Source: Candidatus Bathyarchaeota archaeon (lineage in GTDB: Archaea; Thermoproteota; Bathyarchaeia; Bathyarchaeales; Bathycorpusculaceae). From it: DNA of 64,000 nt. Location of the stretch: contig OY970280.1 of assembly GCA_963715865.1 (NCBI GenBank), positions 1,696,001 to 1,760,000 on the forward strand, written 5' to 3'. Shown here piece after piece: positions 1-64,000 of this stretch. Below the pieces are notes generated by a model. The model made no database searches, had not been told where the DNA came from, and saw only the letters and a program-made list of their open reading frames with translations. How positions within the stretch are numbered: position 1 is the stretch's first letter; each line of letters begins with the position of its first letter. The position numbers and the translations under genes were made by a program.

Positions 1-4
1 CGTC

Positions 5-856
5 CTATGGGCTAATCGTTAATGCCCTCGCTGTCCAAGGCATACTGTTAGTGACTACTTCAGCAGGAGCCTTCTTATCCAGCTTGTTCGTGTCATACCG
101 CATCCCCGTGAAAGCATAACTATCCGTGCCAATAGTGACAGTTACGGCGTTGTCGCTATCCGCGAAGCATGCATCCAAGAAACTTTCCATTGACGCAAGG
201 TACGCAAGTTTAATGTTGCCCGTAAACGCTCTCGCTCTTGGAACAATATATTTACTGAAAGCTCCTGCAATGCCTGCTGTTGCGGGAATAACGGGGTATC
301 GCTGCAACGTATTTTTAATAGTGAAATCCCAATCACTTACTACGTCAAGTGCGCTGCTTATCGTTACGACCGTATCATACCACGCCTTCGGCGAACCTGC
401 ATCGCTCGCGTATGTTGCGCCACTCACCATTGTACGTGTGGCATCTATGCTGATAGCCTCGCATGAAATTTTTACTTCTACGTTTCCGTCAACTTTTGCA
501 CTGACCTGTGCAGAATCAACAATGCAACCACGATAACGCATATAGTAAACTGTGCTGTCGTCTGGGCTAATCATCTGATCTTCCAGCGTGAAACTTGTGC
601 GTGCTAACGCTAACTTCAGAAAAGCGCTTGTTTCATAGGTATAAGTAAACTCTATTTTAGGCTTTTTATGCCCCAAACGAATGTACGCGAGGTCAGGCGT
701 GCCAACAGCGGGAATCTTTATTGTTGCCGGGTCATGGCTGGGACTAGTCTCCGTGACTACTCCAAGCCATAAAAACGAGGGAGTCGTCGGCGTAGTACCT
801 GGAACTGTTTCCGCAATATAGTACAGCTTATGATTTGCTGCAGTGAAAATACTCAT
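5..856 (-). CDS. Major tail tube protein
   Basis: 283 aa, beta-rich, follows neck genes. GGAGG SD favours the ATG at 856 over 874. Confidence 0.7.
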   Translation of the reverse strand: MSIFTAANHKLYYIAETVPGTTPTTPSFLWLGVVTETSPSHDPATIKIPAVGTPDLAYIRLGHKKPKIEFTYTYETSAFLKLALARTSFTLEDQMISPDDSTVYYMRYRGCIVDSAQVSAKVDGNVEVKISCEAISIDATRTMVSGATYASDAGSPKAWYDTVVTISSALDVVSDWDFTIKNTLQRYPVIPATAGIAGAFSKYIVPRARAFTGNIKLAYLASMESFLDACFADSDNAVTVTIGTDSYAFTGMRYDTNKLDKKAPAEVVTNSMPWTARALTISP

Positions 857-901
857 TTTTTTTGTTTCCTCCATTTTTTATTTTTTGTACATTAAGTACC
901 G

Positions 902-1336
902 TCAAGTTTTCTTATGGAAATACCGGGCGTTAACCGTCAAGGTGTGACGCAGTAAATTCTCAGCATCCCCAGCCTTCTCAGCAACAACACTAATAAAATT
1001 AACGCCTGACAACCCAGTCTGGTAAGCATGAATAATATTTCGGATAAGCTCAACAATTTTCTCGCGATCACTAGCACAAGTTGATGAACTCTTCACAGTT
1101 ACTTCTACAGTGATAGGTTCATCAACCTGCCACCAACCCGGCGAAATAGGCTTGACCCGAGCAGGAGCCGCCTTGTACGTAGTAATCAAGTAAACCTGAG
1201 TTACCTGATGCAGCTGCTTAGGCAAATCATACTGCAGTTTACCCCAAAAAATACTTGCTTTCGGAACCGCCTGAGCATCAGCCCATTGGGCCTGCAGAAG
1301 CGCATTCAATTTGTCACTATTACTTAAAACAGACAT
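902..1336 (-). CDS. Tail terminator/completion-like protein
   Basis: 144 aa, directly upstream of the tail tube gene, ends in the typical beta-strand (HTLTVNARYF), GGTGA SD. Confidence 0.55.
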   Translation of the reverse strand: MSVLSNSDKLNALLQAQWADAQAVPKASIFWGKLQYDLPKQLHQVTQVYLITTYKAAPARVKPISPGWWQVDEPITVEVTVKSSSTCASDREKIVELIRNIIHAYQTGLSGVNFISVVAEKAGDAENLLRHTLTVNARYFHKKT

Positions 1337-1345
1337 TACAGTTAG

Positions 1346-1459
1346 TCACCTTAAATAATCTGGATTTTTCGGACACGCAAGCTTCACATAGCACTGGCTA
1401 CATGTTTTTATGTGAAGCTCGGTTTTACCGTAGTAACATGCTTCGTCTGTTTGACTCAT
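1346..1459 (-). CDS. 37-aa Cys-rich protein (MSQTDEACYYGKTELHIKTCSQCYVKLACPKNPDYLR)
   Basis: Manual translation. Fills the gap between coupled genes; four Cys. Confidence 0.5.
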   Translation of the reverse strand: MSQTDEACYYGKTELHIKTCSQCYVKLACPKNPDYLR

Positions 1460-1461
1460 TT

Positions 1462-1671
1462 TTACGCGCCTGTCTCGCATTCCTCTCCTTTTGCTTCCAC
1501 GTCTTCCCCAGACCTAATAAGACGACTGAATTCAACGCTTGACAAAACTTGGTTAGACCCGTCTACGCGGGCGATTATGCGACTGCCACGTACGCGCCAT
1601 TTGCCGATTATGGCGTTTGTGACGATTGTGGTGTTGCCTGCGTCACCAAGTTTCTTAACGACTCGGCTCAT
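1462..1671 (-). CDS. Hypothetical viral protein, 69 aa
   Basis: ATG at 1671 overlaps the upstream stop (ATGA). Confidence 0.6.
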   Translation of the reverse strand: MSRVVKKLGDAGNTTIVTNAIIGKWRVRGSRIIARVDGSNQVLSSVEFSRLIRSGEDVEAKGEECETGA

Positions 1672-2471
1672 GGGTTGATCAAGCCTCCACGCCAATGAGG
1701 TATTTCTGTTCCTAACTGAGCTTCAGCGCTCATAGCAACCGTGCTAAAATTCATAAGCATACGGGTTAAATCGTCCTGGTAAGCTTGAACCGCACTTTTA
1801 TACGCGAATGTACTCACAGCCGCCTTCGCAATGGATAAGTCGCCTAAACGGTAGTCTGTGGCACCAACAAGCATGCCGCCGCTCGCAGCCACCAAAACGC
1901 CAAGGCAAGCCATATCCAAAGCCGCCAACATCGCAAACGGATAACGCGGATCACCTGATAAAACGCCTGGTATAAGGCTGTTTATGTACCTGTTCGCATG
2001 ATCAACCTGCGCTTGTATTCCTTGTTGGGATACTGGTAAACCGTAAACCGTGTAGGTGCCTGACGAGTCGGGTCCTTGAACGTTCAGGTGCGCCATAACT
2101 TCGCTGAGCGTGGTGAATGTGGGCAATGTAGGCGATGTGATTGGTTGCAACGGAAAAATTATGTAGAATACGCCTATTGTTGGAAAAGTCTGCGTGGCGC
2201 CGCTGGGCAAAGTAACGATGAATAAGCCTGTGCAGACGCCGTAAAAGTTGGTGTCACCTGTGCTCCAGTCATATTGCACTGTTCCCGCTGTCGGGCTAAT
2301 AACAGTTGCTGGTTTACTGAACAGGATTTGTCCGTTTTGGCTTATTTGAAAAACAACTGTGCAACCACCAGCTAAATTGAATACGGTGCCGTCATTGTTC
2401 TGCATGGTTGCAACTATGCTGGGCGACAAGTCGCCTGTGTTCATTTCAACGTTTGGAATAGACATTTTCAT
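1668..2471 (-). CDS. BppU-like Ig domain fused to a head-tail adaptor domain
   Basis: N-half DLSPSIV...AGTVQYDWSTGDT resembles the BppU N-terminal domain. C-half FTTLSEVMAHL...QVDHANRYINS resembles HK97 gp6/SPP1 gp15 adaptors. Confidence 0.6.
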   Translation of the reverse strand: MKMSIPNVEMNTGDLSPSIVATMQNNDGTVFNLAGGCTVVFQISQNGQILFSKPATVISPTAGTVQYDWSTGDTNFYGVCTGLFIVTLPSGATQTFPTIGVFYIIFPLQPITSPTLPTFTTLSEVMAHLNVQGPDSSGTYTVYGLPVSQQGIQAQVDHANRYINSLIPGVLSGDPRYPFAMLAALDMACLGVLVAASGGMLVGATDYRLGDLSIAKAAVSTFAYKSAVQAYQDDLTRMLMNFSTVAMSAEAQLGTEIPHWRGGLINP

Positions 2472-2483
2472 TTCTTCCTTTTT

Positions 2484-2894
2484 TTACGGTGCTGTCCCCG
2501 TAATTGTTATCACAAAGTTAAATGCTGCGCCTAATGTACTGGATGGAGAAACTGTTAAAGTGAACATTGCATAACAGGAGCCAGAAGCTGATAAAGAATA
2601 GTTTGTGCAGTTCCAAGATAAAGTTAGGTAAGACGGAAGATTTGTGGTTGACATCGTTAGCGTCTCAGCGGCATTACCAGTATTAGTTAAGGAAACTAAA
2701 GACGTGACAGATGTACCCGGGTCGATTGTTCCCCAATTGATAGAAGTAGGATTGGCAGTTAGATTGATAGTAATGATTTGTCCTGTGCTTGTAATTTGCT
2801 GCGTAACTGTTAAAATGCTGGATGCGATGGCTAACGCTAAAACAAATATCAACATGATGGCTGCAACAATAACTTTTTTGCTTAACATTTCCAT
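2484..2894 (-). CDS. Secreted or membrane-anchored Ig-like beta protein
   Basis: KK plus hydrophobic N-terminus, Ser/Thr-rich beta strands, N-x-S/T sequons. Confidence 0.65.
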   Translation of the reverse strand: MEMLSKKVIVAAIMLIFVLALAIASSILTVTQQITSTGQIITINLTANPTSINWGTIDPGTSVTSLVSLTNTGNAAETLTMSTTNLPSYLTLSWNCTNYSLSASGSCYAMFTLTVSPSSTLGAAFNFVITITGTAP

Positions 2895-2904
2895 TTTTCG
2901 CCTG

Positions 2905-3078
2905 TTAATCTGAATCGCTTTGAAGCGTAACCGTGCCTTTTTCAGTCTCTAAAATTACAGTACCCAAATTCGTCTGCAATATTGCTTGACCAGTGCTGTC
3001 CGTTAAATTTACTGCATGCGTCGGCAACGGCAGTGGCATTTTCTGGAAAAAAAACTTTAACAAGATGACGTCAAGCAT
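2905..3078 (-). CDS. Hypothetical viral protein, 57 aa
   Basis: Manual translation (MLDVILLKFFFQKMPLPLP...); fills the gap in the operon. Confidence 0.5.
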   Translation of the reverse strand: MLDVILLKFFFQKMPLPLPTHAVNLTDSTGQAILQTNLGTVILETEKGTVTLQSDSD

Positions 3079-3084
3079 TTTTAA

Positions 3085-5299
3085 TCACCATTCAGTTCCA
3101 TCGATGATAGCCCTGTATTTTTCCACGTAGTTCATAGCCATGATTCTGCGGCTGAACTTCTCAGCGTTATGCCTGCACATCTTCGCTGAAATATGCAAAT
3201 GATCCACAGCGTATGCCACAGCGTCCGCCATTGCTTCAGCGTCAGCGCAAACGACTCCGCCTTCCTTAACGGTTTCAGGCATGGCACCATCCGCCAAAAC
3301 AATCGCGGGCGTGCCACATGCCATCGCTTCGATAGGCACAAGCCCGAAGGGTTCACCCATCCGTGAAGGAACAAGCACGGCTTTCGCATTCTGCATTAAC
3401 TCAACTTTAGTCGCGTTGTCCGCATCAACATATATTTTAACGCGGTCACCATCACAGCGATTCTTAATCTGCTGCAAATAATTTGGGTCTTGCACAAATG
3501 AGCCGCCCACCAAATCAATCGGCAAATTAAGCTTTTCAGCTACGGCTAAAGCAACATGCGGCTGTTTAAACACGTCAAAACGCCCAACAAACAAGAGCCT
3601 ATTAGATTTCTGGCTTTTAAGCGGGTATTTGTTGAGGTCCACGCCATTATATACTCGCTGTGAAACCATCCCTTGTTGCTGGTAAACTTTTTGCATCCAG
3701 TCAGATATCGCTATGAAATTCAGATGGAACGGCGGCTTCTGCTTTAGCCACCACTCAGGATTTAATCCGCCGTGGTGAGTATGGCAAACTTTCAATTCAG
3801 GATGCTTAGCTTTAGAAAGATACTCGAAGCCAAGCCAGTTATGACCGTGAATTATGTCAAACTGCGTGAGCTGCGCCTCTATTTTGCGGTGTGCATCACG
3901 TTCAGTAGCAACCCAATCATGCTCTACTCTGTCGAATGGTGCACCGATAGAAACAATGCTGCATCCAGGAACAGCGGAACCGTCAGGCGCGAACACGGTG
4001 ACTTCGTGACCCATCAACGCGAGTTCTTCAGCGAGATCATAAACGATTTGTTCTAAGCCGCCGTAGTTTTGAGGCGGTACAGTGAATATAGGTGTACTCA
4101 GTAACCCAATTTTCAGTTTTGCATCCTTAGATTTAGCCGTGTGGACATGTATGGGTGCTTCTGTTTTGGACAGAATCAAAATGCCTGACGCTTCAGTTTT
4201 GCTTAATGTTCCTTTGGGTACAAGTTCAGCGCAGAAAAAGCTCCAGCCGTCATAACTGAGGACTTCAACTTTCGACTCGTAATCAGATGGCATTGACTTA
4301 TCAAGGAGTTGCTGGAAAGATTCAGGCGTATCCCAACGCACATGGTAGAGGTGCATGCCGCCGTCGCTTACATCAAATTCCTTGCAAGTTGGATTAGATT
4401 CTTTGCCTTCTGTGACGAGGTCTTTGCCTGTGCGCTTCATGTTTTCCTCCACAGTCTCGTAAGGACGCAGCACTGCAGCCCAATCTTTCGGGTTCGGCGT
4501 AGTAATCAAAACCCGTCGTGCAACGCGCAAAGCGCCTTTTATGAGGACGTCGGGGGTTTTGGAGTGCTCAACGATTTCGCCTAAAACGGCGGTGTCAAAC
4601 TGTTTATCTCGGAAGCCGCTTTCCTCTTCAGATATGAGTTTGTGCGCGTCTAACTTGTGGAATCTTGGCAGGTCATAAACATCCATGTCCACGCTTGTCA
4701 CCTGGTCTTCAAAGCCGCTGTGCAGAAATACTTGGCCTGTGTTGCAGCCGATGTTTATGATTGATTCGCCTTTGCGGATTTGCCTGAGGATCCATACGCT
4801 TCTGTCTTCCATTCGGTTAGCGGTTAATATCATGTCGGTGCTGCATTGGGGATGGCAGCGGACAACGATGCACATGAAGCCTAATTTTTGGAATAGTTCA
4901 GCGAGGTATTTTGGGCTGAAACCGCATTTGTGTGCGCCGCTACTGTTTTCTTGTCCGCCGAACAGCATGCAACTGGAATCTTGTGTCCATTCGCCTTTCA
5001 ACGTGATTTGCCGGCACTGTTCCTGCGTGTTTGCGGTGACGATTTCGACTTTGCCGTTTAATGAGAGGATGCGGTGTAACTCAGAAATGAACTGTTCAAG
5101 ATTGCGCCAGCTTATGTGCTCGATTGCGTAAGCGCTATAAACGTAGTCGTAGGCGCCTGATTCTGAAGGGCAGGGGCTTCTCAAAATCCGCGACTAAATC
5201 AACTGTGGGTAAGGCTCGGTTATCAACGTTCAACCCGTTACCAAGAAGCTTGGAAAACCTCGGATTCTCGCCGCCGCCAAGCTCTATATTTTTCATCAT
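3085..5299 (-). CDS. Tandem SAM methyltransferase-methyltransferase-GT4 glycosyltransferase fusion, one frameshift near 5164
   Basis: Frame from ATG 5299 gives IELGGG...DLVADFEKPLPF; the 699-aa frame continues ESGAYDYVYSAYAIEH, a second MTase (NIGCNTG...EIVEH) and GT4 (YGGLE...EPFGLVPIEAMACG). About 737 aa if joined. Confidence 0.8.
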
Positions 5300-6195
5300 A
5301 TTACTCCTTTTTCGATGTTTAGTTGGTATTGGACTTGTTCAAGACTCATGGCATAGCTGCATGACCCGCATAGTTCAATTGTACCGCGTTTTCCCGTTCT
5401 GTGCAGCTCACGCAAACCATCCATGCTACGCCAAACCTCAAGAACACTCTGTTTATTTACGTCTCCAACGATGTTTCTGCCGTTGGGGTCATAGCAGCAC
5501 GCGCAGACTTCGCCGTTCCATAAGATAACCATGCAACCGTAAATCATGCTGCAGGGAACATCAATCGGGTTATTTGCGCAGTTGCCGTTGATGTCTTTGT
5601 TCGTTGTCAAATTATGGAATGAAATCAAACTGCCGTATTGCTGCGTGAGTAGGTCGCGCTCCAAGTCAGATATGATGTTTGCGGACGCGCCTAAACTCAC
5701 GGTTACGCCAGAGCCAGACAAAGCCTCAAGTAAACCGCGGAGCCGGTGCAAATTCTCTTTAGGCAAGCCAATGAGGCGCTCGTAGGTTTCGTCGAAGTAA
5801 GCGTAGGCGCTGAAAGACAAAAGCAAGTTTTTAACTGTCTTCAATTTTGCTATGACATTTTCATCGATGCAACTGAAGTTTGTTGGCACCGCGATTTTTG
5901 TATTTGGCAACTTCTCATTAATTTTTTGGAGAATAAGGTGCCAATCTGGGTTTAGGAAGAATTCGCCGTAATGCACAGGCACAATTTCCCTGCAAGGCTG
6001 CTTCCAACTAGAGACCTCATCAAGAATTTTATCGATTAGTTGCATGCTCATTTTGCCTTTAGGACGCGTCATAGACCTGTAACCGCAGAACACGCATCGG
6101 GCATTGCAGAAGCCGTAGGTTTCAAGATGCAAATACGGGTATTCTAAAGGTTTTAAGGTATCACGGTAATATTCGGTGTACTCTTGACAATTCAT
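5296..6195 (-). CDS. Radical SAM/SPASM domain protein
   Basis: CNARCVFC (CxxxCxxC) and C-terminal C...CACC...CxxC; ATGA overlap at 6195. Confidence 0.88.
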   Translation of the reverse strand: MNCQEYTEYYRDTLKPLEYPYLHLETYGFCNARCVFCGYRSMTRPKGKMSMQLIDKILDEVSSWKQPCREIVPVHYGEFFLNPDWHLILQKINEKLPNTKIAVPTNFSCIDENVIAKLKTVKNLLLSFSAYAYFDETYERLIGLPKENLHRLRGLLEALSGSGVTVSLGASANIISDLERDLLTQQYGSLISFHNLTTNKDINGNCANNPIDVPCSMIYGCMVILWNGEVCACCYDPNGRNIVGDVNKQSVLEVWRSMDGLRELHRTGKRGTIELCGSCSYAMSLEQVQYQLNIEKGVI

Positions 6196-7190
6196 TGCCA
6201 GAACACCTTGTATTTTTCGCGGATGATTGCCCACGTGTTTTTTAACGCTGTTGCCCTAGCATTCAAACCCATTTCCGCAACTTTATCAGGATTCTTTTGG
6301 AAAAACTTGATTTTCTCCGCGATTGCATCTGGACTTCTTATCGGCACCACAAACCCATCTACGCCTTCAGTGATTAATTCGTTGGCGCCTGCGCCTTCAG
6401 TCACAATCACAGGACGCCCATAACTCATAGCTTCCAACACAGGAATTCCGAAGCCTTCCGTCACAGACGGTTGCACGTAAACGCTTATTCTTTTGTAGAA
6501 TTCTGCTGTATCGGGGATTACGCCTGCGCCGCCTAAACTTTCCGTGCCAGGTCCTGCCAGCCGCGCCTGAACATCGACTTGCTTGAGCGCTTGCACGTAA
6601 TAGATTTGCCCTTTGTCAGGTCCGTTTACGCCAAGGTGTCCAACCGTGAATGTTTCGGGCATAGGCGGGATTTCTTTAGGCGGGTTGCATCCATGCGGAA
6701 TAACTGTGTAATCGGAGATTCCGAGTTTCTGTTTGAGGTATTCGCCGCTTACTTTGCTGTGAACTATAACGGTGTCAGCGGTTGCGACGTGGCGCATGTA
6801 CAACTGAAAAAGCGTTGGGTTGTTGAGGTGCGGATAAGGAAAATTGTAGCCGAGTTTTTGGTGTTCTTCTCGGCTTAATTCAATGTTGTGGGGTGCTACG
6901 TCAGCGATGATTTGTGCGCTGTGCCGCTGCCTAATGTTTAGCGTAGTTAAGGGAAAAGGGCTGCCGTAAATTACGGCTGTTTGTGCGTCAGGGCTGAAAA
7001 GGCTCGCAAAGTAGTCGTATAGGAAAGGCGATTCAGGCTGCTCATATAGTATGGGACTACATGTTTTAGCGTCTATGATCCAGTTTAGGCATGTGGATTC
7101 TTTGAGGGCTTGTATTATGTTTTGGCAGACTACGCCGCCGCCCGTGTCATTGCGGATTAAGGTGTTAGTGACGAAGCAACTGGATTTCAT
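6192..7190 (-). CDS. Glycosyltransferase family 4 (GT-B)
   Basis: EGFGIPVLEAMSYG motif, 332 aa. Confidence 0.9.
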   Translation of the reverse strand: MKSSCFVTNTLIRNDTGGGVVCQNIIQALKESTCLNWIIDAKTCSPILYEQPESPFLYDYFASLFSPDAQTAVIYGSPFPLTTLNIRQRHSAQIIADVAPHNIELSREEHQKLGYNFPYPHLNNPTLFQLYMRHVATADTVIVHSKVSGEYLKQKLGISDYTVIPHGCNPPKEIPPMPETFTVGHLGVNGPDKGQIYYVQALKQVDVQARLAGPGTESLGGAGVIPDTAEFYKRISVYVQPSVTEGFGIPVLEAMSYGRPVIVTEGAGANELITEGVDGFVVPIRSPDAIAEKIKFFQKNPDKVAEMGLNARATALKNTWAIIREKYKVFWQ

Positions 7191-7204
7191 TCAGTTTTTG
7201 CCTC

Positions 7205-7903
7205 TTAGATTGAAAGAACCGACACTTCCCCGCTTGTCTTAACCTTCATTTGTCCTGCATGACTAAATTTTACGTCAGTGAACACTTTTGTTTCGTAACC
7301 ATATTTTTTGGCTAACATGCAAAAATAAAAGTCCTCTGAAGGCGCTATCTGATCCCATACGAACCATGGTTCAGGGATTTTCTCGAAGACTTCACGTTTT
7401 ATGAGGATGAAGCCGAATCCTGTGACGTCTACAGGTATCCAGTTGCTTCCCTTTATCCATTCATTGATGGCTGCGAAGTGGTTGTGGTCGCCTATGTCCA
7501 TCCACATGGCGTAAGGGTTGCCCTGGGCTTGTTTAGCACGGTACAAGGCGCCTGCAATCGGAGCGTTTAAACTGAGCAGTTGACGCAAGGACTGATTAAT
7601 GTCTGTCGGCGACTCAGGAATCATGTCAGAATCCACAAACAACAGGTGCGTCACATTCGGGTTTGCTAACGCATCTTTCACCATTTGATTCCGCGTTGTG
7701 TCAAGCGGTGCGCCGCGGCTGATTATGGTGACTTTGTCGAAGTCAGGTTGAGCCGTGTATTTTAATGGAGTATAGGTGGTTTCTGCCCATTCTAATGTGA
7801 CGTTGCCTTCATGGGGAATGCAGATGCAGATTAAGGGTTTTTGCTGTTGTTTATTGTTGAAACCGCTGCTTTTTTCATTCTCGATTTTCTCGTTCCATGC
7901 CAT
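7205..7903 (-). CDS. GT-A (GT2-like) glycosyltransferase
   Basis: FVDSD DxD motif, VTGFGFILI, SEDFYFC, C-terminal His. Confidence 0.85.
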   Translation of the reverse strand: MAWNEKIENEKSSGFNNKQQQKPLICICIPHEGNVTLEWAETTYTPLKYTAQPDFDKVTIISRGAPLDTTRNQMVKDALANPNVTHLLFVDSDMIPESPTDINQSLRQLLSLNAPIAGALYRAKQAQGNPYAMWMDIGDHNHFAAINEWIKGSNWIPVDVTGFGFILIKREVFEKIPEPWFVWDQIAPSEDFYFCMLAKKYGYETKVFTDVKFSHAGQMKVKTSGEVSVLSI

Positions 7904-7919
7904 AAATAATCAACCTCAT

Positions 7920-8630
7920 CTAAAACTGTATCCACGCCGTTGGAGCACCACCGCCTCCAGACGCAAAGAAAGTGGCGATGCAACCAGCAAACCCATCGAT
8001 ACTGTCAGGGTCATCAACACTGCTACTTGCGGTTCCAGTTGAAGAAACAATTTTCTCTAAATATGCATTTCCAAGGTTAGGCGATACTTGTACCCCGTCA
8101 AGCAATGTAAAACCATTAGCTGGATTTGACAAATTGCCATAGGCTTCTGCTGCTACACTTCCAATCCATAATTCGTTAGCTTGTGTCGTTGCAGACGTTG
8201 TGCCAGTGTCCATTATTTTGGGGTTTGATATTGCGAAATTGCTTGCTGTTTGGTCAAGAAAACTGCTTGTTGCCACTCCACTGTACTCGCAAATATTAGC
8301 AACAGAAGCATAACTTGGAGTTCCTGACAAGTTCACGGTAATATTTTTAGATGCACCTGAACCAACTACTCCTAACCATATTTCAGAATCCAGCCAAAAA
8401 TGACCATCACCATACGGATAACCATTGATGCTTTTCTGTTTAGTCCATGCCACATTGGTTTGGCTGATGCTTGAAACAGTTACAGCACCATTATAATCCG
8501 ATATGCCTATCGTGGCTATCAAAACGTTTCCTGAGGCAGGCGTGTTAGTCATAGACGGTGAAATCGAACTGCCACTTCCAACTGCATGACCATTAGTGGA
8601 GCCGTCGCCTTGAACCCGCGTTATAGTCAT
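7920..8630 (-). CDS. Putative virion beta-sandwich protein (spike tip/receptor-binding-like)
   Basis: MTITRVQG start, Ser/Thr/Gly-rich strands, located right after the repeat spike gene. Confidence 0.5.
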   Translation of the reverse strand: MTITRVQGDGSTNGHAVGSGSSISPSMTNTPASGNVLIATIGISDYNGAVTVSSISQTNVAWTKQKSINGYPYGDGHFWLDSEIWLGVVGSGASKNITVNLSGTPSYASVANICEYSGVATSSFLDQTASNFAISNPKIMDTGTTSATTQANELWIGSVAAEAYGNLSNPANGFTLLDGVQVSPNLGNAYLEKIVSSTGTASSSVDDPDSIDGFAGCIATFFASGGGGAPTAWIQF

Positions 8631-8655
8631 TTAGTTTCCCCAGTCCATTTAATAA

Positions 8656-10497
8656 TTATACGCCATGAAAGTTATCTGCGCTGAAACGAGCAGCCGCCTT
8701 TCCATAAAGCAAATTCAAATTATTACCTAGAAACACGTATTTCGCTAAGAAACTTGTTGTTGGGTCACCTGCCAGAACGTAGCCTTGACCGCTGTTAACT
8801 GCGACGCCTCCAAGGTAAACCATGTTTGACAGCGCCAAGGAAAGGTCTGCCCGTTTACACGCTACCGATGGAAACTGAGTGCCGCTTGTGCCGACTAAAA
8901 TTATGTTTCCTGTTACGGAACCATAAGCCTGCGAGTAATCATTGCAAATTTGCCCTGACATAGTCGCTGTGATTTGCGTAACAACTGCACCTGAAAGCAC
9001 CGTTACTATACTTCCAGATAACACAGTTATAGCGCCACTAATCGAAACGATGTTTCCTGAAACATTAGCGACAACGTTTGCTGATGCGATGTTAGCCATT
9101 GTGCCTGAAGCTAAACTGACAGTTTGACCTGAAATTAACACGCCGACTCCAGAGGCAACGAACAATCCTGATAAAGTTGCAGTCGGCAAAGAAATGAATT
9201 GCCCTGACAGCGTAGCGACGGGTTGTTGAACGAACGCTCCTGAAGCAACCGCCACCATTTGCCCGCTAATCAATACACCTACACCTGACCCAACAGTGAC
9301 AGCTAATCCAGATGCAACCACTAGTCCAGATTGAGTAGAAACAGGCAAAGATATGCTAAGTCCAGAAGCTAAATAGGCACCTGAAGCAACCGAAACAGTT
9401 TGACCGCTAATTAAAACGCCTAAGCCTGAATTAACGGATACTGAAGCGTTAACGTATAGTCCTGACGCAACCTGAACTGTTTGCCCAGAAATTAAAACTC
9501 CAAGCCCTGAGTTTACCGAAACAGCAGCATTAACGTATAATCCAGATGCAAGATAAACGCCTGAGCCAACAGCAACTGTTTGTCCACTGATTAACACGCC
9601 GAGTCCAGAGTTGATGGAAACTGCCGCGTTCACGTAGGACCCTGAAGCGACTGTTACAATGTTTCCACTTACATTAACAGCATTACCAGAAATAGACGTT
9701 GAGGGCACAGTTACGTTCAAACCCGATGCAACAACCAATCCCGAAAGAGTGGCTGTTGGCACTCTTACGTTTGCGCCTGACGCAACCTGAACTGTTTGCC
9801 CAGAAATTAAAACTCCAAGCCCTGAGTTTACCGAAACAGCAGCATTAACGTATAATCCAGATGCAAGATAAACGCCTGAGCCAACAGCAACTGTTTGTCC
9901 ACTGATTAACACGCCGAGTCCAGAGTTGATGGAAACTGCCGCGTTCACGTAGGACCCTGAAGCGACTGTTACAATGTTTCCACTTACATTAACAGCATTA
10001 CCAGAAATAGACGTTGAGGGCACAGTTACGTTCAAACCCGATGCAACAACCAATCCCGAAAGAGTGGCTGTTGGTAGACTAATAAATTGCCCAGACTGTG
10101 TTGAAACGGGTAATGCAACGTTTAATCCTGATGCTAAGTAGCCGCCTGAAGTTAAAGTAACGTTTTGTCCACTGACTTGAACGATGTTTCCGCTGACAGA
10201 TGTTTGGACTGTTCCGCTGACTATGACGGCGCCGCTGACCTGTCCGCCTTGATTTGCTACTGTGACGATTTGACCGCTAACAGCAACAACATTACCGCTT
10301 ACTGATGTACCGACAATTTGCCCAGAGACCTGCACGATTGCACCTGAAACCGCTGGACTAACAATATTTCCCTGTCCATCCTGAACAGCAACAACTTCAG
10401 ATTGCACATTACTGGTGCCTACTGTATTCTGGATTGTGCGCATTAAGACGCCGCTTGTAGGCTGCGCACCAATTTGAATCCTAGTGTCTATGCTCAT
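8656..10497 (-). CDS. Ser-Gly repeat beta-solenoid virion spike/fibre protein
   Basis: 613 aa, about 57 SG dipeptides by hand count at mostly 6-12 residue spacing, almost uncharged repeat region, globular C-terminus; immediately after the capsid gene. Confidence 0.65.
   Translation of the reverse strand: MSIDTRIQIGAQPTSGVLMRTIQNTVGTSNVQSEVVAVQDGQGNIVSPAVSGAIVQVSGQIVGTSVSGNVVAVSGQIVTVANQGGQVSGAVIVSGTVQTSVSGNIVQVSGQNVTLTSGGYLASGLNVALPVSTQSGQFISLPTATLSGLVVASGLNVTVPSTSISGNAVNVSGNIVTVASGSYVNAAVSINSGLGVLISGQTVAVGSGVYLASGLYVNAAVSVNSGLGVLISGQTVQVASGANVRVPTATLSGLVVASGLNVTVPSTSISGNAVNVSGNIVTVASGSYVNAAVSINSGLGVLISGQTVAVGSGVYLASGLYVNAAVSVNSGLGVLISGQTVQVASGLYVNASVSVNSGLGVLISGQTVSVASGAYLASGLSISLPVSTQSGLVVASGLAVTVGSGVGVLISGQMVAVASGAFVQQPVATLSGQFISLPTATLSGLFVASGVGVLISGQTVSLASGTMANIASANVVANVSGNIVSISGAITVLSGSIVTVLSGAVVTQITATMSGQICNDYSQAYGSVTGNIILVGTSGTQFPSVACKRADLSLALSNMVYLGGVAVNSGQGYVLAGDPTTSFLAKYVFLGNNLNLLYGKAAARFSADNFHGV
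9461..10074. repeat. Perfect 299-bp tandem duplication (period 315 bp, 105 aa)
   Basis: 9461-9759 appears identical to 9776-10074 by eye. Confidence 0.92.
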
Positions 10498-10537
10498 TTC
10501 GTTTTGTTCCTAAAGTTACTTTAAATTGTTGGGGAAA

Positions 10538-10558
10538 GCCTCAGTTTAAAGATGAGGC
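10538..10558 (-). terminator. Hairpin terminator/attenuator after the capsid gene
   Basis: GCCTCA-N9-TGAGGC stem followed by TTT on the minus strand. Confidence 0.5.
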
Positions 10559-10598
10559 AAAGAAAATAATTCGCTATTACTGTTTACATTCACTAAGG

Positions 10599-11540
10599 TT
10601 AACTTGTTGATAATCCCTGTACTTCCACGATTGCTTCTCCATACGTCACAACCGGCGCATATCTTGTCGTCAACGTTACGTCTACAGAGTCAAATTCCTT
10701 CTTAATTTCAACATCACTCATCAATGGGCGTTTGATTACGAAGAAACCCAACGGCGAATAAGCTGCGCTCACGTTTTTGCCTGTGCTGATAACGAACGCG
10801 TTTCCTACTGGAACAACCATGCTGATAACAACGTCCATGCCGAAGATAGTGCCGATTTTGCCCGTCTGCGTCGGCGGCTGACCCGCTGCGCCTTCATTGC
10901 CGAATTGCGCCCAAAGGCTGAATTGCGGTAGGAACATGACGTCTCGCGAGTTCACCGGGTTAAGCAAGATTGTATCTGGCTCTAAACTGTAGGTTTCAAT
11001 GACTGCTTTAGCCTGCAAAATGTCTTTAGAGCCAAGTGTGCCTGCAACGGTGAATGCTGAGCCTGTGGATCCTAAGCTTCCGCCGCCTGCGCTGAAAATG
11101 TTTGCTGATGCTCCGCCGACTCCGCCTGCTGCGCCGCATGCGTTCTTTATAACGGTCATGCAGTCATTGTCGATCGTGTAGGCCATGCGCCTTGCTAATC
11201 TGCGCAGTTGGTCCTCGATTACGGGTATGTAGAGGTCTTCGATGTTTTCTCTGGTTATGCGTTCACGTAAGCCTTTCTTGTACGGCGTAGTTGTGATGTA
11301 CGCATAGGGCGTAAAATCAAGCGGTACTTCGGCGCCTTCGCCCACTTCGCTGATTGTAGCTGCTCTGCTGCCAGATTGCTTCACGAAAGTTGCGGTTCTT
11401 CCTGCAACCAACGGAAACTCCGGGAACAGTTTTTTGATTACTAGCGCGGGCATGGTTAACTCGATGATTTTCTGGTGCAACGCGGGATACGCTATTGCGC
11501 CTGTGTCATACCATGTGAATGCATTTTCGTTTAATGCCAT
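10599..11540 (-). CDS. Major capsid protein (HK97 fold)
   Basis: 313 aa with typical pattern (EVGEGAEVP, RRLARRMAYTID, GTIFGMDVV); follows protease and cement genes. Confidence 0.88.
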   Translation of the reverse strand: MALNENAFTWYDTGAIAYPALHQKIIELTMPALVIKKLFPEFPLVAGRTATFVKQSGSRAATISEVGEGAEVPLDFTPYAYITTTPYKKGLRERITRENIEDLYIPVIEDQLRRLARRMAYTIDNDCMTVIKNACGAAGGVGGASANIFSAGGGSLGSTGSAFTVAGTLGSKDILQAKAVIETYSLEPDTILLNPVNSRDVMFLPQFSLWAQFGNEGAAGQPPTQTGKIGTIFGMDVVISMVVPVGNAFVISTGKNVSAAYSPLGFFVIKRPLMSDVEIKKEFDSVDVTLTTRYAPVVTYGEAIVEVQGLSTS

Positions 11541-11565
11541 TTTCTATCAGTTCTCCATGTTGTTT

Positions 11566-12069
11566 TTAGGGTTCAAAGAGTATGTAGATTGTGCTGCCTG
11601 AGACTGCTGCCGCGGTCGTTAATGCTTTGCCGATGACAGTGCTATTATAATTGTTTATGAAAGGCCCGAAGCCTGAAGAAACTACGTAGCCTGAGTTTGT
11701 GTTGACTAAGAGCCCGCTTACAAGTGCGTTTGTTATTGGAGGCAAAGTTTTCACGGTAGCTATGTACGCTGAAGAAGTTACAAGTAAGTCGCCTGCTGTC
11801 ACTGCTGTACCGTCAGTTATTACCCTGCAAACACCTCTGGCGACAACGGTAACGACTTGCCCTGAAACTTGAGTGCCCAACGCGATACCCATCACGTTTG
11901 CAGCATACGCGTTCGGAGTAGGAATAGCGATTGGCGGATAAACAGCGCTTGAGGTAGTTGCGATTGATACGACTTGACCCATAGTTATGGCTGCGCCAGC
12001 GATTGCACTGATTAAGTAGCGGTCTTGAACTAGCGGTGTGGTTCCTTCAAAAATTCCTGTAACTGACAT
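11566..12069 (-). CDS. Capsid cement/decoration protein (DUF2190-like) with an SG-rich insertion
   Basis: AGAAITMGQVV...GIA...VTVVARGV...AVTAGDLL...VIGKAL pattern. Confidence 0.7.
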   Translation of the reverse strand: MSVTGIFEGTTPLVQDRYLISAIAGAAITMGQVVSIATTSSAVYPPIAIPTPNAYAANVMGIALGTQVSGQVVTVVARGVCRVITDGTAVTAGDLLVTSSAYIATVKTLPPITNALVSGLLVNTNSGYVVSSGFGPFINNYNSTVIGKALTTAAAVSGSTIYILFEP

Positions 12070-13223
12070 TATTGTATTCCTACCATTTTCTTGTTCGCTT
12101 TAAGCAAATCTTTGAACCAGCCATATTGCCCAGCGTCAGTTTTCACTGCCATCTCGTCAGTCGGGATTACGCCTGCGCCATGAGATGCGCGTTTCGCTTC
12201 AGCAGGTTTATCGCAACCTTCCGCTTCGCCCTCAGCATCAGCATCAGCTTTCTTGCCTTTTTTGGCTTCAGCTTCCGCATCTGCTTCGCCTTCAGCTTCG
12301 CCGTCGCCTGATTCGTCAAGTTGCTTTTTCAACGCGGCTATTTTCTTGCCGACGCGTGCCCTAAACTTTTTCAAGTCATCAACAGAAGCGTTCTTGTTTC
12401 CGCTTCCGCCAACGCTTTTAATTGAGTCGCTTAAGCTTTCGATCTGGCCCATGATGTCTTCGTAAGTTACGTCTTTGCCTGCGCCTTCGCCGTCTGTAAC
12501 GTTTACTACTGCTGCCTGTTGTGGAGAAGCAACTTGTTCACCATCTAATTTGGTAGACATGTGCTTCACATCCTTTTCTGCTTTTAATTTTGTTTTGTCG
12601 TCGGGTTCTTGCACCTCACGGTTAGAGCCCCCATCCTTGTTACTATTAAGTGACTGTGAATCCGTAATTTTTTTAGTTGCCGCATTCCACTGATCCTCAT
12701 TCATAGCCGCCGCAAACCCAACAGGCTTAAACGCCGTATTCTCATACGCAGGCGAAGCAACAATGCTGAGCTCACGAACTTTCGGGTGATGAACAATCTC
12801 CCATGCACCCGGGCAAAGGTGAATGAGCATACCTTCGCTGCGGCTGTTCTGTTTGCATTTTGAGCATTCTACGTCGTCTGAATCCACTTGAACGCTTACG
12901 TGGTTGACGTAGTTGTGCAGGATTTTCTCTATGAGTTTTTCGTCGCCGACTTCAGCGCGAAACAGGACCTGGTCGCCGCTTCGTTCGGCCTTAGCTACTT
13001 TACCCATAACCATCAACGCAGACTCCGCATGATCCACCCGAAGCTGCGCCCCAATTAAACTGCTAGTAAAGTAATCTAGATCTTCAGAGGGCACTTGCCA
13101 TTTGTTGCTGTTTACTGAAGTGTCGATGGCTACGCCTTCAATATTTATGAGTTTATTTTGTAGGGCATATTGTGCGTCTACGCCTTCAGCCGCTTTAAAC
13201 TGCACAAAATATTGTAGTTTCAT
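12069..13223 (-). CDS. Prohead protease fused to a scaffolding domain
   Basis: H (RVDHA), S (VSVQV) and RELSIVASPAY protease motifs; acidic/basic low-complexity C-terminus. Confidence 0.82.
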   Translation of the reverse strand: MKLQYFVQFKAAEGVDAQYALQNKLINIEGVAIDTSVNSNKWQVPSEDLDYFTSSLIGAQLRVDHAESALMVMGKVAKAERSGDQVLFRAEVGDEKLIEKILHNYVNHVSVQVDSDDVECSKCKQNSRSEGMLIHLCPGAWEIVHHPKVRELSIVASPAYENTAFKPVGFAAAMNEDQWNAATKKITDSQSLNSNKDGGSNREVQEPDDKTKLKAEKDVKHMSTKLDGEQVASPQQAAVVNVTDGEGAGKDVTYEDIMGQIESLSDSIKSVGGSGNKNASVDDLKKFRARVGKKIAALKKQLDESGDGEAEGEADAEAEAKKGKKADADAEGEAEGCDKPAEAKRASHGAGVIPTDEMAVKTDAGQYGWFKDLLKANKKMVGIQ

Positions 13224-13264
13224 GATTTAAGTCACTTTGAAAAGACTTATGTTGAGATTCTTGA

Positions 13265-13276
13265 CTATATATAAAG
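13265..13276. promoter_or_regulatory. Near-palindromic TATA box, possibly bidirectional
   Basis: CTATATATAAAG lies ~45 bp upstream of the protease ATG (minus) and ~55 bp upstream of the 13332 ORF (plus). Confidence 0.55.
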
Positions 13277-13331
13277 GTGAAATTTGGCTTTTCTGCCAGT
13301 TAATGAAACAAAGCAAAGAGACGAAAACTGA

Positions 13332-13493
13332 ATGAAATACACAGTGAAAGAGAGACTCAACATTTTAGTTTGGTGGACAATAGTTTTATGTATAGCTGTT
13401 CCAATCGGTTTATTTTGGAATTTCTGGGCAGGCTTCGCTATTAGTACAGTTTCTTCTATTAGTTGGGTTTTATGGTATATTTTTAGGACATAA
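13332..13493 (+). CDS. 53-aa two-TM membrane protein, antisense to the late operon
   Basis: Manual translation MKYTVKERLNILVWWTIVLCIAVPIGLFWNFWAGFAISTVSSISWVLWYIFRT; fills the gap exactly. Confidence 0.6.
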   Translation: MKYTVKERLNILVWWTIVLCIAVPIGLFWNFWAGFAISTVSSISWVLWYIFRT

Positions 13494-13495
13494 CT

Positions 13496-14191
13496 TTATT
13501 CTTTTTGATTTTTGAAGTTTCGTTGCGTCTTATAACCCCGATAAAACTCGCGAACCATCTGCTCTTCACCAACAAACAAATCCGCAGCATGCAAACATTT
13601 CACGCGAGTATCAACATAAACCTTATAGCCGTTTTGGGCGGCTTTCCAGCAGAAATAAAAGTCTTCCCCGCAACCCAGTGAAGTTTTAAACCAAGGCTCA
13701 GGCATTTTCAGGAAAACGTCGCGGTTAACCAGCATGAAACCGAAACCTGTCGCGTCAACTTCGACAAGTTTGTCATGCGGATAATTCTTAGCAAATTCAA
13801 CGTCCCAATCAACGTCAACGCCCTCTTGCAACTTCCAAGGCGCCGAACGGTCTTTTCTTCTTACCACCATTGACGTGTAAGGCGGACGCCTATCATAATA
13901 CAAACCTGCAACGATAGGAAGCGAATCCAAGTACAGTTTAACTAAGCCATCATCGGGCGGCAGCACATCATCATCCAAGAATAGGAGGTATTCGGCGCCC
14001 CATGCCAAAGCTTCATGGACAGATGCGTTGCGTGCGTTGTCGAGTGGGAACATGGTGTTGAAGCTCCAGCGCACGTTTTCAGGATGCGCCAAGAGGCACG
14101 CTTGTGTGAGTTGAGAGCCGAAGGATAGGCACCATTCAGGTTTAAGCTGTCGGCGCGTGCAGACTGCTATGTTGATTTTGCCAACTTGCAA
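13496..14191 (-). CDS. GT-A (GT2-like) glycosyltransferase
   Basis: FLDDD, ATGFGFMLV, GEDFYFC motifs; paralogue of 7205-7903. Confidence 0.85.
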   Translation of the reverse strand: MQVGKINIAVCTRRQLKPEWCLSFGSQLTQACLLAHPENVRWSFNTMFPLDNARNASVHEALAWGAEYLLFLDDDVLPPDDGLVKLYLDSLPIVAGLYYDRRPPYTSMVVRRKDRSAPWKLQEGVDVDWDVEFAKNYPHDKLVEVDATGFGFMLVNRDVFLKMPEPWFKTSLGCGEDFYFCWKAAQNGYKVYVDTRVKCLHAADLFVGEEQMVREFYRGYKTQRNFKNQKE

Positions 14192-14299
14192 TTAAATAGC
14201 CTTCACTACGCAACCAACAGGTTTCCCAGCTTTTACGCATGCCTCATAACTTGGCGGAAAAGTACATTCAGCATTTATGAAAGGGCACTTCATTTTTTA

Positions 14300-14656
14300 T
14301 TACCTTAAGTTTTTAACTTGGATAACTGCGTTTCGATACGCATAGAAAGCGTCACTGTTGCCCAGCATACTTTTCTTTTCTTCAGCGACTTCGTGGCCAT
14401 ATTTTTTCATGGCTGCTTTAACGCGTTTCTGCATGAGAGCCCATTCTGCAGGTGTATAGCCGCCTTTCGTTCTGTTCTCAGGCTTATTGATGTAACTCCA
14501 TGCCGCCATCACATGCTCTTTATCGATGGGGTATTTGTGATTTACGGGATCAGCGAAGTCGGTGTCTGAAATATTCTTGTACTCGCTGGGTTTAGATTTA
14601 TGGCCTTGCTCTTTTTCTGTGATTGCCATTAAGGTTTTTCCCATTAAAAAACTCAT
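14300..14656 (-). CDS. DUF6582-like head-module protein
   Basis: FADPVNHKYPIDKEHVMAAWSYIN motif. Confidence 0.6.
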   Translation of the reverse strand: MSFLMGKTLMAITEKEQGHKSKPSEYKNISDTDFADPVNHKYPIDKEHVMAAWSYINKPENRTKGGYTPAEWALMQKRVKAAMKKYGHEVAEEKKSMLGNSDAFYAYRNAVIQVKNLR

Positions 14657-14683
14657 TTTAAATTATCTCCTGGTACCGTGAAA

Positions 14684-15001
14684 TTAACTGATTTTTGAAA
14701 CTTCCATATAAGCCCGCAACGCTGCATTACGGTACTCATTGAACACATGGAAATCCATTGCTGTAAGGGTTTCTTGTTTAACGTGTTTTTCAAGCCATGC
14801 TTTAGCTTCTTGAGCGCTTTTGAAAACTGCTCGGTCAAAAATGTAGTTGTGGATTGCCATGCGGTTTGACCCTTTAACCTGTCCAAAAGTGACTTTTACG
14901 CCTTTATCGACGGCGCGAACGTTAACTTTGCCGAAGTGGCATGCAGCCTTTATTATGAAGCGGTATTCTTTGGGGTTTTCAGTTATGGTTATTTCAGACA
15001 T
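14684..15001 (-). CDS. Hypothetical head-module protein
   Basis: 105 aa; FDRAVF...EAKAWLEKH motif of the kind seen in viral head-module proteins. Confidence 0.6.
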   Translation of the reverse strand: MSEITITENPKEYRFIIKAACHFGKVNVRAVDKGVKVTFGQVKGSNRMAIHNYIFDRAVFKSAQEAKAWLEKHVKQETLTAMDFHVFNEYRNAALRAYMEVSKIS

Positions 15002-15027
15002 CTTGTTTTCAATCCTAAATTAATTTG

Positions 15028-15348
15028 TTAATAGTAAACGTCTTCATCTCTCACAATCCCGCAAACACAATGCGGATGCCAATTCACCGCGAAAGTATCC
15101 TCATCAAGCCACTCGCCATACGGAAACATATCAAGCAAGTCATCCGGGTCCTCAAGCTCAAAGAAATCTCCAGACCTGCTATCGCAATCTTCACATAAAT
15201 TAGGAGAAGGCGCCAACGCCTCTGTTACGTAACGCCAAACCGAATAGTGAATCGCAGGATTAACCACAGCGGCCTTAAATGCTGTGAAAGCGTGAAAAGC
15301 TGCCACAAGAGGCAAAACCTCATTAAGCTCTTGAACGGTAAGGCTCAA
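15028..15348 (-). CDS. Minor head morphogenesis protein (SPP1 gp7/Mu F-like C-terminal domain only)
   Basis: CEDC...HPHCVC motif, directly after the portal gene. Confidence 0.7.
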   Translation of the reverse strand: MSLTVQELNEVLPLVAAFHAFTAFKAAVVNPAIHYSVWRYVTEALAPSPNLCEDCDSRSGDFFELEDPDDLLDMFPYGEWLDEDTFAVNWHPHCVCGIVRDEDVYY

Positions 15349-16739
15349 GAGTTTTTCACTTCAGTAATCAAAAACGATTTTCCGTCTTGCTGAATCATCG
15401 CTTGCTTCTGCGTTCCTTTAGGCGCTGGAAGCATCTTAGGCTGTTGCTGATTTTGGATGGGAAGAGGCGTTTCAGGTTCAGGCGGCGTCTCTGGAAAACC
15501 AAGCTGCACTCTTGCCTCAGAAATCTGAACTATGCCAAGTTGCACTAAAGGAACCATGTAAGCCGCTTTTTCCTGCAAAGAAGCTTCCCAAATAGGCTTC
15601 CACTTAATCTCGGGAATTTCCGTACCCTCGCCAAACTGCATTTCAACAAGCTGCTTAAACAACTTCGTTTCCAAAACGTCGCTAATAAGTTCCTGTATCA
15701 TCCTGAGTCTAGTGACGTATTCTTTCATGACTGTATCGCTTGTGGCGCGGTTTGTGCCTTGAGATTCACCCATGAAGATTTTTGGCACGCCTAAGACGGC
15801 TTCGCGTTGCTTGTAGAGGTAGTCAAGCCAAAACTGCAAGTTAACCCCTGTCGTCAACGAAGGCACCACATCAACCGTAACGTCACCGCGAACGAAAGTG
15901 TCTGAGGCGACTCTGCGGTTCTGGAACGTACTCATAAGCGATGTTAATTGCGCATCGCTGAAAGGTCTCTCTGGAGTGCCTGCTTTAATGACAAGCATTG
16001 GTTTCGTGTAAGTGTGAACTATCGTTGCGAAATCGTTTTCAAACTGGTCAAGCAAAGCTTGAACCTTCAAAAGCGGACGCAGCAGCGAGGTGCCATAGCT
16101 GAATTCGTACCACCATGATTTAGCGCCCCAGCAAAACTGAACCATGTCTTGCGCAATAAACGCGACAGGAGGAAAAGTCAAAAGCTGAATGTATCCGAAG
16201 ACGTCGCCATACTCATTTCTGCGAACGCGAATATGCACGGGATCCAGCGGTTTTAGCCAACTGATCGCGCCTGTCTGTTCATCCTTGCACAGCTCCAAAT
16301 AAGCATTGCCGAAAACCAAAATGTCCGTAGCTACAATGCGAAGAGTATGCAAAATATTCTGTTCATCAAGCCAATCCGTAAGCCACTCGCGAACCGCATC
16401 ATCCCCGCCATCCAACTCGAAACCATTGCTCATAGCCAAGTTAACGGTGACATCAATCGCCGCTTTAATGTATGGGCTAAAATTGTATTGGTCCTTGTAT
16501 TTGGGCAGGTCCTCGATTGGCACGGCGCCCCAGACACGTTCCCAATAAGCCGTGTAGGGCGGAACCACGAAGCCTGCGCCACTGCCCTTAAGCATGAATT
16601 TGTTGACGTAGCCCATGAGGTTGCTGTCTTTTTCCCACGTGACAGGGATTTCTTCGCGGATTTGCTGCGTGCTAACTTGTGGCGGAACGTCACGTTGCGC
16701 GGTGAATGCGGATTTGTCTATGGTGCTTTTCAAAGGCAT
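15345..16739 (-). CDS. Portal protein
   Basis: 464 aa after TerL; FGNAYLE, LDPVHIRV, GTSLLRP, VLGVPK motifs. Confidence 0.9.
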   Translation of the reverse strand: MPLKSTIDKSAFTAQRDVPPQVSTQQIREEIPVTWEKDSNLMGYVNKFMLKGSGAGFVVPPYTAYWERVWGAVPIEDLPKYKDQYNFSPYIKAAIDVTVNLAMSNGFELDGGDDAVREWLTDWLDEQNILHTLRIVATDILVFGNAYLELCKDEQTGAISWLKPLDPVHIRVRRNEYGDVFGYIQLLTFPPVAFIAQDMVQFCWGAKSWWYEFSYGTSLLRPLLKVQALLDQFENDFATIVHTYTKPMLVIKAGTPERPFSDAQLTSLMSTFQNRRVASDTFVRGDVTVDVVPSLTTGVNLQFWLDYLYKQREAVLGVPKIFMGESQGTNRATSDTVMKEYVTRLRMIQELISDVLETKLFKQLVEMQFGEGTEIPEIKWKPIWEASLQEKAAYMVPLVQLGIVQISEARVQLGFPETPPEPETPLPIQNQQQPKMLPAPKGTQKQAMIQQDGKSFLITEVKNS

Positions 16740-16762
16740 TTAAAAATCACTATCTCTAAAAA

Positions 16763-16942
16763 CTAAGCCTCTTTCTTCTCGGCTTTTTCGTTTGTTACTA
16801 TGATTTCTTCCCAAACCACGTTTTTAGTGATGTCCACGCCATCAACGTAAACATGTAAATCTGTTAGGTTACAATTCACAGTCATGCCTAACGCTTTAAC
16901 CTGCTTAGTTTTATCGCTTGCTGAAAATAACTCCTCTTTCAA
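16763..16942 (-). CDS. Hypothetical viral protein, 59 aa
   Basis: TTG start with GGTGA SD; manual translation MKEELFSASDKTKQ... Confidence 0.55.
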   Translation of the reverse strand: MKEELFSASDKTKQVKALGMTVNCNLTDLHVYVDGVDITKNVVWEEIIVTNEKAEKKEA

Positions 16943-16958
16943 GTTAAGTCACCATAAT

Positions 16959-18251
16959 TTATAACTCTCTTATGAACGCGGCGCCGACACCAGGCGGGGC
17001 TTGTCCTGTTTTAATCTGCCAAGCAGCCAAAGCTAATGTGATAACCGTATCATCATGCAGGCCTTCAGGCGCTCCGTATTGAATCAGGCCTGACGGCATA
17101 AGATTGTAAGTGAAAGATTCGAGTTCTGATTTTAAAACTGGAAACTGCTCATCTAAAGCGCTTGAGAACTCTTTTGTTGCTGGGTTGCCTGGGAACCAGA
17201 TTTCGCCATTATCCAGCATAATGCTCAAGTTTTCTATAAGCGCTTTTTTGGTTGTGTTCGTAAGTTTATAACCGCTAACCCCGCTGTATTCACGCTGTAA
17301 TTCGTCGTAGACAGGGTCGCCGACGCCTGTACTATCCACAAGTAACGGTGCATTTCCGAAGCGTCTGCAGAACGCAATTATTCTTTTCCGCTGGAAAGGC
17401 CAGTCTATTTGGTTGAAGCGTTCGTAGCCTACGACTTCGCCGTTCATGCGTAAGGCGATGTTTACGGTGAAATCCACAGTTTTGCCAAGGTCACTGCCAA
17501 CCATAATGGACTCGGTAAAACTTGGGTTATATGGTTTGATGTCGTCTCGTATGCGGTCTGCGATATGTCGGAAGACTACGCCTTCGCCTTCCAGTTCTTC
17601 CGCGTAGATTTCTTGGCGCCTAAGCAACTCGGGCATGTCATTAGCGATTGCGTCAATGTTTGCTTTGGGTAGGAACCCGCCATTTTCAGTTGCGTTGTCG
17701 TAGCTGCTTCCACGCCAACTTTTATATTCTGTTTCAGATAGGTCAAACCCTTTCGCTAATATATAACTGAACCATGTTTTACCTTTTGGCGTACCAATAA
17801 ACAAGACTGACCCATTGTAGTCCATGAGGCTTGGTTTTAACTCTGCTTCCCACCTGTTCGGTTTCAGCATAGGAGCCTCATCAATCGTTAAGTGATGCAG
17901 CCCTGAGCCACGCAGACTATCTTCTCGGTCGGCGCTATGAAAGAAGCATTCGCTTCCATTTTTAATTCGGATATAACGAATAGTTTCGTTGCTTTCGAGT
18001 TGCTTAACTATTAAGCTATGTGGTGTAAGGTCGCGAACTTTCTTTGTTGCAGGAATCAGTTCTTTGTAGAGAGGCGCTACCCACCAAGTTAAACAGTTTG
18101 GGTTTTTGAGCATAAAGATAAGGTTTTTTATCCACGCTAACTCGGTTTTTCCCCATCTTCTTCCAGCTTCAACCGTTTGGTATCGGTGATTGTCATAATA
18201 AACTTCAAGTTGCTTTGGATGCATCCGAAATGGGATGTTGACTATTGTCAA
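16959..18251 (-). CDS. terL: Terminase large subunit
   Basis: Walker A GRRWGKT, Walker B LTIDEA, GTPKG coupling motif, nuclease GSDLGK...HDD. Confidence 0.95.
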   Translation of the reverse strand: MTIVNIPFRMHPKQLEVYYDNHRYQTVEAGRRWGKTELAWIKNLIFMLKNPNCLTWWVAPLYKELIPATKKVRDLTPHSLIVKQLESNETIRYIRIKNGSECFFHSADREDSLRGSGLHHLTIDEAPMLKPNRWEAELKPSLMDYNGSVLFIGTPKGKTWFSYILAKGFDLSETEYKSWRGSSYDNATENGGFLPKANIDAIANDMPELLRRQEIYAEELEGEGVVFRHIADRIRDDIKPYNPSFTESIMVGSDLGKTVDFTVNIALRMNGEVVGYERFNQIDWPFQRKRIIAFCRRFGNAPLLVDSTGVGDPVYDELQREYSGVSGYKLTNTTKKALIENLSIMLDNGEIWFPGNPATKEFSSALDEQFPVLKSELESFTYNLMPSGLIQYGAPEGLHDDTVITLALAAWQIKTGQAPPGVGAAFIREL

Positions 18252-18642
18252 TTATTTCCACTCGGAAAATTGCTGTTTGATTTGTAACATTAACTTCTAC
18301 CTTAGCTTGTTTCTCCAAGACCTTCATGACAAGCCTTGTTAAGCCTCTGAATGCTTCGGCTCGGTCTTCCCCTTTCATTTTTTCGTATTGTTGATGCCAC
18401 TCAATAAGTAAGTGTTGCGCTTGGTCCGTTTTTGCCCATTCTTCAAAATCACGATAAAGCGTGGTTCTGTCGCAATTTAATTCTTCAGTTAAAATCTGAA
18501 TTTCTTTTCCGTTGAATATGCCCTCGATTAGGCGTTGGCGTCGTTCTTGGATGCTGAGTTGTTTAGGTGTTAATGTTGCATTTTGTTGCATTTTTGGTTT
18601 TTGAGGTTTTAATCCGAGAGCCTCTTCATAAGAAATAGACAT
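18205..18642 (-). CDS. terS: Terminase small subunit (HTH)
   Basis: HTH (LTEELNCDRTTLYRD), directly upstream of terL. Confidence 0.65.
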   Translation of the reverse strand: MSISYEEALGLKPQKPKMQQNATLTPKQLSIQERRQRLIEGIFNGKEIQILTEELNCDRTTLYRDFEEWAKTDQAQHLLIEWHQQYEKMKGEDRAEAFRGLTRLVMKVLEKQAKVEVNVTNQTAIFRVEIIDNSQHPISDASKAT

Positions 18643-18652
18643 TTCAGAATCC

Positions 18653-18952
18653 TCAGTGCGCAAGAATCAAGTAAGTTAATGCAGAGGCTATTGCTGCGCT
18701 TACGATTGAGATGAATAAGGGTTTAAGCACGTTAATCCAACTTTTTTGAACCTTGTTAGCATCGCTAAGCTGGTCAAGTTTAGTCAAAATTGTGCGGATA
18801 ATGCCCGTATTCAAACCCGTGCAATCTTCACCGAGCAAGGCAATTAACGCTTTTTCGATTTGGCTAATGGATGCCGTGCTTTTGTTAATTTGGGTAACAT
18901 AAGGGCAAACTGGATTTTTATATGCAGTTTCGCATTCGCCGTTTTCGCTCAT
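18653..18952 (-). CDS. Coiled-coil plus C-terminal TM protein (holin/XhlA-like topology)
   Basis: 99 aa, heptad region then a hydrophobic C-terminal helix. Confidence 0.45.
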   Translation of the reverse strand: MSENGECETAYKNPVCPYVTQINKSTASISQIEKALIALLGEDCTGLNTGIIRTILTKLDQLSDANKVQKSWINVLKPLFISIVSAAIASALTYLILAH

Positions 18953-19203
18953 TACTGGAACGCTCCTGCACCGCGACTGTCAGAAATTACGAGACCCTGA
19001 GGAGTGTCAGGAATCAGCTCAGGAACGATCTGTGCGCCCAAAGCCAAGTTTACAGCAGACACCGTATCATCCTCATCGCCTAAATAAACAGATTCATGAA
19101 GCTTCGAGTCCCAGAAACTATTAGCCAAGCAATGCTGCCTAGCCTTCTTGAATTCTAAACTGTCCCCTGAACGTTTTTTACGATGCACCAAACTAAGATA
19201 CAC
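18952..19203 (-). CDS. Hypothetical protein, first gene of the late operon
   Basis: 83 aa, coupled to the next gene. Confidence 0.55.
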   Translation of the reverse strand: MYLSLVHRKKRSGDSLEFKKARQHCLANSFWDSKLHESVYLGDEDDTVSAVNLALGAQIVPELIPDTPQGLVISDSRGAGAFQ

Positions 19204-19273
19204 CCCATTTCCTCTGTCCCGTTTTAGGTTCGGGCGGGCGTTAGAGAAAAATCCGAGCCTCTAAACAGAGACT

Positions 19274-19315
19274 TGCTATAGCATGTTGAATGTTAGTGAG
19301 CGTCTGCTTATAAAA
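19274..19315 (-). promoter_or_regulatory. Late promoter candidate with a palindrome at the predicted TSS
   Basis: TTTTATAAG (minus, ~19307-19315) and perfect palindrome TGCTATAGCA at 19274-19283. Confidence 0.45.
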
Positions 19316-19631
19316 CATGTGATTTCAAACTAGCCAATTCTTGAAGAGCAGGATACCGCGGATCGTCAATTGCAAGCAAATTATCATAACGCCGCATGAA
19401 ATCACAGCCCAGACCAGAAGTAGAATAAACCGTGCGTTTGCCAACAACTTTTTTAACTAAAAAACCAGCCTCAACCAAACCACCCATAAAGACAGAAGAA
19501 ACATTAGCTTTCCGCGCAACCTCCGAAATAAGCAAATTTTTACCTCTACAACAAACCAAAACATCATAAATTATAGAAAGCCGATTACGAGGTTTCTTCC
19601 TAGTACACCTCCTCTCATGACTCCCCATCAT
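19308..19631 (-). CDS. Winged-helix regulator (HTH_45-like, archaeal host-type)
   Basis: RNRLSIIYDVL...RKANV...VVGKRTVYSTSGLG; similar to the host ORF at 40286. Confidence 0.7.
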   Translation of the reverse strand: MMGSHERRCTRKKPRNRLSIIYDVLVCCRGKNLLISEVARKANVSSVFMGGLVEAGFLVKKVVGKRTVYSTSGLGCDFMRRYDNLLAIDDPRYPALQELASLKSHVL

Positions 19632-20142
19632 CCTGCACCTCCTCTTTCGATTCTTCAACCTCTGCCTCAGTGGCGCCATACGCGTCAAACGCGAACCTCG
19701 TCAAAGCCCACCGGTGCCCACGCTTCTCAAACAGCACCTTACCAGTCTCAAAATGCAAACGCTTATTCATCCGCACAATCCTACGACTCACATCATAATA
19801 TTTCAGACCGTATGCACCCAGCTTATTGACCCACTCAGCAACATCCTTCGGAAAAACACCCGCATCACCCACTTCACGCACACGCTGCAGAATCTCCCTA
19901 TCAGCCTGATCCTTAACAGCAAAGCCCTCAACCGTCGGCTCATCATAATCAGCCTCACCGATTTTCTCCAGCCTATGCCGAATCCAACGAAGCTCAGTCA
20001 AAATCCGTTCATTCTGACCTTTAACCTCTTTCAGCAAAACCGTCTGATACTTAATCCTGCCAACTTTATCCTCTTGACTACGCCCTTTTTTACACGTTTG
20101 AACAACTTTTTCGCTAGACGCTTGCGCATCCTGTTCAATCAA
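19615..20142 (-). CDS. Coiled-coil plus winged-helix DNA-binding protein
   Basis: DREILQRVRE...FPKDVA...DVSRRIVRMN...FEKRGHRW pattern. Confidence 0.6.
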   Translation of the reverse strand: MIEQDAQASSEKVVQTCKKGRSQEDKVGRIKYQTVLLKEVKGQNERILTELRWIRHRLEKIGEADYDEPTVEGFAVKDQADREILQRVREVGDAGVFPKDVAEWVNKLGAYGLKYYDVSRRIVRMNKRLHFETGKVLFEKRGHRWALTRFAFDAYGATEAEVEESKEEVQDDGES

Positions 20143-20378
20143 GGTCTTTCCACTCCATCAACAACACCGAAAATATAGTGCCCCGCATCACTCTCAACCA
20201 CTATCAGAAACCTCAAAGCCGAAAGCATGGAAAAAGTCCATGCAAAAACACCCCGAAAAACAGCTCCAAAAAACTTTAAGCAGCCTTTCACATCCAACAG
20301 GTTACTACGTACATCAGCTAGGGCACAGAAAACTCTGCTATGTACATCACAGGCCCTAGCATGTACGTAGTAACTCAC
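20139..20378 (-). CDS. Hypothetical 79-aa protein overlapping the inverted repeat
   Basis: Strong GGAGG SD before GTG. Confidence 0.45.
   Translation of the reverse strand: MSYYVHARACDVHSRVFCALADVRSNLLDVKGCLKFFGAVFRGVFAWTFSMLSALRFLIVVESDAGHYIFGVVDGVERP
20301..20374. repeat. Long inverted repeat, replication-origin candidate
   Basis: GTTACTACGTACAT-CA-GCTAGGGC ... GCCCTAGC-ATGTACGTAGTAAC; AT-rich tract at ~20390-20500; downstream of the Rep-like gene. Confidence 0.8.
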
Positions 20379-20550
20379 CTAGAAACCTCCTCTTTTTTAT
20401 GAAAATGCGAGCAACTTTTATTTCTAAAAGGCTGCGGCTGCTGCGGATTACTATAATTATATTCAGTTTGAAAACCAGCTTTCCTATTTAACCGACAAAT
20501 CGCACCCTTAGCAAAACAATCTTTACCGTCGATGTCACAAACTCCAAAAA

Positions 20551-21564
20551 TCATCTAACATAATCTCCAAGTTTCTTCTGGCCCTCAGCAAGACGTTTCG
20601 GGTCTTCCACATCACCAAGCTTACCTAAAACTTCCGTAAGCTTATTCACGTTGAAAGCAATCTTCTCAACCGCAGACTCAAGATTCTCAATCTTCCTCAG
20701 AGGCGACTTACTGAGTACATTATAGATAGCTTCCTGCAACCGCTCAACCCCAAGCAACCGCGAGTTATTAAATTTCAAAGCTTCACCAACACGCTTAACC
20801 TCCTGCTTCAACTCAAAACTCGCCTGCAACTTATCATGATCAGTGAAACCTTTCGAAATAACCTCCTCAAACTTTGTCACGGACATCGGACGAGTAATCT
20901 TGCGCTCCTTACGCACTAAGTTCTCTTCTTTCTGGTAAACCCGCTCAACCATACCAAACAAATCAAGTTTCGTGACACATTGAACCCCATCAATCCGCAC
21001 ACCATAGTAATCCTTGTTACACTCAAACGTGAGCAGTTCTAAATCATTAAGTTGCCAACCCAAATGATCCTCAACCACGTCAAACCAACGATGCAACGCA
21101 AGTAGGCAGGCATCATGACTCATCCCGCCAACATCACAAGCAACATACCCCGAAATCTTCCGCCTCTCACTCCCAAAACAAACATGAATCTTAACCCCCC
21201 CAACAAACTCGTCAACCTCCCAATGCTTCACATCTTGACAAACAAAACTCCGCAAAGAAATATTATGCACACAAAGAGGCACGAACCGCATACCATAGGT
21301 GATTTTGTTACAGTAACTTCCAACATACGGCTGCAGGACAAGCCCTTTCTCAAGCAGTTTACGACAGACAACCCTCACAGTAGTATATTGACCACGCCTA
21401 GGCTTCCTTGGAGCATGGATTATTCTGGCAATCTCTGCAGGTCTAAGCTCAACTTCTGAAGCATCGATAACGTGAAAGGCACGCGCCTCAATACCCCAGT
21501 GCCTTTCCGCTAAACTGTTTAAACTGGTGTTGCTAGGTGTCCGTTGAAGTATCAGATTTACCAG
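20551..21564 (-). CDS. wHTH plus putative Rep_trans-like replication initiator; start codon uncertain
   Basis: Frame stays open 186 nt above the annotated GTG and completes a wHTH (ELRPAEIARII...TVRVVCRKLLEKG). The C-domain has ExNxD, RxYxK and RxE motifs. Confidence 0.5.
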   Translation of the reverse strand: MVNLILQRTPSNTSLNSLAERHWGIEARAFHVIDASEVELRPAEIARIIHAPRKPRRGQYTTVRVVCRKLLEKGLVLQPYVGSYCNKITYGMRFVPLCVHNISLRSFVCQDVKHWEVDEFVGGVKIHVCFGSERRKISGYVACDVGGMSHDACLLALHRWFDVVEDHLGWQLNDLELLTFECNKDYYGVRIDGVQCVTKLDLFGMVERVYQKEENLVRKERKITRPMSVTKFEEVISKGFTDHDKLQASFELKQEVKRVGEALKFNNSRLLGVERLQEAIYNVLSKSPLRKIENLESAVEKIAFNVNKLTEVLGKLGDVEDPKRLAEGQKKLGDYVR

Positions 21565-21582
21565 CCAAAAAATGCAGCTCCG

Positions 21583-21669
21583 CTAAGCGAATTCTTTGAA
21601 ACCGCAACTACGGCAAACAATAAAGCGGCCTTCGCGCCTAGCCTTTTTACGACAAACCTTCACGCTCAT
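21583..21669 (-). CDS. 28-aa Cys-containing peptide (MSVKVCRKKARREGRFIVCRSCGFKEFA)
   Basis: Manual translation; ATGA coupling to the upstream ORF. Confidence 0.4.
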   Translation of the reverse strand: MSVKVCRKKARREGRFIVCRSCGFKEFA

Positions 21670-21788
21670 TTCGGCAACCCCTTCTCTGGATGATATTTAA
21701 GACCAATCTGACAAGGACAAGCGGTTGAACCGCAATTCCTGCAAGGATCATAATCCAAATCCAGCGTTGCGTCAGTACAGTTGCTCAT
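21666..21788 (-). CDS. 40-aa Cys-rich peptide
   Basis: MSNCTDATLDLDYDPCRNCGSTACPCQIGLKYHPEKGLPK; GGAG SD upstream. Confidence 0.45.
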   Translation of the reverse strand: MSNCTDATLDLDYDPCRNCGSTACPCQIGLKYHPEKGLPK

Positions 21789-21791
21789 TTA

Positions 21792-21968
21792 CTACGTACA
21801 CTCCTCTCTCCGCTTACCATCCATCCTGACATCCCAATACTTCCCGCCAGGACAATGATTATAGCAAACGCAGCAATCATCGCAAAGCATCAGACGCCTG
21901 CCAAAACCGCTGCAACCAACAATCGGATTCCAAGTAAAATCCAAATACTCAATCTTAGTACGATTCAA
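21792..21968 (-). pseudogene. DUF5131 (phage Gp37/Gp68-like) N-terminal stub, 58 aa
   Basis: TKIEYLDFTWNPIVGC matches the family N-terminal signature; the rest of the domain is missing. Confidence 0.6.
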
Positions 21969-23654
21969 TCAAGAAACCTCCTTGAATTTGACGCCCTGCG
22001 CTAGGCAGTAGTAGTTGCGGTCTGTGTGCTTCTTGGCGATCAGGTCCTGCTTTTCTAAATCGTTAAGCGCATTATTGACTTCCTGAGGAGTAGCATTCCA
22101 ACGCTCATCCTGGATAGCTTTCACAATATCGTCCAAGCGGCGCCACGTATCCAACTTGCCTTTCCTGGCGACCTCGAGGATTTTTCCACGCATATTCTCA
22201 GTGTTGATAACTACGAGTTTCTCAGTTGCCTGCACATCCACGATAGTTGTCGAAGCCTGCAGCCCAACCGTAGCGGCGCCTTCAGATGGTTGGCTACTTG
22301 AGGGTAATACAGCAGGTAAATTCTTAGCCAACTCTTCAACTCGAGTAATATTATCATAGATGTTCTGGACATTCAAGGCTAAGCGAAGAGCAATCTTGAG
22401 ATTATCGTAATCCTTCAGCTCCTGATCCTTCGCCTCGAGGCGCTTCTCCAGATCAAACTTCACTTCACCAAGAAACTTTAGCCGCTGCTGCACGGAATCC
22501 GCTAATTTACGGCCAGAACGAAACTCCTCAATCTCGATGCGTAACGCATCAACTTCAGCCTGGAGGATCTTAAGTTGTTGTGCATCAACATTGTTTATCG
22601 ATGCATCTACTGGTGCAGGTGTCGATGAAGGCTCAAGCATCTCTTTTACTGAGAGCTTAATCTGAGCCGATTTTTCAGCATCCTCTAGCTTTTTCTGTGT
22701 CTCACGCAACAGCCGCTTAGTCTTCTCTAAGTCAGATTCTTCAGTGCGTTCTTTTTCAAGTGCCGCCATGATTGATTTTGCGAGTTCATCAACAGTCTGC
22801 TTAACTTCGCTCGCACGTGGAGCAACATATTCCAAGCTAGGAGTATCGGCGCCATGCTTAGTTAGGCGTTTTTCCGTCACCGTCACAAATTGGCTTTGGC
22901 TGCCAAGAACCACAAACCACTCGCCCTTCCCAAACCGCGTCAATTGCTCAGCCCGAATCTCCACGCCATTCTTACGCACAGTATCCAAAACCTCTTTGTC
23001 CAGGTACTTGGTGTCGTGGCTAGCGAATTTGCCGTAAAAAGTCACATTCGCAAGCTGCCGAATCGTAAAATTAACTTCCTGCGGCCTCTGACTGCTCTCA
23101 ACGGTGATAATGTTAAGCTTCCTACCCTGCGTACTGCAATCCTTGAAAGCCTTAATCATCCGATTATAAACCCATGGAGGCGCAATGTGCCCAGCCGTAG
23201 AATTCGGCAAGTACTCCTGAGATTCTTCTGGGAGAATCATTAACGGCCTATGATGCGTCTCCTGCAACTTCATTATCGCATGCAGAAAACGCGAAACCCA
23301 ATCAACAAGCTTAGCTTCATCTTCGACGTCGGAAGTGTAGAAAATCATAGAAATGCCATTTTCAACCACGGCCTTCGCATACGTCAATGGCGCCGTCAAA
23401 GCAAAATCCACATCCTTCGCGTGCACGCCGCCGACGCTGAGAATATCAAACTTTTCTTTGAGCGTAAAGTATTCGTCTCGCGGCTGGAAAATAACGACAG
23501 TACCGCCCTGCAACAGAAACTGCTCAATCATCAAAGCATTATTGAAGGACTTACCAGATCCAGGACCACCAAAATTCGCAATGCGCAAGCCTTCACGACA
23601 GAACGGCTCTGCATCACTATCAATTACAAGGTTTTCACTAAAACGAAACTTCAA
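21969..23654 (-). CDS. HerA/DUF87-like ATPase with coiled coil and C-terminal wHTH
   Basis: Walker A GGPGSGKS, Walker B ILPEESQE, SSQRPQ motif. Confidence 0.85.
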   Translation of the reverse strand: MKFRFSENLVIDSDAEPFCREGLRIANFGGPGSGKSFNNALMIEQFLLQGGTVVIFQPRDEYFTLKEKFDILSVGGVHAKDVDFALTAPLTYAKAVVENGISMIFYTSDVEDEAKLVDWVSRFLHAIMKLQETHHRPLMILPEESQEYLPNSTAGHIAPPWVYNRMIKAFKDCSTQGRKLNIITVESSQRPQEVNFTIRQLANVTFYGKFASHDTKYLDKEVLDTVRKNGVEIRAEQLTRFGKGEWFVVLGSQSQFVTVTEKRLTKHGADTPSLEYVAPRASEVKQTVDELAKSIMAALEKERTEESDLEKTKRLLRETQKKLEDAEKSAQIKLSVKEMLEPSSTPAPVDASINNVDAQQLKILQAEVDALRIEIEEFRSGRKLADSVQQRLKFLGEVKFDLEKRLEAKDQELKDYDNLKIALRLALNVQNIYDNITRVEELAKNLPAVLPSSSQPSEGAATVGLQASTTIVDVQATEKLVVINTENMRGKILEVARKGKLDTWRRLDDIVKAIQDERWNATPQEVNNALNDLEKQDLIAKKHTDRNYYCLAQGVKFKEVS

Positions 23655-23803
23655 GAAATAACCTCCGAGTGTTTTTTCAATCGCATGTTATGCCCAGGCT
23701 TAAACCTCAAAATATGATCACCTGAACGCTGAGGCACAGGCTCACCACAACCGCAAAGACAAGTACGCAGAACCCTATGCTTAGGTTTCTTAGGCTGACT
23801 CAA
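23651..23803 (-). CDS. 50-aa CxCGCG zinc-binding protein
   Basis: MSQPKKPKHRVLRTCLCGCGE...FKPGH; GGAGG SD and TTG start. Confidence 0.65.
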   Translation of the reverse strand: MSQPKKPKHRVLRTCLCGCGEPVPQRSGDHILRFKPGHNMRLKKHSEVIS

Positions 23804-23879
23804 CAAAAAGCCTCCAAATCGCTCAAGCTACAAACAATCATGAAGGAAACGCAAAAAACTACAGAAAAAGAGGAAGGTA

Positions 23880-23924
23880 TGCGGGAGACATCGCCACTTC
23901 CTAGAGGATAATTACTTATCCTCT
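23880..23924. other. Candidate attR: conserved arm motif plus palindromic core
   Basis: TGCGGGAGACATCGCCACT (17/19 to 44318-44336) followed by AGAGGATAA-TTAC-TTATCCTCT. Confidence 0.55.
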
Positions 23925-24099
23925 GTTTTCCGCATTTATACCCATAAAGCAAGAGCCTTTTTTGAATTAACTTGAGAAACCCTGTTAAAGTGTCGTTTCG
24001 TTAAAAAATAATTTGGTAATTTTTGGTTATGCTAAAACCTAATTACTTCCCTGCCACAATTAATCTTTAAATCATGGCTTAGCAGGCTGGAGGCATGGC

Positions 24100-25056
24100 T
24101 TGGGCAAACTAAAATTTGGGGTATTCCTTCCATTCTACGCGTTCAAAGCTAAAGAGCCCAAGGAACATTTCAGTCTTATTCGAGATGTTGTTTTGGAATG
24201 TGAACACTTAGGCTACCATTCAGTTTGGCTGGATGACCATTTGATGCATAATGATTGGCCTATCCTTGAATGCTGGACGACTCTCTCCGCGCTCTCTTCT
24301 TTAACCAGTAGGATACGGTTGGGAACAATGGTTTCCTGCACCGCACACAGGAATCCTGCTTTGCTTGCCAAGATGGCTGCTACGCTTGACGTCCTATCTA
24401 AGGGCAGGTTAGAGCTTGGCATCGGAGCAGGCACCCAGGAAACGGAGCATGTTGCTTATGGTTTTGGTTTTCCTAAACCAAGCGTCAGAATAGAGCGTTT
24501 AAGCGAGGCTTTGGAAGTAATAAGGCGACTGTGGACAGAAGAAAAAGCAAACTATCAAGGAAAACACTACACATTAAAAGATGCCGTTTGCGAACCTAAA
24601 CCCTTGCAGAAACCTCATCCACCAATAACTGTGGGTGGAAGCGGCGAAAAACTGATGCTGAAAGCGACCGCTCGGTATGCTGACAGGTTTGATTGGGGTT
24701 TCTTGCCATCCATTGAAGTGTATAAGCGTAAACTTGAGGTTTTAGAGAACAATTGCAAAGCAGTTGGCAGAAACTTCACGGAAATTCAGAAGTCCTGCTG
24801 GCCCGGTGGCCAAGTGCTAATTGCGCAGGACAAAAGAGAACTGAGCGAAAAGATTTCCCAGCGAAAACCAGCAAATGTTAGCTTAGAAGACTTCAAGAAG
24901 ACTGCTTTGGCTGGCACTCCGGATGAGTGCAGGGCGCAGTTGCAGGTTTACGTGGATTTGGGTGTGATTTATTTTATGTTGTTTTTCGCTGACTTACCAA
25001 GTTTAGACGGGGTGAGACTGTTTGCTGAAGCTGTTGTCAATAAAATGGGCGGTTAG
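24100..25056 (+). CDS. LLM-class F420-dependent oxidoreductase
   Basis: WLDDHL, RNPALLAKMAATLD, GRLELGIGAG motifs. Confidence 0.92.
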   Translation: MGKLKFGVFLPFYAFKAKEPKEHFSLIRDVVLECEHLGYHSVWLDDHLMHNDWPILECWTTLSALSSLTSRIRLGTMVSCTAHRNPALLAKMAATLDVLSKGRLELGIGAGTQETEHVAYGFGFPKPSVRIERLSEALEVIRRLWTEEKANYQGKHYTLKDAVCEPKPLQKPHPPITVGGSGEKLMLKATARYADRFDWGFLPSIEVYKRKLEVLENNCKAVGRNFTEIQKSCWPGGQVLIAQDKRELSEKISQRKPANVSLEDFKKTALAGTPDECRAQLQVYVDLGVIYFMLFFADLPSLDGVRLFAEAVVNKMGG

Positions 25057-25412
25057 AGGTCGCCTCTGACGATGTGCGATAGCTCGTGAAGAATAATTTC
25101 ATCCAAACTGTGGTACGGGTTTTCCCTGACCAGAATGATGTAATCGGCGTCTTCAGTTTCGTCAGCGTTAAACACGCACGCATCTGTGCCCTTAGTTGAC
25201 AGTGTACTGCCCCATTCCTCAATCTCTCGCAGGTCATCTTCTACGCAGTGCCTGTGCTGGATAACATGGTTGAAATCTTCGTCGCTTAATTTGAGCGCTT
25301 TAACTTTAGGCAATGGCTTGCTGGACAGTGTTTTCCATGCTTTAACGAGTTGATTTTTTGGTATATGCTTAGCTTTCATTTTGACGCCTTCAACTAAAAC
25401 CATAAAAAACAC
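25053..25412 (-). CDS. Hypothetical protein with C-terminal HExxH (zincin-like)
   Basis: HELSH near the C-terminus. Confidence 0.6.
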   Translation of the reverse strand: MFFMVLVEGVKMKAKHIPKNQLVKAWKTLSSKPLPKVKALKLSDEDFNHVIQHRHCVEDDLREIEEWGSTLSTKGTDACVFNADETEDADYIILVRENPYHSLDEIILHELSHIVRGDL

Positions 25413-25819
25413 TTCCTGTATTCTTGCTTTGCTCCGAAAATCACACTACGTGCCTGATTCAAGCAAGACGCTAACAAAAAGTAACGGCTTTAGCCGTAAA
25501 AGTATTTGCAGTAGTTACGCCACTACCACAACCACCCTACCTGAGCATTGCTTGAACAAACGGATTAGAGCTTAAGACTTACCCAAGCATTAGTGAGTGT
25601 TATTTTGTTGTTGAAGCCAGTTTGCCAAGAAGACTTGATTGGTGTTACCAGTCTTTTCCAGCGAAACTATTCCTATCCCTACGGATATGGAGTGGGCATG
25701 GGCATGTGCGGTCGCTACTGGTAAACCATCAGTTACTCATATTTTTTTATCCACTATATTTTGGAAAACAGAAATAATGTAGTTGTTTAACTAGCAATCA
25801 AAAAGCAGGATATCTTTCC

Positions 25820-26635
25820 CTAAAAGAATGAATGAAGGTTTTTGATAGCCTGCTTTCTTAGCCTAAATATGACCGCAATAGAGAGCATTAAGATAAACAA
25901 GGGTAAAATTACTAACCATGAAAACTCTGGAACGGCAGGTGTTGAGGTAGGTGTTGGATTTGCCGAAGTAGATGAAGAGATTGAAGTGGAAGTTGCCCCA
26001 TTAGCTATGGTTATTGTTTGTGTGTTGCTCCAATCGCTTGATTCACCAGTAAAATTATATCCGTCTCCAGCCATTAGCTCCGTATAGACTATATTAACTT
26101 GTCCTATTAGTACCTGCACTTGAAAATCCAACTGACTGCCAGCAGGAACATTCTGTTCATTGAATAAACTGTAAAAATTGATTGATGCAGTGGTGTAATC
26201 GGAATTTGAAGCGGGATATTCAGGGGAAGATAGACTGCCAGAATCAAATCGACCGTATAGCCATGTGGAAACACCATTAGTTCCAAAAGGGTAGTAAGTC
26301 CATTCATCCCCATAGTGTCCTTTGACTCTAAAATTATAGTATAAACCAATGTAGTTACCACTTGAATCATTATAGGAGGTAAAGGGTTGATTCTTAATTG
26401 TGAACACCATCGTTCTATTGTCTACATGGTAACCCGCTTGGATAGTTACATTCTGTCCTGTGTATTGGTTTATTCCATAAGTTGGTGGTACATCATATGA
26501 ATAGTCGACATACTTCAATGTGAATTCTGGGACAGATGGCGTGGTTTGGCAAGACGCAGGTTTAACTATTATTAGGCTTGAGATAGCCATGATTAGAATA
26601 AGGAATAATGACAAACTCTTACTGATACTACTCAT
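25820..26635 (-). CDS. Secreted surface protein with PEF-CTERM-like sorting signal
   Basis: Signal peptide ending ASC-Q, Ser/Thr/Pro linker, VPEF-TM-RLRK tail. Confidence 0.8.
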   Translation of the reverse strand: MSSISKSLSLFLILIMAISSLIIVKPASCQTTPSVPEFTLKYVDYSYDVPPTYGINQYTGQNVTIQAGYHVDNRTMVFTIKNQPFTSYNDSSGNYIGLYYNFRVKGHYGDEWTYYPFGTNGVSTWLYGRFDSGSLSSPEYPASNSDYTTASINFYSLFNEQNVPAGSQLDFQVQVLIGQVNIVYTELMAGDGYNFTGESSDWSNTQTITIANGATSTSISSSTSANPTPTSTPAVPEFSWLVILPLFILMLSIAVIFRLRKQAIKNLHSFF

Positions 26636-26682
26636 GCTTAATTCTACAAACGGTTGGCAATAAAAGGTTTCTTGGTTTGGGT

Positions 26683-28344
26683 TTATTCTGATGGTGCCGG
26701 GGAGTACTGGCTTAGGTAACCCTTGGAAATTTTAGGCTTACGAGGCTTCCAGGCGGCTAACCGTTCTTTAAGCTCCTTATCTGACAGCTCAACTTTCAGT
26801 ATTCTGTTGGGTATGTCGATGGTTATTTTGTCGCCGTTCTTTAGGGCAGCGATTGGTCCGCCGTCGAAAGCTTCAGGCGCAACGTGCCCAATGCATGGTC
26901 CACGGGTCGCACCAGAAAACCTGCCGTCTGTAATCAACGCTACGCTTTCGCTTAAGCCCATGCCTGCAATTGTGGCTGTGGGGATTAGCATTTCAGGCAT
27001 TCCTGGTCCGCCTTTTGGTCCTTCATAACGAATAACCACGACGTCGCCTGCTTTAACCTCATGCCGCTTCATTGATTCTTCAGCTTCGCGTTCTGAATCG
27101 TAAACTTTCGCTGGACCTTGATGCTTCATCATTTTAGGTGAGACTGCCGCCGCTTTCACGACTGCTCCTTGAGGCGCCAAATTGCCCTTGAGTATGGCGA
27201 TGCCGCCTTCCTTGTGAACTGGCTTATCCAATGGGCGGATTACTTCAGCGTTTATTACTTTGGCTTCTGCAACGTTTTCGCCAACTGTTTTACCCGTAAC
27301 CGTTAACGCATCAAAATGCACGAATGGTTTAAGCTCCTTAATCAACGCAGGTAAACCGCCAGCGTTACCTAAATCTTCCATGTCAAAAGGTCCGTTTGGA
27401 ACCATGCTGCAGAGGTGCGGAACTTTCCGTCCAATCTCATCGTAATTTGAGAGACTAAGCTTAGCTCCTGCTTCCTTGGCGATGGCTGAAAGGTGCAAAA
27501 CCGTGTTTGTGGAGCCCCCAAGCGCCATGTCCACTGCAACTGCGTTGTCGAAGGCTTTCTGAGTCATAATCTGTGAGGGCTTGATGTCTTTCTTGATGAG
27601 TTCAACGATTTTTTCTCCTGTCTCTTTGGCAATTCTTAGCTTTGCGGCGCCGTTCGCTAATGCTGTTGCGCAGTAGGGGAGCGACATGCCTAAGGCTTCG
27701 GTTACGCATGCCATGGTGTTTGCTGTGAACATGCCGTTGCATGAGCCGCAGCCGGGACAAGCTACGTTCTCCAGCATTGCGGATTCTTTCGCGGTCATTT
27801 TGCCGGCGAAGACTTTGCCGACTGCTTCAAAAACGTTGTTGACGCCGACTTTTTGTCCTTCCAGTATACCTGATGCCATTGGTCCGCCTGTGACGGATAT
27901 AGCCGGCACATTCAGCCTTGCTGCTGCCATGAGCATGCCTGGCGTGACTTTGTCGCAGTTTGAAATCAGCACCATGCCGTCTAATCGGTGGGCTTGCATC
28001 ATGATTTCTACTGAATCAGCGATTAATTCGCGGCTTGGAAGTGAATACCGCATGCCTTCATGACCCATAGCTATGCCGTCGCATACGGCTATGGTGTTAA
28101 ATTCGAAGGGTGTTCCGCCAGCTTCAAGAATGCCTTCCTTCACCGCTTCGCCTAAGGTTCTTAGGTGAATGTGTCCAGGAACTATTGACGTGTAACTATT
28201 CGCTATACCAATGAATGGTTTAGCTATGTCTTCGTCTGTTAAACCTAAACTTTTTAGCAGGGCTCTGTGTGGTGCCCGTTCAGTTCCCAGTTTTATCTCG
28301 TCACTTCTCATTCTAATCAACCTCTGTGCTGCATAAGACACCAA
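26683..28344 (-). CDS. ilvD: Dihydroxy-acid dehydratase
   Basis: [38 protein letters not shown]. Confidence 0.97.
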
Positions 28345-28404
28345 TAATTTTATATTTAAGGTTGACGCTCTGAAAAGAGATGTGATTTAAAATGGGGTAT
28401 TGCT

Positions 28405-29919
28405 TTATCTAACCGCTTCCCTAAACGTGTAAGATTTTTAGACACCACCCTTCGTGATGGTGAACAAACACCCGGAGTATCACTTGTTCCTGAAAATAAA
28501 TTGAGAATTGCTCAACGCTTAGACGAGCTTGGCGTCGATGTGATTGAGGCTGGGTTCGCCGCTGCTTCTGAAGGCGAAATGGAAGCCGTAAGCCTCATCG
28601 CTAAACAGGGTTTAAGGGCTGAAATTTCCAGTTGCGCCAGAGGCACAAGAGGCGACATTGAAGCCGTAGCAAAAAGCGGAGCCGACAGCATACACCTTGT
28701 TATTCCAACCTCTGACATACACTTAAAATACAAACTGAATAAGACACGAGAGCAACTGCTCAAAATCGCCGAAGAGTGCGTCCAACTTGCAAAGAGCCAA
28801 GGCTTAATTGTTGAGCTTTCAGCTGAAGATGCCACGCGCACGGAGCTTGATTTCCTCAAGAAAGTCTACGAAGTAGGCATTGCTGCTGGGGCAGACCGTG
28901 TTGTCGCATGTGACACGGTGGGTGTGTTAACGCCTGAGAAATCATACGAGTTATTCTCAGCGCTTTACGATTCGGTGAAGGTTCCCATAAGCGTTCACTG
29001 CCACAACGACTTCGGAATGGCAGTTGCCAACTCGATTGCAGCACTAAGAGCTGGTGCAACGCAGGTTCACGCAACCATAAACGGTTTAGGCGAGCGTGCT
29101 GGGAACGCTTCGTTGGAGGAAATAGTGGTTTCGTTAAAGCAATTGTACAATTTGGACTTGCCCATCAAAACTGAGCTTTTGTACAGCACTTCGCAGCTGG
29201 TTTCGCGCTTAACGGGCATACCTGTACAGCCTAACAAGGCAATCGTTGGCGAGAACGCTTTCACGCATGAATCAGGCATCCACACGCAAGGCTTGTTGGC
29301 TTATCCGTTGACTTATGAGCCGATTGCACCTGAACTGGTCGGTGGTACACGCCGAATTTCGCCTGGAAAACACTCTGGAACGCATGGCATACAAGCTGCC
29401 CTGGAGAAGATGGGTTTGCAGCCGACTGAGGAACAGTTTAAAGAAATATTCAAGCGAATCAAAGACTTAGGCGATAAAGGCAAAACCGTTATGGACGCTG
29501 ATGTGTTGGCGATAGCAGAAAACGTTATGGGCTTAAGCAAAGCCAAACCAATACAACTTGAGGAGTTAACGGTGGTAAGCGGCGACAAAGTAACGCCAAC
29601 CGCTTCAGTACGCCTTAGGCTAAACGGCAAGGACGTCTGGGGAGCAGCAGTCGGCGTTGGACCAGTTGACGCAGCTATAAACGCGGTGAAAAATGCAATT
29701 GCAGAAGTTGAACCCATCACGCTGGAGCAGTACAATGTTAAAGCGATAACTGGCGGAACAGACGCAATGGTTGAAGTTGTCGTGCGAATGCGAAAAGGCG
29801 ACAGAACAGTAACAGCCATGGGAGTCCGCGAAGACATAGTTAAAGCCAGCATGGAAGCAGTGCTAAGCGCCATGAACGTGCTAACAACAGACTACAACAA
29901 CAAAAACAACACTAACTGA
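28405..29919 (+). CDS. leuA: 2-isopropylmalate/citramalate synthase family (LeuA/CimA); start apparently non-canonical
   Basis: DTTLRDGEQ lies upstream of the first canonical start (28501); HCHND, GERAGN, HESGIH, C-terminal regulatory domain. Confidence 0.88.
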   Translation, partial: LSNRFPKRVRFLDTTLRDGEQTPGVSLVPENKLRIAQRLDELGVDVIEAGFAAASEGEMEAVSLIAKQGLRAEISSCARGTRGDIEAVAKSGADSIHLVIPTSDIHLKYKLNKTREQLLKIAEECVQLAKSQGLIVELSAEDATRTELDFLKKVYEVGIAAGADRVVACDTVGVLTPEKSYELFSALYDSVKVPISVHCHNDFGMAVANSIAALRAGATQVHATINGLGERAGNASLEEIVVSLKQLYNLDLPIKTELLYSTSQLVSRLTGIPVQPNKAIVGENAFTHESGIHTQGLLAYPLTYEPIAPELVGGTRRISPGKHSGTHGIQAALEKMGLQPTEEQFKEIFKRIKDLGDKGKTVMDADVLAIAENVMGLSKAKPIQLEELTVVSGDKVTPTASVRLRLNGKDVWGAAVGVGPVDAAINAVKNAIAEVEPITLEQYNVKAITGGTDAMVEVVVRMRKGDRTVTAMGVREDIVKASMEAVLSAMNVLTTDYNNKNNTN

Positions 29920-29969
29920 CGCTTTGGAAATTCTGAAGCCTCCTTGTTTGTTTTCTTTCTTATGCAAGC

Positions 29970-30136
29970 TTTTTTCTATGCGCTTATTTTTGGTGGTGGA
30001 CGCACACGCCTGCCAAGCATAATGCGCAAAGCTATACGATACAGCTTCCGCAGAGACTTCCAGTTGCTCGACGCTGGGTGCAGTTGAGTAAATGAGCGGT
30101 ATTTGCTCATACTCTACACTGCAATGCGTATGGCTT
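29970..30136 (-). pseudogene. Diverged copy of the 3' end of the regulator gene at 31137-31904
   Basis: About 90% identical to 31131-31294 by manual alignment, two small indels, mostly synonymous substitutions. Confidence 0.9.
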
Positions 30137-30149
30137 AGATCAGCTTAGG

Positions 30150-30572
30150 TTAAATAGTTCTTTTTATTGGCGTTGACTCGAAGTCTTTGTCGTTTGAAAC
30201 TATTTCTTGTGCGCCCATTCGTATAGCTACAGCTAAGTGTATAGAGTCCTCATAATCAAGCCTGTAATCGTTCATCAAGTCTAATGCTGTAGTGAAGTCT
30301 TCAGGTTTTAGTGGTTCAATTATTAAGCCCTTGATTTGTGTTATAGCTTTAATGACTTCTTCTGTGAAGGTTTTGTCTTTCAAGTTTTTACCTGTTAAGC
30401 CAGCTATTATTACGAGTGTTTCGTAGAGTGATAAGCTAGAGGTCACGTATTCTCCAGGAGGAGAGCTTTCTATGTTTTTGATCCATTTGCAGGCCGTTTC
30501 ACCGAATTTTGGATGGTTAGCAAGCCAATATACAAAAATATTGACATCTACGTAGCGCTTTTCTTCCGCCAT
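30150..30572 (-). CDS. vapC: VapC/PIN-domain toxin
   Basis: YVDVNIF...YEDSIHLA...SNDKDF PIN motifs. Confidence 0.9.
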   Translation of the reverse strand: MAEEKRYVDVNIFVYWLANHPKFGETACKWIKNIESSPPGEYVTSSLSLYETLVIIAGLTGKNLKDKTFTEEVIKAITQIKGLIIEPLKPEDFTTALDLMNDYRLDYEDSIHLAVAIRMGAQEIVSNDKDFESTPIKRTI

Positions 30573-30811
30573 TTCTCTTTTACCTCTACTACGAATTCAT
30601 CTAGGTCTTCAGGCCAACTGGTTACTTTGAAAGCGCCAAAATATTTGTCTGCAACAGGCTCTACGGGCTCAATAATCACCATTTTTCCTTTCGACCTTAT
30701 GTTCATATAGCTGCCTTCCTTAAGCTGGGCTGCTTTCCTTATTCGCCTCGGAATAATTATCCTGCCTTTCTCATCCATTTTAACGGTGGTTTCGCCCATT
30801 TTTCTTCCCAC
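30548..30811 (-). CDS. AbrB/MazE-type antitoxin
   Basis: KMDEKGRIIIP motif; overlaps vapC. Confidence 0.88.
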   Translation of the reverse strand: MGRKMGETTVKMDEKGRIIIPRRIRKAAQLKEGSYMNIRSKGKMVIIEPVEPVADKYFGAFKVTSWPEDLDEFVVEVKEKWRKKSAT

Positions 30812-30885
30812 TAATATTATTTAATCCCACACTTTTAAATATATACCACACTATACCCTTAATAGTCAAATACTCAGAACGGTTA

Positions 30886-31116
30886 TTGAAAGTGACTGGT
30901 TTGAAAGTTATCAGGGTTACAAAAAAGGGTCAAGTTACAATATCTAAAAAACTAAGGGAAAAATACCAAATCAAACGCAAAATTGTGATAGAAGAGAGTG
31001 AACAGGGCATCATAATAAAACCGCTTATTTCCCCAAAAGACGATTTTGGCTCATTAAAATGGGCATTTAAAGGGAAAAACGCAAGAGAAGTATTAGCTGA
31101 CGCAAGAGCATATTAG
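30886..31116 (+). CDS. Orphan AbrB/MazE-type antitoxin
   Basis: RVTKKGQVTISKKLREKY; no toxin gene follows. Confidence 0.8.
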   Translation: MKVTGLKVIRVTKKGQVTISKKLREKYQIKRKIVIEESEQGIIIKPLISPKDDFGSLKWAFKGKNAREVLADARAY

Positions 31117-31136
31117 CAAAAGACTATTTTCTTTTT

Positions 31137-31904
31137 TTATGCGCTTATTTTTGGTGGTGGACGCACTCGCCTGCCAAGCTTAATGCGCAACGCTATACGG
31201 TAAAGTTTCCGCAACGATTTCACCAGTTGCTCGACGCTGGGTGCGGTTGAGTAAATGAGCGGTATCTGCTCGTACTCTGCTATGCGTATGGCTTCGGCGT
31301 CAGGTTGGGTTTTGTGAAAAACCACAATGCGCGGTTTTAAACTGCTAACTCGTACAATCATCATGGGCAAGCATCCAGCTTCCACGTTTGTGAAAACCAG
31401 CGCCCGCTCAGTTGTTGCCCCAAATAACTGCGCGTATTCCAAGCCAGAATACGCTTCAATGGCTTTCCTGCTGTCTATGACCGTGTACCCGTTAACTTCT
31501 TTAACGTTCTTGTCTTTGCAGGCTACTACTTCGCCGCCGATAGCCTTGCATAAGTATTCAACCCTCACCGGAATTGGAAACTCGCGCAAATCCACGACTG
31601 CCATGCTGGGTGAACTGGTTAGTTTTGCGAATTCTCTGATGAAGCGGCTGCCCTTTTGCTCATCAATCTGCAAAAGCGAAAGCACAAACCGTCGAATGAA
31701 TTTGGCGCCTGGGCTTTGTCTTCGTCCACTCTCATAATCACTTATCACCGATGAGGACAACCCCATTGTCTCTGAAACACTCATTTGCGAAACAGCAAAA
31801 AGTTCCCGCCATTTCCGCATGGTAGCGCCTGGTTTACTTGAAAGAATTATTTCTCCAGCAATTCTTCTTGCTAAAACTTCCCTTAGACTAGGCGACACAG
31901 ACAT
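31137..31904 (-). CDS. Conserved archaeal XRE-type HTH regulator
   Basis: RRIAGEIILS...SVISDYESGRRQSPG. Confidence 0.85.
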   Translation of the reverse strand: MSVSPSLREVLARRIAGEIILSSKPGATMRKWRELFAVSQMSVSETMGLSSSVISDYESGRRQSPGAKFIRRFVLSLLQIDEQKGSRFIREFAKLTSSPSMAVVDLREFPIPVRVEYLCKAIGGEVVACKDKNVKEVNGYTVIDSRKAIEAYSGLEYAQLFGATTERALVFTNVEAGCLPMMIVRVSSLKPRIVVFHKTQPDAEAIRIAEYEQIPLIYSTAPSVEQLVKSLRKLYRIALRIKLGRRVRPPPKISA

Positions 31905-32174
31905 GAAATAACTCTCCGGCTTTTACTCTTCCCTTTAAGCTTGAGATATAAAACTGTAGCGTTTTTTTACAATGCAGAGTGCAGAAATCAAGCCTTTTTC
32001 GAAAAATAGTTCATTGATAGATTTTTTCATTTTGATTTAGCGCTAGCTCGATATATCAGATTACTGAATTGCGTTTATAAGGAAGTTTCGCGTACTAATG
32101 CAGTAACGTTCCCAGTCTAAAAAGACAAAGAAGAACGTTACTACCGCAATGAACAAGTAAAGGAGTGATAGAAA

Positions 32175-32465
32175 ATGGCAGAAAAACCTAATAATGTAGT
32201 ATTCGTTGGAAACAAACCACCAATGAGCTATGTGCTCGCTATCATAACAGCTTTCTCTTCAGGCATAGAAAAAGAAATAATTCTAAAAGCACGAGGACAA
32301 GCAATAACTACCGCTGTTGACGTTGCAGAAATAACAAGAAGCCGCTTCCTCAAAGACCTCAAAGTCTCAAAAATCGCAATCGGAACAGCAGAGATGCCAC
32401 CAAGAGAAGGCGAAAACAGGTCCAGGATGGTTTCAACGATAGAGATATCTCTTGCAAAAGAGTAA
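32175..32465 (+). CDS. albA: Chromatin protein Alba
   Basis: VFVGNKPPMSYV, LKARGQAITTAVD, VSTIEI. Confidence 0.95.
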   Translation: MAEKPNNVVFVGNKPPMSYVLAIITAFSSGIEKEIILKARGQAITTAVDVAEITRSRFLKDLKVSKIAIGTAEMPPREGENRSRMVSTIEISLAKE

Positions 32466-32549
32466 CATGGCGAACAACAATCAATCTGGGAGTTTTAAGC
32501 TCTCCAACCTTTTTACAACATTAACCACAATCATTTTAGCTTTTTAATA

Positions 32550-33407
32550 TCATGTTTTGCGATTATTTTTCAGGTAGGCTTCAACTTTCTTAACAATTTC
32601 CATGAAAGCCTTAGCCGCAGCAGAATCCTTGTGTGCAACCACAAAAGGATGCCCCGTATCAGAATCCACACTTACCTGGGGGTCAATCGGAATACTGCCG
32701 AGAAAGGGAACGTCAGCTTCTTCAGCCATCTTTTTCCCGCCGCCAGACCGGAAAATCTCAGTTTTCTCTCCGCAATGTGGGCAAACAAAACCGCTCATGT
32801 TCTCTACAACACCAATTATAGGCATGTTTAATCTTTCAGCAAAAGTGATTGCCCTCTTAACAACGGAGCTTGACAACTCAGAAGGCATTGTAACAATCAC
32901 TACACCATCCATCTCAGGCAAAAGCTGAGCAATACTTAACGGTTCATCACCTGTTCCAGGCGGCAAATCAATAAAGAGAAAATCCAGCTCACCCCAAACA
33001 ATATCCGACAAGAACTGGCGGATAGCCCTCATTTTTAATGGTCCACGCCAAATCGTCGGCGTTTCCTCGGGCAAAAAGAAATCTATGGACATAACCTTCA
33101 TCCCAAATGGTCCATCAACGGGAAAAGCGCCCGGCGGACCAGTTTTAACGCGTTGTCCTTCTAATCCAAGAAGCCTTGGAACACTGGGTCCATGAATATC
33201 AGCGTCTAAAACGCCAACTTTGCTTCCCTTCTGTGCGAATGCTACCGCAAGGTTAACGGTTACGGTGCTTTTTCCAACTCCGCCTTTACCGCTTATAACG
33301 GCGATTTTATGTTTAATTTTGCCCATTCTATCTTTCAGTTTCTGCTGCTCCTCTGACGTTTGCTGCCTGTAAGCTTCAATTTGAGCCATGTTTCTCTCTA
33401 AACTCAT
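32550..33407 (-). CDS. Mrp/NBP35 Fe-S cluster carrier ATPase
   Basis: GKGGVGKS, DLPPGTGD, ENMS, CPHC. Confidence 0.95.
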   Translation of the reverse strand: MSLERNMAQIEAYRQQTSEEQQKLKDRMGKIKHKIAVISGKGGVGKSTVTVNLAVAFAQKGSKVGVLDADIHGPSVPRLLGLEGQRVKTGPPGAFPVDGPFGMKVMSIDFFLPEETPTIWRGPLKMRAIRQFLSDIVWGELDFLFIDLPPGTGDEPLSIAQLLPEMDGVVIVTMPSELSSSVVKRAITFAERLNMPIIGVVENMSGFVCPHCGEKTEIFRSGGGKKMAEEADVPFLGSIPIDPQVSVDSDTGHPFVVAHKDSAAAKAFMEIVKKVEAYLKNNRKT

Positions 33408-33509
33408 AAAAACACCAGTTTGGAAATACTGTTTAAGGTTTGATGCTTAAGTAAACTAAAATAGTTTATGGTTGCTTAACTTTACAGGTTAAATGAGGGT
33501 CTTTAGGCG

Positions 33510-34487
33510 ATGAACAAAATGGTCACACTCAAAAATATACAGCAAGCACAAAACACCATAGCACCCTACGCCAAGCCCACGCCACTAACTCGCTCAAAGT
33601 TTCTAAGCGAACTATGCAGCGACGATGTCTTTTTGAAACTTGAAAACCAGCAGGTAACTCACTCCTTCAAAATTCGCGGAGTAATAAACAAACTACTCAA
33701 CTTATCACCTGAAGAAAAAGCCAGAGGAGTAGTAACGGCTTCAGCAGGCAATCACGGTCAAGCAGTAGCTTTTGGTGCTCAAAAGCTGGGTTTCTCAGCA
33801 AAAATCGTAGTGCCCACTAACACGCCGAAAATTAAAGTGGATGGCATAAAACAGTACGGTGCCGACCTCTTATTGTTCGGTGAAACTTACTCTGAGGCTG
33901 AAAAGAAAGCCAAAGAAATCGCAACACAAGAAGGATGCTTCTACATTTCTCCTTATAATGACGAGTTGATTGTGGCTGGACACGGAACCGTCGGGTTAGA
34001 AATCCTTAAAGCACTTCCAACCGTTGACGTCGTCATTGTGCCTGTTGGCGGAGGAGGCTTAATTTCAGGCATAAGCATAGCCGTTAAAAGCCTAAAACCC
34101 AACGTGCAAGTTATCGGCGTACAATCCGAAGCTTCACCCATCATGTTCGAGTCTTTGAAGGCGGGCAAAATCGTTCCTCCACACAGACACGAACCCTACA
34201 CCATTGCTGAAGGGCTATCCGGAGGCATCGAAAAAGGCTCCATCACATTCACCATCGCTCAGCAATACGTTGACGAGGTAATGCTGGTCAGAGAAGAATC
34301 CATTAGGCATGCGGTTTACTTGCTTTGGAAAAACGAAAAACAAGTGGTGGAAGGCTCAGGCGTGGCAGGCGTCGCAATGCTGCTGGAAAACAACGACTCA
34401 TTCACGGGGCAAACTGTTGCTGTAGTCATAACCGGTGGAAACATTGACGACTCGCTGTTTAAGAGCATTTTAGCTTCCGAAGAATAA
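33510..34487 (+). CDS. PLP-dependent threonine/serine dehydratase
   Basis: SFKIRG, SAGNHG, PVGGGGL; no regulatory domain. Confidence 0.92.
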   Translation: MNKMVTLKNIQQAQNTIAPYAKPTPLTRSKFLSELCSDDVFLKLENQQVTHSFKIRGVINKLLNLSPEEKARGVVTASAGNHGQAVAFGAQKLGFSAKIVVPTNTPKIKVDGIKQYGADLLLFGETYSEAEKKAKEIATQEGCFYISPYNDELIVAGHGTVGLEILKALPTVDVVIVPVGGGGLISGISIAVKSLKPNVQVIGVQSEASPIMFESLKAGKIVPPHRHEPYTIAEGLSGGIEKGSITFTIAQQYVDEVMLVREESIRHAVYLLWKNEKQVVEGSGVAGVAMLLENNDSFTGQTVAVVITGGNIDDSLFKSILASEE

Positions 34488-34493
34488 TCGTCT

Positions 34494-34979
34494 TTAGCCG
34501 AGTTTGTAGCCTATTTTTCGCAAGAACCCACGCCGCTCCTTAACGTCAGCGTCGGTCTCTATGCCTTTGCTTTTCAAGCCATCAACAACGCCAACAATGC
34601 CTCTGCCCTGAGCAGTTTCAGCAATTATTACTTCTAGCGGGTTAGCTGTAGCTGCGTAAACAGTGCATACTTCAGGCACTTTCTTGATTTTGTCGAGAAC
34701 GTTTAATGGGTAAGCATTTTTTATGTAAATGAGAAAGCTGTGGCCGCAACCGATTTCAAAGGCTTTTTCCGCTGCCAAACTCCTCAGTTCCTCGTCATTT
34801 CCTTCATGCCGAACTAAGCAAGGTCCTGAGCTCTCGCAGAAACCTAGACCAAATTTAATATCGGGCACAGAATTAACCAGTGCCTCATACAAGTCTTCAG
34901 CGGTTTTTATGAAGTGAGCCATGCCTAAGATGATGTTGCAGTCTTTAGGCGGGTCAATTTTAACTGTTTTAAACTCCAA
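34494..34979 (-). CDS. DUF355 family (adenosine/AMP-binding) protein
   Basis: [23 protein letters not shown]. Confidence 0.85.
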
Positions 34980-35206
34980 ACCTTAAGCCTCCAAAGCTAA
35001 TGACTTATCAGCGCTTTTAACATATAACTTTTTTAAAACAACTTGTAAGTTGCTTTTTGAAAAGCCCATTCAAGAGCAAGCGTTTAACAATGTATATTAT
35101 GGCTCTTTATTTAACGATAAATTTTATATGCGTCAATGCGTTGCATAGATAAGTCGTGCAAGAAGCAGTTTTTGCACAATAAACAGATATAAGGAGTTGA
35201 AAAGTA

Positions 35207-35350
35207 GTGTCCGAGAAAGAAATGCATAAAGCAACTTGCGCTGAATGCGGAAAAGAATGTGAAGTTCCATTCAAGCCAGATCCAAGCAGGCCAGTTTATT
35301 GCCGAGAATGCTTTGCTAAAAAACGACCAGCAAGGCCAAGACGATATTAA
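35207..35350 (+). CDS. CxxC-x17-CxxC zinc-ribbon protein
   Basis: Manual translation MHKATCAECGKECEVPFKPDPSRPVYCRECF; GGAG SD. Confidence 0.9.
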   Translation: MSEKEMHKATCAECGKECEVPFKPDPSRPVYCRECFAKKRPARPRRY

Positions 35351-35488
35351 GCTAACCGCTTAACCCATTAAATCTCTAAATTTATTCATTATTTTTTTTA
35401 AGTTTTTCATTATTTTTCTGCGTTAGCCCTGTTTTTGCACGAACAAAAGCTAAATATCATTGAATAGTTAATCAATGGGGAAAAGCAA

Positions 35489-35562
35489 GGGCCGGTAGTT
35501 CAGCTGGTATGAACGCTTGACTTGCACTCAAGAGGTCGGGGGTTCAAATCCCCCCCGGTCCA
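35489..35562 (+). tRNA. tRNA-Ala (TGC)
   Basis: Complete cloverleaf, G3:U70 pair, A73, no intron, CCA not encoded. Confidence 0.97.
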
Positions 35563-35665
35563 CTTCAAAATTGTTTTCAAATTCTTGCGAAGAAGAGGTA
35601 GCAGTCGAAGCATAATAACCCGTGAAGCATTTAAGCAACCCTAAAAAAATCGACCCTGCGCGCTG

Positions 35666-35784
35666 TTCAGATCATTGGAGGCCAACTGGCAAGAGAATAC
35701 CGTGCTCATCGCAAAACAGCACACACGTAACCGGTGGATTTCTTACACTGCGCTACCAACGGTAAGACCAATGATAGATCTGAA
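35666..35784. ncRNA. Candidate structured RNA
   Basis: 13-bp closing stem TTCAGATCATTGG/CCAATGAT(AGAT)CTGAA enclosing ACCGT/ACGGT and smaller hairpins. Confidence 0.35.
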
Positions 35785-35876
35785 GGATCAAAGAAGCGTA
35801 TATATCCTTCAACTTAGATTGCTCTGAGCTTGTTTTAAATACTTAAACGCTCCAATTAATATGTGGGGAAGGAATA

Positions 35877-36077
35877 GTGTTGGAAGTACAACATGTGTGC
35901 TTCAATGAGTTCCCCGATCAATGCGTAGGATGCCCAGAATACAGTGAAACAAGGCAAGATCAGGCAACGCAACTCATATTGCTTACAGGGATGGGGATGA
36001 TGTACCCGCCATACGCGAAAAAAATCGTCAAAGAATGCAAGCGGTATCACAAGCGCAAAGTTGAATATCTGAGGTAG
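35877..36077 (+). CDS. Hypothetical Cys-containing protein, 66 aa
   Basis: ORF track; GGGGAAGGA purine tract upstream. Confidence 0.4.
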   Translation: MLEVQHVCFNEFPDQCVGCPEYSETRQDQATQLILLTGMGMMYPPYAKKIVKECKRYHKRKVEYLR

Positions 36078-36421
36078 AAAGAAGCTCAGCGCAACCCCGT
36101 ATAAGCAACCATAGAATAGACAAAGTTGAATGCGGAAACTAAGTATCGGGGAAAAGTCTCGATTTCTATGCCACTTCTTAGATTGCGCTAAAAATAGCTA
36201 AATGAATGCTGGGTGAATTATCATATGAGTCGCACTTTTTAGAGCCGCTTTTCTTGGTTTGGATTTATCAGCGCTCGCCTCCTCTCTAGTCATAAGATTT
36301 GTCCTTGAGAATCGATTCGTAGTCTTACTTATAGAAAAGAACAGAAAAAGAAAACACAGAAAAGCTCACCACTGGCACGAGTTCAAATCTTTGTCACTCT
36401 TAGAAGATGAAAAAAACAAAA

Positions 36422-36481
36422 AATAGGGGAATTGCGGGTGACATCTCCATTGTAGGCGGGGTTCAAATCCCCCCCGGTCCA
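36422..36481 (+). repeat. att-like repeat R1 (arm motif plus 24-bp tRNA-Ala 3' end)
   Basis: 36458-36481 identical to 35539-35562. Confidence 0.92.
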
Positions 36482-36671
36482 TTGTGCGGCTTGAACCCAA
36501 CACGGTTCAAATCCCATAGAGACTAGAACTATTTTGGGTTCAGAACTGATTAGATTCAAGATGTACATTTCAAGTTCCGGGTTTTTCCACTTGTCCTAAT
36601 CGCTTGTTAAGCAAAGCTTTATTCGTTGTTCCACTCATAAATTCTGTTATCACATTCATGGAGGCGAATTC

Positions 36672-36842
36672 ATGGCAAAATGTAAAACATGCGGAACAGA
36701 AGCTGCTTCACCGAGGAAGAAATGGGTTATGGCAGGTAGAGCCGACAAAACAGGAAAGAAAACCCAGTTGGAAATTGGACTTTTCGACTGCGCAAAATGC
36801 AAAAAAACCTTCCGCGCTACCCTAAGCAAAAAGAAGATCTAA
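36672..36842 (+). CDS. Cren7-like chromatin protein with two CxxC pairs
   Basis: MAKCKTCG...KKWVMAGR...EIGLFDCAKCKKTFR resembles Cren7 (KVW...KIGLF...KYFR); GGAGG SD. Confidence 0.72.
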   Translation: MAKCKTCGTEAASPRKKWVMAGRADKTGKKTQLEIGLFDCAKCKKTFRATLSKKKI

Positions 36843-36923
36843 GACTGCTTGAAACTGACAGCACATCAAATCACTCCGTCTTAACTTTAAGAATCCATTT
36901 TCCTTTAGGATTGCCGTCTAAAT

Positions 36924-37097
36924 CTACCCCCTGCCCTTTAACACTTTAAATTCGCCCTGTTTCAAACCCAAATTTTGCATGGCGTATTCTGTTGCTTCTT
37001 TAATCGTACAGAATCCAGCTGGTTTCTTTGCCTCGGTCTTAGTAAATCCCCATTCTGGCGGAACTAAACTGTCTATCTGCAAAACTCTTAATCTCAT
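36924..37097 (-). CDS. Hypothetical protein, 57 aa
   Basis: Strong GGAGGTGA SD; MRLRVLQIDSLVPPEWGF... Confidence 0.6.
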   Translation of the reverse strand: MRLRVLQIDSLVPPEWGFTKTEAKKPAGFCTIKEATEYAMQNLGLKQGEFKVLKGRG

Positions 37098-37353
37098 TCC
37101 TCTCTCACCTCCTCAAGGAAAATAGCGAAATATTCTTTGACGCGACCGTCTCGTTACTTGATGTCTTCGCTCCAGCCATTATAGAATGGAAATCGCTGTT
37201 AAAGCTTGCTTATCCCCCTAAAAAGTCTCCTTCAAGCCAATTTTATGTATCAGAGAAAAATAGGGAACGCGCGGGAAGCTTCTATACACTGGCAACGTAA
37301 GGCTTTTGTGAAGGGTATTTAGGCATCCGCTACACTATAAGAAGCGATGTTTA

Positions 37354-37914
37354 ATGCCGAAGACTAAAGCCATAATAAACATTCAGAACGTTGTTGCTTC
37401 GGCCACTTTAAATCAGAAAGTTGACTTAAACGCGATTGCGAAGAGTTATCCAACCGCAGAATATCGTCCGGACCAGTTTCCCGGATTAGTGTTTAGGCTT
37501 AAGAGACCGAAGACGGCTACGTTGATTTTTGGCTCTGGTAAAATGGTTTGTACAGGAGCAAAATCGGGAAAGGAATCCCGCAGAGCAATCATGAAAGTTG
37601 TTAAAGAACTAAAAAAGAATGGAATAATCATTATTAGCAAGCCGGACTTGAAGGTTGTGAACATCGTTGCTTCTGCAAGTCTAGGCGGAAAGGTAGATTT
37701 GGAGGAGACAGTTTCCACGCTTAGAAACACGATGTATGAGCCGGAGCAGTTTCCAGGCTTGGTCTACAGGATGGACGAGCCTAAGGTGGTCATGCTGATA
37801 TTTGCAAGCGGGAGCCTTGTTTGTGCCGGCGCGAATAAAGAACAGGACGTTTATGACGCAGTGCATAAGCTTCATGAAATATTGGAGGAACAAAACCTCA
37901 TATTCTACGAATAA
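37354..37914 (+). CDS. tbp: TATA-box-binding protein
   Basis: Two repeats NVVAS...YxPxQFPGLVxR...LIFxSG. Confidence 0.97.
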   Translation: MPKTKAIINIQNVVASATLNQKVDLNAIAKSYPTAEYRPDQFPGLVFRLKRPKTATLIFGSGKMVCTGAKSGKESRRAIMKVVKELKKNGIIIISKPDLKVVNIVASASLGGKVDLEETVSTLRNTMYEPEQFPGLVYRMDEPKVVMLIFASGSLVCAGANKEQDVYDAVHKLHEILEEQNLIFYE

Positions 37915-38055
37915 AACTTCATATGTTAATCGCCTTCGTTTGTGCATTCCTTATCGTAGTAAAGCAGAACACGCTTGTACCCGAAAACAATGGAAAGTGA
38001 ACATATGCCTGATCTAACTCATAATACTTTTAAGAGCAAATACGCGCGCAAATCG

Positions 38056-38709
38056 TTAAGCCTCCACAGCGGGTGAATCCGTTGGAGTAATTTGTGATTC
38101 GAAGTCTTCGACGTTGGTGAGGAGTCCTCTTGTTCCAATGCTTAATTGCCTTTCCCCTCTGAAGAGAGAGGCTCGAGCGTTCTCAATTCGAACTGTATCC
38201 CCCACGGAGACACAGCCTATCTGCTCATTCCACAAACAAAGTCTGATAGTTCCCGTCTCATCCCCAATCACTGCTTTAGACACGCTTGCATAGTTGCCAT
38301 ACCTAGTAATAACACGCCTTGGTTCTGCAACCTCCAAGATTTTAGCCTTCAAACTAACGTGGTTCATCCCAGACCGCACATCTCTGATGGAGCGACCCTG
38401 GGCCTTACGCCTCTTCCTAGAAAGATATCTAAGAATCGTGTCGGTTTCCAAGAATTTTCCAAGCGGATTATTTCTCTCCAACAGAAACTCTTCAGGGACC
38501 CGAAATTGCGCAAGGACTCCAACATCATTGGTCATCAAAAAGATTTTTTTTGCGTTTATCTCACCGCGGCACTCGATTGAAATGGGGCCACAGCTGGATT
38601 TCCTGTTTTCTCCAGCTTTGACCAGTGCGCTAAAAAACTCTTCAGGGTCAACTTCATGTTTTACTGAAAGAAAAGCAAGATATGGCCCCATTGACCGTTT
38701 ATGTCTCAA
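38056..38709 (-). CDS. OB-fold single-stranded DNA-binding (RPA/SSB-like) protein with N-terminal extension
   Basis: IGDETGTIRLCLW...GDTVRIENA...GERQLSIG. Confidence 0.85.
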   Translation of the reverse strand: MRHKRSMGPYLAFLSVKHEVDPEEFFSALVKAGENRKSSCGPISIECRGEINAKKIFLMTNDVGVLAQFRVPEEFLLERNNPLGKFLETDTILRYLSRKRRKAQGRSIRDVRSGMNHVSLKAKILEVAEPRRVITRYGNYASVSKAVIGDETGTIRLCLWNEQIGCVSVGDTVRIENARASLFRGERQLSIGTRGLLTNVEDFESQITPTDSPAVEA

Positions 38710-38749
38710 GGTTCTTCATCCTTTTCACTTTTCATAATGCGAGATAATT

Positions 38750-38990
38750 ATGCTCTCTCAACCAGTCTGACCCGTTTCGTCTATACCGCCAAGTGATTTC
38801 GTCTTGCTCGTCCGTCGGAGAGCATTCAGGTTTTGGCTCCAAACAAGCAAAGGGATAGGATGGCAAAGAACGCTCGAACCGTATTCGAGGCAAATGAAGT
38901 GGCGCGTCTAGATCAGAGAAAGCGACGTCGTCTTGGTTTTTCCACGGGATTTTCAATCGGACAGCAGAAGACCAAAACACGCCGCGCCTT
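38750..38990 (-). ncRNA. Candidate structured leader RNA upstream of the SSB gene
   Basis: Several stems plus mutually exclusive pairings of TGCTC (local GAGCA versus distal GAGAGCAT). Confidence 0.4.
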
Positions 38991-39026
38991 AATGGTTACA
39001 TAGCGCTCATATTTCGCAAGGTATTC

Positions 39027-39314
39027 CTACTCTTTTGTAAGCATTATTTCAATCGTTGAAACCATCCGCGCTCTAGTTTCGCCCTCTCTCGGCGGCATCT
39101 CCTCTGTTCCTATCGCGATTTTGCTTACTTTCAGGTCTTTTAGGAAGCGGTTTCTCGCTATTTCAGCTGCGTCAACAGCTGTAGTTATTGCTTTTCCTCT
39201 GGCCTTCAAGGTTATACCTTTAGCATTGCTCGCCGATAGGCCTGTAATTATCGCTAGAACATAGTCCATTGGCATTTTACTTCCAACGAAAACAATTCCC
39301 GATTTTTCAACCAT
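39027..39314 (-). CDS. albA: Second Alba paralogue
   Basis: Close paralogue of 32175-32465; same TTTATAAGGAAG promoter core. Confidence 0.95.
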   Translation of the reverse strand: MVEKSGIVFVGSKMPMDYVLAIITGLSASNAKGITLKARGKAITTAVDAAEIARNRFLKDLKVSKIAIGTEEMPPREGETRARMVSTIEIMLTKE

Positions 39315-40285
39315 TTTTCATCACCATTTAATCATAACGCTACTCCCCTATACTACGCAACCTTCCTTATAAAGCGATTAAACAACAGAGCATCCTGAGG
39401 ATGTTTCAGTGCGGCTCCCTTATCTTAGATTCTGGTTTTAGACACGGCACGCACATTGTGGATTTGTTTGATAAGCGTGTTTTGGCTGTGTTTAAGGAAT
39501 AAAAACCATTTACACCAATTTAGCAACGCGTGGCACGCTTCAGTATTCTTCCTTCTTCCAGATGTTGTATGGGCACTGTCTCCAACAGTATGTGCTTGCC
39601 TTGTAAATACAATTCTCACATTCGAGCCTGTCAAACCACCGTCTACGTCTGCTCACTGGCAGCGCCCTCCATACTCTTCTATACTGCCTTCCTCATTAAG
39701 TCTTGGATTGCGCCAGTTATTCCGTCAGGATAAAATGTATTCATAACCTTCTGAACGAACCCTCTTCAGGTAGAAGCTTATAGCCTCTTTTGTACATGAA
39801 ATTGTCCGAGAAGCATTTTGCCAAACGCGAGTGCACGTATGCCTGTTCCGAAATTGGAAAAAATTGTTTCCATTCGTGGGATTAAAAGGCAGCTTTTGGC
39901 TTCGTATCTGGTTTTAATTTCCTTGGAGAAACCGTCCTTCCCAAACTTGCAAAAGAATCCGAGAACGAAATTAAAACCACTTTTAGCCATTTAGGAACAA
40001 TCATCCGCGCTTTAACTGCAAAGTATAAAGTTAGAAACCTTGCATTTAGTAATTTATTCTACATTAGTGGAATAATGTAGAACCAGTAAAATCCTTGGAA
40101 GATAACCATTATACAGAAGGCGAAATCATGGGCGATCACCGATGCGAGAATTGCGGGAAGGTAGAAAATTCTAGTTGAGCGCTGGGATGATATAGGAGAT
40201 GGCTTCGGCGAATCAAGAAAAGCGCGGTTCTAATTCACAAAGCGTATATCCATGATAGTTGTAATTTATGCAGAAAGGTTTCGAT

Positions 40286-40579
40286 ATGAGACGGTCCAAG
40301 CTTGAAATGTACGTGGATATCCTTAAGGTTCTTGCGTAGCGTGGTCCATTGAAGCTAACTCACATAATGTACAAGGCTAACGTGAACTGCAAAGTGCTGA
40401 AGGAATACTTAGACTTCCTAGTCGGTCACGGCTTGGTTGAAGAAAGAATTGTGGGGAAGCGAAGAGTGGTTTACGCAACTACTCAGCGCGGCGTAACGGT
40501 TCTGAAATACTTCAGAGAACTGGAACAAGTGCTTCCTATAGTGGAAGAAGCCAGAAACGGCATGTTTGTTCCTTTTTGA
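40286..40579 (+). pseudogene. HTH_45-like winged-helix regulator with in-frame TAG at codon 18
   Basis: MRRSKLEMYVDILKVLA*RGPLKLTHIMYKANVN... Confidence 0.8.
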
Positions 40580-40673
40580 CTTCCGTCTAAGTAAAGCGTG
40601 CACGCAAAGTTGTGGCTTTTTTGTTGGCTCTTGTTTTAGGAGGATTTTTCAGTTAAGGGTTCCGCCCCCTTTT

Positions 40674-40700
40674 GGGTTCAAATCCCCCCCGGCCCCACCA
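40674..40700 (+). repeat. tRNA 3'-end-like repeat R2
   Basis: GGGTTCAAATCCCCCCCGGCCCCACCA. Confidence 0.7.
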
Positions 40701-41124
40701 CAACAATCCAAACCCAATTCGCGGATCATATTATTTGGTGCTTTCTGAACAATTTGACCACCTTAAATTCGTATATGAACTCAAAATCAGCATCTATTTA
40801 GGTCCAGATGCTTTCTTTTTGTTTCTTGCTTTTGTCGGGAAATAATAGGGGCTTTTTCCACTGGAAATTGCACACTATTAGTTGGCGTAATCCTTTTTTC
40901 ATTCTTTTTATTGTAGCGAAATCTTTAGCCAAGAAGTTTGAGCAGACTGGCGTAAGTTTGACGGCGTCAATGGAATAATCTGAAGACGATATGTGAATCA
41001 TTTAGAGATAGTTTTCATTTCATCTTAATTATTATTTTGGGTCATGATTTCGGGGTCATAATTGTTTTATTAATTTAACGTCACAAAGGAGTAATATATT
41101 TAGGAAAGATATGGTTGGAATTAT

Positions 41125-42423
41125 ATGCGGATTGGATTCTTCGTTTGGGAGTATCCTCCTTCAATTGTTGGAGGTCTGGGCACTTACGCGGAAAACATAA
41201 CGCGTGAATATGTTTCTATGGGGCATGATGTAACCCTTTTTACGCTCAATCCCGGCAACTTAAAAACAAGAGAAGTTATAAGGGGCGTAGAAGTTCATAG
41301 ACCACTTATTTCGGATGCAAGTAATGTTTTTCCAATGTTTGTAGTGGATGACTTAAAAAAATGGGGAACAAACATCCGCATGTTCAATGACATTTTCACC
41401 TACAACATTTTGAGTGCATCAAAATTCATAAACAGCATGCTGAAAAAGGAAAACTGCAATTTCGACGTCGTTTGCGTGCACGACTGGCTAAGCAGTATAG
41501 CTGGGATTATGGTTAAGAACGAAACGAAAATCCCAGTTGCGTTTCATGTCCATAGTACAGAATGGGGAAGAAGCGGAGGGTCAGGTTCTGGAGTTGTTTC
41601 TCATTTTGAATGGGCAACAGCTGAAAAAGCAGACAGAATCTTGACTGTGAGTCATGCTATGAGGGAAGATTTAGTGAAGCACGGTTGGTCAAGTTCTAAA
41701 ATAAGCGTTGTTTGGAATGGCGTAGATAGCGAACGATACAATTTAAAGAAATGCAAGACTGAAGAGATAGAAGCTATTCGAGAAAGATACGGCATCAAAT
41801 CAGACGAAAAAATGATACTCTTTTTAGGTAGGCTAACGTGGGTGAAAGGGGTCATGAACCTCGTTCAGGCGATGCCTATGATCTTGGCTGAATATCCAAA
41901 AGCAAAACTAGTAATTTTGGGCAAAGGAGAACAACAAAATGACATCATTGAAACCGCACGTAGACTTGGAATAGCAAAAAACGTCGTTTGCAGATTTGAT
42001 TTTGTGCCAGAAAAAGATCGTATCCTACATTACGCTGCATCTGACTTGTGTATCTTTCCTTCAACATATGAACCCTTTGGCATAGTGAGCCTAGAAGCTA
42101 TGTCAATGGAAAAGCCAATAGTTGTGGGTGCCCACGGCGTGGTCGGCTTCAGAGAACAAGTCATGCCCGATGGTCCTGACAAAAATGGTGTACACGTAAA
42201 TGGGGAGAGCCCAAGCGATATCGCATGGGGGATAAAAGAAATATTGTGTGACGATAACAGGGCTAAACAATGGGGCAAAAACGGAAGAAAACGGGTTTTA
42301 CAATATTTCCAGTGGAGAAAAGTTGCAGAACAAACGTTGCAAATATACGAGCGACTCCAGCGCCCAGATGAACAAGATGAACAGGTAACTTTCGGATTAG
42401 TTGAAAAACCATTTGTCTCATAA
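41125..42423 (+). CDS. GT4 glycosyltransferase (glycogen synthase-like)
   Basis: EYPP..VGGLG, HDWLS, EPFGIVSLEAM. Confidence 0.9.
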   Translation: MRIGFFVWEYPPSIVGGLGTYAENITREYVSMGHDVTLFTLNPGNLKTREVIRGVEVHRPLISDASNVFPMFVVDDLKKWGTNIRMFNDIFTYNILSASKFINSMLKKENCNFDVVCVHDWLSSIAGIMVKNETKIPVAFHVHSTEWGRSGGSGSGVVSHFEWATAEKADRILTVSHAMREDLVKHGWSSSKISVVWNGVDSERYNLKKCKTEEIEAIRERYGIKSDEKMILFLGRLTWVKGVMNLVQAMPMILAEYPKAKLVILGKGEQQNDIIETARRLGIAKNVVCRFDFVPEKDRILHYAASDLCIFPSTYEPFGIVSLEAMSMEKPIVVGAHGVVGFREQVMPDGPDKNGVHVNGESPSDIAWGIKEILCDDNRAKQWGKNGRKRVLQYFQWRKVAEQTLQIYERLQRPDEQDEQVTFGLVEKPFVS

Positions 42424-42846
42424 GTGTCTTCCCGTTTCTGCTTATCCAAATCAAACAAGCATGCGTGTTCACTTTTCCCTTTTCCAAGGTTGCCCCGAAC
42501 AGAAGCGCGTCTTCAATCTGAGCCCAAATTGTAACCATGACAACTCATTGTCCAACGGAACCAATTTAACATATGCAAATCCAAAGCAGAAAAAATGCAG
42601 ATTTCACGGATTTTTTCCCGAAAGGCAAAACCCCGCCCTTCCCGCCTCAACTCCAGTTGTTCCCCAAAAAAATAACTAAAATTCGAGCACTTCACGTTTT
42701 CTGCCCTACTGCACTAGATGCACAAGTTGCAAACAACCATTCCAAATCTCATAACATGGAGGAAGAATTTCTAATCCATATTTGGCATTCACAAATCTAA
42801 TTTATTTCCATAAGTTCTTAGATATGATTGATAATGGGCGATAAAA

Positions 42847-43800
42847 ATGCACAGTAGTCTTAGGCAGGAGCGCAAAACAGCGCTACAATTGGATGAAACG
42901 CCCGCTGTTGTTAAAGCAACGGCTGATACTAGAGAGTCTTTCTGCAAGATGCTTGGGGAAGCTATTGACGAGGCATTTTCTTCTCTAGGTGAACCTACAA
43001 GAAAAGCAATATACATTCATCTGAAAAACTCGTTTGGGATTGCGAAGCGCGAAATTCCGTACAGGATCAATGATTTTTCAGATGCGCTCGAGAAAATTTT
43101 TGGACCAAGCGCCAGAAACCTGGAGATTATCTGTATAAAAAACATTCAAGCCAAAGCTAGAATTGACTACAAGTGGGATTTGCCCGAATCGAGTGGGTCC
43201 GAATTGACGTTTGAAGAATACATACGCATCGTTAAGCAGAACTATAAACAGCAAGAAAGCTATCAACGAGCGGAATCAAAGAGTAGCTCCGCCGAGAAAA
43301 AACGGGTAACTCCAGTGGCTCAAGAAAAAACAGATGAAAACAAAGTTACGTTAAAGGCTGTTAACGTGATGGTCAAGAAAGTAATTACGGTAGATGAAAA
43401 AGCGTCGGTCAAAGAAGCAGCTGACACAATGAATCAGTTCGAGATAGGCTCCGTAATTACCACCAGAAAAGGGGAGCCTATAGGCATAATTACTGAGCGA
43501 GACCTTTTGAAACGCATAGTCTCCGAGGGCAGAAACGTAAAAAAGACTAGAGTTAAAGAAATTATGTCAAGTCCATTGGTCGTTATTTCACCCAACACAG
43601 ACTTAGAAGAAGCGGCACGCTTGATGTTCGAGATGAAGATAAAGAAGCTGCCAGTAACCGAACAGAACCGCTTGGTGGGCTTGGTCAGTCTAACAGACAT
43701 AGCCCGCGCTCAGCCGATGATAAAATTCCTGCAAAAACTTGCCGCGACGCAATATACGCCGAAAAGCATACAGAAAGTCTTAAATTGCTACATTGTTTAG
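42847..43800 (+). CDS. NitrOD5/DUF3227-like domain fused to a CBS pair
   Basis: EAIDEAFSSLG...IPYRINDFSDALEKIFG, then two CBS motifs. Confidence 0.75.
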   Translation: MHSSLRQERKTALQLDETPAVVKATADTRESFCKMLGEAIDEAFSSLGEPTRKAIYIHLKNSFGIAKREIPYRINDFSDALEKIFGPSARNLEIICIKNIQAKARIDYKWDLPESSGSELTFEEYIRIVKQNYKQQESYQRAESKSSSAEKKRVTPVAQEKTDENKVTLKAVNVMVKKVITVDEKASVKEAADTMNQFEIGSVITTRKGEPIGIITERDLLKRIVSEGRNVKKTRVKEIMSSPLVVISPNTDLEEAARLMFEMKIKKLPVTEQNRLVGLVSLTDIARAQPMIKFLQKLAATQYTPKSIQKVLNCYIV

Positions 43801-43849
43801 CGCAATGCAATTGTTAGTGCCCCAGCCCGCTGAGGAAGCGCGCGCTCTT

Positions 43850-44170
43850 CTATTGGTTCACCCTTCGCCAGCGAAGTTGAACCTGTACTCTCTTGATGTA
43901 GCCCTGTTTTTCCAAGGAAATTAGACTGCGGTGAACTGAAGTATATTCCTTTGATTTGTACTCTATGATTTTGCCAAAAATCATCTCGGCAATTTCCTTG
44001 GTTGCCATGTCAGGTTTTATCTTTAGCATTTCCAAAATTCTTTTTTGGTTTTTAGAGAGACCAGCCAAATTCTGCAGCACGCTCTTGAGAGCTTCAATTG
44101 TTTTGTCAAAATTTAAATCTTTAACGCGCACTATAACTGCAGTTCTGATGGCTAGAATATAACAAAACAT
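43850..44170 (-). CDS. Winged-helix protein
   Basis: KRILEMLK...KEIAEMI...VHRSLISLEKQGYI. Confidence 0.65.
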   Translation of the reverse strand: MFCYILAIRTAVIVRVKDLNFDKTIEALKSVLQNLAGLSKNQKRILEMLKIKPDMATKEIAEMIFGKIIEYKSKEYTSVHRSLISLEKQGYIKRVQVQLRWRRVNQ

Positions 44171-44310
44171 GAAATATATACGAAGCGCGCATGGTATTGT
44201 GCAAATCCCTTAACGAAATAAATATTTAACTTCGCGCTTGCACCTTAATTAAGGGCACCCGCTACTCGGATAAAAATTCATGCAAATCCAATAGGACCCA
44301 ACAAAAAAAT

Positions 44311-44372
44311 GGGGATTTGCGGGTGACATCTCCACTGTAGACGGGGTTCAAATCTCGCCCGGTCCACTTCAA
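44311..44372 (+). repeat. att-like repeat R3
   Basis: Shares about 55 bp with R1 and CCACTTCAA with the tRNA flank. Confidence 0.9.
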
Positions 44373-44467
44373 CAACACCAGTAATCTAGTAAGAATTCAT
44401 GATGTTGTCAATTTTCAAATGCGTTCCAATCCTGTAACAAGGCTTTAGTAACCGTTTATCCATAACA

Positions 44468-44698
44468 TTGTCTGGTGATGTGGTGAAATTCGGTGTTGTA
44501 GTCGAAAAAGATGAAGATGGCTATTATGTTGCGTCCGTTCCCGAGTTGCCCGGTTGCCACACCCAAGCTAAAACTCTTGATGAAGTAATGAAGAGAATTA
44601 AAGAGGCCATTCAACTTTGCTTGGAAGTCGAAGGAACGAAAGGCAAGGGACGGAACGAACTCGTGGGAGTCCAGTTTGTAGAAGTTCAAGCTGAATGA
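44468..44698 (+). CDS. hicB: HicB-family antitoxin
   Basis: YVASVPELPGCHTQAKTLDE. Confidence 0.92.
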   Translation: MSGDVVKFGVVVEKDEDGYYVASVPELPGCHTQAKTLDEVMKRIKEAIQLCLEVEGTKGKGRNELVGVQFVEVQAE

Positions 44699-44924
44699 GC
44701 TTAAAGCCTCAACCAGCTAAGAAAATAATTAAAGTGCTCTCCAAGTTGGGTTTTGAAGTTGTAAGAAAACGAGGCAGTCATGTTATCCTGAAGCATGCTG
44801 ATGGAAGGCTGACTGTGGTTCCAGTTCATGCAGGAGAGGAAAAGGCTCTGGGCTGCTAAATAAGATAATTAAGGACACGGGACTATCGAAAGAGGAATTC
44901 ATCAAGTTATTAGAAACTGCCTGA
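44695..44924 (+). pseudogene. hicA: HicA-family toxin, 1-nt deletion near 44842
   Basis: RKRGSHVIL...VVPVH then a frame switch to GSGLLNKIIKDTGLS. Confidence 0.85.
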
Positions 44925-44967
44925 CTGACTCAAATTCAACTTGTTACACTTTTGCATCCAGACATGA

Positions 44968-45046
44968 AAAAATTGAATCCGCGGAGGTAATCTCCGCTTG
45001 CGTGGGGGGCTCAAATCCTCCCGGTTCACTTCAACATTATTTTCAA
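44968..45046 (+). repeat. att-like repeat R4 (outer island boundary)
   Basis: GCGGAG-GTAAT-CTCCGC hairpin, degenerate T-arm/acceptor, 45027-45046 matches 35561-35580 at 18/20. Confidence 0.8.
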
Positions 45047-45089
45047 CCACCCTGATAATTTTTGCTTGATACTTCTATTTTCTTCACAG

Positions 45090-46313
45090 TCAATTTTTTT
45101 GTTGTTCTAGCCAGTTTCTTGATTTCATTACCGTTTTCCCTGCAACTTTTAATGACAATGCATCGTCATAGGGGCATATTTCAACGCATCGTGCGCAAAG
45201 TATACACCTTGATTCAGTTACGTCGCCCCCTTTTTTCTCGTACACTTGTGTAGCTTGAGTTGGACAAACGCGTTTGCAAACACCGCACTTGGTGCATTTT
45301 TGTTCGTTCTTCTCCAAGCGTGTTAGGGCGATTTGTTTGAAAGGGGTGAAAGTGCTGAATAAGCCTGTTAACGCGCCTAGAGGGCAGATTCTGCACCAGA
45401 ATCGCCTATAGGCTAAAGCTAAAATTGTGAATGCAATTAAGATAGCTAAGTTTATCGAAGTAAGATAACCGCCTGTTATCCACAGCGGTCCATAGGCTAT
45501 TTGCGAGACGTATGAAAACTTCATCGAGCCTAAACCACATTCGATTAACACGCAAAGGGGCCTCATGGGACAAACTAAACAAAAAGGCTCGTTAAGGTTG
45601 CCTACAAGGCCTGCTTCGGTTCCTTCAGGTCCTCCTGGTCTAGTGCCTGGAATAAGCTGAGCGCCAAAAATGGCGTACGAGGCAAAAATAACACTAAGAA
45701 TCAAAAAAACCGCAATAATGATATACCGTGATTGTCCAAGCGCCGTGTTTGTCTTGTCGGAAAAACGAAAATGCCGCAGCCGTAGGGCTTTGCGAATTCG
45801 TGTTAACACATCCATATATAGGCCGAAAGGACACAGCCAACCGCAGAAAAATCTTCCTAAAACAACAGACGCCACAGCTACCAAGCCGAAAACTATAGCT
45901 AGCTTCTCCAAACCAGAGGTAGAGTAGAAAACCTCGTAGCCTCTTGGATAGTTCCAAAATGGGAAAATGTAAGCTTGAATTTGCCAAATTGGACAAGTAA
46001 CTGTTCGCCCATTAGGATAGTAACATGCTAAAATAGGAACAGATAAGCCATCTGGAAATTGGTTCCCAAAAAAATTAGTCCCAACTAACCGGTCGCGTGG
46101 CGAAGACCCCAAAGGCTGGAATATTGGGACGTTGAAGGGACCTAATATAAGCCCCATAAACACAGCAAAGACGGCGGCTATTTGAATAAAAAATCGAAGC
46201 GAGCTGACTTTACGGGTTTTGTTTTTGGCGAATCTAAAGATAAGATAAATTCCAACCAACACTATCAAAACGTATACAGGTAATACGATTGCACTGGGAG
46301 CCTCCCACGACAT
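45090..46313 (-). CDS. Membrane 4Fe-4S binding protein (NapH/MauN-like)
   Basis: CGWLCPFG, CRICPLG, two CxxCxxCxxxCP motifs. Confidence 0.88.
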   Translation of the reverse strand: MSWEAPSAIVLPVYVLIVLVGIYLIFRFAKNKTRKVSSLRFFIQIAAVFAVFMGLILGPFNVPIFQPLGSSPRDRLVGTNFFGNQFPDGLSVPILACYYPNGRTVTCPIWQIQAYIFPFWNYPRGYEVFYSTSGLEKLAIVFGLVAVASVVLGRFFCGWLCPFGLYMDVLTRIRKALRLRHFRFSDKTNTALGQSRYIIIAVFLILSVIFASYAIFGAQLIPGTRPGGPEGTEAGLVGNLNEPFCLVCPMRPLCVLIECGLGSMKFSYVSQIAYGPLWITGGYLTSINLAILIAFTILALAYRRFWCRICPLGALTGLFSTFTPFKQIALTRLEKNEQKCTKCGVCKRVCPTQATQVYEKKGGDVTESRCILCARCVEICPYDDALSLKVAGKTVMKSRNWLEQQKN

Positions 46314-46380
46314 CTTTGCGCTTCCTACTTTTTATTTAATGCCGAGCCTTTGCTAATTAGCCTAAAGCACTTTCACCAAC

Positions 46381-47067
46381 TTATTTTTCACCCGAATGCT
46401 CTTTGCTTTTCACTTTAATTACGATAGCGACAATGATTGTGACAGCCACTACCATTGCTATTACAATGGCTACTGAATGCTGCTGGTAGAAAGGCAAGTT
46501 TGAACTAGACAGACCATTTCCCCCAAAGTCCCAGTGTGCAATGCTTACATTGCCAGTTACACCAGTTACAACCATTGACCCATCATGCGAAATGCTCCAT
46601 CCTTCACCCTCAGCTATGAAAACATTATTGTCAACAATAACACTCCATTCAACGCTGGCGCTCAACCCACCTTGGGAGACAAAACCAAGGTTTAAAATCT
46701 GCTTACCCTGACCTTCAATCAAATATCTTAACAGTACAATCTGAAACGAGGATGTGTTGTATGTTTGGTAAGAGAAGATTGTAACGTTAGAGTTTTGAGT
46801 TGAAATCTTGAAGTTTTCAAGCGGCTGTGAGCCATTGAGGTGCAAATTTGTAAAGGTCCAAGTGTCATTTTCAAATGTTGCCTCGGAATAGGTGCCATTT
46901 ACGGCAAAACTGATGGTGCCATTATACGAGGGGATATTGAATTTGTCTGCAGGACTGAAAGTTATGTTAGTTTGCGCTTGTGTATTAGGGCAAGTCCAAG
47001 GAAAAACTAAGACAATGACAATTATGGCAATTCCAGCTGAGACTTTGTTGTATTTAATTGTTACCAA
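46381..47067 (-). CDS. Secreted protein with C-terminal TM anchor
   Basis: Signal peptide ending TQA-Q, many sequons, hydrophobic plus basic tail. Confidence 0.75.
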   Translation of the reverse strand: MVTIKYNKVSAGIAIIVIVLVFPWTCPNTQAQTNITFSPADKFNIPSYNGTISFAVNGTYSEATFENDTWTFTNLHLNGSQPLENFKISTQNSNVTIFSYQTYNTSSFQIVLLRYLIEGQGKQILNLGFVSQGGLSASVEWSVIVDNNVFIAEGEGWSISHDGSMVVTGVTGNVSIAHWDFGGNGLSSSNLPFYQQHSVAIVIAMVVAVTIIVAIVIKVKSKEHSGEK

Positions 47068-47223
47068 GCCTCACTGCCTGCATCACTATAAGTAATTATT
47101 AAGTTTGGCTATAAGACTTTTCTAGGGTTCCAGGAAAGTTGCGGTTTAGCTTTCGGTTTGCAAAGGAAAAAGGGCGGGTTTATCCGTTTTGCCTATTAAT
47201 GAGAAGCTGTATAGGAAAATGCA

Positions 47224-48042
47224 ATGAAGAAATCGTTAGTCATAGCTGTGTTTCTCATCGTTGCCATCCTTGTTCTGAGCGCTTCAATACTGGTTTTCTT
47301 GAACAGCAATAAGCCGTCAACAAACTCCTCAGCTGTAACACATTACACTTACACCGTAGTTAACACGTATCCGCATGACCCGAATGCCTTCACTGAGGGG
47401 CTCGTGTACTCGGATGGTTTTCTGTACGAGAGCACAGGACTTGACGGCGGTTCATCTTTACGCCGCGTGGACTTGACCACAGGCAATGTGCAGCAGGAGG
47501 TTATGTTGCCGACTCAGGATTTCGGCGAAGGCATAGCCATAGTCAACAACACCATAATCCAACTAACTTGGCAGTCGCATATAGGCTTCATCTACGACAA
47601 AAACACCTTTGCAGTGCTGGGAAATTTTACTTACCCCACGGAAGGCTGGGGTTTGACCTTTGACGGCAAACAGCTAATCATGAGCGACGGCTCAGACAAC
47701 CTATACTTGCTTGACCCAACAACGTTTCAGCGGACAGGACAAATCCAAGTGCATGACGGAAACACAACTGTAGTAAACATCAACGAGCTAGAATACATCA
47801 ACGGCGACGTTTACGCCAACATCTGGCAAACAAACACAATCGCCATAATCAACCCGGAAACTGGACAAGTCAAAGCTTGGATAGACCTCACAGGACTACC
47901 AGCCGAAAACAATTCAAACCCAGAAGCCGTACTCAACGGCATAGCATACGACCAAAAAAACGACAGACTTTTCGTAACAGGCAAAGACTGGCCAAACCTC
48001 TACCAAATAAAACTAACACCATTAACCGAGCCTACAGCCTAA
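47224..48042 (+). CDS. Glutaminyl-peptide cyclotransferase (plant/bacterial type), membrane-anchored
   Basis: FTEGL, FGEG, EGWGLT, NELEYI, LNGIAYD; N-terminal TM. Confidence 0.92.
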   Translation: MKKSLVIAVFLIVAILVLSASILVFLNSNKPSTNSSAVTHYTYTVVNTYPHDPNAFTEGLVYSDGFLYESTGLDGGSSLRRVDLTTGNVQQEVMLPTQDFGEGIAIVNNTIIQLTWQSHIGFIYDKNTFAVLGNFTYPTEGWGLTFDGKQLIMSDGSDNLYLLDPTTFQRTGQIQVHDGNTTVVNINELEYINGDVYANIWQTNTIAIINPETGQVKAWIDLTGLPAENNSNPEAVLNGIAYDQKNDRLFVTGKDWPNLYQIKLTPLTEPTA

Positions 48043-48131
48043 ACTAATCTACTCAGTGCTCTTTATAGACCGAAAGTTTGTGTTATTACTTTTTGACGCG
48101 GATGCAAAATTTGAATCGCTTAGCCTTTTCA

Positions 48132-48700
48132 TCAATCTTGAACTAAATAATAAGATAGAACTGCTAGTGGAACTACAAGAGCGTAGGAAAACAAGGTTCC
48201 AAGCCAAACACCAAAGCTCGGATACAAATATCTCACAGCTACGCTGAAAGGAATAATCGTTAGAATGCCAGACATCACTAATGGCTTTGTCACGGCTCGC
48301 GAGAATTCCGTTCCTTTGCTCTTATTCAGTATTACTAAGGTTGAAGTGAAAACTGCTGGAAACGCGGCTGCAATGCCGCCCAGAATAGGACCACCAATTT
48401 GGCTCAAAAGCACTGAGATTAAAACAAGAAACCCTGCACCGACTCCACGCAAGACAATCTCACGAATTTTGTAGAGCCCTTTCTCCTCCCGCTACGTTTT
48501 TGAGTTTTAGCTTTTTAGTGAAAGAATAATACGTTAAAACGGAAATCGCAGTTCCACCGACCAGAGAAAGCGCAAAATCCCTCAGACCAGAAGCAACAAT
48601 TAAGCCAGAAATTGCAAACCATATAAGAAGAGAAACGGAAATGCCTCGGCTAAACCCTTTCTGGGCGAAAAAAGCGAAGAAGAAAAGATAAACATGCCAA
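48132..48700 (-). pseudogene. Frameshifted, 5'-truncated multi-TM membrane protein
   Basis: Hydrophobic reading frame continues upstream of the 106-aa ORF after a 1-nt shift near 48487; no clear start. Confidence 0.55.
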
Positions 48701-48937
48701 AGGATTCAACATACCCTTTTTGCGGAGCTAAAATCAATCACACTGAAATGCAAACATTTGGGTGTTGCCGTTCATGTGTTGAAACCAACTGGAGTTAGCT
48801 TTAACTGGAAAATTACTAAACTAATGTCCCGTTCTTTTCAAGATATGTAGTTTTTAAACCATTCTTGTACAAACAAGTTATATAGCCGCTAAACGTAGTG
48901 TGTTCTTGTGGCGTACTAACACTACGGAAGAGAAAAA

Positions 48938-49510
48938 TTGGATTCCACTATCCTTGAAATCTTAGTTATTATTCTTGGAAACGGCGCGTTGATAGCTATA
49001 ATTGGCTATTGGTTTCAATATCGACAGCAAAAATCACAAACAGACTTTGAAGCAAGAAAGGGCGCAAGCCTATATTACCAAACAATTTATGGTCATATCG
49101 TCATTCTTCTCGATTTAGCAAACAAATATTGTGACAGTCTTTCTAAAGGCAAAATCATTGCAACCGATTTTGAACAATGCAAATTTAGTCAAATGACATC
49201 GGAAGAAATCATAGAAAATTATAGAAAAGCTTACTTAGAATTTGAAGGCTATTGCATAATGACTAAGAAAAAAGGTATGGAAATATTTGTCTCCGAGAAA
49301 TTACAAAAATTATTATACTCATTTTGGAATTATTCCTGGAATTTTTATAACGATAATAAATTGTTGCAGAAGCATATAATCAACTACAGTAAGATTGCTG
49401 ACCAAACAACAGACTATATGGATAAGTTGTTCGGTTTAGAGCGAGGGGGAATGGAACTATCACTGAAAAAAGAAAAAATGGATGTAACACAAGAACTGAA
49501 AACAAAATAA
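48938..49510 (+). CDS. Hypothetical protein with N-terminal TM (AT-rich)
   Basis: 190-aa ORF. Confidence 0.7.
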   Translation: MDSTILEILVIILGNGALIAIIGYWFQYRQQKSQTDFEARKGASLYYQTIYGHIVILLDLANKYCDSLSKGKIIATDFEQCKFSQMTSEEIIENYRKAYLEFEGYCIMTKKKGMEIFVSEKLQKLLYSFWNYSWNFYNDNKLLQKHIINYSKIADQTTDYMDKLFGLERGGMELSLKKEKMDVTQELKTK

Positions 49511-49521
49511 CTTTTAATAAC

Positions 49522-49764
49522 ATGATGGAAATGAGCATTCAAACTCGTTATGCAGTTACACTTTCAGGTATAGCCTTTGCCTATCTGGGCTTATTATTTT
49601 TAATCTCAAGCTTAGTTCACTTTTATTACCTTGCTCCTTTCTCAATACAAATTGACCTTTTTATAATAGTAATTGGTAGCATCATGACTTTTATTGGTCT
49701 GTTAGGTTTTCATCGTAACAGTTCAGAAATCCCTCTACCTGAAATTAGCGATGCAAAAACTTAA
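49522..49764 (+). CDS. Two-TM hypothetical protein
   Basis: 80-aa ORF. Confidence 0.6.
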   Translation: MMEMSIQTRYAVTLSGIAFAYLGLLFLISSLVHFYYLAPFSIQIDLFIIVIGSIMTFIGLLGFHRNSSEIPLPEISDAKT

Positions 49765-49959
49765 ATCCGTTTTTTGTTTAACAAGCAATTACTATGTCAA
49801 ATAAACTTAGCAAAAGAGCTAGTGCTTTCTTTGTGATAATCGGAGCTATTGTTGCAGGTTTTTCGCAACTACTGTTTTAAGCTTTAGGCTGGAGAATATA
49901 AACATACGTGGTGAGATGGCTGACAAAACGGTTGATTCAATCCTTCAAAGTTCTTCGCT

Positions 49960-50622
49960 TTGTTTTATTTTGGAACGATAAGTTTGGTTTTGTTTGCATT
50001 TTTTCTCTTAACAGTAGGTAACTTTTATGGAATTACATTTTATAGTTTTGTGATTGTAACGGGCTTATTTTTGCAAGCTTTTGGTTGGGCTTTTCTTATG
50101 ATAAAAATTCAAAAATACCATCCTTTTGTTAGAGCAAGTGATGAGGAAATCAAAAGAGAAGATGACGTTTTGTTACAAGGTGCGACATTCTCTTCTGCAA
50201 TTCTGTTTTTTTATGTTAACATTTTATTTCCAGTCTCTGTCAAATTAGCTTTTAGTTTAATCATTGTTTTCTTAACTGGTTCCTTCTACTGCTTTAGAGC
50301 TTATGCTAAAATCAAGGATAGCCCTGAGTATAGAGTTATTTCTTCGGCGATTTTTCTGTATTTAGCTGGCACGTATGTTTTTATGCTATTGTTTTTATTT
50401 ATTCCGAATTTTTTCCCGATTATTTTCCACTGGCACCCAGCGATACAAATTCTAATTTTAGAGCTTTTGCTTGCAATTCCGCTTTCTGCGTTTGCAGTAT
50501 CTTTATTGTGTTTTCCAAGACGATATGGATATTTCCCAAGAATACGTTGGATTAGAGGAGGTCACTTTCCAAAGCTAGAAGTAACTAATATCTTTGACGA
50601 AATAAATGCTGACTGCATGTAA
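49960..50622 (+). CDS. Multi-TM hypothetical protein; may start at 49916 across a 1-nt T-run deletion
   Basis: 220-aa hydrophobic ORF. Confidence 0.65.
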   Translation: MFYFGTISLVLFAFFLLTVGNFYGITFYSFVIVTGLFLQAFGWAFLMIKIQKYHPFVRASDEEIKREDDVLLQGATFSSAILFFYVNILFPVSVKLAFSLIIVFLTGSFYCFRAYAKIKDSPEYRVISSAIFLYLAGTYVFMLLFLFIPNFFPIIFHWHPAIQILILELLLAIPLSAFAVSLLCFPRRYGYFPRIRWIRGGHFPKLEVTNIFDEINADCM

Positions 50623-50709
50623 GTTACTTCAAACGACTTTCAAGTCATGGCAAAAACTTAAAACTGGAAAGCGTAGACATAGCGTAAAACAACCAAAAAA
50701 ATCGAGTTT

Positions 50710-50760
50710 GCGATTTAATAGTTAAAATTACAAACTCTCTAAAACTAAGCGATTTAATAG
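50710..50760 (+). promoter_or_regulatory. 12-bp direct repeat upstream of a TATA box
   Basis: GCGATTTAATAG at 50710 and 50749; CTATATATAA at ~50768. Confidence 0.45.
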
Positions 50761-50815
50761 GTTATTCTATATATAATGGTTGTTATAGTCTCTTGGAAGC
50801 ATAATTACCGTTAAT

Positions 50816-51262
50816 TTGGGGGAGAATAGGTTGGATGAAGTATTAGACATGTTAGATAAAACTGCAAAGCGAATACAGAAAGTTGTTGACGAAACAAAAG
50901 AAGCAACTTGGAAACAATCAGCCCTATACGAGCAAACCATGCAATCACCCGAAGCTTCTCAAGAGCAAAAAATCAAGGCGTTTATCAAGAAAACCCGTTA
51001 TTTAGACCAACTTGAAGCCTTAAACTCCCAGCTTAGTTTACTATATACTCTTCAGATATTTGCGTTTAAAGTTAAAGTGCTTGAGGTAACAGTTGGAAAC
51101 ATCAACGAACAACTTGCAAAGTCTGGGGTTCTCCTCAAAACGGCAGAATTAGAGAGCATAAAGACGAATATTGATTCGCTCAAAATCTTAATTGAAGCGC
51201 AGTATGAATCCATGAAGGAAATCCGAGAGAGCCAAAACAAAACCTTAGACTACATTCATTAG
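50816..51262 (+). CDS. Coiled-coil hypothetical protein
   Basis: 148 aa, helical. Confidence 0.75.
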   Translation: MGENRLDEVLDMLDKTAKRIQKVVDETKEATWKQSALYEQTMQSPEASQEQKIKAFIKKTRYLDQLEALNSQLSLLYTLQIFAFKVKVLEVTVGNINEQLAKSGVLLKTAELESIKTNIDSLKILIEAQYESMKEIRESQNKTLDYIH

Positions 51263-51347
51263 AATGGTTAAATAAAAAGGGCAGCCTGGTGGTTTTCACC
51301 ACTCATCAGGTTGTACTGCCTGCGATGTATCAGTTTTTTCTGAAGGC

Positions 51348-52271
51348 TTATTCTACGAGTTTTTCCCAGCTTGTAACGAAGTCAAGAACTTCTTGACCTT
51401 GCTTGCCGCCATAGCTCTTTAAGCGTTCTCGAACGTCAACCTGAGCAATTGCAGCTTTCTGGAAATCCTGCATCTGTTTAGCTTTGTCGGTTAAGTAAAG
51501 AATTCCGTCTACGCCTGCTCTTGCCATACGGACTGATAATGTTAAGAGTTCACTTGTGGTTGGCGTTTCTCTCGGGTCATCGCCTGGACCGATAACGTAT
51601 AATGCAATGTTGAGAGGTACGTCTTTGAAGAGTTTCTTGAAGTTACGGGTAAGCATTTCCCAATACCACGGTGTAGCGTAGTTTTTACTAAACATGACGA
51701 CGAGAAATTCGTCAGTTAACGGTGCCAAATCATCAAAATCGACGCCGAAGCGTTCATAGTTTGTAACTGGGTCTGGGAGAACGCCGATGACAAACTTTTT
51801 CTTCGCTCGGTCGCGTACTCGCTCGCTTACTTGCGCCATGTAGTCGGTGATTTCTTTTCTGCGCCATTCATACCAGCTTAAGCCACTTTTCGCGTGGAGT
51901 TCTTTGCAGCGCGGGCAAATGCAGTGACCGTGTTCTGCGAAGTGGATACTGTTTAGCCATATTCCCGGGCTCTTTCTTGCAACGTCTTCGATGTAATCTA
52001 ATTGTTCTGCACGGTGCTCTGGTTGGGTTGCACAGAGAACGTCCCATCGGACGTTAAAGTTGTCGTTTGTTCTCCATGCAGGACCTAGGTCTGACTGCGA
52101 AATCCAGTCTGGATGATTACGGGCAGTAACGTTGTCTCCGAAAATCGCAATGTTGCTGTACATTTCAGGGTGCGGTGGCATTCGTCTGCCTACTTCTGGT
52201 TTAACTCGGAAAAGGTCAAAGTCAAAGCCTGGAACTTTCTTTGCTTCAAACATGTATGTGCCGAATTTCAA
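51348..52271 (-). CDS. Glycoside-hydrolase-like TIM-barrel protein with CxCxxC motif
   Basis: WLNSIHFAE...HCICPRC, RFGVDF; TTG at 52271 has an SD-like AAGGT upstream. Confidence 0.6.
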   Translation of the reverse strand: MKFGTYMFEAKKVPGFDFDLFRVKPEVGRRMPPHPEMYSNIAIFGDNVTARNHPDWISQSDLGPAWRTNDNFNVRWDVLCATQPEHRAEQLDYIEDVARKSPGIWLNSIHFAEHGHCICPRCKELHAKSGLSWYEWRRKEITDYMAQVSERVRDRAKKKFVIGVLPDPVTNYERFGVDFDDLAPLTDEFLVVMFSKNYATPWYWEMLTRNFKKLFKDVPLNIALYVIGPGDDPRETPTTSELLTLSVRMARAGVDGILYLTDKAKQMQDFQKAAIAQVDVRERLKSYGGKQGQEVLDFVTSWEKLVE

Positions 52272-52480
52272 TTTGCTTCTACCTTTTTGAATCCAAGACG
52301 TTTGGCGCTGTAATAAAGTTTTGCATAATAGGCACAAAATTGGTTTCAAAAAATAAATACCTGTTTGGCGATTGCTCCGATGGCACAATACATGCTTACG
52401 CATAGTTATTAAGCATTAAACTATGGATTAGTCGTTTATTTAGAGAGTATTAAGCTAATTAGTTTAATCCTAATTAATAC

Positions 52481-52538
52481 TTACTACGTACATGCTAAGG
52501 CTATGATGTACGTAGTAACCTCAGAATGTACGTAGTAA
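52481..52538. repeat. Three copies of ATGTACGTAGTAA, homologous to the proviral inverted repeat
   Basis: 52481-52501 matches revcomp 20353-20373 at 20/21; 52504-52521 matches revcomp 20299-20316 at 18/18. Confidence 0.92.
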
Positions 52539-52783
52539 TAGAAATTTTATTTACCTAAACTTGGTGATTTAACAACAAAAAAAGAAAATGGAAGATAGTT
52601 CTATTGCTTCTTTAACTGTCCGTTTGTCATAGTGATTCTACAAGAAGAACCACATAGCCATCATGAACCTTGGGTACTATGACTTCGATGCCCAGAACAT
52701 CATGTCTTTCCTTGCGTTGCGGGAAGGTTTAAATAGAGATTATCAAGTTTGCATATCTTTATTGTAGAGTATTTGGAGTTGTT

Positions 52784-53209
52784 TTGATGAATGTAAAGCA
52801 AATTGTAAGAGCGGAACCTGTTTTTGTGGAAGTAGCTAAAACCAGTGAAGTCGAGAAAGGCAAAATGAAAAGTGTAGAAGTAAATGGAATTGACATCTTA
52901 ATAGCAAATGTAGATGAGCATTTCTACGCTTTAGATGATAGATGTGGACACATGAATGCTTTGCTTTCGATGGGAACGTTGCAAGGAAAGATTGTGACCT
53001 GTCCGTTTCATTACGCTCAATTTGACGTTACCACCGGACAGAAAACTAAAGATCCTGTGCAGGAGTCATTTAAGGGCATGGATAAACTGCCTGAAGATAT
53101 GCAGAAATTCTTGGTTTACGCGGAGAAGTTGGTGGATCCCGTTAAATCTTTTGACCTGCAAACGCATGAAGTAAAAGTGGAAGGAGACAAAATATTCATC
53201 AGAATTTAG
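52784..53209 (+). CDS. Rieske 2Fe-2S ferredoxin
   Basis: CGH...CPFH ligands. Confidence 0.9.
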   Translation: MMNVKQIVRAEPVFVEVAKTSEVEKGKMKSVEVNGIDILIANVDEHFYALDDRCGHMNALLSMGTLQGKIVTCPFHYAQFDVTTGQKTKDPVQESFKGMDKLPEDMQKFLVYAEKLVDPVKSFDLQTHEVKVEGDKIFIRI

Positions 53210-53524
53210 AGAACGGTTTGTGAACATCAGCCAAAAAAGGAAGATGCTCGCTAACTCTCCTATTATGTTAAAATGCTTTAAGCCTTGCTTTCATACTGTG
53301 TCTTAAGCTCCTTTTAGTTATTTCATACTAAAAAGTATGATTAACCATAGTTTTCTTGTTATTAACCGCTGTTTTCTATGTAAGCCAAAGCTTACCATGA
53401 CATAAACAGTAAAAAAGGAAAACAGGAGTCCACTAAATTCTAGCGATTGCCTACGCAATCTTTTTAGGGCAAAGTCCCTTTTAATCGCAAGTCTGCAAGT
53501 ATACAGAATTAAAATTGGATTCAG

Positions 53525-56155
53525 GTGCTGCCAATGAGCCAGTGGCATTCGCGAGAAACACAAGAACTAATTCGTTTATCAGGCGTGAATCCTGAAAAAG
53601 GCTTAACAGACCAAGAGGTAGCACAGCGCCTAAGTAAGTACGGAAAAAACACTCTTGTAGAGCAAAGGGAAATCCGCTTCTTAGGCATTTTAAAAGAAGA
53701 AGTAACTGAACCCATGATTCTGCTGCTAATCGCTGTAGGAGTACTCTACAGCTTTTTAGGCAGCTTAAGCGACGCCTTAACAATAATCGTAATAATAATA
53801 GTCCTTGTCTTAGCCGAAGTCTGGAATGAATATAGAGCCAAACGCTCAATCGCTTCCCTAAGGCAACTGGCACCACCAACCACACTAGTACTTAGAGATG
53901 GGCAACCGAAAGAAGTTGAAACAGCTTTTCTTGTTCCAGGCGATATTTTACTTTTTAAAACGGGTCAAAGAGTCTCAGCAGATGCTAGATTACTTGAAGC
54001 CTTCGGATTAGAAGCTGATGAATCCTCGCTGACTGGCGAATCATTTCCAGTCTCAAAAGATGCCACTGCAGTGTTGGCGAGCGAAACCAGAATCACAGAT
54101 CAAATAAACATGCTTTTCGCCGGAACAATAATTACCAGAGGAAGAGCCAAAGCTCTAGTAACTGCAACTGGAATAAACACGGAGCTTGGAAGAGTTGCAG
54201 GCATAACTAAAGCGGCAAAGGAGCCAAAAACAACCCTTCAACTGGCTATGAAGCAGCTTTCTAAAACGCTAGTGTGGATTGCGCTTTTCTTTAGCATTCT
54301 TATTCCAGTTTTAAGTTACATCAGAGGTTTACAGCCTAATCCGGGAGAAGCAGTACTTTACGGGTTGTCGTTGGCTTTTGTTGTTATCCCTGAGGAACTG
54401 CCCATCATTATCACCATGGTTCTAGGCGTTGGCGGTTACGCATTATCCAAGAAAGGCGCTATAGTGAAACGTTTACGAGCAGCAGAAGCCCTTGGAAACG
54501 TAACAGTAATAGCCACAGATAAAACCGGCACCATAACAGAAAATAAAATGCGACTAGAACAACTCTACTTCGACGGCGCAATTCATAGAGCCCAAGATTT
54601 CAAAGAAAATGAGAAAGCAGCATTAAAAACCGCGCTTTTAGCCAGCGACGCCATCAGAAACATGGCAGGAACCACTGCCTTAAGCAATCCCATGGCTCAG
54701 GCAATCCTGGAACGCATTAAGCAGGATGAAATCGATACCCAAAACATAACGAAAGACTGGGTTCTAAAAGACGAGTTAAGCTTTGATGTTAAACGGAAAC
54801 TCGCTTCGTACGTCTACCAATACGGTAATTCCCTAGTGGTCTTATCCAGTGGCGCACCAGAGAAACTCTTAGCTAACTCTACAAAAATCCTAGTTAAAGG
54901 TGAAGAAACACCGCTCAATGACACCACAAGAAACGAAGTAAATAGAGCCATGGCGCAAATGGCCCAGTCGGGTGAACGCCTATTAGCTTTTGGTTACCAT
55001 AGGTTACAGGCTGATTCAGCGTTTGATGAGCAAAATCTTGAAAGAAACATCGTTTTTGTCGGCATCTTAGGCTTCATTGATCCGCCAAGAAAAGAGGTCA
55101 AGGGAGCCATACGCACATGCCAAGAAGCAGGCATAAAGGTAATGATGATTACTGGTGACCACCCAGAAACCGCTAGAGCCATCGCTTCTCAAGTTGGAAT
55201 AAACAGCGTCAACGTTTTAACTGGCAGTGAAATCTCAAAAATGACTGACGATGACTTGAAGAAAGCATTAAGGAACACATTTGTCTTTGCGCGAGTAACT
55301 CCTGAAGATAAACTGCGGTTAGTACGGCTCTTAAAGGAGAACGGCGAAATCGTAGCTGTCACGGGTGACGGAATAAACGATGCTCCAGCCCTCAAAGAAG
55401 CGCACATTGGCGTTGCAATGGGGATCCGCGGAACCGATGTTGCTAAAGAAACGGCAGATATGATTTTAACTGATGATAATTTTGCTACTATAGAAACTGC
55501 TGTTAAAGAAGGACGGAAGCTTTATAGCAACTTAAGGAAGGGAATTCGTTACTACTTAGCCTGCAAAGTAGCCTTGGTTTCCATTTTCCTTGTCCCAATC
55601 ATACTGGGCATTCCGCTGCCGTTTGCCCCAATACAAATCATAGTGCTGGAATTATTCATGGACTTAGCTGCATCTGCCACTTTCGTCGCTGAACCCGAAG
55701 AATCAGGCATAATGAACAAGCCACCAAACAACCCGAACGAAAAATTCATGAACAAAAACATGCTTACAAGCCTAGCCTTAGGTGCAGTAAGCCTATTCGC
55801 CGCGGTTACAGCAACTTACCTATTCACATGGTACACGAACCCCGCCTCATCGGCTATACAGCATGCGCAGACAGTAGCCTTCGCCACATGGATGCTAGGC
55901 CACATCCTATTAGCCTTAAACCTGCGCTCAGACAAAGAACCACTCTCAAAACGTGGCATCCTATCAAACAAGGTCATGGTGCTTTGGGCTCTAATTGTCA
56001 TAGCCACACTGATACTTGGAACAAACTTGCCGTTCATAGCGAGCTCGCTTAAAATAACAAGCTTAACGCCGACGGACTGGGCAATAGTTGTCATTGTAGC
56101 GTTTGCGGCAACTTTCTGGATGGAACTTAAGAAAATACTTCAGAGAAGCACCTAA
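53525..56155 (+). CDS. Cation-transporting P-type ATPase (type II-like)
   Basis: TGES, DKTGT, TGDGIND; PEEL instead of PEGL in TM4. Confidence 0.95.
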   Translation: MLPMSQWHSRETQELIRLSGVNPEKGLTDQEVAQRLSKYGKNTLVEQREIRFLGILKEEVTEPMILLLIAVGVLYSFLGSLSDALTIIVIIIVLVLAEVWNEYRAKRSIASLRQLAPPTTLVLRDGQPKEVETAFLVPGDILLFKTGQRVSADARLLEAFGLEADESSLTGESFPVSKDATAVLASETRITDQINMLFAGTIITRGRAKALVTATGINTELGRVAGITKAAKEPKTTLQLAMKQLSKTLVWIALFFSILIPVLSYIRGLQPNPGEAVLYGLSLAFVVIPEELPIIITMVLGVGGYALSKKGAIVKRLRAAEALGNVTVIATDKTGTITENKMRLEQLYFDGAIHRAQDFKENEKAALKTALLASDAIRNMAGTTALSNPMAQAILERIKQDEIDTQNITKDWVLKDELSFDVKRKLASYVYQYGNSLVVLSSGAPEKLLANSTKILVKGEETPLNDTTRNEVNRAMAQMAQSGERLLAFGYHRLQADSAFDEQNLERNIVFVGILGFIDPPRKEVKGAIRTCQEAGIKVMMITGDHPETARAIASQVGINSVNVLTGSEISKMTDDDLKKALRNTFVFARVTPEDKLRLVRLLKENGEIVAVTGDGINDAPALKEAHIGVAMGIRGTDVAKETADMILTDDNFATIETAVKEGRKLYSNLRKGIRYYLACKVALVSIFLVPIILGIPLPFAPIQIIVLELFMDLAASATFVAEPEESGIMNKPPNNPNEKFMNKNMLTSLALGAVSLFAAVTATYLFTWYTNPASSAIQHAQTVAFATWMLGHILLALNLRSDKEPLSKRGILSNKVMVLWALIVIATLILGTNLPFIASSLKITSLTPTDWAIVVIVAFAATFWMELKKILQRST

Positions 56156-56181
56156 CTTTTAAATCAAAACATTTCTATACA

Positions 56182-56616
56182 ATGCCATTAAGGGAGAGAC
56201 GAGGGTTGCCGATAAAGTATTTTGAAGCTCCAGAAATCAAAAAGCAAGTAGACCAGTTAGCAGAAGAATGCGAGTTCTACCATGTTGTGCCACAATTCGT
56301 TTTTTGCGTCAGAAGCAAAGGCTCCAAGGCTAGGCGTACAATCGCGCGAATTCACGGTTTAGGCAAGATTTGGCAAGGAGTTTTGAACCTGCCGCCTTCC
56401 TACATTATTGAGGTTATTTCTGAGATTTTTGATAAAATGTCAGATGAAGACAAAGAGAGAACTTTGATTCATGAACTAATGCATATTCCAGGCGGTTTCT
56501 CCGGAGGTTTCCGCCCGCATAAGGGTTATGTTGAGAGAAAAAATGTTGAGATAGTTTATAAGAAACTGCAGAGTGATAGGGCTTTGAAAAAGCAAAAAAC
56601 GCTTTTTTTCCAGTAA
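56182..56616 (+). CDS. Putative metallopeptidase (HExxH)
   Basis: ARIHGL...IHELMHIP. Confidence 0.75.
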   Translation: MPLRERRGLPIKYFEAPEIKKQVDQLAEECEFYHVVPQFVFCVRSKGSKARRTIARIHGLGKIWQGVLNLPPSYIIEVISEIFDKMSDEDKERTLIHELMHIPGGFSGGFRPHKGYVERKNVEIVYKKLQSDRALKKQKTLFFQ

Positions 56617-56772
56617 TTTGAATGGATTATTGGTGAATGTTTTTAAGTCGCGGAAAAGAGGTAATAGAAAGTTACAGCCTTAAGCGAAAAATAAAAAGCC
56701 ATGTATCGCAAATATCTTGGCAAAGTATAAATCTGTGAAGAGTGCCTTGCCAAGAAGTTTGAGGTCTAGCTA

Positions 56773-58426
56773 ATGAAACATGTTATGAAAAGTTTAAAAC
56801 ATAATGGCATATTCGTTCCGTATTACGATTATAAAGGCTTCAGCATCAAAATTAACGGTCAAACAATAAAGCTGACGCCTAAAAGTGAACAGATGGCGGT
56901 TGCGTGGATAAGAAAAACCTTGTCAACCATTTCTCCGCCAGATAGCGTTTTTAAGAGGAATTTCATGCGGGAATTCCTTGGGCAGTTGAAAAAGGAGAAC
57001 TCTTCGGCAGGTTTCTTGGATGGTTTTTCTTCAAAATACCTAACTAGCATCGATAATCCTTCAGCAATCTTAAACAATGGTAACCAGCCGTTGGAATAGC
57101 GAAATCGACTTTTCAGAAGTTACCAGTTATATTGAACAGGAAAAACAAAAGAAGCTAAACATAAGCAAAGAAGAGAAGAAACAGCAAGCTGAACAACGCA
57201 AAGCTAAACGTTTAGAATTCAAAGAAAAATACGGTTATGCCGAAGTTGACGGAGAAAAACTGGAAATCGCCAACTGGACTTCGGAGCCATCATGCCTTTT
57301 CGCTGGACGCGGTGACCATCCGCAGCGTGGAAAATGGAAGGACGGCCCAAACGAAGGAGACATAATCCTAAACCTTCCGCCTGACGCACCTGTTCCGCCG
57401 GGACGCTGGAAAGGAGTAGTTTGGGAACCCGACAAGATGTACGTGGCTAAATGGGAAGACAAACTAACAGGCAAAATCAAGTACGTCTGGTTCTCTGATA
57501 CAGCGTTCCTCAAGCAGAATCGAGAGAAAGAAAAATTCCAGAAAGCCGAAACCTTAGGCAAACAAATCAAAACAATTGAACAGCACATACTCAAAAATCT
57601 TAACGATAAAGATGATGCAAGGCGCAAGGTTGCAACTGTGTCGTGGCTTATTTTGGTGCCTAACATGAGGGTGGGCGACGAAAAGGACCCAGATGAAGCC
57701 GACACAGTGGGCGCCATAACGCTCAGGGCAGAGCACATCAAAATAGAAGGCGACACCATACACTTCGACTTCCTCGGCAAAGACAGCGTCAGATGGATAA
57801 AAAACGTTAAAGCACCGCCAGAAGTTATCCGAAACATCCAACACTACATACAAACAAGCAAAGAATACCTCTTCGAAGGCGTCGACTCCAAGAAGGTTTC
57901 CCGTTTCCTCTCTGAAAAAATGCCAAAGTTAACCGCTAAAGTCTTCCGCACTTGGAGATGCACAAAAACAGTCAAAGAAGAACTCGATAAAAGCGGAGTA
58001 GCAAAGGACGACCCAGATTACCGCAAGAATTTCGCTGCAAAAATGGCTAATTATAAAGTGGCAGAAGTGGCAAACCACAAAAGGAAGATTCCGCCAACCT
58101 TTGACCAGCGCTTAGCTAAAAAAGAAGACAACCTCAAAGCGCTTGAGGCGCAGCTCGAAGCAAAAAAAGCCGCAGGCAAAAAAACCGAATCACTTGAGAC
58201 AAGAATAGAAAAAGCCAAACTGGACATTGAATTGACAAAGCTAACCAAAGAATACAACTTGGGCACATCGCTGAAATCATACATTGACCCAACAGCTTAC
58301 GTGAAATGGGCAAAAAAAGTCAAGTTCGACATAGAAAAATTCTACCCCAAAACATTAAGGAACAAGTTCAGTTGGGCACTGCAGAGCAGCAAAGCATCGC
58401 AAGCAGCCGAGTGCATAACCGCATGA
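56773..58426 (+). CDS. topIB: Eukaryote-like DNA topoisomerase IB, split into two overlapping ORFs (56773-57099 and 57077-58426)
   Basis: LKHNG, RGDHP..GKWK, RVGDEK, DFLGKDS, AKVFRT, NHK, SLKSYID; deleting T57097 gives ...PLESEIDF in frame. Confidence 0.9.
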
Positions 58427-58698
58427 AAATCAACGAAACCAAAGACGGCGTAATCATCACAATTTATGTAAAACCAAACGCGCCTAAATTCCGCATAGAA
58501 CTTGATGGCGACGAAATTGTTGTTCACTGCACTGAGGAACCAGTTAAAGGCAAAGTTAACAAGGAAATAATAAAAGAATTTTCAAAGCTCTTGCATGCTA
58601 AGGTTGAGCTTGCCTCTGGCGCCACCTCAAGGCAGAAACAACTGTTTGTGCAGGGCATTGGGAAAAGCCAAGTAGAAGAGCTTTTGCAGACAAATTGA
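58423..58698 (+). CDS. DUF167/YggU family protein
   Basis: VKPNA...PVKGKVN...SGATSRQK; ATG overlaps the topIB stop. Confidence 0.85.
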   Translation: MKINETKDGVIITIYVKPNAPKFRIELDGDEIVVHCTEEPVKGKVNKEIIKEFSKLLHAKVELASGATSRQKQLFVQGIGKSQVEELLQTN

Positions 58699-59032
58699 TT
58701 GCAAGTGAGTATTGATATATCAGAAACCGAAATATCCCTTTTAAGCCAAAAAAGCGCTTAAGAGGAATGGAAAGGATTGTAATTTAAGGGAGAGGGGCAA
58801 ACCCCCTTCACCTTACCCCTAAAGCTACCCGTCTGCACTTCTCAACATCAATTCATTCACAAAATTGTGGCAAGATTGGTTTCCTGATGGGTACAAAAAC
58901 TGTTTAACGTTCTTCACCGGCATAAGTCGAACCTTTAACCATACGCTCTCTGAGGAGATGCAAGTCTTAACAAGCAAGCTAGTTAATGCGTCAGTCTACA
59001 TTGAGCACTAAACTCAACCATAGAGTCACCAT

Positions 59033-59103
59033 GCTGAGGTGGCCGAATTGTTCAGCGACAGCCTGCAAAGCTGGGTATATGGGTTCAATTCCCGTCCCCA
59101 GTT
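59033..59103 (+). tRNA. Degenerate tRNA-Cys (GCA), possibly a pseudogene
   Basis: Foldable cloverleaf with GCA anticodon and U73, but mismatches in the acceptor, D and anticodon stems. Confidence 0.6.
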
Positions 59104-59193
59104 CTTAAGAGGAGCTATACTCTGAAACCCATAAGAACAGGTCCAAGCGAACAAACCCGTCATTTATTATAAGTAATCTACTCCAGTAAAATG

Positions 59194-60162
59194 TCATAAT
59201 TTTGCCATTAAGTCCTCGAAGTTCTTAATCAAAAAGTCGGGCACCCATTGATACACAGCCAATGGAATTTTTAGATCCTCAGTTATCTGTTTAAATGCTT
59301 CTCTATCAAATGGCGGTTGAAGTAAGTAGCGCTTGACTTGAAAAACTGTACCCTTTGCAGTCCTAACAATTTCATAAATCCTAGGGTGCGATAATCTAGT
59401 TACAAGAACAGGGATTAAGTCTAGGGTTTTACATATATCCAACATTTGATGAACGTCATCTACTCTAGGACACTCTAATCTGTTTTTAATTTGAATTCCA
59501 ATATAGGTATCCTTGGCCTTGGCATAAGCAACATAATCCAAGTCTTTCTTTCTCCCAGGCCTTTCTTCACCCGTTTGATGATATTCCTTTCCGTTAAAGT
59601 AGTGAGAATTCTTAGAGACAACATCATAACCTGCCCTTATCAAGGCATCCTCAACAAGCATCTCAGAATAGTCATCGTAAATAACGCCACGTCTTACATA
59701 TTTTCTAGGGTGAGTTATGTAAATGATCATTAGCTTTTTCTTATATTCAGCGATATCTTTTACATTACTCCATATTACATTTCTTGGAAAAAACCACCGA
59801 TTTTCATTGTAAAATTCCGTGTTCAATTCATTTGCTTCAACAAGTATATCACAAGCGTCATCAACATCCTCATGCCAAAAATAGTCTTCTAAAGCCACTT
59901 GCAATTCTCGCAAATAAACAATTTTCCTTGTTCTAACTGTTCTTAAAATTTCATCTTTAATGCTATCTAGGTTACGAGCCTTTCTGTCGCTTTGTATCCT
60001 TTTTACTTCTGTTTCGGTAAATCGATAACGACCTGTACCCGTACGGTAATAGTTGATTTTTTCATCTTCAATCCAACGATAAATTGTTCTCGTACTTACA
60101 TCTAATATCTTGGCTAATTTGCTTGTTGAGAATTCCTTACCACCATGTAAAGGCTCAGTCAA
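59194..60162 (-). CDS. Excisionase-type HTH fused to a PD-(D/E)xK-like (QxK) nuclease domain
   Basis: KLAKILDVSTRTIYRW...GRYRF; SE...DLD...IQIK. Confidence 0.65.
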   Translation of the reverse strand: MTEPLHGGKEFSTSKLAKILDVSTRTIYRWIEDEKINYYRTGTGRYRFTETEVKRIQSDRKARNLDSIKDEILRTVRTRKIVYLRELQVALEDYFWHEDVDDACDILVEANELNTEFYNENRWFFPRNVIWSNVKDIAEYKKKLMIIYITHPRKYVRRGVIYDDYSEMLVEDALIRAGYDVVSKNSHYFNGKEYHQTGEERPGRKKDLDYVAYAKAKDTYIGIQIKNRLECPRVDDVHQMLDICKTLDLIPVLVTRLSHPRIYEIVRTAKGTVFQVKRYLLQPPFDREAFKQITEDLKIPLAVYQWVPDFLIKNFEDLMAKL

Positions 60163-60306
60163 TTGATATCAAACAACGTTATGCTTGCTAATGGGATAAA
60201 ACATTTACGTTTAAGATTTTTGAAGATAGTCATTTTACAAAAAGGGAAATTGCCTCAGAGGTCACATTGCCGAGAAAGTTTGGGCATTATTGCTTCTCAA
60301 TAGTTG

Positions 60307-60550
60307 TTAGGGGGTTGTGTTGTTTAGGTTTTTTCGGATGTTGTTGATGTTGTCAAGCATTTTCGTTTCCGCACTTTCAGGCGGCAAAGCGTCATTTGAG
60401 CTACTTCCTGTTGGGCTTATTGTTACTTCTAGGATGGTGCCTGTGAGTTTTTTTCTTCTCTTTGCTTGAGGACTTCCATGGTTAGTTTTGGGATTGTTAG
60501 GCGGCCGTCGCTGACCATTTTTGCGAAGAACGCTTCTTCTTGGTAGCCGT
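60307..60550 (-). pseudogene. Frameshifted copy of the AbrB-like gene fragment at 61496
   Basis: AKMVSDGRLTIPKLTM in one frame, LEVTISP...ETKML in another; 1-nt loss near 60447. Confidence 0.8.
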
Positions 60551-60591
60551 GCTGAGTCGAAGGGTTTGAGGCTGACTTTTATGAGCACAGA

Positions 60592-61014
60592 CTAGAGGTC
60601 TTTTGCAAAGTCTGCGGGCTCTATTCTTTTTATTCCTTTGATTTTATCGTATATGTGTTCGGTGCTGAGTATTGTTTTGTCTCTAGCTATTGCTGTTGCA
60701 AGGTGATAGGCATCGAAGGGAGAGGTATTGTACTCGCTTATCAACAGTGAGGCAGTTAGACATATCTCAGGAGTTATTGCAATCCACTCGACGTTCCGTA
60801 AGTGCGTGAGAACATTCACGGCTTTAGTGAGCTCACCTAGTAATTGCCTATTGTAAAACCAAAATATGATTTCCTGTATCACAGCGGTTGAAGCATAAAC
60901 ACCTTTTAGCTCACCGCAATCTATTCTCTCCAAGATTTTCTCAGCGGTAAGTTTCAATCGGTCATCTTTCTTTATGACAGCTAATAAAAGGTCCGATTCG
61001 ATTAGAATCCACAA
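60592..61014 (-). CDS. vapC: VapC/PIN-domain toxin
   Basis: IESDLL...FDAYHLATA...STEHIYD. Confidence 0.88.
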   Translation of the reverse strand: MWILIESDLLLAVIKKDDRLKLTAEKILERIDCGELKGVYASTAVIQEIIFWFYNRQLLGELTKAVNVLTHLRNVEWIAITPEICLTASLLISEYNTSPFDAYHLATAIARDKTILSTEHIYDKIKGIKRIEPADFAKDL

Positions 61015-61272
61015 TCACCTTTTTAATTTTCTGTCCACAAGCCTTCGAGCTGTTTCTAAAGCTTCCATCCGCATTTCATGAACGGATTCTTTAACGTCAA
61101 TTTTGAAATCCTTTAATTCCTTAAGTGGATGTTTAGAAACTGGCACCATCGCCACATGGTCGCCTAAGTCAACATAAATGATGCTGTCTCCCTCATCAAT
61201 CCTGTATTTTTTCCTGATTGCTTTGGGGATTGTGGTTTGGCATTGCCTTGTAACCTTGACTTCGTAAGCCAT
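61015..61272 (-). CDS. AbrB/MazE-type antitoxin
   Basis: KVTRQCQTTIPKAIRKKY. Confidence 0.88.
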   Translation of the reverse strand: MAYEVKVTRQCQTTIPKAIRKKYRIDEGDSIIYVDLGDHVAMVPVSKHPLKELKDFKIDVKESVHEMRMEALETARRLVDRKLKR

Positions 61273-61283
61273 AATAGTGCACC

Positions 61284-61352
61284 TACTAAATTAGTATGCA
61301 AAATACTATAAATTGTTTGCTTCTACTATTATCGACTTCTACTATTATCGAC
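61284..61352. promoter_or_regulatory. TA promoter region: palindrome plus 16-bp tandem repeat
   Basis: TACTAA-A-TTAGTA at 61284-61296; TTCTACTATTATCGAC twice at 61321-61352. Confidence 0.55.
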
Positions 61353-61495
61353 CGAGAAATTCGTTAAAAATTCCCGAAATTTCCATAACTGTTCTTATGC
61401 AGAACAAGATTTGTCGTTTTCTGTTTTCTACCAGAACAATTTTCTAGGCAGGTAAGGTCAGACCTGAATTTTTGCAATTCTTCATTCTAAATTTG

Positions 61496-61759
61496 TTAAC
61501 TTGTGTTGCCCAGATTTTTTCGGATATCCTTGATTTTGCCCAACATTTTCGTTTCAGTACTTTCAGCGGGCGAAGCGTCATTGGAGCTTCCTGCTGGGCT
61601 AATTTTCACTTCAAGGATGCAGCCTTCAAGGTTTTTTTCTTCTATTTCTTGCAGGATTTGCATGGTTAGTTTTGGAATTGTTAGGCGGCCGTCGCTGACC
61701 ATTTTTGCAAGGAACTCTTCTTCTGGGTAGCTGTCGAGGTTTGGGTATTGTTTGAACAA
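61496..61759 (-). CDS. AbrB-like domain protein, probably a 3' gene fragment
   Basis: AKMVSDGRLTIPK swapped-hairpin motif. Confidence 0.55.
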   Translation of the reverse strand: MFKQYPNLDSYPEEEFLAKMVSDGRLTIPKLTMQILQEIEEKNLEGCILEVKISPAGSSNDASPAESTETKMLGKIKDIRKNLGNTS

Positions 61760-61880
61760 AGCGTTTTGGGGTTGTTTGAACTAATGTCTATAGGTTCTGC
61801 GGGGGCATCTGTGCGTGCGGAGGCTAAGTGGTCTACTTTTAGCTTGAAATTTTAGCGGCAAAAACCAGTCTTGTAGCCGT

Positions 61881-63149
61881 TTAGGTTTGTTGTTTGAATC
61901 GGAGCATCGCGGCGATGCCGCCAAACGCGTTCTTCAGCATTTGCCCCTCTTCAGTCTCACCAGAAATAATCTCAACATCCGTGTTTGCAAGTTCCGCCAA
62001 CTCTGCCAAGTCATCAACAACATCCTTCTTATCCACTACCGCTAAGGATGGCGCGGTGCATTTTGGGCAAGGTTTCCCGACTAAGCTTTGCTCAAAACTG
62101 GCTACCTCTTGGCTTTTGAGGGTACGTTGTTCCTCGTAGCCGCAAGCGCTGCACTTAACTGTGACACGAACTAAATCCAAGCTCTCGGACATGATGAGCA
62201 AGCGAACTGCACCTGCCTGCAGCAGCCTTCGAACTTCAGCTTCACCATAAGTCATCATTCCAGTGTCATGGCCAACTTCGTAGAGGAATTTTTGCATGAT
62301 TTCTTTTTCTTCGATGTAGCGGACTTTGCGCATTATTTCAGGCGCTTTATCTACCACTTCTTTAACGCCTTGCTCTTCCACGTAAGCTGTGTCGATTGTG
62401 TCGATGATTTTGTTTTTCAACTGGTAATTGAGGTAGTCGCCTTTTTCAAAATCGTATTTTGTCGGGCCAGGTCCACCGACAATTATGCCCTTTAAAGTGT
62501 CGATTGGCAAGAAAGCCTCGTTCGCATGCGCACCAACACGAGTAAAATACTCATTAAGCTGCATATCCCTTAAGCGCTCATATCGCCTAGCTGATTGCCC
62601 ACCAGCACGAGTCTTGCCTGCAACGCCTGAATGCATTTTCCTAACAATCTCAAGTCGTTTACCCTGCAAAGTCGCAATCGTAGCATCTGAAGCATCCACA
62701 AGCAAAATGCCATAAGTTTCTTTTTCCCGCAACATCTCCTGCAGGTGCTCAGTGTGGAAGCGTGAATCACAACGATAAAGGAAAACCCTGATGGGTTCAG
62801 GCGGAATGATGACGTATGATTCCATGCGTTCGGTACCTGGTCCGCCACCTTCCTGCGGAAGGGCACCACAAAAAATCACTATGCCCTTTTCGCCCGGATC
62901 CTTGAAAAGTTTGAGCTTCTGCTGAGCTTTAACGATAGCATCTAGAACGTTTTTCCGTGTAACGTTTGATTTAATGTTGCTGGCGGTTCCATATTCGTCC
63001 CGCAGAAGGTTTAAGGCATCGCTGATTTGTTTGCCCGGCGGAACATAGATGGTGATGAGTTCCGTGTGGCTACCTTCTTTGCTGGCTAGCGAGTTGAGTG
63101 TTTTTCGTAGCCTGAATAGTTCAAGGGACGTTTTTTTCGCTGTACTCAA
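61881..63149 (-). CDS. prf1: Peptide chain release factor aRF1
   Basis: NIKS, YRCDSRF, GGQS motifs. Confidence 0.97.
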   Translation of the reverse strand: MSTAKKTSLELFRLRKTLNSLASKEGSHTELITIYVPPGKQISDALNLLRDEYGTASNIKSNVTRKNVLDAIVKAQQKLKLFKDPGEKGIVIFCGALPQEGGGPGTERMESYVIIPPEPIRVFLYRCDSRFHTEHLQEMLREKETYGILLVDASDATIATLQGKRLEIVRKMHSGVAGKTRAGGQSARRYERLRDMQLNEYFTRVGAHANEAFLPIDTLKGIIVGGPGPTKYDFEKGDYLNYQLKNKIIDTIDTAYVEEQGVKEVVDKAPEIMRKVRYIEEKEIMQKFLYEVGHDTGMMTYGEAEVRRLLQAGAVRLLIMSESLDLVRVTVKCSACGYEEQRTLKSQEVASFEQSLVGKPCPKCTAPSLAVVDKKDVVDDLAELAELANTDVEIISGETEEGQMLKNAFGGIAAMLRFKQQT

Positions 63150-63230
63150 ATAACTTCACTAAATCTATTTAGTTGGATAACTAACGTTAAAAGGAATCAA
63201 ATAAAAGTTCCGTATGAAAAACAAAAGCTG

Positions 63231-64000
63231 TTACGCTTTTTGCTTAACTGGCGGTGCCTGCGCTGGCTCTGGCATTGGTGCACCTATAGCTTCCCTTAGA
63301 TAAGCCTTGAACGGACCAAGCTTGCCGCCGTAGTTGCCCGAGGAAATCTTGACAACACCAGGCACGCCGATTGCCGCTGTAACACCTTCTTTGATGCCCT
63401 TCTTGACCGCGTCCAAAGATAAGCCATTCATGACTATTTCATAAACGCTTGTTACGCCTTCTGGAACAACAGTGTCAGGCACAAGTGTGCGCAACGTTGG
63501 GCAGTACGGATGGTTAGTTGAAGCCTTCAGTTTGTATTTAAGTGAACCAGCTTTGCTTCCTGCACGGCAAACTCCCCCTGGAAACTGCATAATTACGTCG
63601 GGAGCATTTGCGCGGATTGCGTCAGCTGCTGCTTCAGCCGCTTTCAATCCTGATGGCTGATCTTTCGCAAAAATCATAAAGTTGCCGCCTGCAACCGCTT
63701 CCATGGCACCGAAGCCGTTTTCAACTATGAAATTGCCTTCCATAACTGGGATTTTCCAGCATTTTCTTCCTCCAACCATGGCTTTTTTCTGGAAGCCATC
63801 ACCGAAATAGCGTAGGCTGTTGCCAACGTCTAAGGTTCTTTTGCTCTTATCCAAGCCGTTGAAGGCTGCGGTTGTTGGGCAAGTCAAAGTGCATTGACCG
63901 ATACGCTCCATGAGTTGGCGCTTGAGTTCAAAGCGGTCACGATTATAAATTTGAATAAGGATTCCAGGTCGTTTGTCAGGTGTCTGGTCTGCTGGAACAG
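63231..64000 (-). CDS. ftr: Formylmethanofuran-H4MPT N-formyltransferase (5' end beyond the window)
   Basis: TPDKRPG, RIGQC, GGNF, ASTNH, GNYGGKLG. Confidence 0.95.
   Translation of the reverse strand, partial: VPADQTPDKRPGILIQIYNRDRFELKRQLMERIGQCTLTCPTTAAFNGLDKSKRTLDVGNSLRYFGDGFQKKAMVGGRKCWKIPVMEGNFIVENGFGAMEAVAGGNFMIFAKDQPSGLKAAEAAADAIRANAPDVIMQFPGGVCRAGSKAGSLKYKLKASTNHPYCPTLRTLVPDTVVPEGVTSVYEIVMNGLSLDAVKKGIKEGVTAAIGVPGVVKISSGNYGGKLGPFKAYLREAIGAPMPEPAQAPPVKQKA

Follow-up and report, generated by a model that had tools for sequence, protein, structure and literature searches.

What does a set of sugar-modifying enzymes do inside the structural gene block of an archaeal virus? Exploring the window, a 64,000-nt stretch of a Candidatus Bathyarchaeota genome, we found a ~40-kb tailed virus integrated in a Bathyarchaeia archaeon in which, on the minus strand, protease, cement, capsid and fibre genes are interspersed with genes for two paralogous GT-A glycosyltransferases, one GT4 enzyme, one MTase-MTase-GT4 protein and a radical SAM enzyme. 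The initial annotation had read this arrangement as virus-encoded glycosylation of the virion, and gene calls and domain matches recovered every enzyme and structural gene it had named. Our best reading is cytoplasmic glycosylation of the virion fibre, to which we give about an even chance; the 7.4-kb block 3085-10497 would then be a mobile cassette combining fibre and glycosylation genes, inserted where a cargo hotspot separates the capsid gene from the head-tail genes. The features are as follows.

1668..2894, minus: downstream hotspot boundary, p136 and p267
3085..5299, minus: MTase-MTase-GT4 fusion gene, two class I MTase domains and a GT4
5296..6195 (from the likely ATG), minus: BtrN-like radical SAM enzyme, 299 aa, with a single auxiliary-cluster domain
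6192..7190, minus: GT4 glycosyltransferase, 332 aa (Glycos_transf_1, 80 bits)
7205..7903, minus: GT-A glycosyltransferase 2, A197-like (phrog_1574)
7920..8630, minus: 236-aa Ser/Gly/Thr-rich protein
8656..10497, minus: Ser-Gly-repeat fibre ("spike"), 613 aa, without signal peptide, proposed glycan acceptor
10498..10598, minus: capsid-fibre spacer, 101 nt, the sole sizeable non-coding gap within the block
10599..13223, minus: head genes beside the cassette, namely
10599-11540, minus: HK97-type capsid (Phage_capsid_4 and phrog_1650)
11566-12069, minus: cement-like protein (weak Phage_cement_2 match, and phrog_673)
12069-13223, minus: protease-scaffold
13496..14191, minus: GT-A glycosyltransferase 1 (phrog_1574), between portal-side small genes and the protease

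The claim that the block is read from one strand held for all named genes but not for a 53-aa two-helix membrane ORF (13332-13493), which is antisense and occupies the 272-nt gap following GT-A 1; small ORFs occupy most of the remaining gaps, e.g. 2905-3078. Coupling is tight, as had been noted: from the fibre gene to the fusion gene the intergenic spacings are 25, 16, 14, -4 and -4 nt, the final two being ATGA overlaps. The capsid-fibre spacer carries a T-rich run and TTTAAA-type motifs that are promoter- and terminator-like by sequence, and a TTTATATA box lies ~52 nt 5' of the protease ATG. Domain searches revealed no NDP-sugar synthesis domain in the cassette, in line with the initial annotation, and a search of the host genome with every cassette enzyme yielded no close homologue.

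GT-A 1 and GT-A 2 share 36% identity and have no match in Pfam; the residues D91xD93, E190-D191 and H215 are invariant in their family. The AF2 model of GT-A 2 shows a GT-A fold (pLDDT 90.5) whose top match in the PDB was A197 of STIV (E 3.8e-13, TM 0.63/0.75), followed by two glycosyltransferases of collagen hydroxylysine, LH3 and ColGalT1, and by mimivirus R699. The initial annotation had raised likeness to DNA-base glycosyltransferases and membrane anchors as points to check; no such transferase was among the top fold matches of the model, the nearest after A197 being protein-glycosylating GT-A enzymes, and none of the cassette enzymes carries a transmembrane segment. The GT4 enzyme has the EX7E motif EGFGIPVLE, and its homologues immediately follow GT-A in L040-L046 and in metagenome loci. 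The radical SAM gene, whose start overlaps the GT4 stop, had been described as encoding a SPASM enzyme, a label that we revise: besides CX3CX2C at C30/C34/C37 the protein has only five conserved C-terminal cysteines (C215, C233, C234, C276 and C279) and one auxiliary cluster, and its profile matched BtrN best in the PDB (E 3.5e-20; YydG was next at 7e-6), so it is not a full SPASM protein. The fusion has all the domains ascribed to it, but in this assembly a frameshift near 5166-5184, beside C4 and C3 runs, interrupts its gene. The annotated ORF spans 3085-5184; the true start is the ATG at 5299, overlapping the radical SAM stop, from which the N-terminal ~38 aa are read in a different frame, and homologues align over the two frames. 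The EX7E motif of the fusion GT4 domain is EPFGLVPIE.

The proposed acceptor is rich in Val (18%), Ser (15%) and Gly (14%) and repeats the motif [VIL]SGxx[VIL] 24 times; its gene contains a perfect 315-bp tandem duplication (9461-10074). Its C-terminal 100 aa share homology with the corresponding ends of SG-repeat proteins encoded before GT-A in L098, L100, L113 and L117 (E 1e-16 to 1e-11), and a model of this domain reached a pLDDT of only 33, giving no usable structure. The Ser-Gly conservation could reflect a structural turn motif instead of an acceptor site. The adjacent 236-aa protein had no matches in Pfam, PHROG or NCBIfam. Proteins of 588-811 aa from the same hotspot in capsid relatives are similar to it in their N-terminal part; one of them has a LamG lectin domain (L007) and another a weak polysaccharide-lyase-like match (L004). 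The closest Atlas clusters of the 236-aa protein are 88-96% viral.

The fibre and enzyme block was found again in dozens of uncultured elements, which makes a sugar-coated virus fibre its most likely product. We surveyed the synteny around close GT-A homologues at 72 loci, taking upstream DNA as informative from at least 2.5 kb, counting SG-repeat ORFs within 6 kb on the same strand, and requiring at least 3.5 kb of DNA downstream. An SG-repeat ORF lay 5' of GT-A in 25 of the 30 loci with sufficient upstream DNA, and a GT4 or MT-MT-GT4 gene lay 3' of it in 31 of the 32 with sufficient downstream DNA, although these counts overstate independence since many loci are near-duplicates or kin. The conserved order is Ser-Gly-repeat fibre, GT-A, GT4, MT-MT-GT4. 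Five cassette loci have no upstream SG-repeat ORF (L039, L040, L041, L046 and L122, the last on the same contig as L040). In the IMG/VR loci L042-L044, genes for a prohead protease and a major head protein are followed by those for an SG-repeat protein, GT-A, GT4 and MT-MT; these head proteins have no BLAST similarity to those of the window, so that the post-capsid position of the cassette recurs in a second head module, unrelated to that of the provirus. On IMG/VR contigs, larger versions also encode a B12-radical SAM enzyme, a pyruvyl transferase and NDP-sugar enzymes, which points away from a DNA mark and towards an elaborate glycan. Most metagenome loci do not lie within 10 kb of a capsid, portal or terminase gene from either of the known head types, their neighbours being S8 subtilases, GH18, GH5 and LamG proteins and an integrase, which indicates that the cassette is not strictly bound to head genes; some of its carriers may not be tailed viruses.

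The fibre and fusion genes, and with them the GT4 and radical SAM genes, are missing from all 35 capsid-gene relatives examined, and none of these cassette-less relatives has an SG-repeat ORF; together with the 25 positive loci, this bears out the predicted co-occurrence of the enzymes with SG-rich proteins. Comparison of these relatives marks the interval 3' of the capsid gene as a cargo hotspot, so the system is not a stable trait of the virus lineage. At the downstream boundary p267 is conserved in 29 relatives, at a varying distance from the upstream capsid gene. Its neighbour p136 is a Ser/Thr-rich beta-sandwich with an N-terminal hydrophobic segment (KD 2.86) and a choice-of-anchor-D match; being membrane-anchored, it cannot belong to a cytoplasmically assembled virion, and moron-type cargo accordingly does occur at the hotspot. 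An insertion in the cement protein is uncorrelated with cassette presence. GT-A genes also occur alone: L005 and L015 have a 70% identical copy of GT-A 1 at the same position with the rest of the cassette missing, L047-L049 have a lone GT-A adjoining a capsid gene without a fibre, and unannotated lone GT-A genes lie in structural modules of other archaeal viruses, e.g. Methanobacteriales virus vir323. The statement that no such system is known in an archaeal tailed virus needs softening in view of vir323 and the larger IMG/VR cassettes.

Could the enzymes serve the host surface instead? Under lysogenic conversion, the soluble glycosyltransferases, MTases and radical SAM enzyme would alter the host dolichol-linked glycan at the cytoplasmic face, the fibre being a mere neighbour, and the changed S-layer or surface glycan would block superinfection or alter adhesion. 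In archaea, N-glycans are indeed built by methyltransferases and by GT2 and GT4 enzymes that are soluble or peripheral (PMC10384203), and the exported or membrane protein p136 at the hotspot, the promoter-like motifs 5' of the fibre gene and the sporadic occurrence of the cassette, missing in 35 relatives, all fit. Agl16 is the best NCBIfam match of the fusion GT4 domain, but it scores 71 bits against a cutoff of 575. Neither this cassette nor the related ones examined contained an initiating phosphoglycosyltransferase, a flippase or AglB; the enzymes have no close host homologues and lie on the same strand within the late structural block, away from integrase or immunity genes. The strong conserved linkage with a signal-less SG-repeat fibre would also be left unexplained, and we regard conversion as unlikely. 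A different acceptor seems improbable as well. It could be another virion protein, such as the capsid, cement or tail-tube protein, or else a small molecule or a polysaccharide, free or linked to lipid, and the SG-repeat fibre would then bind the glycan or co-travel for other reasons. The five cassette loci without an upstream SG-repeat ORF point this way, as do the fibre-less lone GT-A genes beside capsid genes, the pyruvyl transferase and NDP-sugar genes of larger cassettes, which are typical of polysaccharide loci, and the LamG and lectin-like proteins common as neighbours. Against it, we saw no genes for a polymerase, for export or for a lipid carrier, 25 of the 30 informative loci keep the order of fibre and enzymes, and the cement-protein insertion does not follow the cassette.

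Because the largest enzyme gene is frameshifted, the cassette of this provirus might be inactive or decaying cargo even if the family function is valid elsewhere. The frameshift splits the first MTase domain, and intact fused homologues reach 727-787 aa; however, it adjoins homopolymers and is plausibly an assembly error, all remaining cassette genes are open, and the leftover ORF (TTG start) still encodes the second MTase and the entire GT4 domain, leaving decay a rather slim prospect. Hypermodification of viral DNA, including its glycosylation, is very improbable. Radical SAM and MTase enzymes act in some DNA hypermodification pathways, which counts in its favour. Phage glycosyltransferases often act on DNA (PMC12619734). 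Yet the fold matches point elsewhere, the scanned parts of the provirus contained no gene for a hydroxymethylase or a protein resembling thymidylate synthase, related cassettes include pathways for amino and uronic sugars as well as a pyruvyl transferase, and the cassette lies in the structural and not the replication module.

Fibre glycosylation has partial parallels in known systems. In STIV, whose capsid protein is glycosylated, A197 is an essential glycosyltransferase (PMC10551542). Both A197 and GT-A 2 are minimal soluble DxD GT-A enzymes of ~200 aa encoded by archaeal viruses, but they share only 21% identity; STIV is non-tailed and membrane-containing, A197 stands there without GT4, MTase, radical SAM or repeat-fibre partners, and its acceptor is itself only presumed. 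Cluster O mycobacteriophages modify their capsid and tail tube with an O-MTase and three glycosyltransferases (PMC11600133). As reported by Freeman et al. 2023 (cited in PMC11600133 and PMC12619734), phages of clusters F and O resemble the provirus in combining a tailed-virus O-methyltransferase with tandem glycosyltransferases for cytoplasmic modification of virion proteins; as described there, they differ in bacterial hosts, in acceptors (capsid and tail-tube C-termini as opposed to the proposed dedicated repeat fibre) and in having no radical SAM enzyme. The GT-A, GT4 and fusion GT4 domain of the window gave no mycobacteriophage matches by tblastn. A064R of chlorovirus PBCV-1, a virus-encoded GT-GT-MTase fusion that acts on a virion protein without host machinery (PMC7826918), is likewise a multidomain glycosyltransferase and methyltransferase, with a different domain order and different fold families; glycans of PBCV-1 and giant-virus clusters are N-linked on capsid protein in eukaryotic hosts, a likeness without demonstrated homology. 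Serine-rich-repeat and SD-repeat adhesins (GtfA/GtfB, SdgA/SdgB) also pair a Ser-containing repeat protein with dedicated cytoplasmic GT4 enzymes, but these substrates are cell-wall adhesins exported with accessory Sec, whereas the fibre is viral and signal-less, and the window GT4 matched SdgA, SdgB and GtfA weakly (23-36 bits, far under cutoffs of 575-800). BtrN, the butirosin 2-deoxy-scyllo-inosamine dehydrogenase, is a Twitch-type sugar dehydrogenase sharing with the window enzyme CX3CX2C, a single auxiliary-cluster C-terminal domain, where the match is strongest, and a carbohydrate-type context; aminoglycoside pathway genes are absent around the latter.

Gene content, folds, motifs, enzyme solubility, fibre-enzyme synteny and the post-capsid position in two head modules are established, and we infer acceptor, order of enzymatic steps, virion attachment, expression timing and biological role in the following scheme. 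The 613-aa fibre would be synthesized and, having no signal peptide, stay in the cytoplasm, where the soluble virus enzymes would O-glycosylate it: from host NDP-sugars, two retaining GT4 domains would build a short glycan together with the GT-A, which is A197-like and metal-dependent. The two SAM methyltransferase domains would then O-methylate the sugars, and the BtrN-like enzyme would oxidise a sugar hydroxyl. The glycosylated fibre would be placed on the virion, most likely the head, as its gene position suggests. GT-A 1 near the portal would be a separate lone enzyme and may act on another virion protein. The virion-glycosylation reading of the initial annotation is thus partly supported, by fold, solubility and SG-protein co-occurrence. 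In HFTV1, an archaeal tailed virus, head appendages engage host glycans (PMC12494034). If the scheme is true, the glycosylated fibre could help the particle to attach to the host surface, which is itself glycosylated, or could act as its shield.

The genome is a single contig of 2.35 Mb. In it, we assigned window bases 1 to ~23,700 to a provirus read from the minus strand. About 16 kb of the element lies left of the window, with tail genes followed by the host leuB and RPA genes, so that the whole element spans ~40 kb, and host genes (luciferase-like monooxygenase, ilvD, leuA) resume from 24.1 kb onward. The gene map, together with domain matches, yielded the enzyme set of the initial annotation as described there, i.e. 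two GT-A enzymes, a GT4, a radical SAM enzyme and an MTase-MTase-GT4 fusion.

Genes of the provirus structural block, in transcription order.
16959-18251, minus strand: terminase, first in transcription order
15345-16739, minus strand: portal, then small genes
13496-14191, minus strand: GT-A 1, after the portal-side small genes
12069-13223, minus strand: protease-scaffold
11566-12069, minus strand: cement-like protein
10599-11540, minus strand: HK97-type capsid
8656-10497, minus strand: Ser/Gly/Val-rich fibre (the "spike")
7920-8630, minus strand: 236-aa Ser/Gly/Thr-rich protein
7205-7903, minus strand: GT-A 2
6192-7190, minus strand: GT4
5296-6195, minus strand: radical SAM enzyme
3085-5184 (5299), minus strand: MTase-MTase-GT4 fusion, with a 57-aa ORF next
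2484-2894, minus strand: p136
1668-2471, minus strand: p267
902-1336, minus strand: p144
5-874, minus strand: tail tube

From the fibre to the fusion gene the spacings are 25, 16, 14, -4 and -4 nt, in agreement with the tight or ATGA coupling originally noted, and elsewhere in the structural block small ORFs fill most of the apparent gaps. No NDP-sugar enzyme is encoded among the genes scanned here, as had also been stated. The claim that all genes lie on one strand holds for the enzyme and structural genes and fails for an antisense ORF (13332-13493, plus strand; 53 aa, two hydrophobic helices) that could be a lysogen-expressed membrane protein. This ORF occupies part of the 272 nt separating GT-A 1 from the protease, where the head operon also has a TTTATATA box at ~13268-13275, ~52 nt before the protease ATG.

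The two GT-A proteins are paralogues (36% identical) having phrog_1574 in common. Neither matched Pfam-A at E<=0.01, and searching the PDB by sequence alone returned nothing useful for either; some of their distant homologues carry PF03452, PF13641 or PF00535. Residues D91, D93, E190, D191 and H215, comprising a DxD, an ED and a C-terminal His, are invariant across 25 sequences including both window paralogues, which fits metal-dependent GT-A enzymes, in which the DxD and this His serve the metal. The AF2 (AlphaFold) model of GT-A 2 shows a GT-A fold (pLDDT 90.5, pTM 0.87), and Foldseek of this model against the PDB revealed 326 matches at E<=1e-3, all of GT-A type, headed by A197, the GT-A glycosyltransferase of Sulfolobus turreted icosahedral virus (STIV), and followed by the collagen hydroxylysine glycosyltransferases LH3 and ColGalT1, Mnn9 and mimivirus R699. 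The family counts 10,976 clusters at E<=1e-3, 2,752 at 1e-10 and 81 at 1e-30. The best match of the window GT-A in an annotated phage is an unannotated gene among the structural genes of a Methanobacteriales virus; in vir323 (BK063679.1) the phrog_1574 GT-A at 7381-7980 is annotated as a hypothetical protein and lies between head genes and a tail protein. At three further loci (L047:6584-8408, L048 and L049) a lone, more distant GT-A immediately precedes a capsid gene whose counterparts in Pseudomonas podophages, e.g. Tr60_Ab31, are 36% identical to it, which suggests that the theme of a GT-A beside a capsid gene reaches bacterial phages.

The two GT4 domains scored 80.0 and 76.3 bits with Glycos_transf_1 (cutoff 26.4), and the EX7E motif is present in the GT4 protein as well as in the GT4 domain of the fusion. 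Of the earlier designation "radical SAM/SPASM", the first half stands, with C30, C34 and C37 of the motif CX3CX2C invariant in 13 homologues. The enzyme has a Pfam SPASM match of 43.5 bits; a full SPASM domain, with seven cysteines and two auxiliary clusters, is ruled out by its having only five conserved C-terminal cysteines and by its nearest relative. A profile search identified as the closest solved relative BtrN (3.5e-20; the next was YydG, 7e-6), and since BtrN is a sugar dehydrogenase with one auxiliary cluster, sugar-directed oxidation fits better than a role as peptide maturase. The fusion gene is frameshifted near 5166-5184, beside runs of C4 and C3, and its first methyltransferase domain is thereby split; homologues align to the frame opening at ATG 5299, a start codon that shares ATGA with the radical SAM stop, and from ~5166-5184 to the frame of the long ORF. 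Intact fused homologues measure 727-787 aa, and the frameshift is either an assembly error or a real mutation. No cassette enzyme has a close homologue in the host genome. Among 400 other genomes of the class, the GT4 domain of the fusion was found at E<=1e-40 in only two, both of the same genus, where it is fused to a GT-A. These fusions (L061:1721-3544 and L062:5262-7070, on short contigs) are 602-607 aa long, and their GT4 domain is 45% identical to that of the window.

The fibre gene lies directly after the capsid and cement genes and ahead of the head-tail genes. This is the usual place for the genes of head fibres and decoration proteins, examples being phi29 gp8.5 and SPP1 gp12. The fibre has neither a signal peptide nor an N-terminal hydrophobic segment. 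Its last 100 residues align end-to-end with the C-termini of Ser-Gly (SG)-repeat proteins at four metagenome loci, L098, L100, L113 and L117 (E 1e-16 to 1e-11), and its (V/I)SG(Q/E/D)xV repeats recur in proteins encoded between the head protein and the GT-A of the IMG/VR contigs L042, L043 and L044. BLASTP of the fibre C-terminus against the SG-repeat proteins of L042-L046 was not significant (E 0.16-5), and scans of IMG/VR with this C-terminus, as a single sequence and as an alignment, gave no relatives; the link of the fibre to the L042-L046 subgroup is made by the shared repeat motif and by phmmer links via metagenome proteins. The AF2 model of the C-terminal domain, built from a 5-sequence alignment, reached a pLDDT of 33. 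The C-terminal domain of the SG-repeat proteins (~90 aa, NSGDIYxGG...SGxGxxLEPGE) also stands alone just upstream of the repeat protein, at L072:831-1184 and in similar 117-aa ORFs at L075 and L078, and a conserved, helical-looking ORF of 115-139 aa occurs there between fibre and GT-A. The fibre gene itself contains a perfect 315-bp tandem duplication (9461-10074; 1.9 copies, 100% matches), either a recent repeat expansion or an assembly artefact.

To place the cassette within its virus lineage, we compared 35 loci (five from genomes, 30 from IMG/VR) whose capsid genes are 60-74% identical to that of the window. The GT4, radical SAM, fusion and fibre genes are absent from all 35, none of these cassette-less relatives has an ORF with more than one SG-repeat motif, and GT-A 1 occurs, at an unchanged position, in only two (L005 and L015). 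Judged by gene content, the cassette is not a feature of this virus lineage. The relatives carry a p267 homologue at a variable distance after the capsid gene, and the interval in between is filled either by three small ORFs or by large proteins (428-811 aa). LamG, polysaccharide-lyase-like or zinc-ribbon matches were obtained for the scanned ones, and five start with a domain that resembles the 236-aa protein of the window; the variable contents indicate that this interval is a hypervariable cargo hotspot. From its sequence, p136 looks like an exported or membrane protein within the structural block, having a strong N-terminal hydrophobic segment, 31% Ser+Thr, a choice-of-anchor-D beta-sandwich match and several N-X-S/T sequons; homologues occupy the matching spot in two capsid relatives (L021, L022) and at metagenome locus L085. 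The cement-like protein (11566-12069) bears a variable surface insertion, longest in the window provirus, L004 and L009. We rejected the idea that an SG-rich cement insertion tracks the cassette, given that an insertion of comparable length is present in L004 and L009, which have no cassette.

Searching for GT-A 2 homologues in IMG/VR revealed contigs (L040-L046) carrying GT-A, GT4 and MT-MT genes and finally a GT4 that matches the C-terminal domain of the fusion (E 1e-71 to 1e-115). In L041 and L044 a prohead protease (Peptidase_S78) precedes the cassette block. The gene next to this protease in L041 encodes a major head protein (phrog_24667), and the equivalent 381-aa ORF of L044 had no Pfam match; by BLAST, the head proteins of L041 show no similarity to those of the window. 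A LamG protein and a p267-like ORF lie downstream of the block in L044, and L085 has hotspot neighbours in common with the window. The window provirus and the carriers of L041-L046 are tailed viruses. Larger cassettes include further enzymes (hexapeptide acetyltransferase, GT2, UDP-sugar dehydrogenase, epimerase, DegT aminotransferase), more methyltransferases, a B12-radical SAM enzyme and a polysaccharide pyruvyl transferase. Scanning metagenomes with a GT-A alignment gave 76 loci, and with the IMG/VR loci added, 72 have a close GT-A. A GT4 or MT-MT-GT4 gene is present at 31 of the 32 such loci with at least 3.5 kb downstream. The initial annotation had proposed surveying related proviruses for co-occurrence of the cluster with SG-rich proteins, and the two do co-occur: an SG-repeat ORF lies on the same strand within 6 kb at 25 of the 30 close-GT-A loci that extend at least 2.5 kb upstream. 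Because the loci include many near-duplicates and kin, independent events are far fewer than these counts. HMMs of both head gene sets detected no capsid, portal, protease or terminase within 10 kb in most metagenome loci, where the neighbours of the fibre-GT block include S8 subtilases, two GH18 genes, a GH5 cellulase-like protein, LamG proteins and an InlB B-repeat protein. Such flanks are found at L100:3274-18138, which has two S8 subtilases and then an integrase, and at L110:378-9906, L113:959-9897 and L091:1590-4625. The carrier types are apparently mixed; given such varied carriers and neighbours, we concluded that the unit is mobile and often travels among carbohydrate-active and adhesion-type genes.

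What the enzymes act on was judged from these observations. The reading we favor, at roughly even odds, is a mobile fibre-plus-glycosylation cassette yielding a predicted glycosylated virion fibre: the fibre would be O-glycosylated in the cytoplasm and would afterwards join the particle. The fold matches, the soluble enzymes, the signal-less fibre, the unseen genes of alternative pathways and the synteny of fibre and enzymes together favor cytoplasmic O-glycosylation of the fibre. The initial annotation had named likeness to DNA base glycosyltransferases and membrane anchors as observations that would speak against virion glycosylation; no DNA-base glycosyltransferase was present among the fold matches of GT-A 2, and no cassette enzyme has a membrane segment. 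DNA-base glycosylation is further opposed by the lack of a hydroxymethylase among the scanned provirus genes; nor was a flippase, an oligosaccharyltransferase or an initiating phosphoglycosyltransferase seen in this cassette or in the related ones examined. The cluster does not qualify as an archaeal Agl N-glycosylation pathway, since it holds no AglB, flippase or dolichol-phosphate initiating glycosyltransferase and Agl16 scored 71 bits against a cutoff of 575. Scores for the Ser-rich-repeat adhesin systems (GtfA/B, SdgA/B) were 23-36 bits against cutoffs of 575-800, and an exported substrate of that class does not fit a fibre that lacks an N-terminal hydrophobic segment. Counting against glycosylation of the fibre are the frameshift in the fusion gene, the promoter- and terminator-like motifs in the 101 nt that separate the capsid gene from the fibre gene, and p136, which is membrane-anchored and lies in the hotspot, so that moron-type cargo exists there. 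The original observation is confirmed with the corrections given above, and its interpretation as virion glycosylation is partly supported by the protein-glycosyltransferase-like fold, the soluble enzymes and the SG-fibre synteny; it has to be amended in that the cassette is hotspot cargo and not a property of the lineage.

A broader proposal, which we put forward tentatively and consider rather doubtful, is that a widespread mobile cassette builds proteoglycan-like virus fibres with O-glycosylated Ser-Gly repeats, GT4 extension, and methyl and radical SAM tailoring. An A197-like GT-A would initiate an O-glycan on the Ser-Gly repeats of the signal-less fibre in the archaeal cytoplasm, GT4 enzymes would extend it, and methylation together with BtrN-like radical SAM oxidation of the protein-linked sugar would tailor it. 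Variable accessory genes (amino-sugar, pyruvyl, B12-radical SAM) would then diversify the glycan, as in bacterial surface-antigen loci.

Giant viruses and some mycobacteriophages are established cases of virus-encoded virion glycosylation, and STIV is a suspected one; the literature searched gave us no account of it in tailed archaeal viruses. The systems closest in mechanism are A197 of STIV (PMC10551542), the O-MTase and GT sets of mycobacteriophages (PMC11600133) and PBCV-1 A064R (PMC7826918), of which only A197 is related, at the level of fold, and none is homologous by sequence. The likeness to mycobacteriophage-type systems consists in a tailed virus having GT and O-MTase genes near structural genes; when three cassette proteins were searched by tblastn in 50,697 phage records, no mycobacteriophage matched. 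Among archaeal tailed viruses, HFTV1 illustrates that heads can bear glycan-engaging appendages (PMC12494034), and virion proteins of HRTV-DL1, which encodes no GT, stain as glycoproteins (PMC10384203). In a survey of Bathyarchaeia viruses (PMC10848311), the one virus credited with a GT is spindle-shaped.

The analysis defines a recurrent unit in which an SG-repeat fibre, the named candidate acceptor, is joined by an A197-like GT-A, a GT4 and an MT-MT-GT4 fusion; a radical SAM enzyme is an optional member. For a large, unannotated family of GT-A enzymes this points to a possible role, and a sugar-directed, BtrN-like radical SAM enzyme may take part in tailoring a protein glycan. If the proteoglycan-like proposal is true, tailed archaeal viruses would gain their first defined virus-encoded O-glycosylation system, and the A197-type family of ~11,000 clusters a function. 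In ecological terms, a glycan coat on the fibres could control how they adsorb to abundant sediment archaea, whose envelopes are glycosylated.

Follow-up and report, generated by a model that had tools for sequence, protein, structure and literature searches.

The window analysed in this study is a stretch of 64,000 nucleotides, corresponding to positions 1696001-1760000 of a single 2.35-Mb contig of a Candidatus Bathyarchaeota genome (G000). Its left-hand part is occupied by one end of a head-tail provirus (provirus A), whose large genes are all encoded on the minus strand and whose remainder lies to the left of the window, at genome positions 1680102-1696000 (Table 1). The host genes start at position 24100 with a luciferase-like monooxygenase gene, followed by ilvD and leuA, leaving a 445-bp gap between virus and host in which the 19-mer that is the subject of this study is located. 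A 51-aa Cys-rich ORF (CLCGCG...; 23651-23806, minus strand) was observed between the module that surrounds the 19-mer and the HerA/MCM-like gene, and its stop overlaps the start of that gene. Further to the right, positions 35489-45034 hold an island at a tRNA-Ala gene, which is a stack of blocks that each end in a copy of the module and a copy of the tRNA 3' end, without an integrase.

Table 1. Features of the provirus end, the tRNA-Ala island and the other complete elements. Positions refer to the window unless marked as genome positions.
Feature	Position	Strand	Remark
Provirus A, head-tail, 39,820 bp; right-hand 23.9 kb	1-23907	-	Delimited by direct repeat and empty site
Tail tube gene, provirus A	5-874	-	
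Portal gene, provirus A	15345-16739	-	
Large terminase gene, provirus A	16959-18251	-	
HerA/MCM-like ATPase (helicase) gene, 561 aa	21969-23654	-	First large gene inside the provirus right end
Purine run AGAAAAAGAGGAAGG, A run then G-rich run	23863-23877	+	Part of conserved module
19-mer TGCGGGAGACATCGCCACT	23880-23898	+	Family consensus GCGGGnGAyATCnCCA inside, at 23881-23896
Near-palindrome GGAGAC/ATCGCC	23884-23895	+	Within the 19-mer
22-bp palindrome AGAGGATAA-TTAC-TTATCCTCT	23903-23924	.	Hybrid attR core site: left arm viral, centre shared, outer right arm from host
Crossover repeat ATAATTACTTATCC, 14 bp, attR copy	23908-23921	+	Exact repeat
Host flank B' up to luciferase-like monooxygenase gene (24100-25056)	23922-24099	+	
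tRNA-Ala(TGC), island anchor	35489-35563	+	
R1: A run, GCGGGTGACATCTCCA and 24-nt copy of tRNA-Ala 3' end	36415-36481	+	
R3: A run, GCGGGTGACATCTCCA and decaying tRNA-Ala 3' copy	44300-44366	+	
R4: decayed module GCGGAGGTAATCTCC (44981-44995, 13/15) and decayed tRNA-Ala 3' copy	44981-45034	+	Fourth tRNA-Ala fragment
Integrase gene, provirus A	genome 1680079-1681436	-	Left end; ORF runs into attL
Second G000 provirus, head-tail, 36,073 bp	genome 563805-599891		Repeat ATCTTCCATTTAGA at 563805 and 599878
G018:C22 element, 17.6 kb			Repeat TTATTAGTCTCGAA
G016:C88 element, 14 kb, in tRNA-Leu(TAG)			Variant module
G013 element, 32.8 kb, in tRNA-Ala			Shortened word GCGGGGAAACTCCA alone, about 65 nt from tRNA copy

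The 19-mer at the virus-host boundary is identical at 17 of 19 positions to the copy in R3 (44318-44336) and at 16 of 19 to the copy in R1 (36433-36451), and a purine or A run lies ahead of each of the three copies (23880, 36433, and 44318). In R3, 14 nt separate the end of the 19-mer from the T-loop centre (44336 to 44350), whilst at the provirus end there are 15.5 nt from position 23898 to the centre of the 22-bp palindrome at 23913.5. The copies, match scores, preceding runs and distances reported in an earlier sequence-only reading of this DNA were thus confirmed. Allowing up to three mismatches, the window contains four matches to the 19-mer, where 0.01 would be expected from the shuffled window, and none of 100 shuffled windows reached four; the fourth match (7971, minus strand, three mismatches) looks like a chance occurrence.

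The 19-mer forms the centre of a module of approximately 40 bp, in which a purine run (A6-8 G3-5) is followed after 3-5 nt by GCGG fused to the near-palindrome GGnGAyATCnCCA; on the minus strand, the purine run of the provirus copy (23863-23877) reads as an oligo-T/pyrimidine run. Across 73 aligned module copies, positions -15 to -9 of the purine-run profile are A and positions -7 to -4 are G, and these positions played no part in finding the copies. The copies were retrieved through the motif itself, so that conservation within the 15-mer is partly ascertainment. The conserved positions follow a palindromic pattern, with the degenerate positions symmetrically placed, and in the canonical form of the module it is position 3 (G) of the 16-mer that disrupts a 14-bp palindrome. 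What canonical and variant modules have in common are two inverted half-sites, TGGnGAT/ATCnCCA.

The palindrome that follows the 19-mer contains the attR core site of provirus A, as the sequence-only reading had proposed, and the analysis supports this through a second copy of its core and through an empty site. The core site reads GGATAA-TTAC-TTATCC, an inverted repeat around a short central overlap. Its 14-bp sequence ATAATTACTTATCC recurs at genome positions 1680088-1680101, 39,820 bp to the left of the attR copy at genome position 1719908. This attL copy immediately follows a Zn-ribbon tyrosine integrase gene and has the host ferredoxin/leuB genes on one side and the first virus-side gene on the other. 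A second copy of the palindrome, predicted to lie leftward next to an integrase, was therefore found for 14 of the 22 bases, comprising the centre and right arm. The palindrome in its entirety was rejected as the direct repeat, as it is unique in the genome and just 14 bp are duplicated; the repeated part is the inner 14 of the 22 bases, with the outer left arm being viral and the outer right arm being host sequence. Provirus A is thus flanked by leuB/ferredoxin on the left and by the luciferase-like gene, ilvD and leuA on the right, and its attB is intergenic.

The empty site was found in the closest relative sampled, a sister species (G018) with 85% DNA identity at the neighbouring gene. Its intact attB runs from leuB and ferredoxin through ...ttttatgaatt ATAATTACTTATCC tctggttttt... 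to an MFS transporter gene and the luciferase-like gene, and the core has on its left the sequence found left of the attL copy and on its right that found right of the attR copy (B + core + B'). The blastn breakpoints between the two genomes coincide exactly with the 14-mer. The 19-mer, which sits 9 bp before the core in attR, is missing from this attB and is therefore viral sequence belonging to the P arm. Next to attR, at window positions 23938-24028, the MFS-type transporter gene is absent from G000, while it encodes 484 aa in G018 and is present there in most relatives, which looks like a host-side deletion right beside attR. The same attB has been used in other relatives, with a 2.35-kb remnant in G015 that holds both cores, the module, and a C-terminal integrase fragment, an 8.5-kb remnant with a 16-bp repeat in G012, and a retained attL scar in G010. 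The C-terminal residues ...GISNYNS (stop), whose codons lie in the core and the host flank, are shared by at least a dozen metagenomic integrase clusters. The minus-strand TATAAA noted just outside the palindrome does exist (TTTATA at 23935-23940), but the suggestion that recombination there could swap the early promoter found no support, with attB reading GTAAAC at this position in G018 and ATAAAC in G015, and with no tie to transcription found.

The integrase of provirus A is encoded in three overlapping ORFs (131 + 226 + 134 aa) and carries the box FRHWGG...LLRHK...KYVH. Intact homologues are approximately 450 aa long, one of which (P0001) is 96% identical, and the gene in G000 therefore contains two frameshifts, which are either true decay or assembly errors. 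A scan of the genome with PF00589 missed this integrase, and it was recovered by reading the ORF at attL. The family to which it belongs comprises 166 matches at E ≤1e-5 among longer proteins, and the few members that bear an organism name are from Bathyarchaeia. Its members share an N-terminal four-Cys Zn ribbon, a KxxR...H...Y box, and an additional C-terminal beta-alpha-beta-beta domain (residues 387-428) that ends in YRKPKRF, whilst the tail after residue ∼430 is predicted to be disordered and is not conserved. The predicted fold (mean pLDDT 67; 80-95 in the catalytic domain) is that of a tyrosine recombinase according to Foldseek, with XerA (5hxy; E 1.6e-8) as a match and further matches to IntI, P2 Int, Cre, and lambda Int.

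In the alignment, the catalytic-box residues K282, K343-x-x-R346, H370, and Y379 are invariant. The Arg I position (TGxRxxE box) is occupied by Asp in all 18 aligned integrases (ETFADPSE; D258 of P0001, followed by Pro); the many independent integrations at the same site indicate that these integrases are active despite this substitution. Within the Zn ribbon (residues 30-70), C32, C35, C61, C64, R48, Q57, R58, and F68 are invariant, and the ribbon shows weak, sub-threshold matches to the DNA-binding Zn ribbon of InsA. Matches to PF00589 were mostly below threshold and confined to the C-terminal half, and PF16795 (Phage_integr_3) gave no match at E up to 1 in four family members.

All of the complete elements delimited have a family integrase at their left end, on the opposite strand and with its 3' end towards attL. 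In three of them, provirus A, a second provirus of the same genome, and an element of the sister species (G018:C22), the canonical module lies 8-11 bp before the right repeat, and each has a different non-tRNA core. The second provirus is collinear with and related to provirus A, carries an intact Zn-ribbon integrase of 433 aa, and ends on the right 1 nt ahead of the ATG of a DinB/Dpo4-like gene; the portal gene of this provirus is apparently split (208 + 267 aa). A variant form is found in the G016 element and in several other tRNA-Leu copies, which have the purine run, then GCGGAAAGAAACCC, and then a perfect 14-bp palindrome, TGGCGATATCGCCA, located 10 nt before the T arm. This perfect palindrome was found at 24 sites in 15 genomes, compared to 3 control sites.

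Of the 28 tRNA-type copies, 22 have the centre of the motif palindrome 22.5 bp away from that of the T loop, and in 5 this distance is 21.5 bp; most non-tRNA inverted-repeat cores have their centre 23.5-24.5 bp from the palindrome centre, with 24 bp between the two palindrome centres in attR of provirus A. The inverted-repeat cores found were tRNA T arms, TGTTC-N4-GAACA, AGACT-TATT-AGTCT, and GGATAA-TTAC-TTATCC. Unintegrated attP forms were also recovered, in which integrase, core, motif, and T run follow each other in that order on one strand, with the next same-strand genes beginning 45-70 nt past the T run. The module is therefore present in attP and attR and not in attB and attL, and its orientation and its spacing to the crossover centre are fixed for one integrase family that uses differing cores. 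The claim that virus and island share a single integration system, in which the accessory site is conserved while the cores differ, is supported with respect to this architecture (module, integrase family, and spacing), beyond which the accessory site would be bound by a protein.

The module is not confined to the window. Its core GCGGGnGAnATCnCC, at no more than one mismatch, has 23 copies in G000, all of which are intergenic and have AAAAGAAAAAGAGGG-like purines and a 3-8 nt spacer in front. The exact 16-mer GCGGGnGAnATCnCCA was found in 23 of the 41 genomes searched (G000 and 40 relatives), representing 12 of 16 genera, with 0 to 17 copies among the relatives and 0 matches for the reversed control pattern. 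A tRNA T arm and 3' end follow the module in 28 of the 73 aligned copies and derive from various tRNAs (Ala, Leu, Cys, and others); in the copies without a tRNA part, other inverted repeats or decayed sequence come next. In G000, most copies are orphans that have no integrase nearby and sit among genes such as those for ApbA, FrhB, a PAS kinase, KatG, and a Na/H exchanger, and an all-against-all ORF comparison of the surroundings of the 23 copies revealed no common gene family and no regulator gene. Many genomes have family integrases without the exact motif, and in the G013 element the word is shortened and more distant, which suggests that the accessory site may not be obligatory. In a scan of IMG/VR with an 18-mer, 26 loci were recovered, 2 of which (L016 and L024) have a family-like context, and a complete attP was not found at either of these.

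One non-tRNA core, GGTATGTTCCnCCGAACAGTAG (TGTTC-N4-GAACA), recurs after the module at genome positions 648038, 1209963, 1841256, and 2241738, and also in relatives (G015:C5 at about 355.6 kb and 360.7 kb; G018:C9 at 2576). These cores are often followed, 87-106 nt downstream, by a second module that has a tRNA fragment, giving tandem pairs, and neither an intact target nor a left-hand copy of this core was found in G000. A tRNA-Gly integrase (896 kb) and the motif at 887763 were considered as a single element, and this was rejected as the fragment after the motif is not the 3' end of tRNA-Gly(GCC).

In the tRNA-Ala island, further T-loop-like fragments flank R1 (agttcaaatc at 36380 and cggttcaaatccc at 36505), which suggests additional, older integration scars in the stack. 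A smaller arrangement of a similar kind was observed at genome positions 476806-478480, where tRNA-Cys and a module with a tRNA-Cys 3' copy enclose a lone ketopantoate-reductase (ApbA) gene, so that the block consists of one gene and no integrase. The possibility that the copies are tRNA 3' halves or parts of tRNAs with introns was rejected, given that ARAGORN, run with introns, found no gene at these sites, that the T arms decay (R3 and R4), and that the upstream DNA is not tRNA-like. It is conceivable, if rather unlikely, that the module is a shared cis-acting signature, and that such integrase-less blocks of module and target copy can be mobilised in trans by a resident Zn-ribbon integrase. 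If this were the case, the tRNA-Ala stack (TBP, SSB, a glycosyltransferase, and a CBS protein), the tRNA-Cys ApbA block, and the KatG and Na/H exchanger blocks would be candidate trans-mobilised cassettes, forming an archaeal equivalent of integron cassettes or CIMEs in which the accessory site is shared and the cores can be exchanged, and exchange of the integrase tail in the provirus subfamily might provide directionality.

The conservation of the module could have other causes. The motif could be conserved as coding sequence, with the integrase ORF spanning core and motif so that integration swaps the C-terminal tail, in a mild form of the "suicidal" behaviour of SSV-type integrases. The integrated ORF of provirus A does pass attL and ends in ...TIGISNY/NS (stop), and in the free form it would read on through PLG-SGDVSR-IPSSFSVVF... 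into a hydrophobic tail, just as three database homologues continue with ...GCGDVSR..., ...PSGDVSR..., and ...RGGDVSR..., their DNA having the core, motif, and T run inside the ORF. All 23 copies in G000 give [SGNTD]GD[VIFL][STA]R in the integrase frame, and the tRNA T loop always gives DLNP. The integrase of the second G000 provirus and those next to tRNA-Ala, -Leu, -Phe, -Cys, and -His, however, stop 30-60 nt before the core, and the tail that would be exchanged, beyond residue 430, is the predicted disordered and unconserved part of the protein. Between G000 and G010, the tail before the core has 1 synonymous and 6 non-synonymous changes. The DNA itself also behaves in ways that a reading frame would not explain, in that the purine run is conserved in varying frames, due to the varying spacer, that the base after CC is invariant although it falls at a third codon position and the two preceding bases of its codon vary freely, and that the palindrome gives G-D-[IV]-[ST] on both strands. 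Palindromic conservation with symmetric degenerate positions is not predicted by coding, whereas it is predicted for the site of a dimeric DNA-binding protein. Conservation of the motif is therefore independent of translation, and coding as its cause is improbable. Coding on the plus strand (A-G-D-I-S-T) or a leader peptide was likewise rejected, since the motif lacks a start codon and has stops on either side.

The main rival is that the module is a transcription signal, either a terminator of the integrase gene (oligo-T) or an operator for a dimeric regulator of early genes, and although this is considered unlikely it deserves more weight than coding. Oligo-T is an established archaeal termination signal, and the integrase strand reads integrase, core, palindrome, CCCC, and T5-8, with same-strand genes 45-70 nt past the T run in the attP contigs and the 51-aa ORF and helicase gene in the window; palindromes are, moreover, typical of operators. 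The spacing, on the other hand, is fixed to the crossover centre, while neighbouring genes lie anywhere from 24 to 375 nt away, and the neighbourhoods have no regulator gene in common. A terminator would fall inside the ORF in the subfamily that reads through, and the palindrome is kept between elements whose early genes are unrelated, and also in variant modules that have the purine run 20-30 nt away. A further reading takes the module as a small repeat, either selfish and MITE-like or a regulatory word of the host, that merely shares intergenic spaces with integration scars, and this agrees with the orphan status of most G000 copies among ordinary metabolic genes and with the copy number of 0 to 17 among relatives. 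It is nevertheless a very remote prospect, given that the module lacks terminal inverted repeats or target duplications of its own, that neither its orientation nor its distance to the right-hand repeat changes among the complete elements examined, that it is absent from the empty attB and present beside the integrase in unintegrated viral attP, and that the motif and the adjoining tRNA fragment decay jointly in R4. An RNA or DNA hairpin was rejected, as two degenerate positions of the palindrome are non-complementary in most copies and do not covary, and searches of window positions 23000-46000 with Rfam models, at E up to 1, gave the tRNA-Ala gene as the sole match.

The module is thus probably an arm-type-like accessory protein site on the P-arm flank of attP and attR of viral and other integrative elements, used by a tyrosine integrase family found throughout Bathyarchaeia; that a protein binds it, which protein this is, and how recombination is affected are what we infer. 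Strand exchange must take place inside the 14-bp crossover repeat, around the TTAC centre of the inverted repeat, with integrase protomers probably occupying the two inverted core arms. The palindrome of the module, 22-24 bp or about two helical turns from the crossover centre, may then be bound by a dimeric protein. The best candidates for this role would be the strongly conserved Zn-ribbon domains of two integrase protomers, which are put forward because of their invariant Cys, Arg, Gln, and Phe residues and their weak likeness to the InsA ribbon. The adjoining A tract may bend the arm or, as oligo-T, may end transcription of the integrase gene in the free element. Such a module would tell element sites from host sites, whilst the variable core would set the target. 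Counting against an accessory site is that there is one site, on one arm, abutting the core, unlike the classic sets of arm-type sites.

An accessory word that is conserved order-wide beside at least five different cores would provide the first indication that archaeal attP sites can be bipartite, composed of a constant helper site and a variable target site. Archaeal integrases have been described as needing no essential helper factors (PMC8371274). No description of an arm-type site for archaeal integrases was found in that review of archaeal recombinases, and the motif is mentioned neither there nor in the literature on Bathyarchaeia viruses and proviruses that was examined. The orientation of the module and its distance of 8-11 bp to the repeat allow the right-hand ends of proviruses and islands to be marked precisely in Bathyarchaeia genomes, where boundaries are otherwise hard to call, and in this analysis it located a second complete provirus and several remnants. 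The compact set of integrase, attP, and attB, with 14-bp cores, could additionally serve as a candidate genetic tool for an uncultured lineage.

The system resembles lambda-type integrases in that the element site has a conserved, putative protein-binding sequence beside the core that the host sites lack, in that the integrase has a separate N-terminal domain in addition to core-binding and catalytic domains, and in that insertion occurs at inverted repeats, tRNA T arms among them, and leaves direct repeats behind. It differs in having one palindrome, on the P arm only and 8-11 bp from the repeat, where lambda-type systems have several dispersed arm sites on both arms; no further palindrome was seen in roughly 120 bases of P' sequence after attL. 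The N-terminal domain is also a Zn ribbon and not the lambda arm-binding fold, and no sites or genes for IHF, Xis, or Fis were recognised in this integration system.

With the SSV-type (type I) integrases of SSV1, pTN3, and pT26-2 (PMC8371274), the family shares its archaeal origin, the K-x-x-R...Y box, and tRNA-derived att sites that are read antisense within or next to the integrase gene, with attP inside the ORF in the provirus subfamily. Unlike in SSV-type elements, however, the crossover is at the extreme 3' tail, past the folded domains, so that a disordered tail is exchanged and the integrase stays whole. Many family members stop before the core, PF16795, the domain of SSV-type integrases (PMC8371274), was undetected in the four members searched, and a Zn ribbon and a C-terminal domain are added. 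Classical type II (pNOB8/SNJ2-type) integrases are similar in that the integrase remains intact beside attL and that the direct repeats are short and often at tRNA 3' ends, but matches to PF00589 are mostly sub-threshold here and no comparable att-adjacent module is described for the classical type in the literature examined. Finally, the tRNA-Ala island, as an integrase-less stack flanked by att sites, is comparable to CIME-like tandem islands anchored at tRNA genes, and differs from such remnants in that its boundary word is tied to a defined family of integrases and, within the same genome, to proviruses that are intact.

Follow-up and report, generated by a model that had tools for sequence, protein, structure and literature searches.

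Copies of a tRNA-Ala 3' end bound the segments of a probable decayed island and reveal a widespread family of integrating elements in Bathyarchaeia

How did the 3' end of one tRNA gene come to be repeated several times, always in the same orientation, along a short stretch of a Bathyarchaeota chromosome? We investigated this in a 64,000-nucleotide stretch of DNA (the window), where a sequence-only reading had described an integron-like cassette array at 35489-45046, with no integrase, and had proposed either serial decayed islands or small cassettes added and shuffled in trans. ARAGORN and Rfam made a single tRNA-Ala(UGC) call, an intact target gene at one end of the island. The 3' part of this gene (T-arm and acceptor end) recurs four times co-oriented, at 36458, 40673, 44343 and 45005, with successive spacings of 919, 4215, 3670 and 662 nt. 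A 19-nt pattern of the tRNA core matched four times, against none in 100 shuffles, and none of the copies is expected by chance; the tRNA calls, repeat positions and shuffle control together confirm the four copies and the spacings first reported.

35489..35563, + strand: tRNA-Ala(UGC), integration target (attB, regenerated as attL); ARAGORN, Rfam tRNA 70.7 bits
36413..36481, + strand: R1, attR-type junction of arm (A-run, GGGG, 17-nt motif GCGGGTGACATCTCCAY) and core; nhmmer E=1e-16
40673..40702, + strand: R2, tRNA 3'-end copy without arm; core comparison
44300..44372, + strand: R3, attR-type junction of arm and core; nhmmer E=2e-17
44965..45034, + strand: R4, degenerate arm and degenerate core; partial nhmmer hit

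The core of R1 is identical to the tRNA-Ala 3' end at 24 of 24 positions and that of R3 at 22 of 24. As had been noticed from the letters, R1 and R3 are also near-identical upstream: they have 67 nt in common at 90% identity, including 43 nt of non-tRNA sequence. An arm with the 17-nt motif on the element side is present in three copies, R1, R3 and the degenerate R4. The R4 arm, which keeps 12 of the 17 motif positions, is a diverged version of the other two, and the sequence beyond R4 resembles the flank after tRNA-Ala, so that both features attributed to this copy were found on comparison. R2 stands as a copy of the tRNA 3' end but not as a full repeat; it lacks the arm, and its core is chimeric, with the T-arm from Ala and the acceptor end and flank from another tRNA. 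The sequence upstream of R2, in the place of the arm, is repeated nowhere in the genome. The R1 and R3 arms still match the family motif described below at every position, an observation that sits uneasily with stacked, decayed elements.

The arm found in R1, R3 and R4 belongs to an integrase family that spans Bathyarchaeia, where it forms the distal att arm. Members of this family are tyrosine integrases in which an IS1-like zinc ribbon is fused to an Xer-like catalytic core, and the arm is laid out as an A-run, GGGG, the 17-nt motif and a 7-10-nt spacer, followed by the target-matching core. In intact members the integrase gene is convergent on the tRNA, with its stop codon about 45 nt from the tRNA end; this architecture (tRNA, convergent integrase, arm-core site) was found in G002, L131 and L089, the last a 2.0-kb mini-element with an integrase and one gene. 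The arm pattern plus T-loop occurs in 64 stretches, nearly all from Bathyarchaeia MAGs, and across these the arm is constant while the sequence past the T-loop matches different tRNAs. The motif was present in 40 of 201 Bathyarchaeia genomes and 27 of 87 genera, with reversed-pattern controls near zero. Intact family integrases occupy this same tRNA-Ala in related genomes and metagenome contigs, and an integrase or integrase fragment directly follows tRNA-Ala at 14 of about 58 related loci. Through these end-marks a widespread and previously undescribed family of integrating elements in archaea becomes visible; papers on Bathyarchaeia genomes and archaeal recombinases mention neither the arm motif nor the elements. 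The zinc-ribbon domain probably binds the arm, and crossover probably falls in or just after the T-loop. A split integrase of the SSV type was rejected, since the genome gave no significant match to profile PF16795 and the integrase ORF of intact relatives ends about 45 nt before the core. On contig 11 of G031 at least nine arm sites, co-oriented, bound single-gene segments of 0.55-1.3 kb; dense co-oriented single-gene arrays with diverse accessory cargo are found in both G031 and G032, and the G031 array has two copies of one cassette. At that size a G031 segment would not have had room for both an integrase and cargo, and repeated clean loss of a 1.1-kb gene is not obviously to be expected; both points speak against stacking.

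Homology with relatives ends at the tRNA-Ala end (35565) and resumes only at 47140, and the island is therefore 11.6 kb long, not 9.5 kb. The extent originally given, 35489-45046, is too short: the variable region includes a Fer4 gene and a 228-aa ORF and reaches 47140. The segments between the junctions, and the first gene of the right flank, are as follows.

35564..36412, + strand: segment S1, with a conserved 66-aa Cys-rich ORF (35877-36077) and a conserved stretch upstream of the ORF
36482..40672, no strand assigned: segment S2; Pfam
36672-36842, + strand: S2, Zn-ribbon 'Cren7-like' ORF; Pfam
37354-37914, + strand: S2, TBP; Pfam
38056-38709, - strand: S2, OB-fold SSB; Pfam
39027-39314, - strand: S2, Alba; Pfam
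40349-40579, + strand: S2, wHTH; Pfam
40703..44299, no strand assigned: segment S3, decayed integrase-bearing element; Pfam, integrase remnant
40726..40797, - strand: S3, integrase C-terminal remnant, right of R2; tblastn with family C-termini, E=2.4e-4
41125-42423, + strand: S3, GT4 glycosyltransferase; Pfam
42847-43800, + strand: S3, CBS-domain protein; Pfam
43850-44170, - strand: S3, 106-aa wHTH-like ORF
44373..44964, + strand: segment S4; Pfam
44468-44698, + strand: S4, hicB; Pfam
44695-44859, + strand: S4, hicA; Pfam
45035..47139, - strand: segment S5, with a P'-like left end; Pfam, P' comparison
45090-46313, - strand: S5, membrane 4Fe-4S (Fer4) protein; Pfam
46381-47067, - strand: S5, 228-aa ORF
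47224..48042, + strand: glutaminyl cyclase, first gene of the conserved right flank; Pfam

The segments hold one to six genes, on both strands. No intact integrase was found in the 64-kb window and no PF00589 match in the island, so the absence of an integrase noted earlier is correct for intact genes but not for remnants. The C-terminal remnant right of R2 comprises 23 codons and a stop, with another stop codon directly upstream, and its translation was aligned by eye to 16 family C-termini. No integrase trace was found in S1, S2, S4 or S5, and S1, S2 and S4 are att-flanked with no recombinase of their own. The lack of any trace in these four segments, S4 being only 0.6 kb, runs counter to stacking.

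The first ~20 nt of S1 are similar to the integrase-side (P') end of family elements; its body adjoins tRNA-Cys in G018 and G003 and, at 97% identity, follows another arm-core site in contig L118. The first ~35 nt of S2 resemble the flank following tRNA-Ala in contig L139, and an integrase-bearing element at tRNA-Ala in L127 has a histone and a Zn-ribbon ORF homologous to that of S2. In L117 the GT4 gene by itself adjoins an arm site, and in L119 and G018 it again occurs alone, beside the conserved flank. Compared with the G015 and G003 copies, hicA appears truncated by a 1-nt frameshift. S5 has no arm site at its right border, and its genes are at other locations in G018, G003 and G015.

Island content varies among relatives, with the breakpoint at the tRNA end, and the glutaminyl cyclase gene is syntenic in G003 and G015, 8.5-11.5 kb downstream of tRNA-Ala. 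Contig L118, with flanks at 96-97% identity, has a single additional element whose borders fall exactly at the tRNA and S1, and homology restarts precisely at the core. Most internal homology breakpoints lie away from the repeats. One insertion in G015 simply truncates a hicB-like gene. The extra L118 segment is 1.9 kb long, and we withdrew a reading of it as an integrase-less cassette because the last ~10 integrase codons abut an insertion sequence inside it. We also looked for cargo and arm moving as a unit by searching for the L118 cassette in 81 genomes of the genus, which returned the gene only: in G238 it is 95% identical, with neither arm nor tRNA nearby. None of hicBA, S1, GT4, CBS or the 106-aa gene is arm-bounded in relatives, and they were rejected as arm-bounded units.

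The same genome contains other members of the family, one of them reaching into the window.

23865..23921, + strand: variant arm and 14-bp direct repeat, right end (attR) of a provirus; nhmmer

A motif at 23880, suspected earlier of a proviral link, is indeed a genuine variant of the same arm. The provirus that it ends is head-tailed, about 40 kb long and runs past the left end of the window, with terminase and HerA-like genes. Its 14-bp repeat recurs at genome position 1680088, beside a frameshifted Zn-ribbon integrase (~1680100-1681200). A second large element, of 36 kb, has the same layout with an intact integrase and a 14-bp direct repeat; the intact Zn-ribbon integrase lies at genome 563856-565157. 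A cognate integrase had been expected elsewhere, and two Zn-ribbon integrases are present in the genome, but both share only 33-37% identity with the tRNA-Ala type, and their cores are other 14-bp sequences. Further arm-core sites have tRNA-Leu or tRNA-Cys as partners, and in the tRNA-Cys pairing an integrase fragment lies in between.

These results indicate that the locus is probably an accretion island, a stack of serially integrated elements that later lost their integrases. The tRNA-Ala(UGC) gene would be the chromosomal attachment site of the Bathyarchaeia-wide family. Every integration would regenerate the tRNA and leave an arm with a displaced tRNA 3' end at the distal border, and the next element would re-enter at the tRNA and displace older ones outward. 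The window would preserve at least five such layers, all of which would have lost their integrases through deletion, and later gene-level rearrangements would not have used the repeats. Of the two explanations in the sequence-only reading, serial decayed islands at a tRNA is the one that is well supported: by intact family integrases at the same tRNA-Ala in relatives, by the remnant right of R2, by integrase-side end sequences at the left ends of S1 and S5, and by the gradient from R1, a perfect copy, to R4, the most distal and most degenerate. R4 is probably the oldest junction in the putative order of insertion. Simple stacking needs extra deletions, because R2 lacks an arm and S5 a distal site.

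Movement in trans is the main alternative, and we regard it as unlikely. On this view, segments that lack an integrase and end in an arm-core site would leave as circles and enter the tRNA, or one another's sites, through the action of a family integrase supplied from another locus; the 36-kb element and the provirus 12 kb upstream are candidate sources. Excision of any DNA between co-oriented cores would regenerate an arm-core site, most segments lack an integrase, and the G031 and G032 arrays, with the cassette duplication in the former, have the look of such a system; the genome also has one intact Zn-ribbon integrase, and the frameshift in the other could be a homopolymer error of long-read assembly. 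However, the searches recovered no segment whose cargo and arm recur as a pair elsewhere, and GT4, CBS, the 106-aa ORF, hicBA and a DUF3795-like gene lack the arm where they occur in other genomes. The sole clean presence/absence case, L118, keeps integrase codons cut by an insertion sequence, S3 has its remnant, the resident integrases differ from the tRNA-Ala type in sequence and core, and the sites become more degraded farther from the tRNA. The family enzyme is not an integron integrase; with model TIGR02249 it scores 72.6 bits, the cut-off being 265. An integron-like array added and shuffled in trans, as the sequence-only reading had favoured, has no positive support: no segment was seen to move with its arm, cargo occurs elsewhere without it and most internal breakpoints are off the repeats. 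Still more doubtful is the broader proposal that arm-core sites form a tRNA-anchored, integron-like gene-capture system of Bathyarchaeia, in which zinc-ribbon tyrosine integrases of proviruses and mini-elements would move integrase-less single-gene segments in trans, with the window array as one platform and the dense G031 arrays as another.

It is very improbable that the arm and tRNA-like end are instead a functional RNA or regulatory signal copied between genes (a tRNA-like small RNA, a split-tRNA 3' half, a promoter or a terminator) rather than a recombination scar. The A-run and palindrome do resemble a promoter or terminator, one copy lies ~25 nt upstream of the dinB start codon, and the motif is strongly conserved across genera. 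That dinB copy, however, is the end of the 36-kb element bounded by the 14-bp repeat. The sites fold no better than shuffled sequence (z-scores -1.9 to +2.3), have no Rfam match apart from the tRNA itself, show no consistent compensatory change in the palindrome and in many copies have T-stems that are mispaired hybrids. A half-tRNA is not needed because the cores match intact tRNA genes, and a structured RNA or split-tRNA half was rejected on these grounds. A promoter or terminator was set aside as well, as site orientation is independent of gene orientation: sites are uniformly oriented within arrays and the intervening genes face both ways.

Loss of the integrase from tyrosine-integrase elements in tandem at archaeal tRNA genes goes by the name of 'gene capture', an idea that reportedly goes back to She and colleagues. 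Tandem site re-use and integrase loss are documented for archaeal tRNA-integrated elements (PMC6563490, PMC8371274). As in those tyrosine-integrase elements, the target tRNA is regenerated, displaced 3' ends remain as direct repeats, several elements re-use one site and the integrase is lost after integration. In contrast, the host here is a member of Bathyarchaeia, from which such elements are absent in PMC6563490 and PMC8371274; the integrase does not belong to the SSV type, elements of different core specificities have a conserved arm motif in common, and some members are very small (2.0 kb, integrase plus one gene). Tycheposons of Prochlorococcus are tyrosine-recombinase elements that target a handful of tRNA genes and usually have a replication module (10.1101/2020.12.28.424599). 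Their islands are similar in that new arrivals push older elements inward to the island and in having fragmented integrases, partial tRNAs and niche-gene cargo (10.1101/2020.12.28.424599). They differ in the bacterial host and unrelated integrase lineage; no replication module was seen in the small elements here, and no shared arm motif has been described for tycheposons. Integrons are reported in Archaea (10.1101/2022.02.06.479319), and like them this locus has co-oriented sites separating short segments with diverse accessory genes, including a toxin-antitoxin pair, in arrays larger than any single mobile unit. An integron is nevertheless ruled out by the absence of IntI, given the score above, and of attC: each site consists of an arm and a tRNA 3' end rather than an attC-like hairpin (fold z-scores not significant). 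Moreover, the segments are not single co-oriented promoterless ORFs, and the array is anchored on a tRNA rather than on attI beside intI.

Non-autonomous att-flanked elements include the CIMEs of streptococci and the Xer-dependent IMEX and pdif modules. The segments here resemble them in being bounded by att sites that look functional and in lacking a recombinase, and in principle could be mobilised by the recombinase of a related element or of the host. They differ in that we found no evidence of mobilisation and in that sites farther from the tRNA are more degraded.

Taken alone, the locus is probably a decayed island of an ordinary kind, and it would be important only if integrase-less segments prove to be mobilised in trans. 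The wider interest lies in the arm. Bathyarchaeia are among the most abundant archaeal groups in sediments and peat, and their mobile elements are barely described. A 17-nt arm 7-10 nt before the crossover core is a recognisable signature at the termini of proviruses, 36-kb elements, 2-kb mini-elements and remnants in about one-fifth of sampled Bathyarchaeia genomes. With it, the borders of integrated elements and of accessory-gene islands can be drawn in MAGs, and it could help to pair integrases with sites and to ask how a constant arm combines with swappable tRNA-matching cores. A scan of viral contigs for the arm gave 45 hits, nearly all chance matches in coding sequence, and two that look genuine, at the contig end in L196 and in L206.

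The source genome is a single contig of 2.35 Mb, and its close matches among public genomes are all labelled Bathyarchaeota or Bathyarchaeia. ARAGORN and Rfam both identify a single tRNA in the window, and it is this gene that the repeats copy:

35489-35563, tRNA-Ala(UGC)

The T-arm and acceptor end of this tRNA recur downstream in four co-oriented copies, R1 to R4, at 36458, 40673, 44343 and 45005 (spacings of 919, 4215, 3670 and 662 nt). The four copies picked out by the sequence-only reading are real, since a 19-nt pattern for the core, the stretch matching the tRNA 3' end, has 4 matches in the window versus 0 in 100 shuffles. The tRNA end is copied perfectly in R1, and degeneracy is greatest in R4, the most distal copy. 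R1 and R3 share 90% identity over 67 nt, 43 nt of which are not tRNA and lie upstream of the tRNA-derived part; a diverged copy of this upstream arm is found at R4 and it is absent from R2. The R2 core (40673-40702) is itself a chimera: its T-arm is of the Ala type, and its acceptor end, CCA and flank are those of a different tRNA type, a frequent target of the same element family elsewhere. This suggests that an element integrated off target or that sites of two specificities recombined. Immediately upstream of the tRNA-Ala, at 35204-35350 (+), is an ORF of ~46 aa with a CxxC...CxxC zinc ribbon; its DNA is multi-copy in all genus genomes searched and a homologue lies near the tRNA-Ala in the locus L089.

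The three closest genomes (85-89% identical) are homologous up to 35565, the tRNA end, and again from 47140, just 5' of a glutaminyl cyclase gene. Therefore, the island is 35564-47139, and it includes a Fer4 gene and a 228-aa ORF, both located elsewhere in the relatives. While the repeats and spacings hold as originally described, the extent of 35489-45046 proposed with them was too short. The same interval in each close genome is occupied by 8.5-11.5 kb of unrelated DNA, with arm sites again in the relative G015.

The arm has a fixed order: an A-run, GGGG, a 17-nt motif (36434-36450 in R1) and a short spacer, followed by the tRNA-like T-loop. The motif plus T-loop pattern was found in 64 stretches of public genomes, nearly all Bathyarchaeia MAGs; across these the arm is constant and the sequence after the T-loop varies, matching the 3' ends of different tRNAs. 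The motif alone (at most 1 mismatch) is present, often in multiple copies, in 40 of 201 sampled Bathyarchaeia genomes and 27 of 87 genera, and the reversed pattern used as a control for these counts gave near zero. About twenty arm sites are present in the source genome. It is highly improbable that the arm is an RNA or regulatory motif: the sites fold no better than shuffled sequence, match no Rfam family and have no consistent compensatory changes.

Several lines of evidence tie the arm to an integrase family. In the congener G002, a PF00589 integrase is convergent on the same tRNA-Ala and ends about 50 nt away from it. The metagenome contig L131 encodes a full-length integrase (L131:8440-9663) at tRNA-Ala, with an N-terminal IS1-type CxxC...CxxC zinc ribbon and an Xer-like core, and L089:2540-4571 is a complete 2.0-kb element at tRNA-Ala consisting of the integrase, one 164-aa membrane-anchored ORF and an arm-core site. 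Among all fetched tRNA-Ala loci, 14 of about 58 have an integrase or fragment directly after the tRNA. Two large elements of the source genome have the same layout as these tRNA-Ala family members. One, a head-tailed provirus of ~40 kb, reaches into the window with its right 24 kb (positions 1-23921):

16959-18251 (-), provirus terminase
21969-23654 (-), provirus HerA-like ATPase
23865-23906, variant arm of the provirus, followed by the 14-bp repeat

The suggestion that a motif at 23880 is shared with a provirus was correct, as the variant arm there is the right end of this element. The left end lies beyond the window at genome position 1680088, where the other copy of the bounding 14-bp direct repeat sits beside a frameshifted zinc-ribbon integrase; the frameshift could be a long-read homopolymer error. 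The second element (36 kb, G000:C1:563805-599891) sits directly ahead of the start codon of a dinB-like Y-family polymerase gene. Its zinc-ribbon integrase (434 codons, 563856-565157) is intact, and the element also has a 14-bp direct repeat and an arm at its distal end. In the source genome, tRNA-Cys and tRNA-Leu also have arm-core partners, with an integrase fragment in between in the tRNA-Cys case. From the integrase-bearing tRNA-Ala loci, the two large elements and these pairings, we conclude that the arm is the distal, element-side att arm of the integrase family and that an arm joined to a tRNA 3' end is an attR-type junction. No description of the family, its conserved arm or its 2-kb members was found in the searchable literature on Bathyarchaeia genomes and archaeal recombinases and, within the literature searched, they appear undescribed.

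Metagenome contigs with flanks 83-96% identical to the window contain every state at tRNA-Ala: the full integrase (L131), an integrase with chromatin-type genes (L127), integrase scraps (L117, L119), arm sites at various distances from the tRNA (L112, L162, L170) and, in several others, nothing recognisable. L117, L118 and L119 derive from peat and bog samples. In L118, with flanks 96-97% identical to the window, one extra 1.9-kb element lies exactly between the tRNA and S1, the first segment of the island, and homology with the window restarts at the core. This confirms that insertion at the tRNA displaces older material. Reading the L118 insert as an integrase-less cassette does not hold, as its left end keeps P' sequence (the integrase-side element end) and the last ~ten integrase codons. 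These codons run straight into an insertion sequence that has a transposase and inverted repeats of its own; the insert is a mini-element with a destroyed integrase.

The array had been described as having no integrase. Of the island segments S2 to S5, which follow R1 to R4, this stands for S2 and S4, which have no integrase trace, but not for S3:

40726-40797 (-), remnant of an integrase C-terminus, 23 codons and stop, right of R2

This makes S3 an integrase-bearing element in decay, and R2 the junction on its left. S1 and S5 begin with ~20 nt and ~35 nt, respectively, that resemble the P' end found beside integrases elsewhere, and the element with a 97%-identical GT4 gene in L117 also retains an integrase scrap. 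The source genome has scattered C-terminal fragments of integrases, in many lengths, and such fragments lie directly after arm-core sites at other loci. Deletions would consume elements from within, unable to remove the tRNA or the core, and would be expected to leave such C-terminal fragments. The locus is probably a stack of elements of one family that integrated at tRNA-Ala one after another and no longer have their integrases. Of the two origins first proposed, serial decayed islands are favoured by the remnant right of R2, the P'-like ends of S1 and S5 and the degeneracy of R4. A tRNA-anchored stack is a kind of structure already known in archaea and bacteria, with tandem site re-use and integrase loss described at archaeal tRNA genes (PMC6563490, PMC8371274), and fragmented integrases and partial tRNAs described in bacterial islands (10.1101/2020.12.28.424599).

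The other origin, att-tagged cassettes added and shuffled in trans by an active integron-like system, is unlikely. It would accommodate the lack of an integrase trace in S2 and in S4, the latter only 0.6 kb. The most integron-like example seen is an array in the genome G031 (L106, G031:C11:3500-16100), where at least 9 co-oriented arm sites bound segments of one gene each, 0.55-1.3 kb long. Their accessory cargo is diverse (cupin, YdjM-like, methyltransferase, F420H2-reductase-like), one of the segments occurs twice, and the sole integrase scrap comes after the last site. If any two co-oriented cores recombined, a circle with an arm-core site would be freed, so mobilisation in trans is mechanistically possible, and the source genome holds one intact family integrase. 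However, we found no case of cargo and arm travelling together, and both the L118 insert and S3 retain integrase remnants. Addition and shuffling in trans was therefore not borne out.

In the comparison of segments across relatives, the extra element of L118 is exact at the core, and copies of cargo genes elsewhere, in the related genomes G018 and G238, lack the arm. G018 has a 90-94% identical copy of each island gene, dispersed over different contigs in arm-less slots flanked by DNA syntenic with other parts of the source genome; in G238, the DUF3795-like gene carried by the L118 element has no arm beside it. To the left of the GT4 block, each of three genomes has a different neighbour, and in G015 the 106-aa gene has taken the place of part of a hicB-like gene. 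Such gene-level mosaicism, which does not use the repeats, is general in these genomes and accounts for much of what the island contains. Congeners are mosaic at single-gene scale in L100 and other contexts; the 6.7 kb of L100 (G018:C4:78500-85198) consist of blocks found at five distant places in the source genome, joined mostly without arm sites.

The S1 body (35578-36242) consists of a 66-aa Cys-rich ORF and about 250 nt of conserved upstream sequence, the non-coding part of which might be an RNA. One or two copies are present in G018, G003 and G015, beside tRNA-Cys rather than tRNA-Ala. S2 encodes, at 36672-40579, extra chromatin and transcription paralogues (a Zn-ribbon 'Cren7-like' ORF, TBP, SSB, Alba and a wHTH protein), and the integrase-bearing element at the same tRNA in L127 carries an archaeal histone, a small basic protein and a homologue of the S2 Zn-ribbon ORF; thus, chromatin proteins seem to be typical cargo of the family. 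The hicA gene at 44695-44859 reads as truncated because it lacks 1 nt that the copies in G015 and G003 have, and hicB is intact.

Follow-up and report, generated by a model that had tools for sequence, protein, structure and literature searches.

Why should a host chromosome carry, 32 kb from a provirus and between two host genes, what looks like a collapsed piece of that provirus? The site lies in a window of 64,000 nucleotides (positions 1,696,001-1,760,000) of G000, the genome studied here, a Bathyarchaeia genome in a single contig of 2.35 Mb. An earlier, sequence-only reading of this window took the site for an orphan copy of a viral replication origin and offered three explanations: that it is a relic origin (a), a decoy for the viral Rep protein (b), or the operator of a host regulator that the virus has plugged into (c). 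It had also counted the 12-mer TGTACGTAGTAA at seven positions and judged this to be far above chance. These seven are exactly the positions at which the word occurs in the window, and the excess is real: shuffled windows hold 0.14 copies on average, and none of 100 reaches seven. The orphan, on the other hand, does not survive closer comparison, and the origin finds no support in it.

Anatomy of the chromosomal site

Three 13-base arms, made of TTACTACGTACAT and its complement, span positions 52481-52538 (Table 1), with AT-rich DNA on both sides. Two folds are possible on the minus strand: a simple 38-nt hairpin, or an alternative 68-nt two-stem hairpin (-28 kcal/mol, z = -6.6) in which arm 3 pairs with arm 1. 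Aligned to the proviral minus strand (20302-20373), the site reads as two viral arms, matching at 20 of 21 and then 18 of 18 positions and joined by TA, which stands for the 36 viral bases between two TGATGTAC repeats; the viral loop thus seems to have been deleted between these repeats, just as had been proposed. The third arm after the pair and the AT-rich flanks were also correctly described, and the alignment bears out the view that one element exists here in two versions, proviral and chromosomal, the latter being the collapsed form. The junction of ACCTCAGA and an arm at the spacer recurs in a mobile, MITE-like element at genome position 361523.

Table 1. Window coordinates of the chromosomal site, its neighbors and the related proviral features
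Feature	Position	Strand	Remarks
Single exact 12-mer	1174-1185	+	inside a proviral ORF (902-1336, minus strand)
Proviral compound member	20302-20373		two perfect outer arms, one degenerate inner arm; extended 21-23-bp arms
Rep-like wHTH protein	20551-21561	-	true length about 340 aa
Single arm	21789-21800	-	directly before the start codon (ATG) of a Cys-rich ORF of 40 codons; flanked by the HerA-like and Rep-like wHTH genes
GHL10-like glycosyl-hydrolase-like protein gene	51348-52403	-	start 78 nt from arm 1
Arm 1	52481-52493		TTACTACGTACAT; inverted copy of the 13-mer word; identical in sister genomes G071 and G041
Centre (loop)	52494-52505		GCTAAGGCTATG; quasi-palindromic, of the CCTWAGG/AGCCYTAG type common to the family
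Arm 2	52506-52518		ATGTACGTAGTAA; pairs with arm 1 into a 38-bp perfect hairpin or cruciform
Spacer	52519-52525		CCTCAGA
Arm 3	52526-52538		ATGTACGTAGTAA; direct repeat of arm 2
AT-rich flank	52539-52600		minus strand holds the T-rich box TTTTTGTTGTTAAATCAC, which resembles (alignment) the subterminal box of the MITE-like element
Rieske [2Fe-2S] gene	52784-53209	+	followed by a P-type ATPase gene

The site sits between divergent genes, the GHL10-like and the Rieske gene. The GHL10-like gene is kept across the genus, but the region upstream of it is not. In the two sister genomes the whole intergenic region is retained with the arms unchanged (97% identity across the locus in G071, 96% in G041), the centre showing a single G-to-A change in G041. 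Because the three sister genomes are 97% identical over the entire intergenic region, a constraint on the site in particular cannot be demonstrated at this locus. Homology with more distant congeners ends at the start of the GHL10-like gene. In one of them, G062, the GHL10-like gene lies directly beside the P-type ATPase gene, with neither Rieske gene nor site between them, which means that the Rieske gene and the site were inserted, or else lost in G062. In G000 the Rieske gene and the motif cluster occupy the interval 52404-53524 between the GHL10-like and ATPase genes; the nearest homologues of the Rieske gene in G018 and G046 are at other places. The site is not a complete MITE, lacking CTGYCAAGTT ends; its alignable part comprises only the arm core and the T-rich subterminal box.

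Could the site nevertheless be left over from a rolling-circle origin, or be a decoy of one, with the provirus's Rep-like protein binding or nicking it, as explanations (a) and (b) would have it? The Rep-like wHTH gene has the compound element a short way downstream, and nick sites are usually built in this manner, with conserved arms around a conserved loop. The protein has more than 200 homologues in Bathyarchaeia, of ~340 aa, and a language-model feature search gave weak leads (0.77-0.80) to the Rep_trans and Phage_CRI clusters. On the other hand, Pfam gave no match and a PDB sequence search nothing useful, and fold searches with an AF2 model (pLDDT 69) matched only the N-terminal wHTH domain, which leaves a Rep_trans fold a candidate. 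G000 has the protein once, and neither the second provirus, nor the motif-bearing viral contigs that were fetched, nor G071 or G041 yielded it, though the motif occurs in all of these. Beside its homologues in two other species, a conserved downstream block is present but the arms are absent. Several hairpins per virus, placed between late genes, are likewise at odds with a single replication origin. The relatives without the first provirus, G071 and G041, lack the Rep-like gene as well, yet they keep the chromosomal site and dozens of further copies, a check that the sequence-only reading had itself suggested. The window site thus depends neither on the provirus 32 kb away nor on the Rep-like gene; it is most likely not a stray viral replication origin, and a relic or decoy of a Rep-driven origin is highly improbable. 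The Rep-like gene itself is open for 343 codons (20551-21582, minus strand), of which the first ATG, GTG or TTG gives only 275 aa; its start is either non-canonical or lost.

A clade-specific family in host and viral DNA

The site is no orphan. G000 contains 37 exact copies of the 12-mer and 79 with at most one mismatch, as well as 77 copies of an 11-base core, TGTACGTRGTA; for the exact 12-mer and the core the expectation is below one. The family word, TGTACGTRGTAA, is 12-13 bases long, and the arms (TTACYACGTACAT) usually stand head to head around a CCTWAGG-type centre. About 13 copies form hairpins of 38-40 bp of the same build as the window site, consisting of a 13-bp arm, a centre of 10-17 nt and an inverted arm, the centres having in common a quasi-palindromic AGCCYTAGG or CCTWAGG motif; lone arms usually retain the centre motif on one side. 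By a rough gene set, 25 of the 37 exact copies are intergenic, while intergenic DNA makes up only ~17% of the genome. The short intergenic palindromes are many, and they are clustered and alternate in orientation, as is characteristic of repeats of the REP/BIME type. The varying spacer length (10-17 nt) argues against a rigid dimer operator and fits monomer sites or a hairpin. T-runs lie directly upstream of only about 10 of 25 hairpins, there is no TATA-like or other fixed promoter box at a set distance from the word, and no replication-polarity or macrodomain pattern of copy positions was seen by eye. The sequence-only reading would have been undone by a frequent genome-wide repeat unrelated to elements: a genome-wide repeat it is, with 37 copies in 2.35 Mb, but one with a strong tie to mobile elements.

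Several other identities for the word were considered and dropped. Avoidance of, or attraction to, restriction sites is improbable, as TACGTA and GTAC occur at an unremarkable 0.88-0.91 of expectation. A solitary CRISPR repeat unit was rejected because G000 has no CRISPR-like array, only a proviral array with a 5-base period at 1685 kb. The sites have no C/D boxes, no bulge-helix-bulge and no ARAGORN tRNA, which disposes of box C/D sRNAs, BHB introns and tRNA fragments, and the single SSU rRNA gene of the genome is elsewhere, so that the three-copy element is no rRNA promoter.

At genome positions 2168978-2169997 (plus strand), an ORF of 339 aa with no Pfam match stands between the genes for a small wHTH protein and a HerA-like (DUF87) ATPase. 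Over 450 bp of this ORF the word is repeated in frame, with five copies or near-copies, among them a hairpin whose loop is 4 nt long. A variant of the arm, TTACWGAGTACAT with TAAAGG after it, is found more than once next to canonical ones: in proviruses (genome position 576867; window positions 20708-20720) and in a 900-bp insertion specific to G071.

How widely is the family distributed? The sister genomes G071 and G041 have 78 and 63 copies with at most one mismatch, against 11-12 for a control word, and 40 other genomes of the genus or order have none or one. Across one genome per species (185,579 species), the hairpin pattern matches 19 stretches, of which 16 are in metagenome-assembled genomes (MAGs) of Bathyarchaeia from peat and similar sites, mostly palsa_986 and SPRUCE 274; the other three, in bacteria, look like chance matches. 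The pattern also matches eight viral contigs of tailed viruses in IMG/VR, and a metagenome scan with a loose pattern of 16 palindromic bases gave, among the matches listed, at least one or two relevant loci beside chance matches. G018 had seemed a possible second "dialect" of the family, but its six copies of the G-variant, TGTACGTGGTAA, are mostly old, conserved coding matches and not hairpins, so that G018 is not a second centre.

The tie to viruses is close: 27 of the 77 cores lie within 93 kb of G000, made up of two tailed proviruses and one 36-kb stretch, a 13-fold enrichment. Terminase, portal and capsid genes are present in the window's provirus, whose arm sites lie at junctions of transcription units. 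Its compound member stands upstream of a 175-aa gene that opens the packaging and structural operon, and both proviruses have a compound copy directly upstream of the packaging module. In the viral contigs, hairpins or arms are found 1-66 nt past stop codons and 22-40 nt ahead of the next start, three to five such sites per virus between late genes; the preceding genes include those for the major capsid protein (major head protein) and the tail tube protein. Lone viral arms occur in both orientations within one-directional operons, with no fixed orientation to transcription. At the homologous position after the capsid gene, two related viruses have a single arm flipped, and at an orthologous host hairpin (1197813) the loop is inverted in G000 relative to palsa_986 and SPRUCE 274. 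These differences could come from extrusion or recombination of the palindromes in vivo; the alternative is that full hairpins have decayed, now to one arm and now to the other.

Two observations concern the surroundings of the proviral copies. Upstream of the 175-aa gene (window 20200-20300, minus strand) lies a conserved block, TTGGATGT..., followed by GCATGG-N-TTTTTCCATGC, which forms a small hairpin. This block is kept across species (L197:4230-4330; L198:4200-4300), with or without 13-mer arms, and could be a promoter or a pac site. In the second provirus, a tRNA 3' fragment comprising the T-arm and acceptor strand (genome 598514-598545) adjoins three copies of the word and is probably the remnant of an attachment site.

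Mobility, constraint and directional gain

How did the copies come to be where they are? An element of 70-220 bp, in which four arms are nested and inverted relative to each other, is present at three host loci (52.8, 361.4 and 1474.7 kb). In its ~220-bp form it has no ORF and ends in AAGCTGTCAAGTT and AACTTGGCAGTTT, which form terminal inverted repeats of about 13 bp. G071 has two further copies of this ~220-bp element at sites that are empty and uninterrupted in G000; an 8-bp duplication (AATAAACA) is present at one of the insertions, while the right end is truncated at the other. With its terminal repeats, filled and empty sites and target duplication, the ~220-bp element thus behaves as a MITE-like mobile element. 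Both the window site and the proviral compound element align to its core. No pair of its terminal repeats within 6 kb of each other, as an autonomous parent would have, was found in G000. A six-frame search for the Y1/RAYT transposase (PF01797) found it in G041 and G046 and not in G000 or G071, and a link to RAYT or IS200-IS605 was rejected on this ground. Copies of the family sit where gene order differs between genomes.

An end unit of ~50 nt (CTGTCAAGTTGNCGGTT ... AACTTTCGGTTG), seen at genome positions 361377-361425 and 1474681-1474730, also occurs alone. One to three copies are present in about half of 60 congeners without the 13-mer word, where only one flank matches G000, and the lone unit could be an older element end or an attachment site.

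Mobility is not the whole story, since the word is also retained and gained in place. Between two convergent genes at 1443714, the arms and centre of a hairpin are identical in three genomes, amid intergenic DNA with a 53-nt deletion, unrelated stretches, indels and substitutions, and viruses with homologous genes of only ~76% identity still have almost the same arms. Together, these cases show that the sequence is kept, and not only the pairing. Such variation as there is in the stem is concentrated at essentially one position (one arm has T or C there, its partner A or G), with 14 T-A, 21 T.G, 2 C-G and 7 C.A combinations; in the C.A cases the loop-based orientation was nearly tied in six of seven, and L065 scored 5 against 3. 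When the strand is set by gene direction, the G.U wobble falls on the mRNA-sense strand at six of seven independent viral positions, and in convergent contexts on the strand of the nearest gene in all four. On the G.U strand, T-runs of at least four follow 17 of 28 hairpins and A-runs 7 of 28. The strand of the wobble and the T-run bias are suggestive of a transcribed hairpin.

Exact 12-mers also lie inside five conserved host genes, for which the orthologous codons of 4-11 congeners were aligned. In all five, the congeners are one to three bases away from the word, whose exact form is the derived state, found in the G000 clade. Flanking sequences of these genic copies differ little in three of the five comparisons and are rich in indels in the other two. 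By a rough estimate, based on ~15 one-mismatch sites per genome and a stem-lineage divergence of ~6%, about 0.25 such gains would be expected, and at least five were seen. The gains are few (5-7), and all are common by descent within one clade. As these copies arose by one to three substitutions, the word has been gained directionally and not only inserted. Mobile insertion cannot make genic words, and a lone arm cannot fold; there must therefore be pressure, whether selection or drive, for the word itself, which in turn points to a trans-acting factor that reads it.

What might read the word

From these observations, we infer a protein that reads the word, an action of that protein on the DNA and, potentially, a regulatory effect at the window locus. 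The word would then be a clade-specific recognition site for a putative sequence-specific protein, spread by mobile DNA and by mutation. This is our tentative choice among the explanations, with a chance of being right that falls just short of even. The window site would be a compact representative, with three arms, of a family that is specific to the clade and based on a single word of 12-13 bases; this word would be read, as DNA, by a putative sequence-specific nucleic-acid-binding protein of the host-virus system. Copies would ride on mobile DNA, namely several tailed viruses and the ~220-bp four-arm MITE-like element, and would also arise by point mutation, even in conserved host genes. 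The window copy may derive from the core of the MITE-like element or of a viral compound element, and it probably came with the DNA that placed the Rieske gene between the GHL10-like and ATPase genes. Lying now in what appears to be a divergent promoter region, it could be an operator-like site. Explanation (c), a regulator's site common to host and virus, thus lives on in a modified form, not as first stated. As wHTH and other HTH genes are common in archaea, the ones nearby prove nothing about binding. Candidates for the protein include the ~340-aa Rep-like wHTH protein, a proviral Zn-ribbon/HTH_7 protein of 285 aa (genome 1687141-1687998), a tandem-wHTH protein next to the 361-kb element (361498-362355), a wHTH protein of 145 aa (2168455-2168892) and the 175-aa protein encoded downstream of the compound element.

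A recognition site does not account for everything. The conserved centre and the hairpin geometry are superfluous for a simple DNA-binding site, and the G.U pairs on the sense strand together with the T-run enrichment count against it and favour a transcribed RNA element. The main rival accordingly places the action in RNA, where a hairpin between cistrons or in an untranslated region (3' or 5') would serve as a signal for processing or stabilisation, or as something like a terminator, comparable to the RNase III sites of T7 or the REP and Correia hairpins of bacteria; in that case the leader of the GHL10-like mRNA, or of an upstream transcript, would contain the window copy. The close placement of the late-operon hairpins behind stop codons and ahead of the next start speaks for this, as do the strong folds (-24 to -40 kcal/mol, z = -5 to -7.7) and the states T-A, T.G and C-G at the one variable stem position. 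Yet it is the arm sequence that is kept, and not pairing alone, with variation confined to essentially that one stem position, and the lone arms, which do not fold, are common and have been gained by substitution inside genes. One class of viral sites has a T7 run before the hairpin, so that terminated transcripts would lack it; the proviral compound copy has its wobbles on the antisense strand; and Rfam has no family at gathering score for the window site and three MITE-like loci, the best sub-threshold match reaching 25 bits against a cut-off of 57 bits. We regard a transcribed stem-loop as unlikely, if by no means negligible.

Alternatively, the palindromes might be selfish mobile DNA without a cellular function, akin to REP/BIME or to miniature MITEs. 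The copies would be the footprints of an element colonising the intergenic DNA of host and viruses, and the window site a decayed copy. The ~220-bp element with its terminal repeats, duplication and filled and empty sites is what one would look for, and the copies at changes of gene order, the inverted loop and flipped arms, and the confinement of the family to one clade all point the same way. Several things make this distinctly improbable: the searches found no Y1/RAYT transposase in either G000 or G071, and in G000 no autonomous element ending in these repeats; the short host hairpins are stable across three genomes; and insertion can explain neither the exact genic words made by one to three substitutions nor a hairpin left intact amid decaying flanks. 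Those genic words would be explained, even in unrelated host genes, if the word propagated itself, either as a packaging or uptake signal under molecular drive or as host decoys that titrate a viral DNA-binding protein, but to such a self-propagating signal we give only a small chance. In its transfer version, DNA bearing the word would be preferentially packaged, or taken up and recombined, much as with DUS and USS, and the word would accumulate in genes and intergenic pairs. In keeping with this are the species specificity of the 12-mer, the inverted pairs close to the ends of genes (often with T-runs), the point mutations by which copies have been gained in coding DNA, and the position of the compound copy directly upstream of the packaging module in both proviruses. 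However, 37-77 copies are few beside the roughly 1,500-2,000 of known uptake sequences, and the strong viral enrichment with several copies per virus is unlike a pac site; that we know of no competence or transduction data for this group of Bathyarchaeia weighs on the same side. The chance that the word is a transfer signal is accordingly very small.

Is there precedent for such a family? To our knowledge, dispersed palindromic repeats, though well studied in bacteria, have hardly been described in archaea, and Bathyarchaeia are uncultured. The family fails at least one defining feature of each of the systems compared: REP/BIME, Correia elements, stoperators, HF2 repeats and uptake sequences. 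Uptake sequences (DUS in Neisseria, USS in Pasteurellaceae) are lineage-specific 10-12-mers, often in inverted pairs near gene ends, that accumulate by point mutation, including in coding DNA. The five genic copies with their one to three substitutions are a clear likeness, but the archaeal word has 25-50 times fewer copies and is enriched in viruses, not depleted, and we know of no uptake system in this group of Bathyarchaeia. The REP/BIME repeats of enterobacteria and pseudomonads resemble the family in being imperfect palindromes of ~38 bp, intergenic, species-specific and clustered in alternating orientation, with two arm types (here T and C; in REP/BIME Y and Z) and a position at points where gene order changes. 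They differ in being associated with RAYT (Y1/HUH) genes, which were not found in G000 or G071, and in far higher copy number; furthermore, the archaeal family is shared with tailed viruses, and its lone arms arise by substitution inside genes.

Like the Correia elements of Neisseria (PMC2649163), the ~220-bp element is small, non-coding and mobile, with inverted repeats, a location between genes and filled and empty sites between strains. Correia elements can form hairpins in transcripts and alter the expression of neighboring genes (PMC2649163). Unlike them, the archaeal element contains, four times in its interior, a separate 13-mer word that also occurs alone, and it has no known partner of the RNase III type, being known here from its DNA alone. 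The stoperators of cluster A mycobacteriophages, which are read by a monomeric repressor, are likewise asymmetric 13-bp words present in many copies in the short intergenic gaps of temperate tailed viruses (PMC9283540, PMC6550527). The archaeal arms, in contrast, mostly form inverted pairs, lone arms have no fixed orientation to transcription, and dozens of copies reside in the host chromosome and the MITE-like element. In halovirus HF2, finally, an archaeal tailed virus, the gaps between genes hold conserved repeats whose positions are shared by related viruses; these repeats contain AT-rich promoter motifs and were shown to be promoters (PMC8707807). The word described here has no such box at a set distance and is found in host DNA as well.

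The significance of the family lies in the way in which one 13-base word links three compartments, namely the host chromosome, a MITE-like element and several tailed viruses. Its directional gain, even in genes, points to a specific trans-acting factor common to host and viruses, which might be a regulator, an immunity protein or a packaging protein. If the word were a packaging or uptake signal under molecular drive, it would, as far as we know, be the first sequence of the DUS/USS kind in archaea; if the host copies were decoys, they would amount to immunity by DNA only. Whatever its function, the family marks changes of gene order between sister genomes and could serve as a practical marker for mobile DNA and rearrangements in metagenome-derived genomes.

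Some further observations concern the mobile neighborhood of the word. On contig C24 of G071, the element connects the DUF996 flank of the 1474-kb copy of G000 with the ferritin flank of the copy at 361 kb, which is either a rearrangement between copies or an assembly chimera. A segment of ~1 kb (genome 725545-726553), with two zinc-ribbon ORFs and a word copy of its own, is present in G000 and absent in G071, and it is bounded by a 10-bp direct repeat, AGTTTATATG. There is also a separate repeat family of ~18 copies genome-wide (e.g., 60614, 255175, 418420 and 1200568) with a common 33-base stretch, ATTGTTTGAACAAAACTTTTACGCGATCGAACA; this is probably the end of an IS or MITE, and one of its copies lies 200 bp from a motif site.
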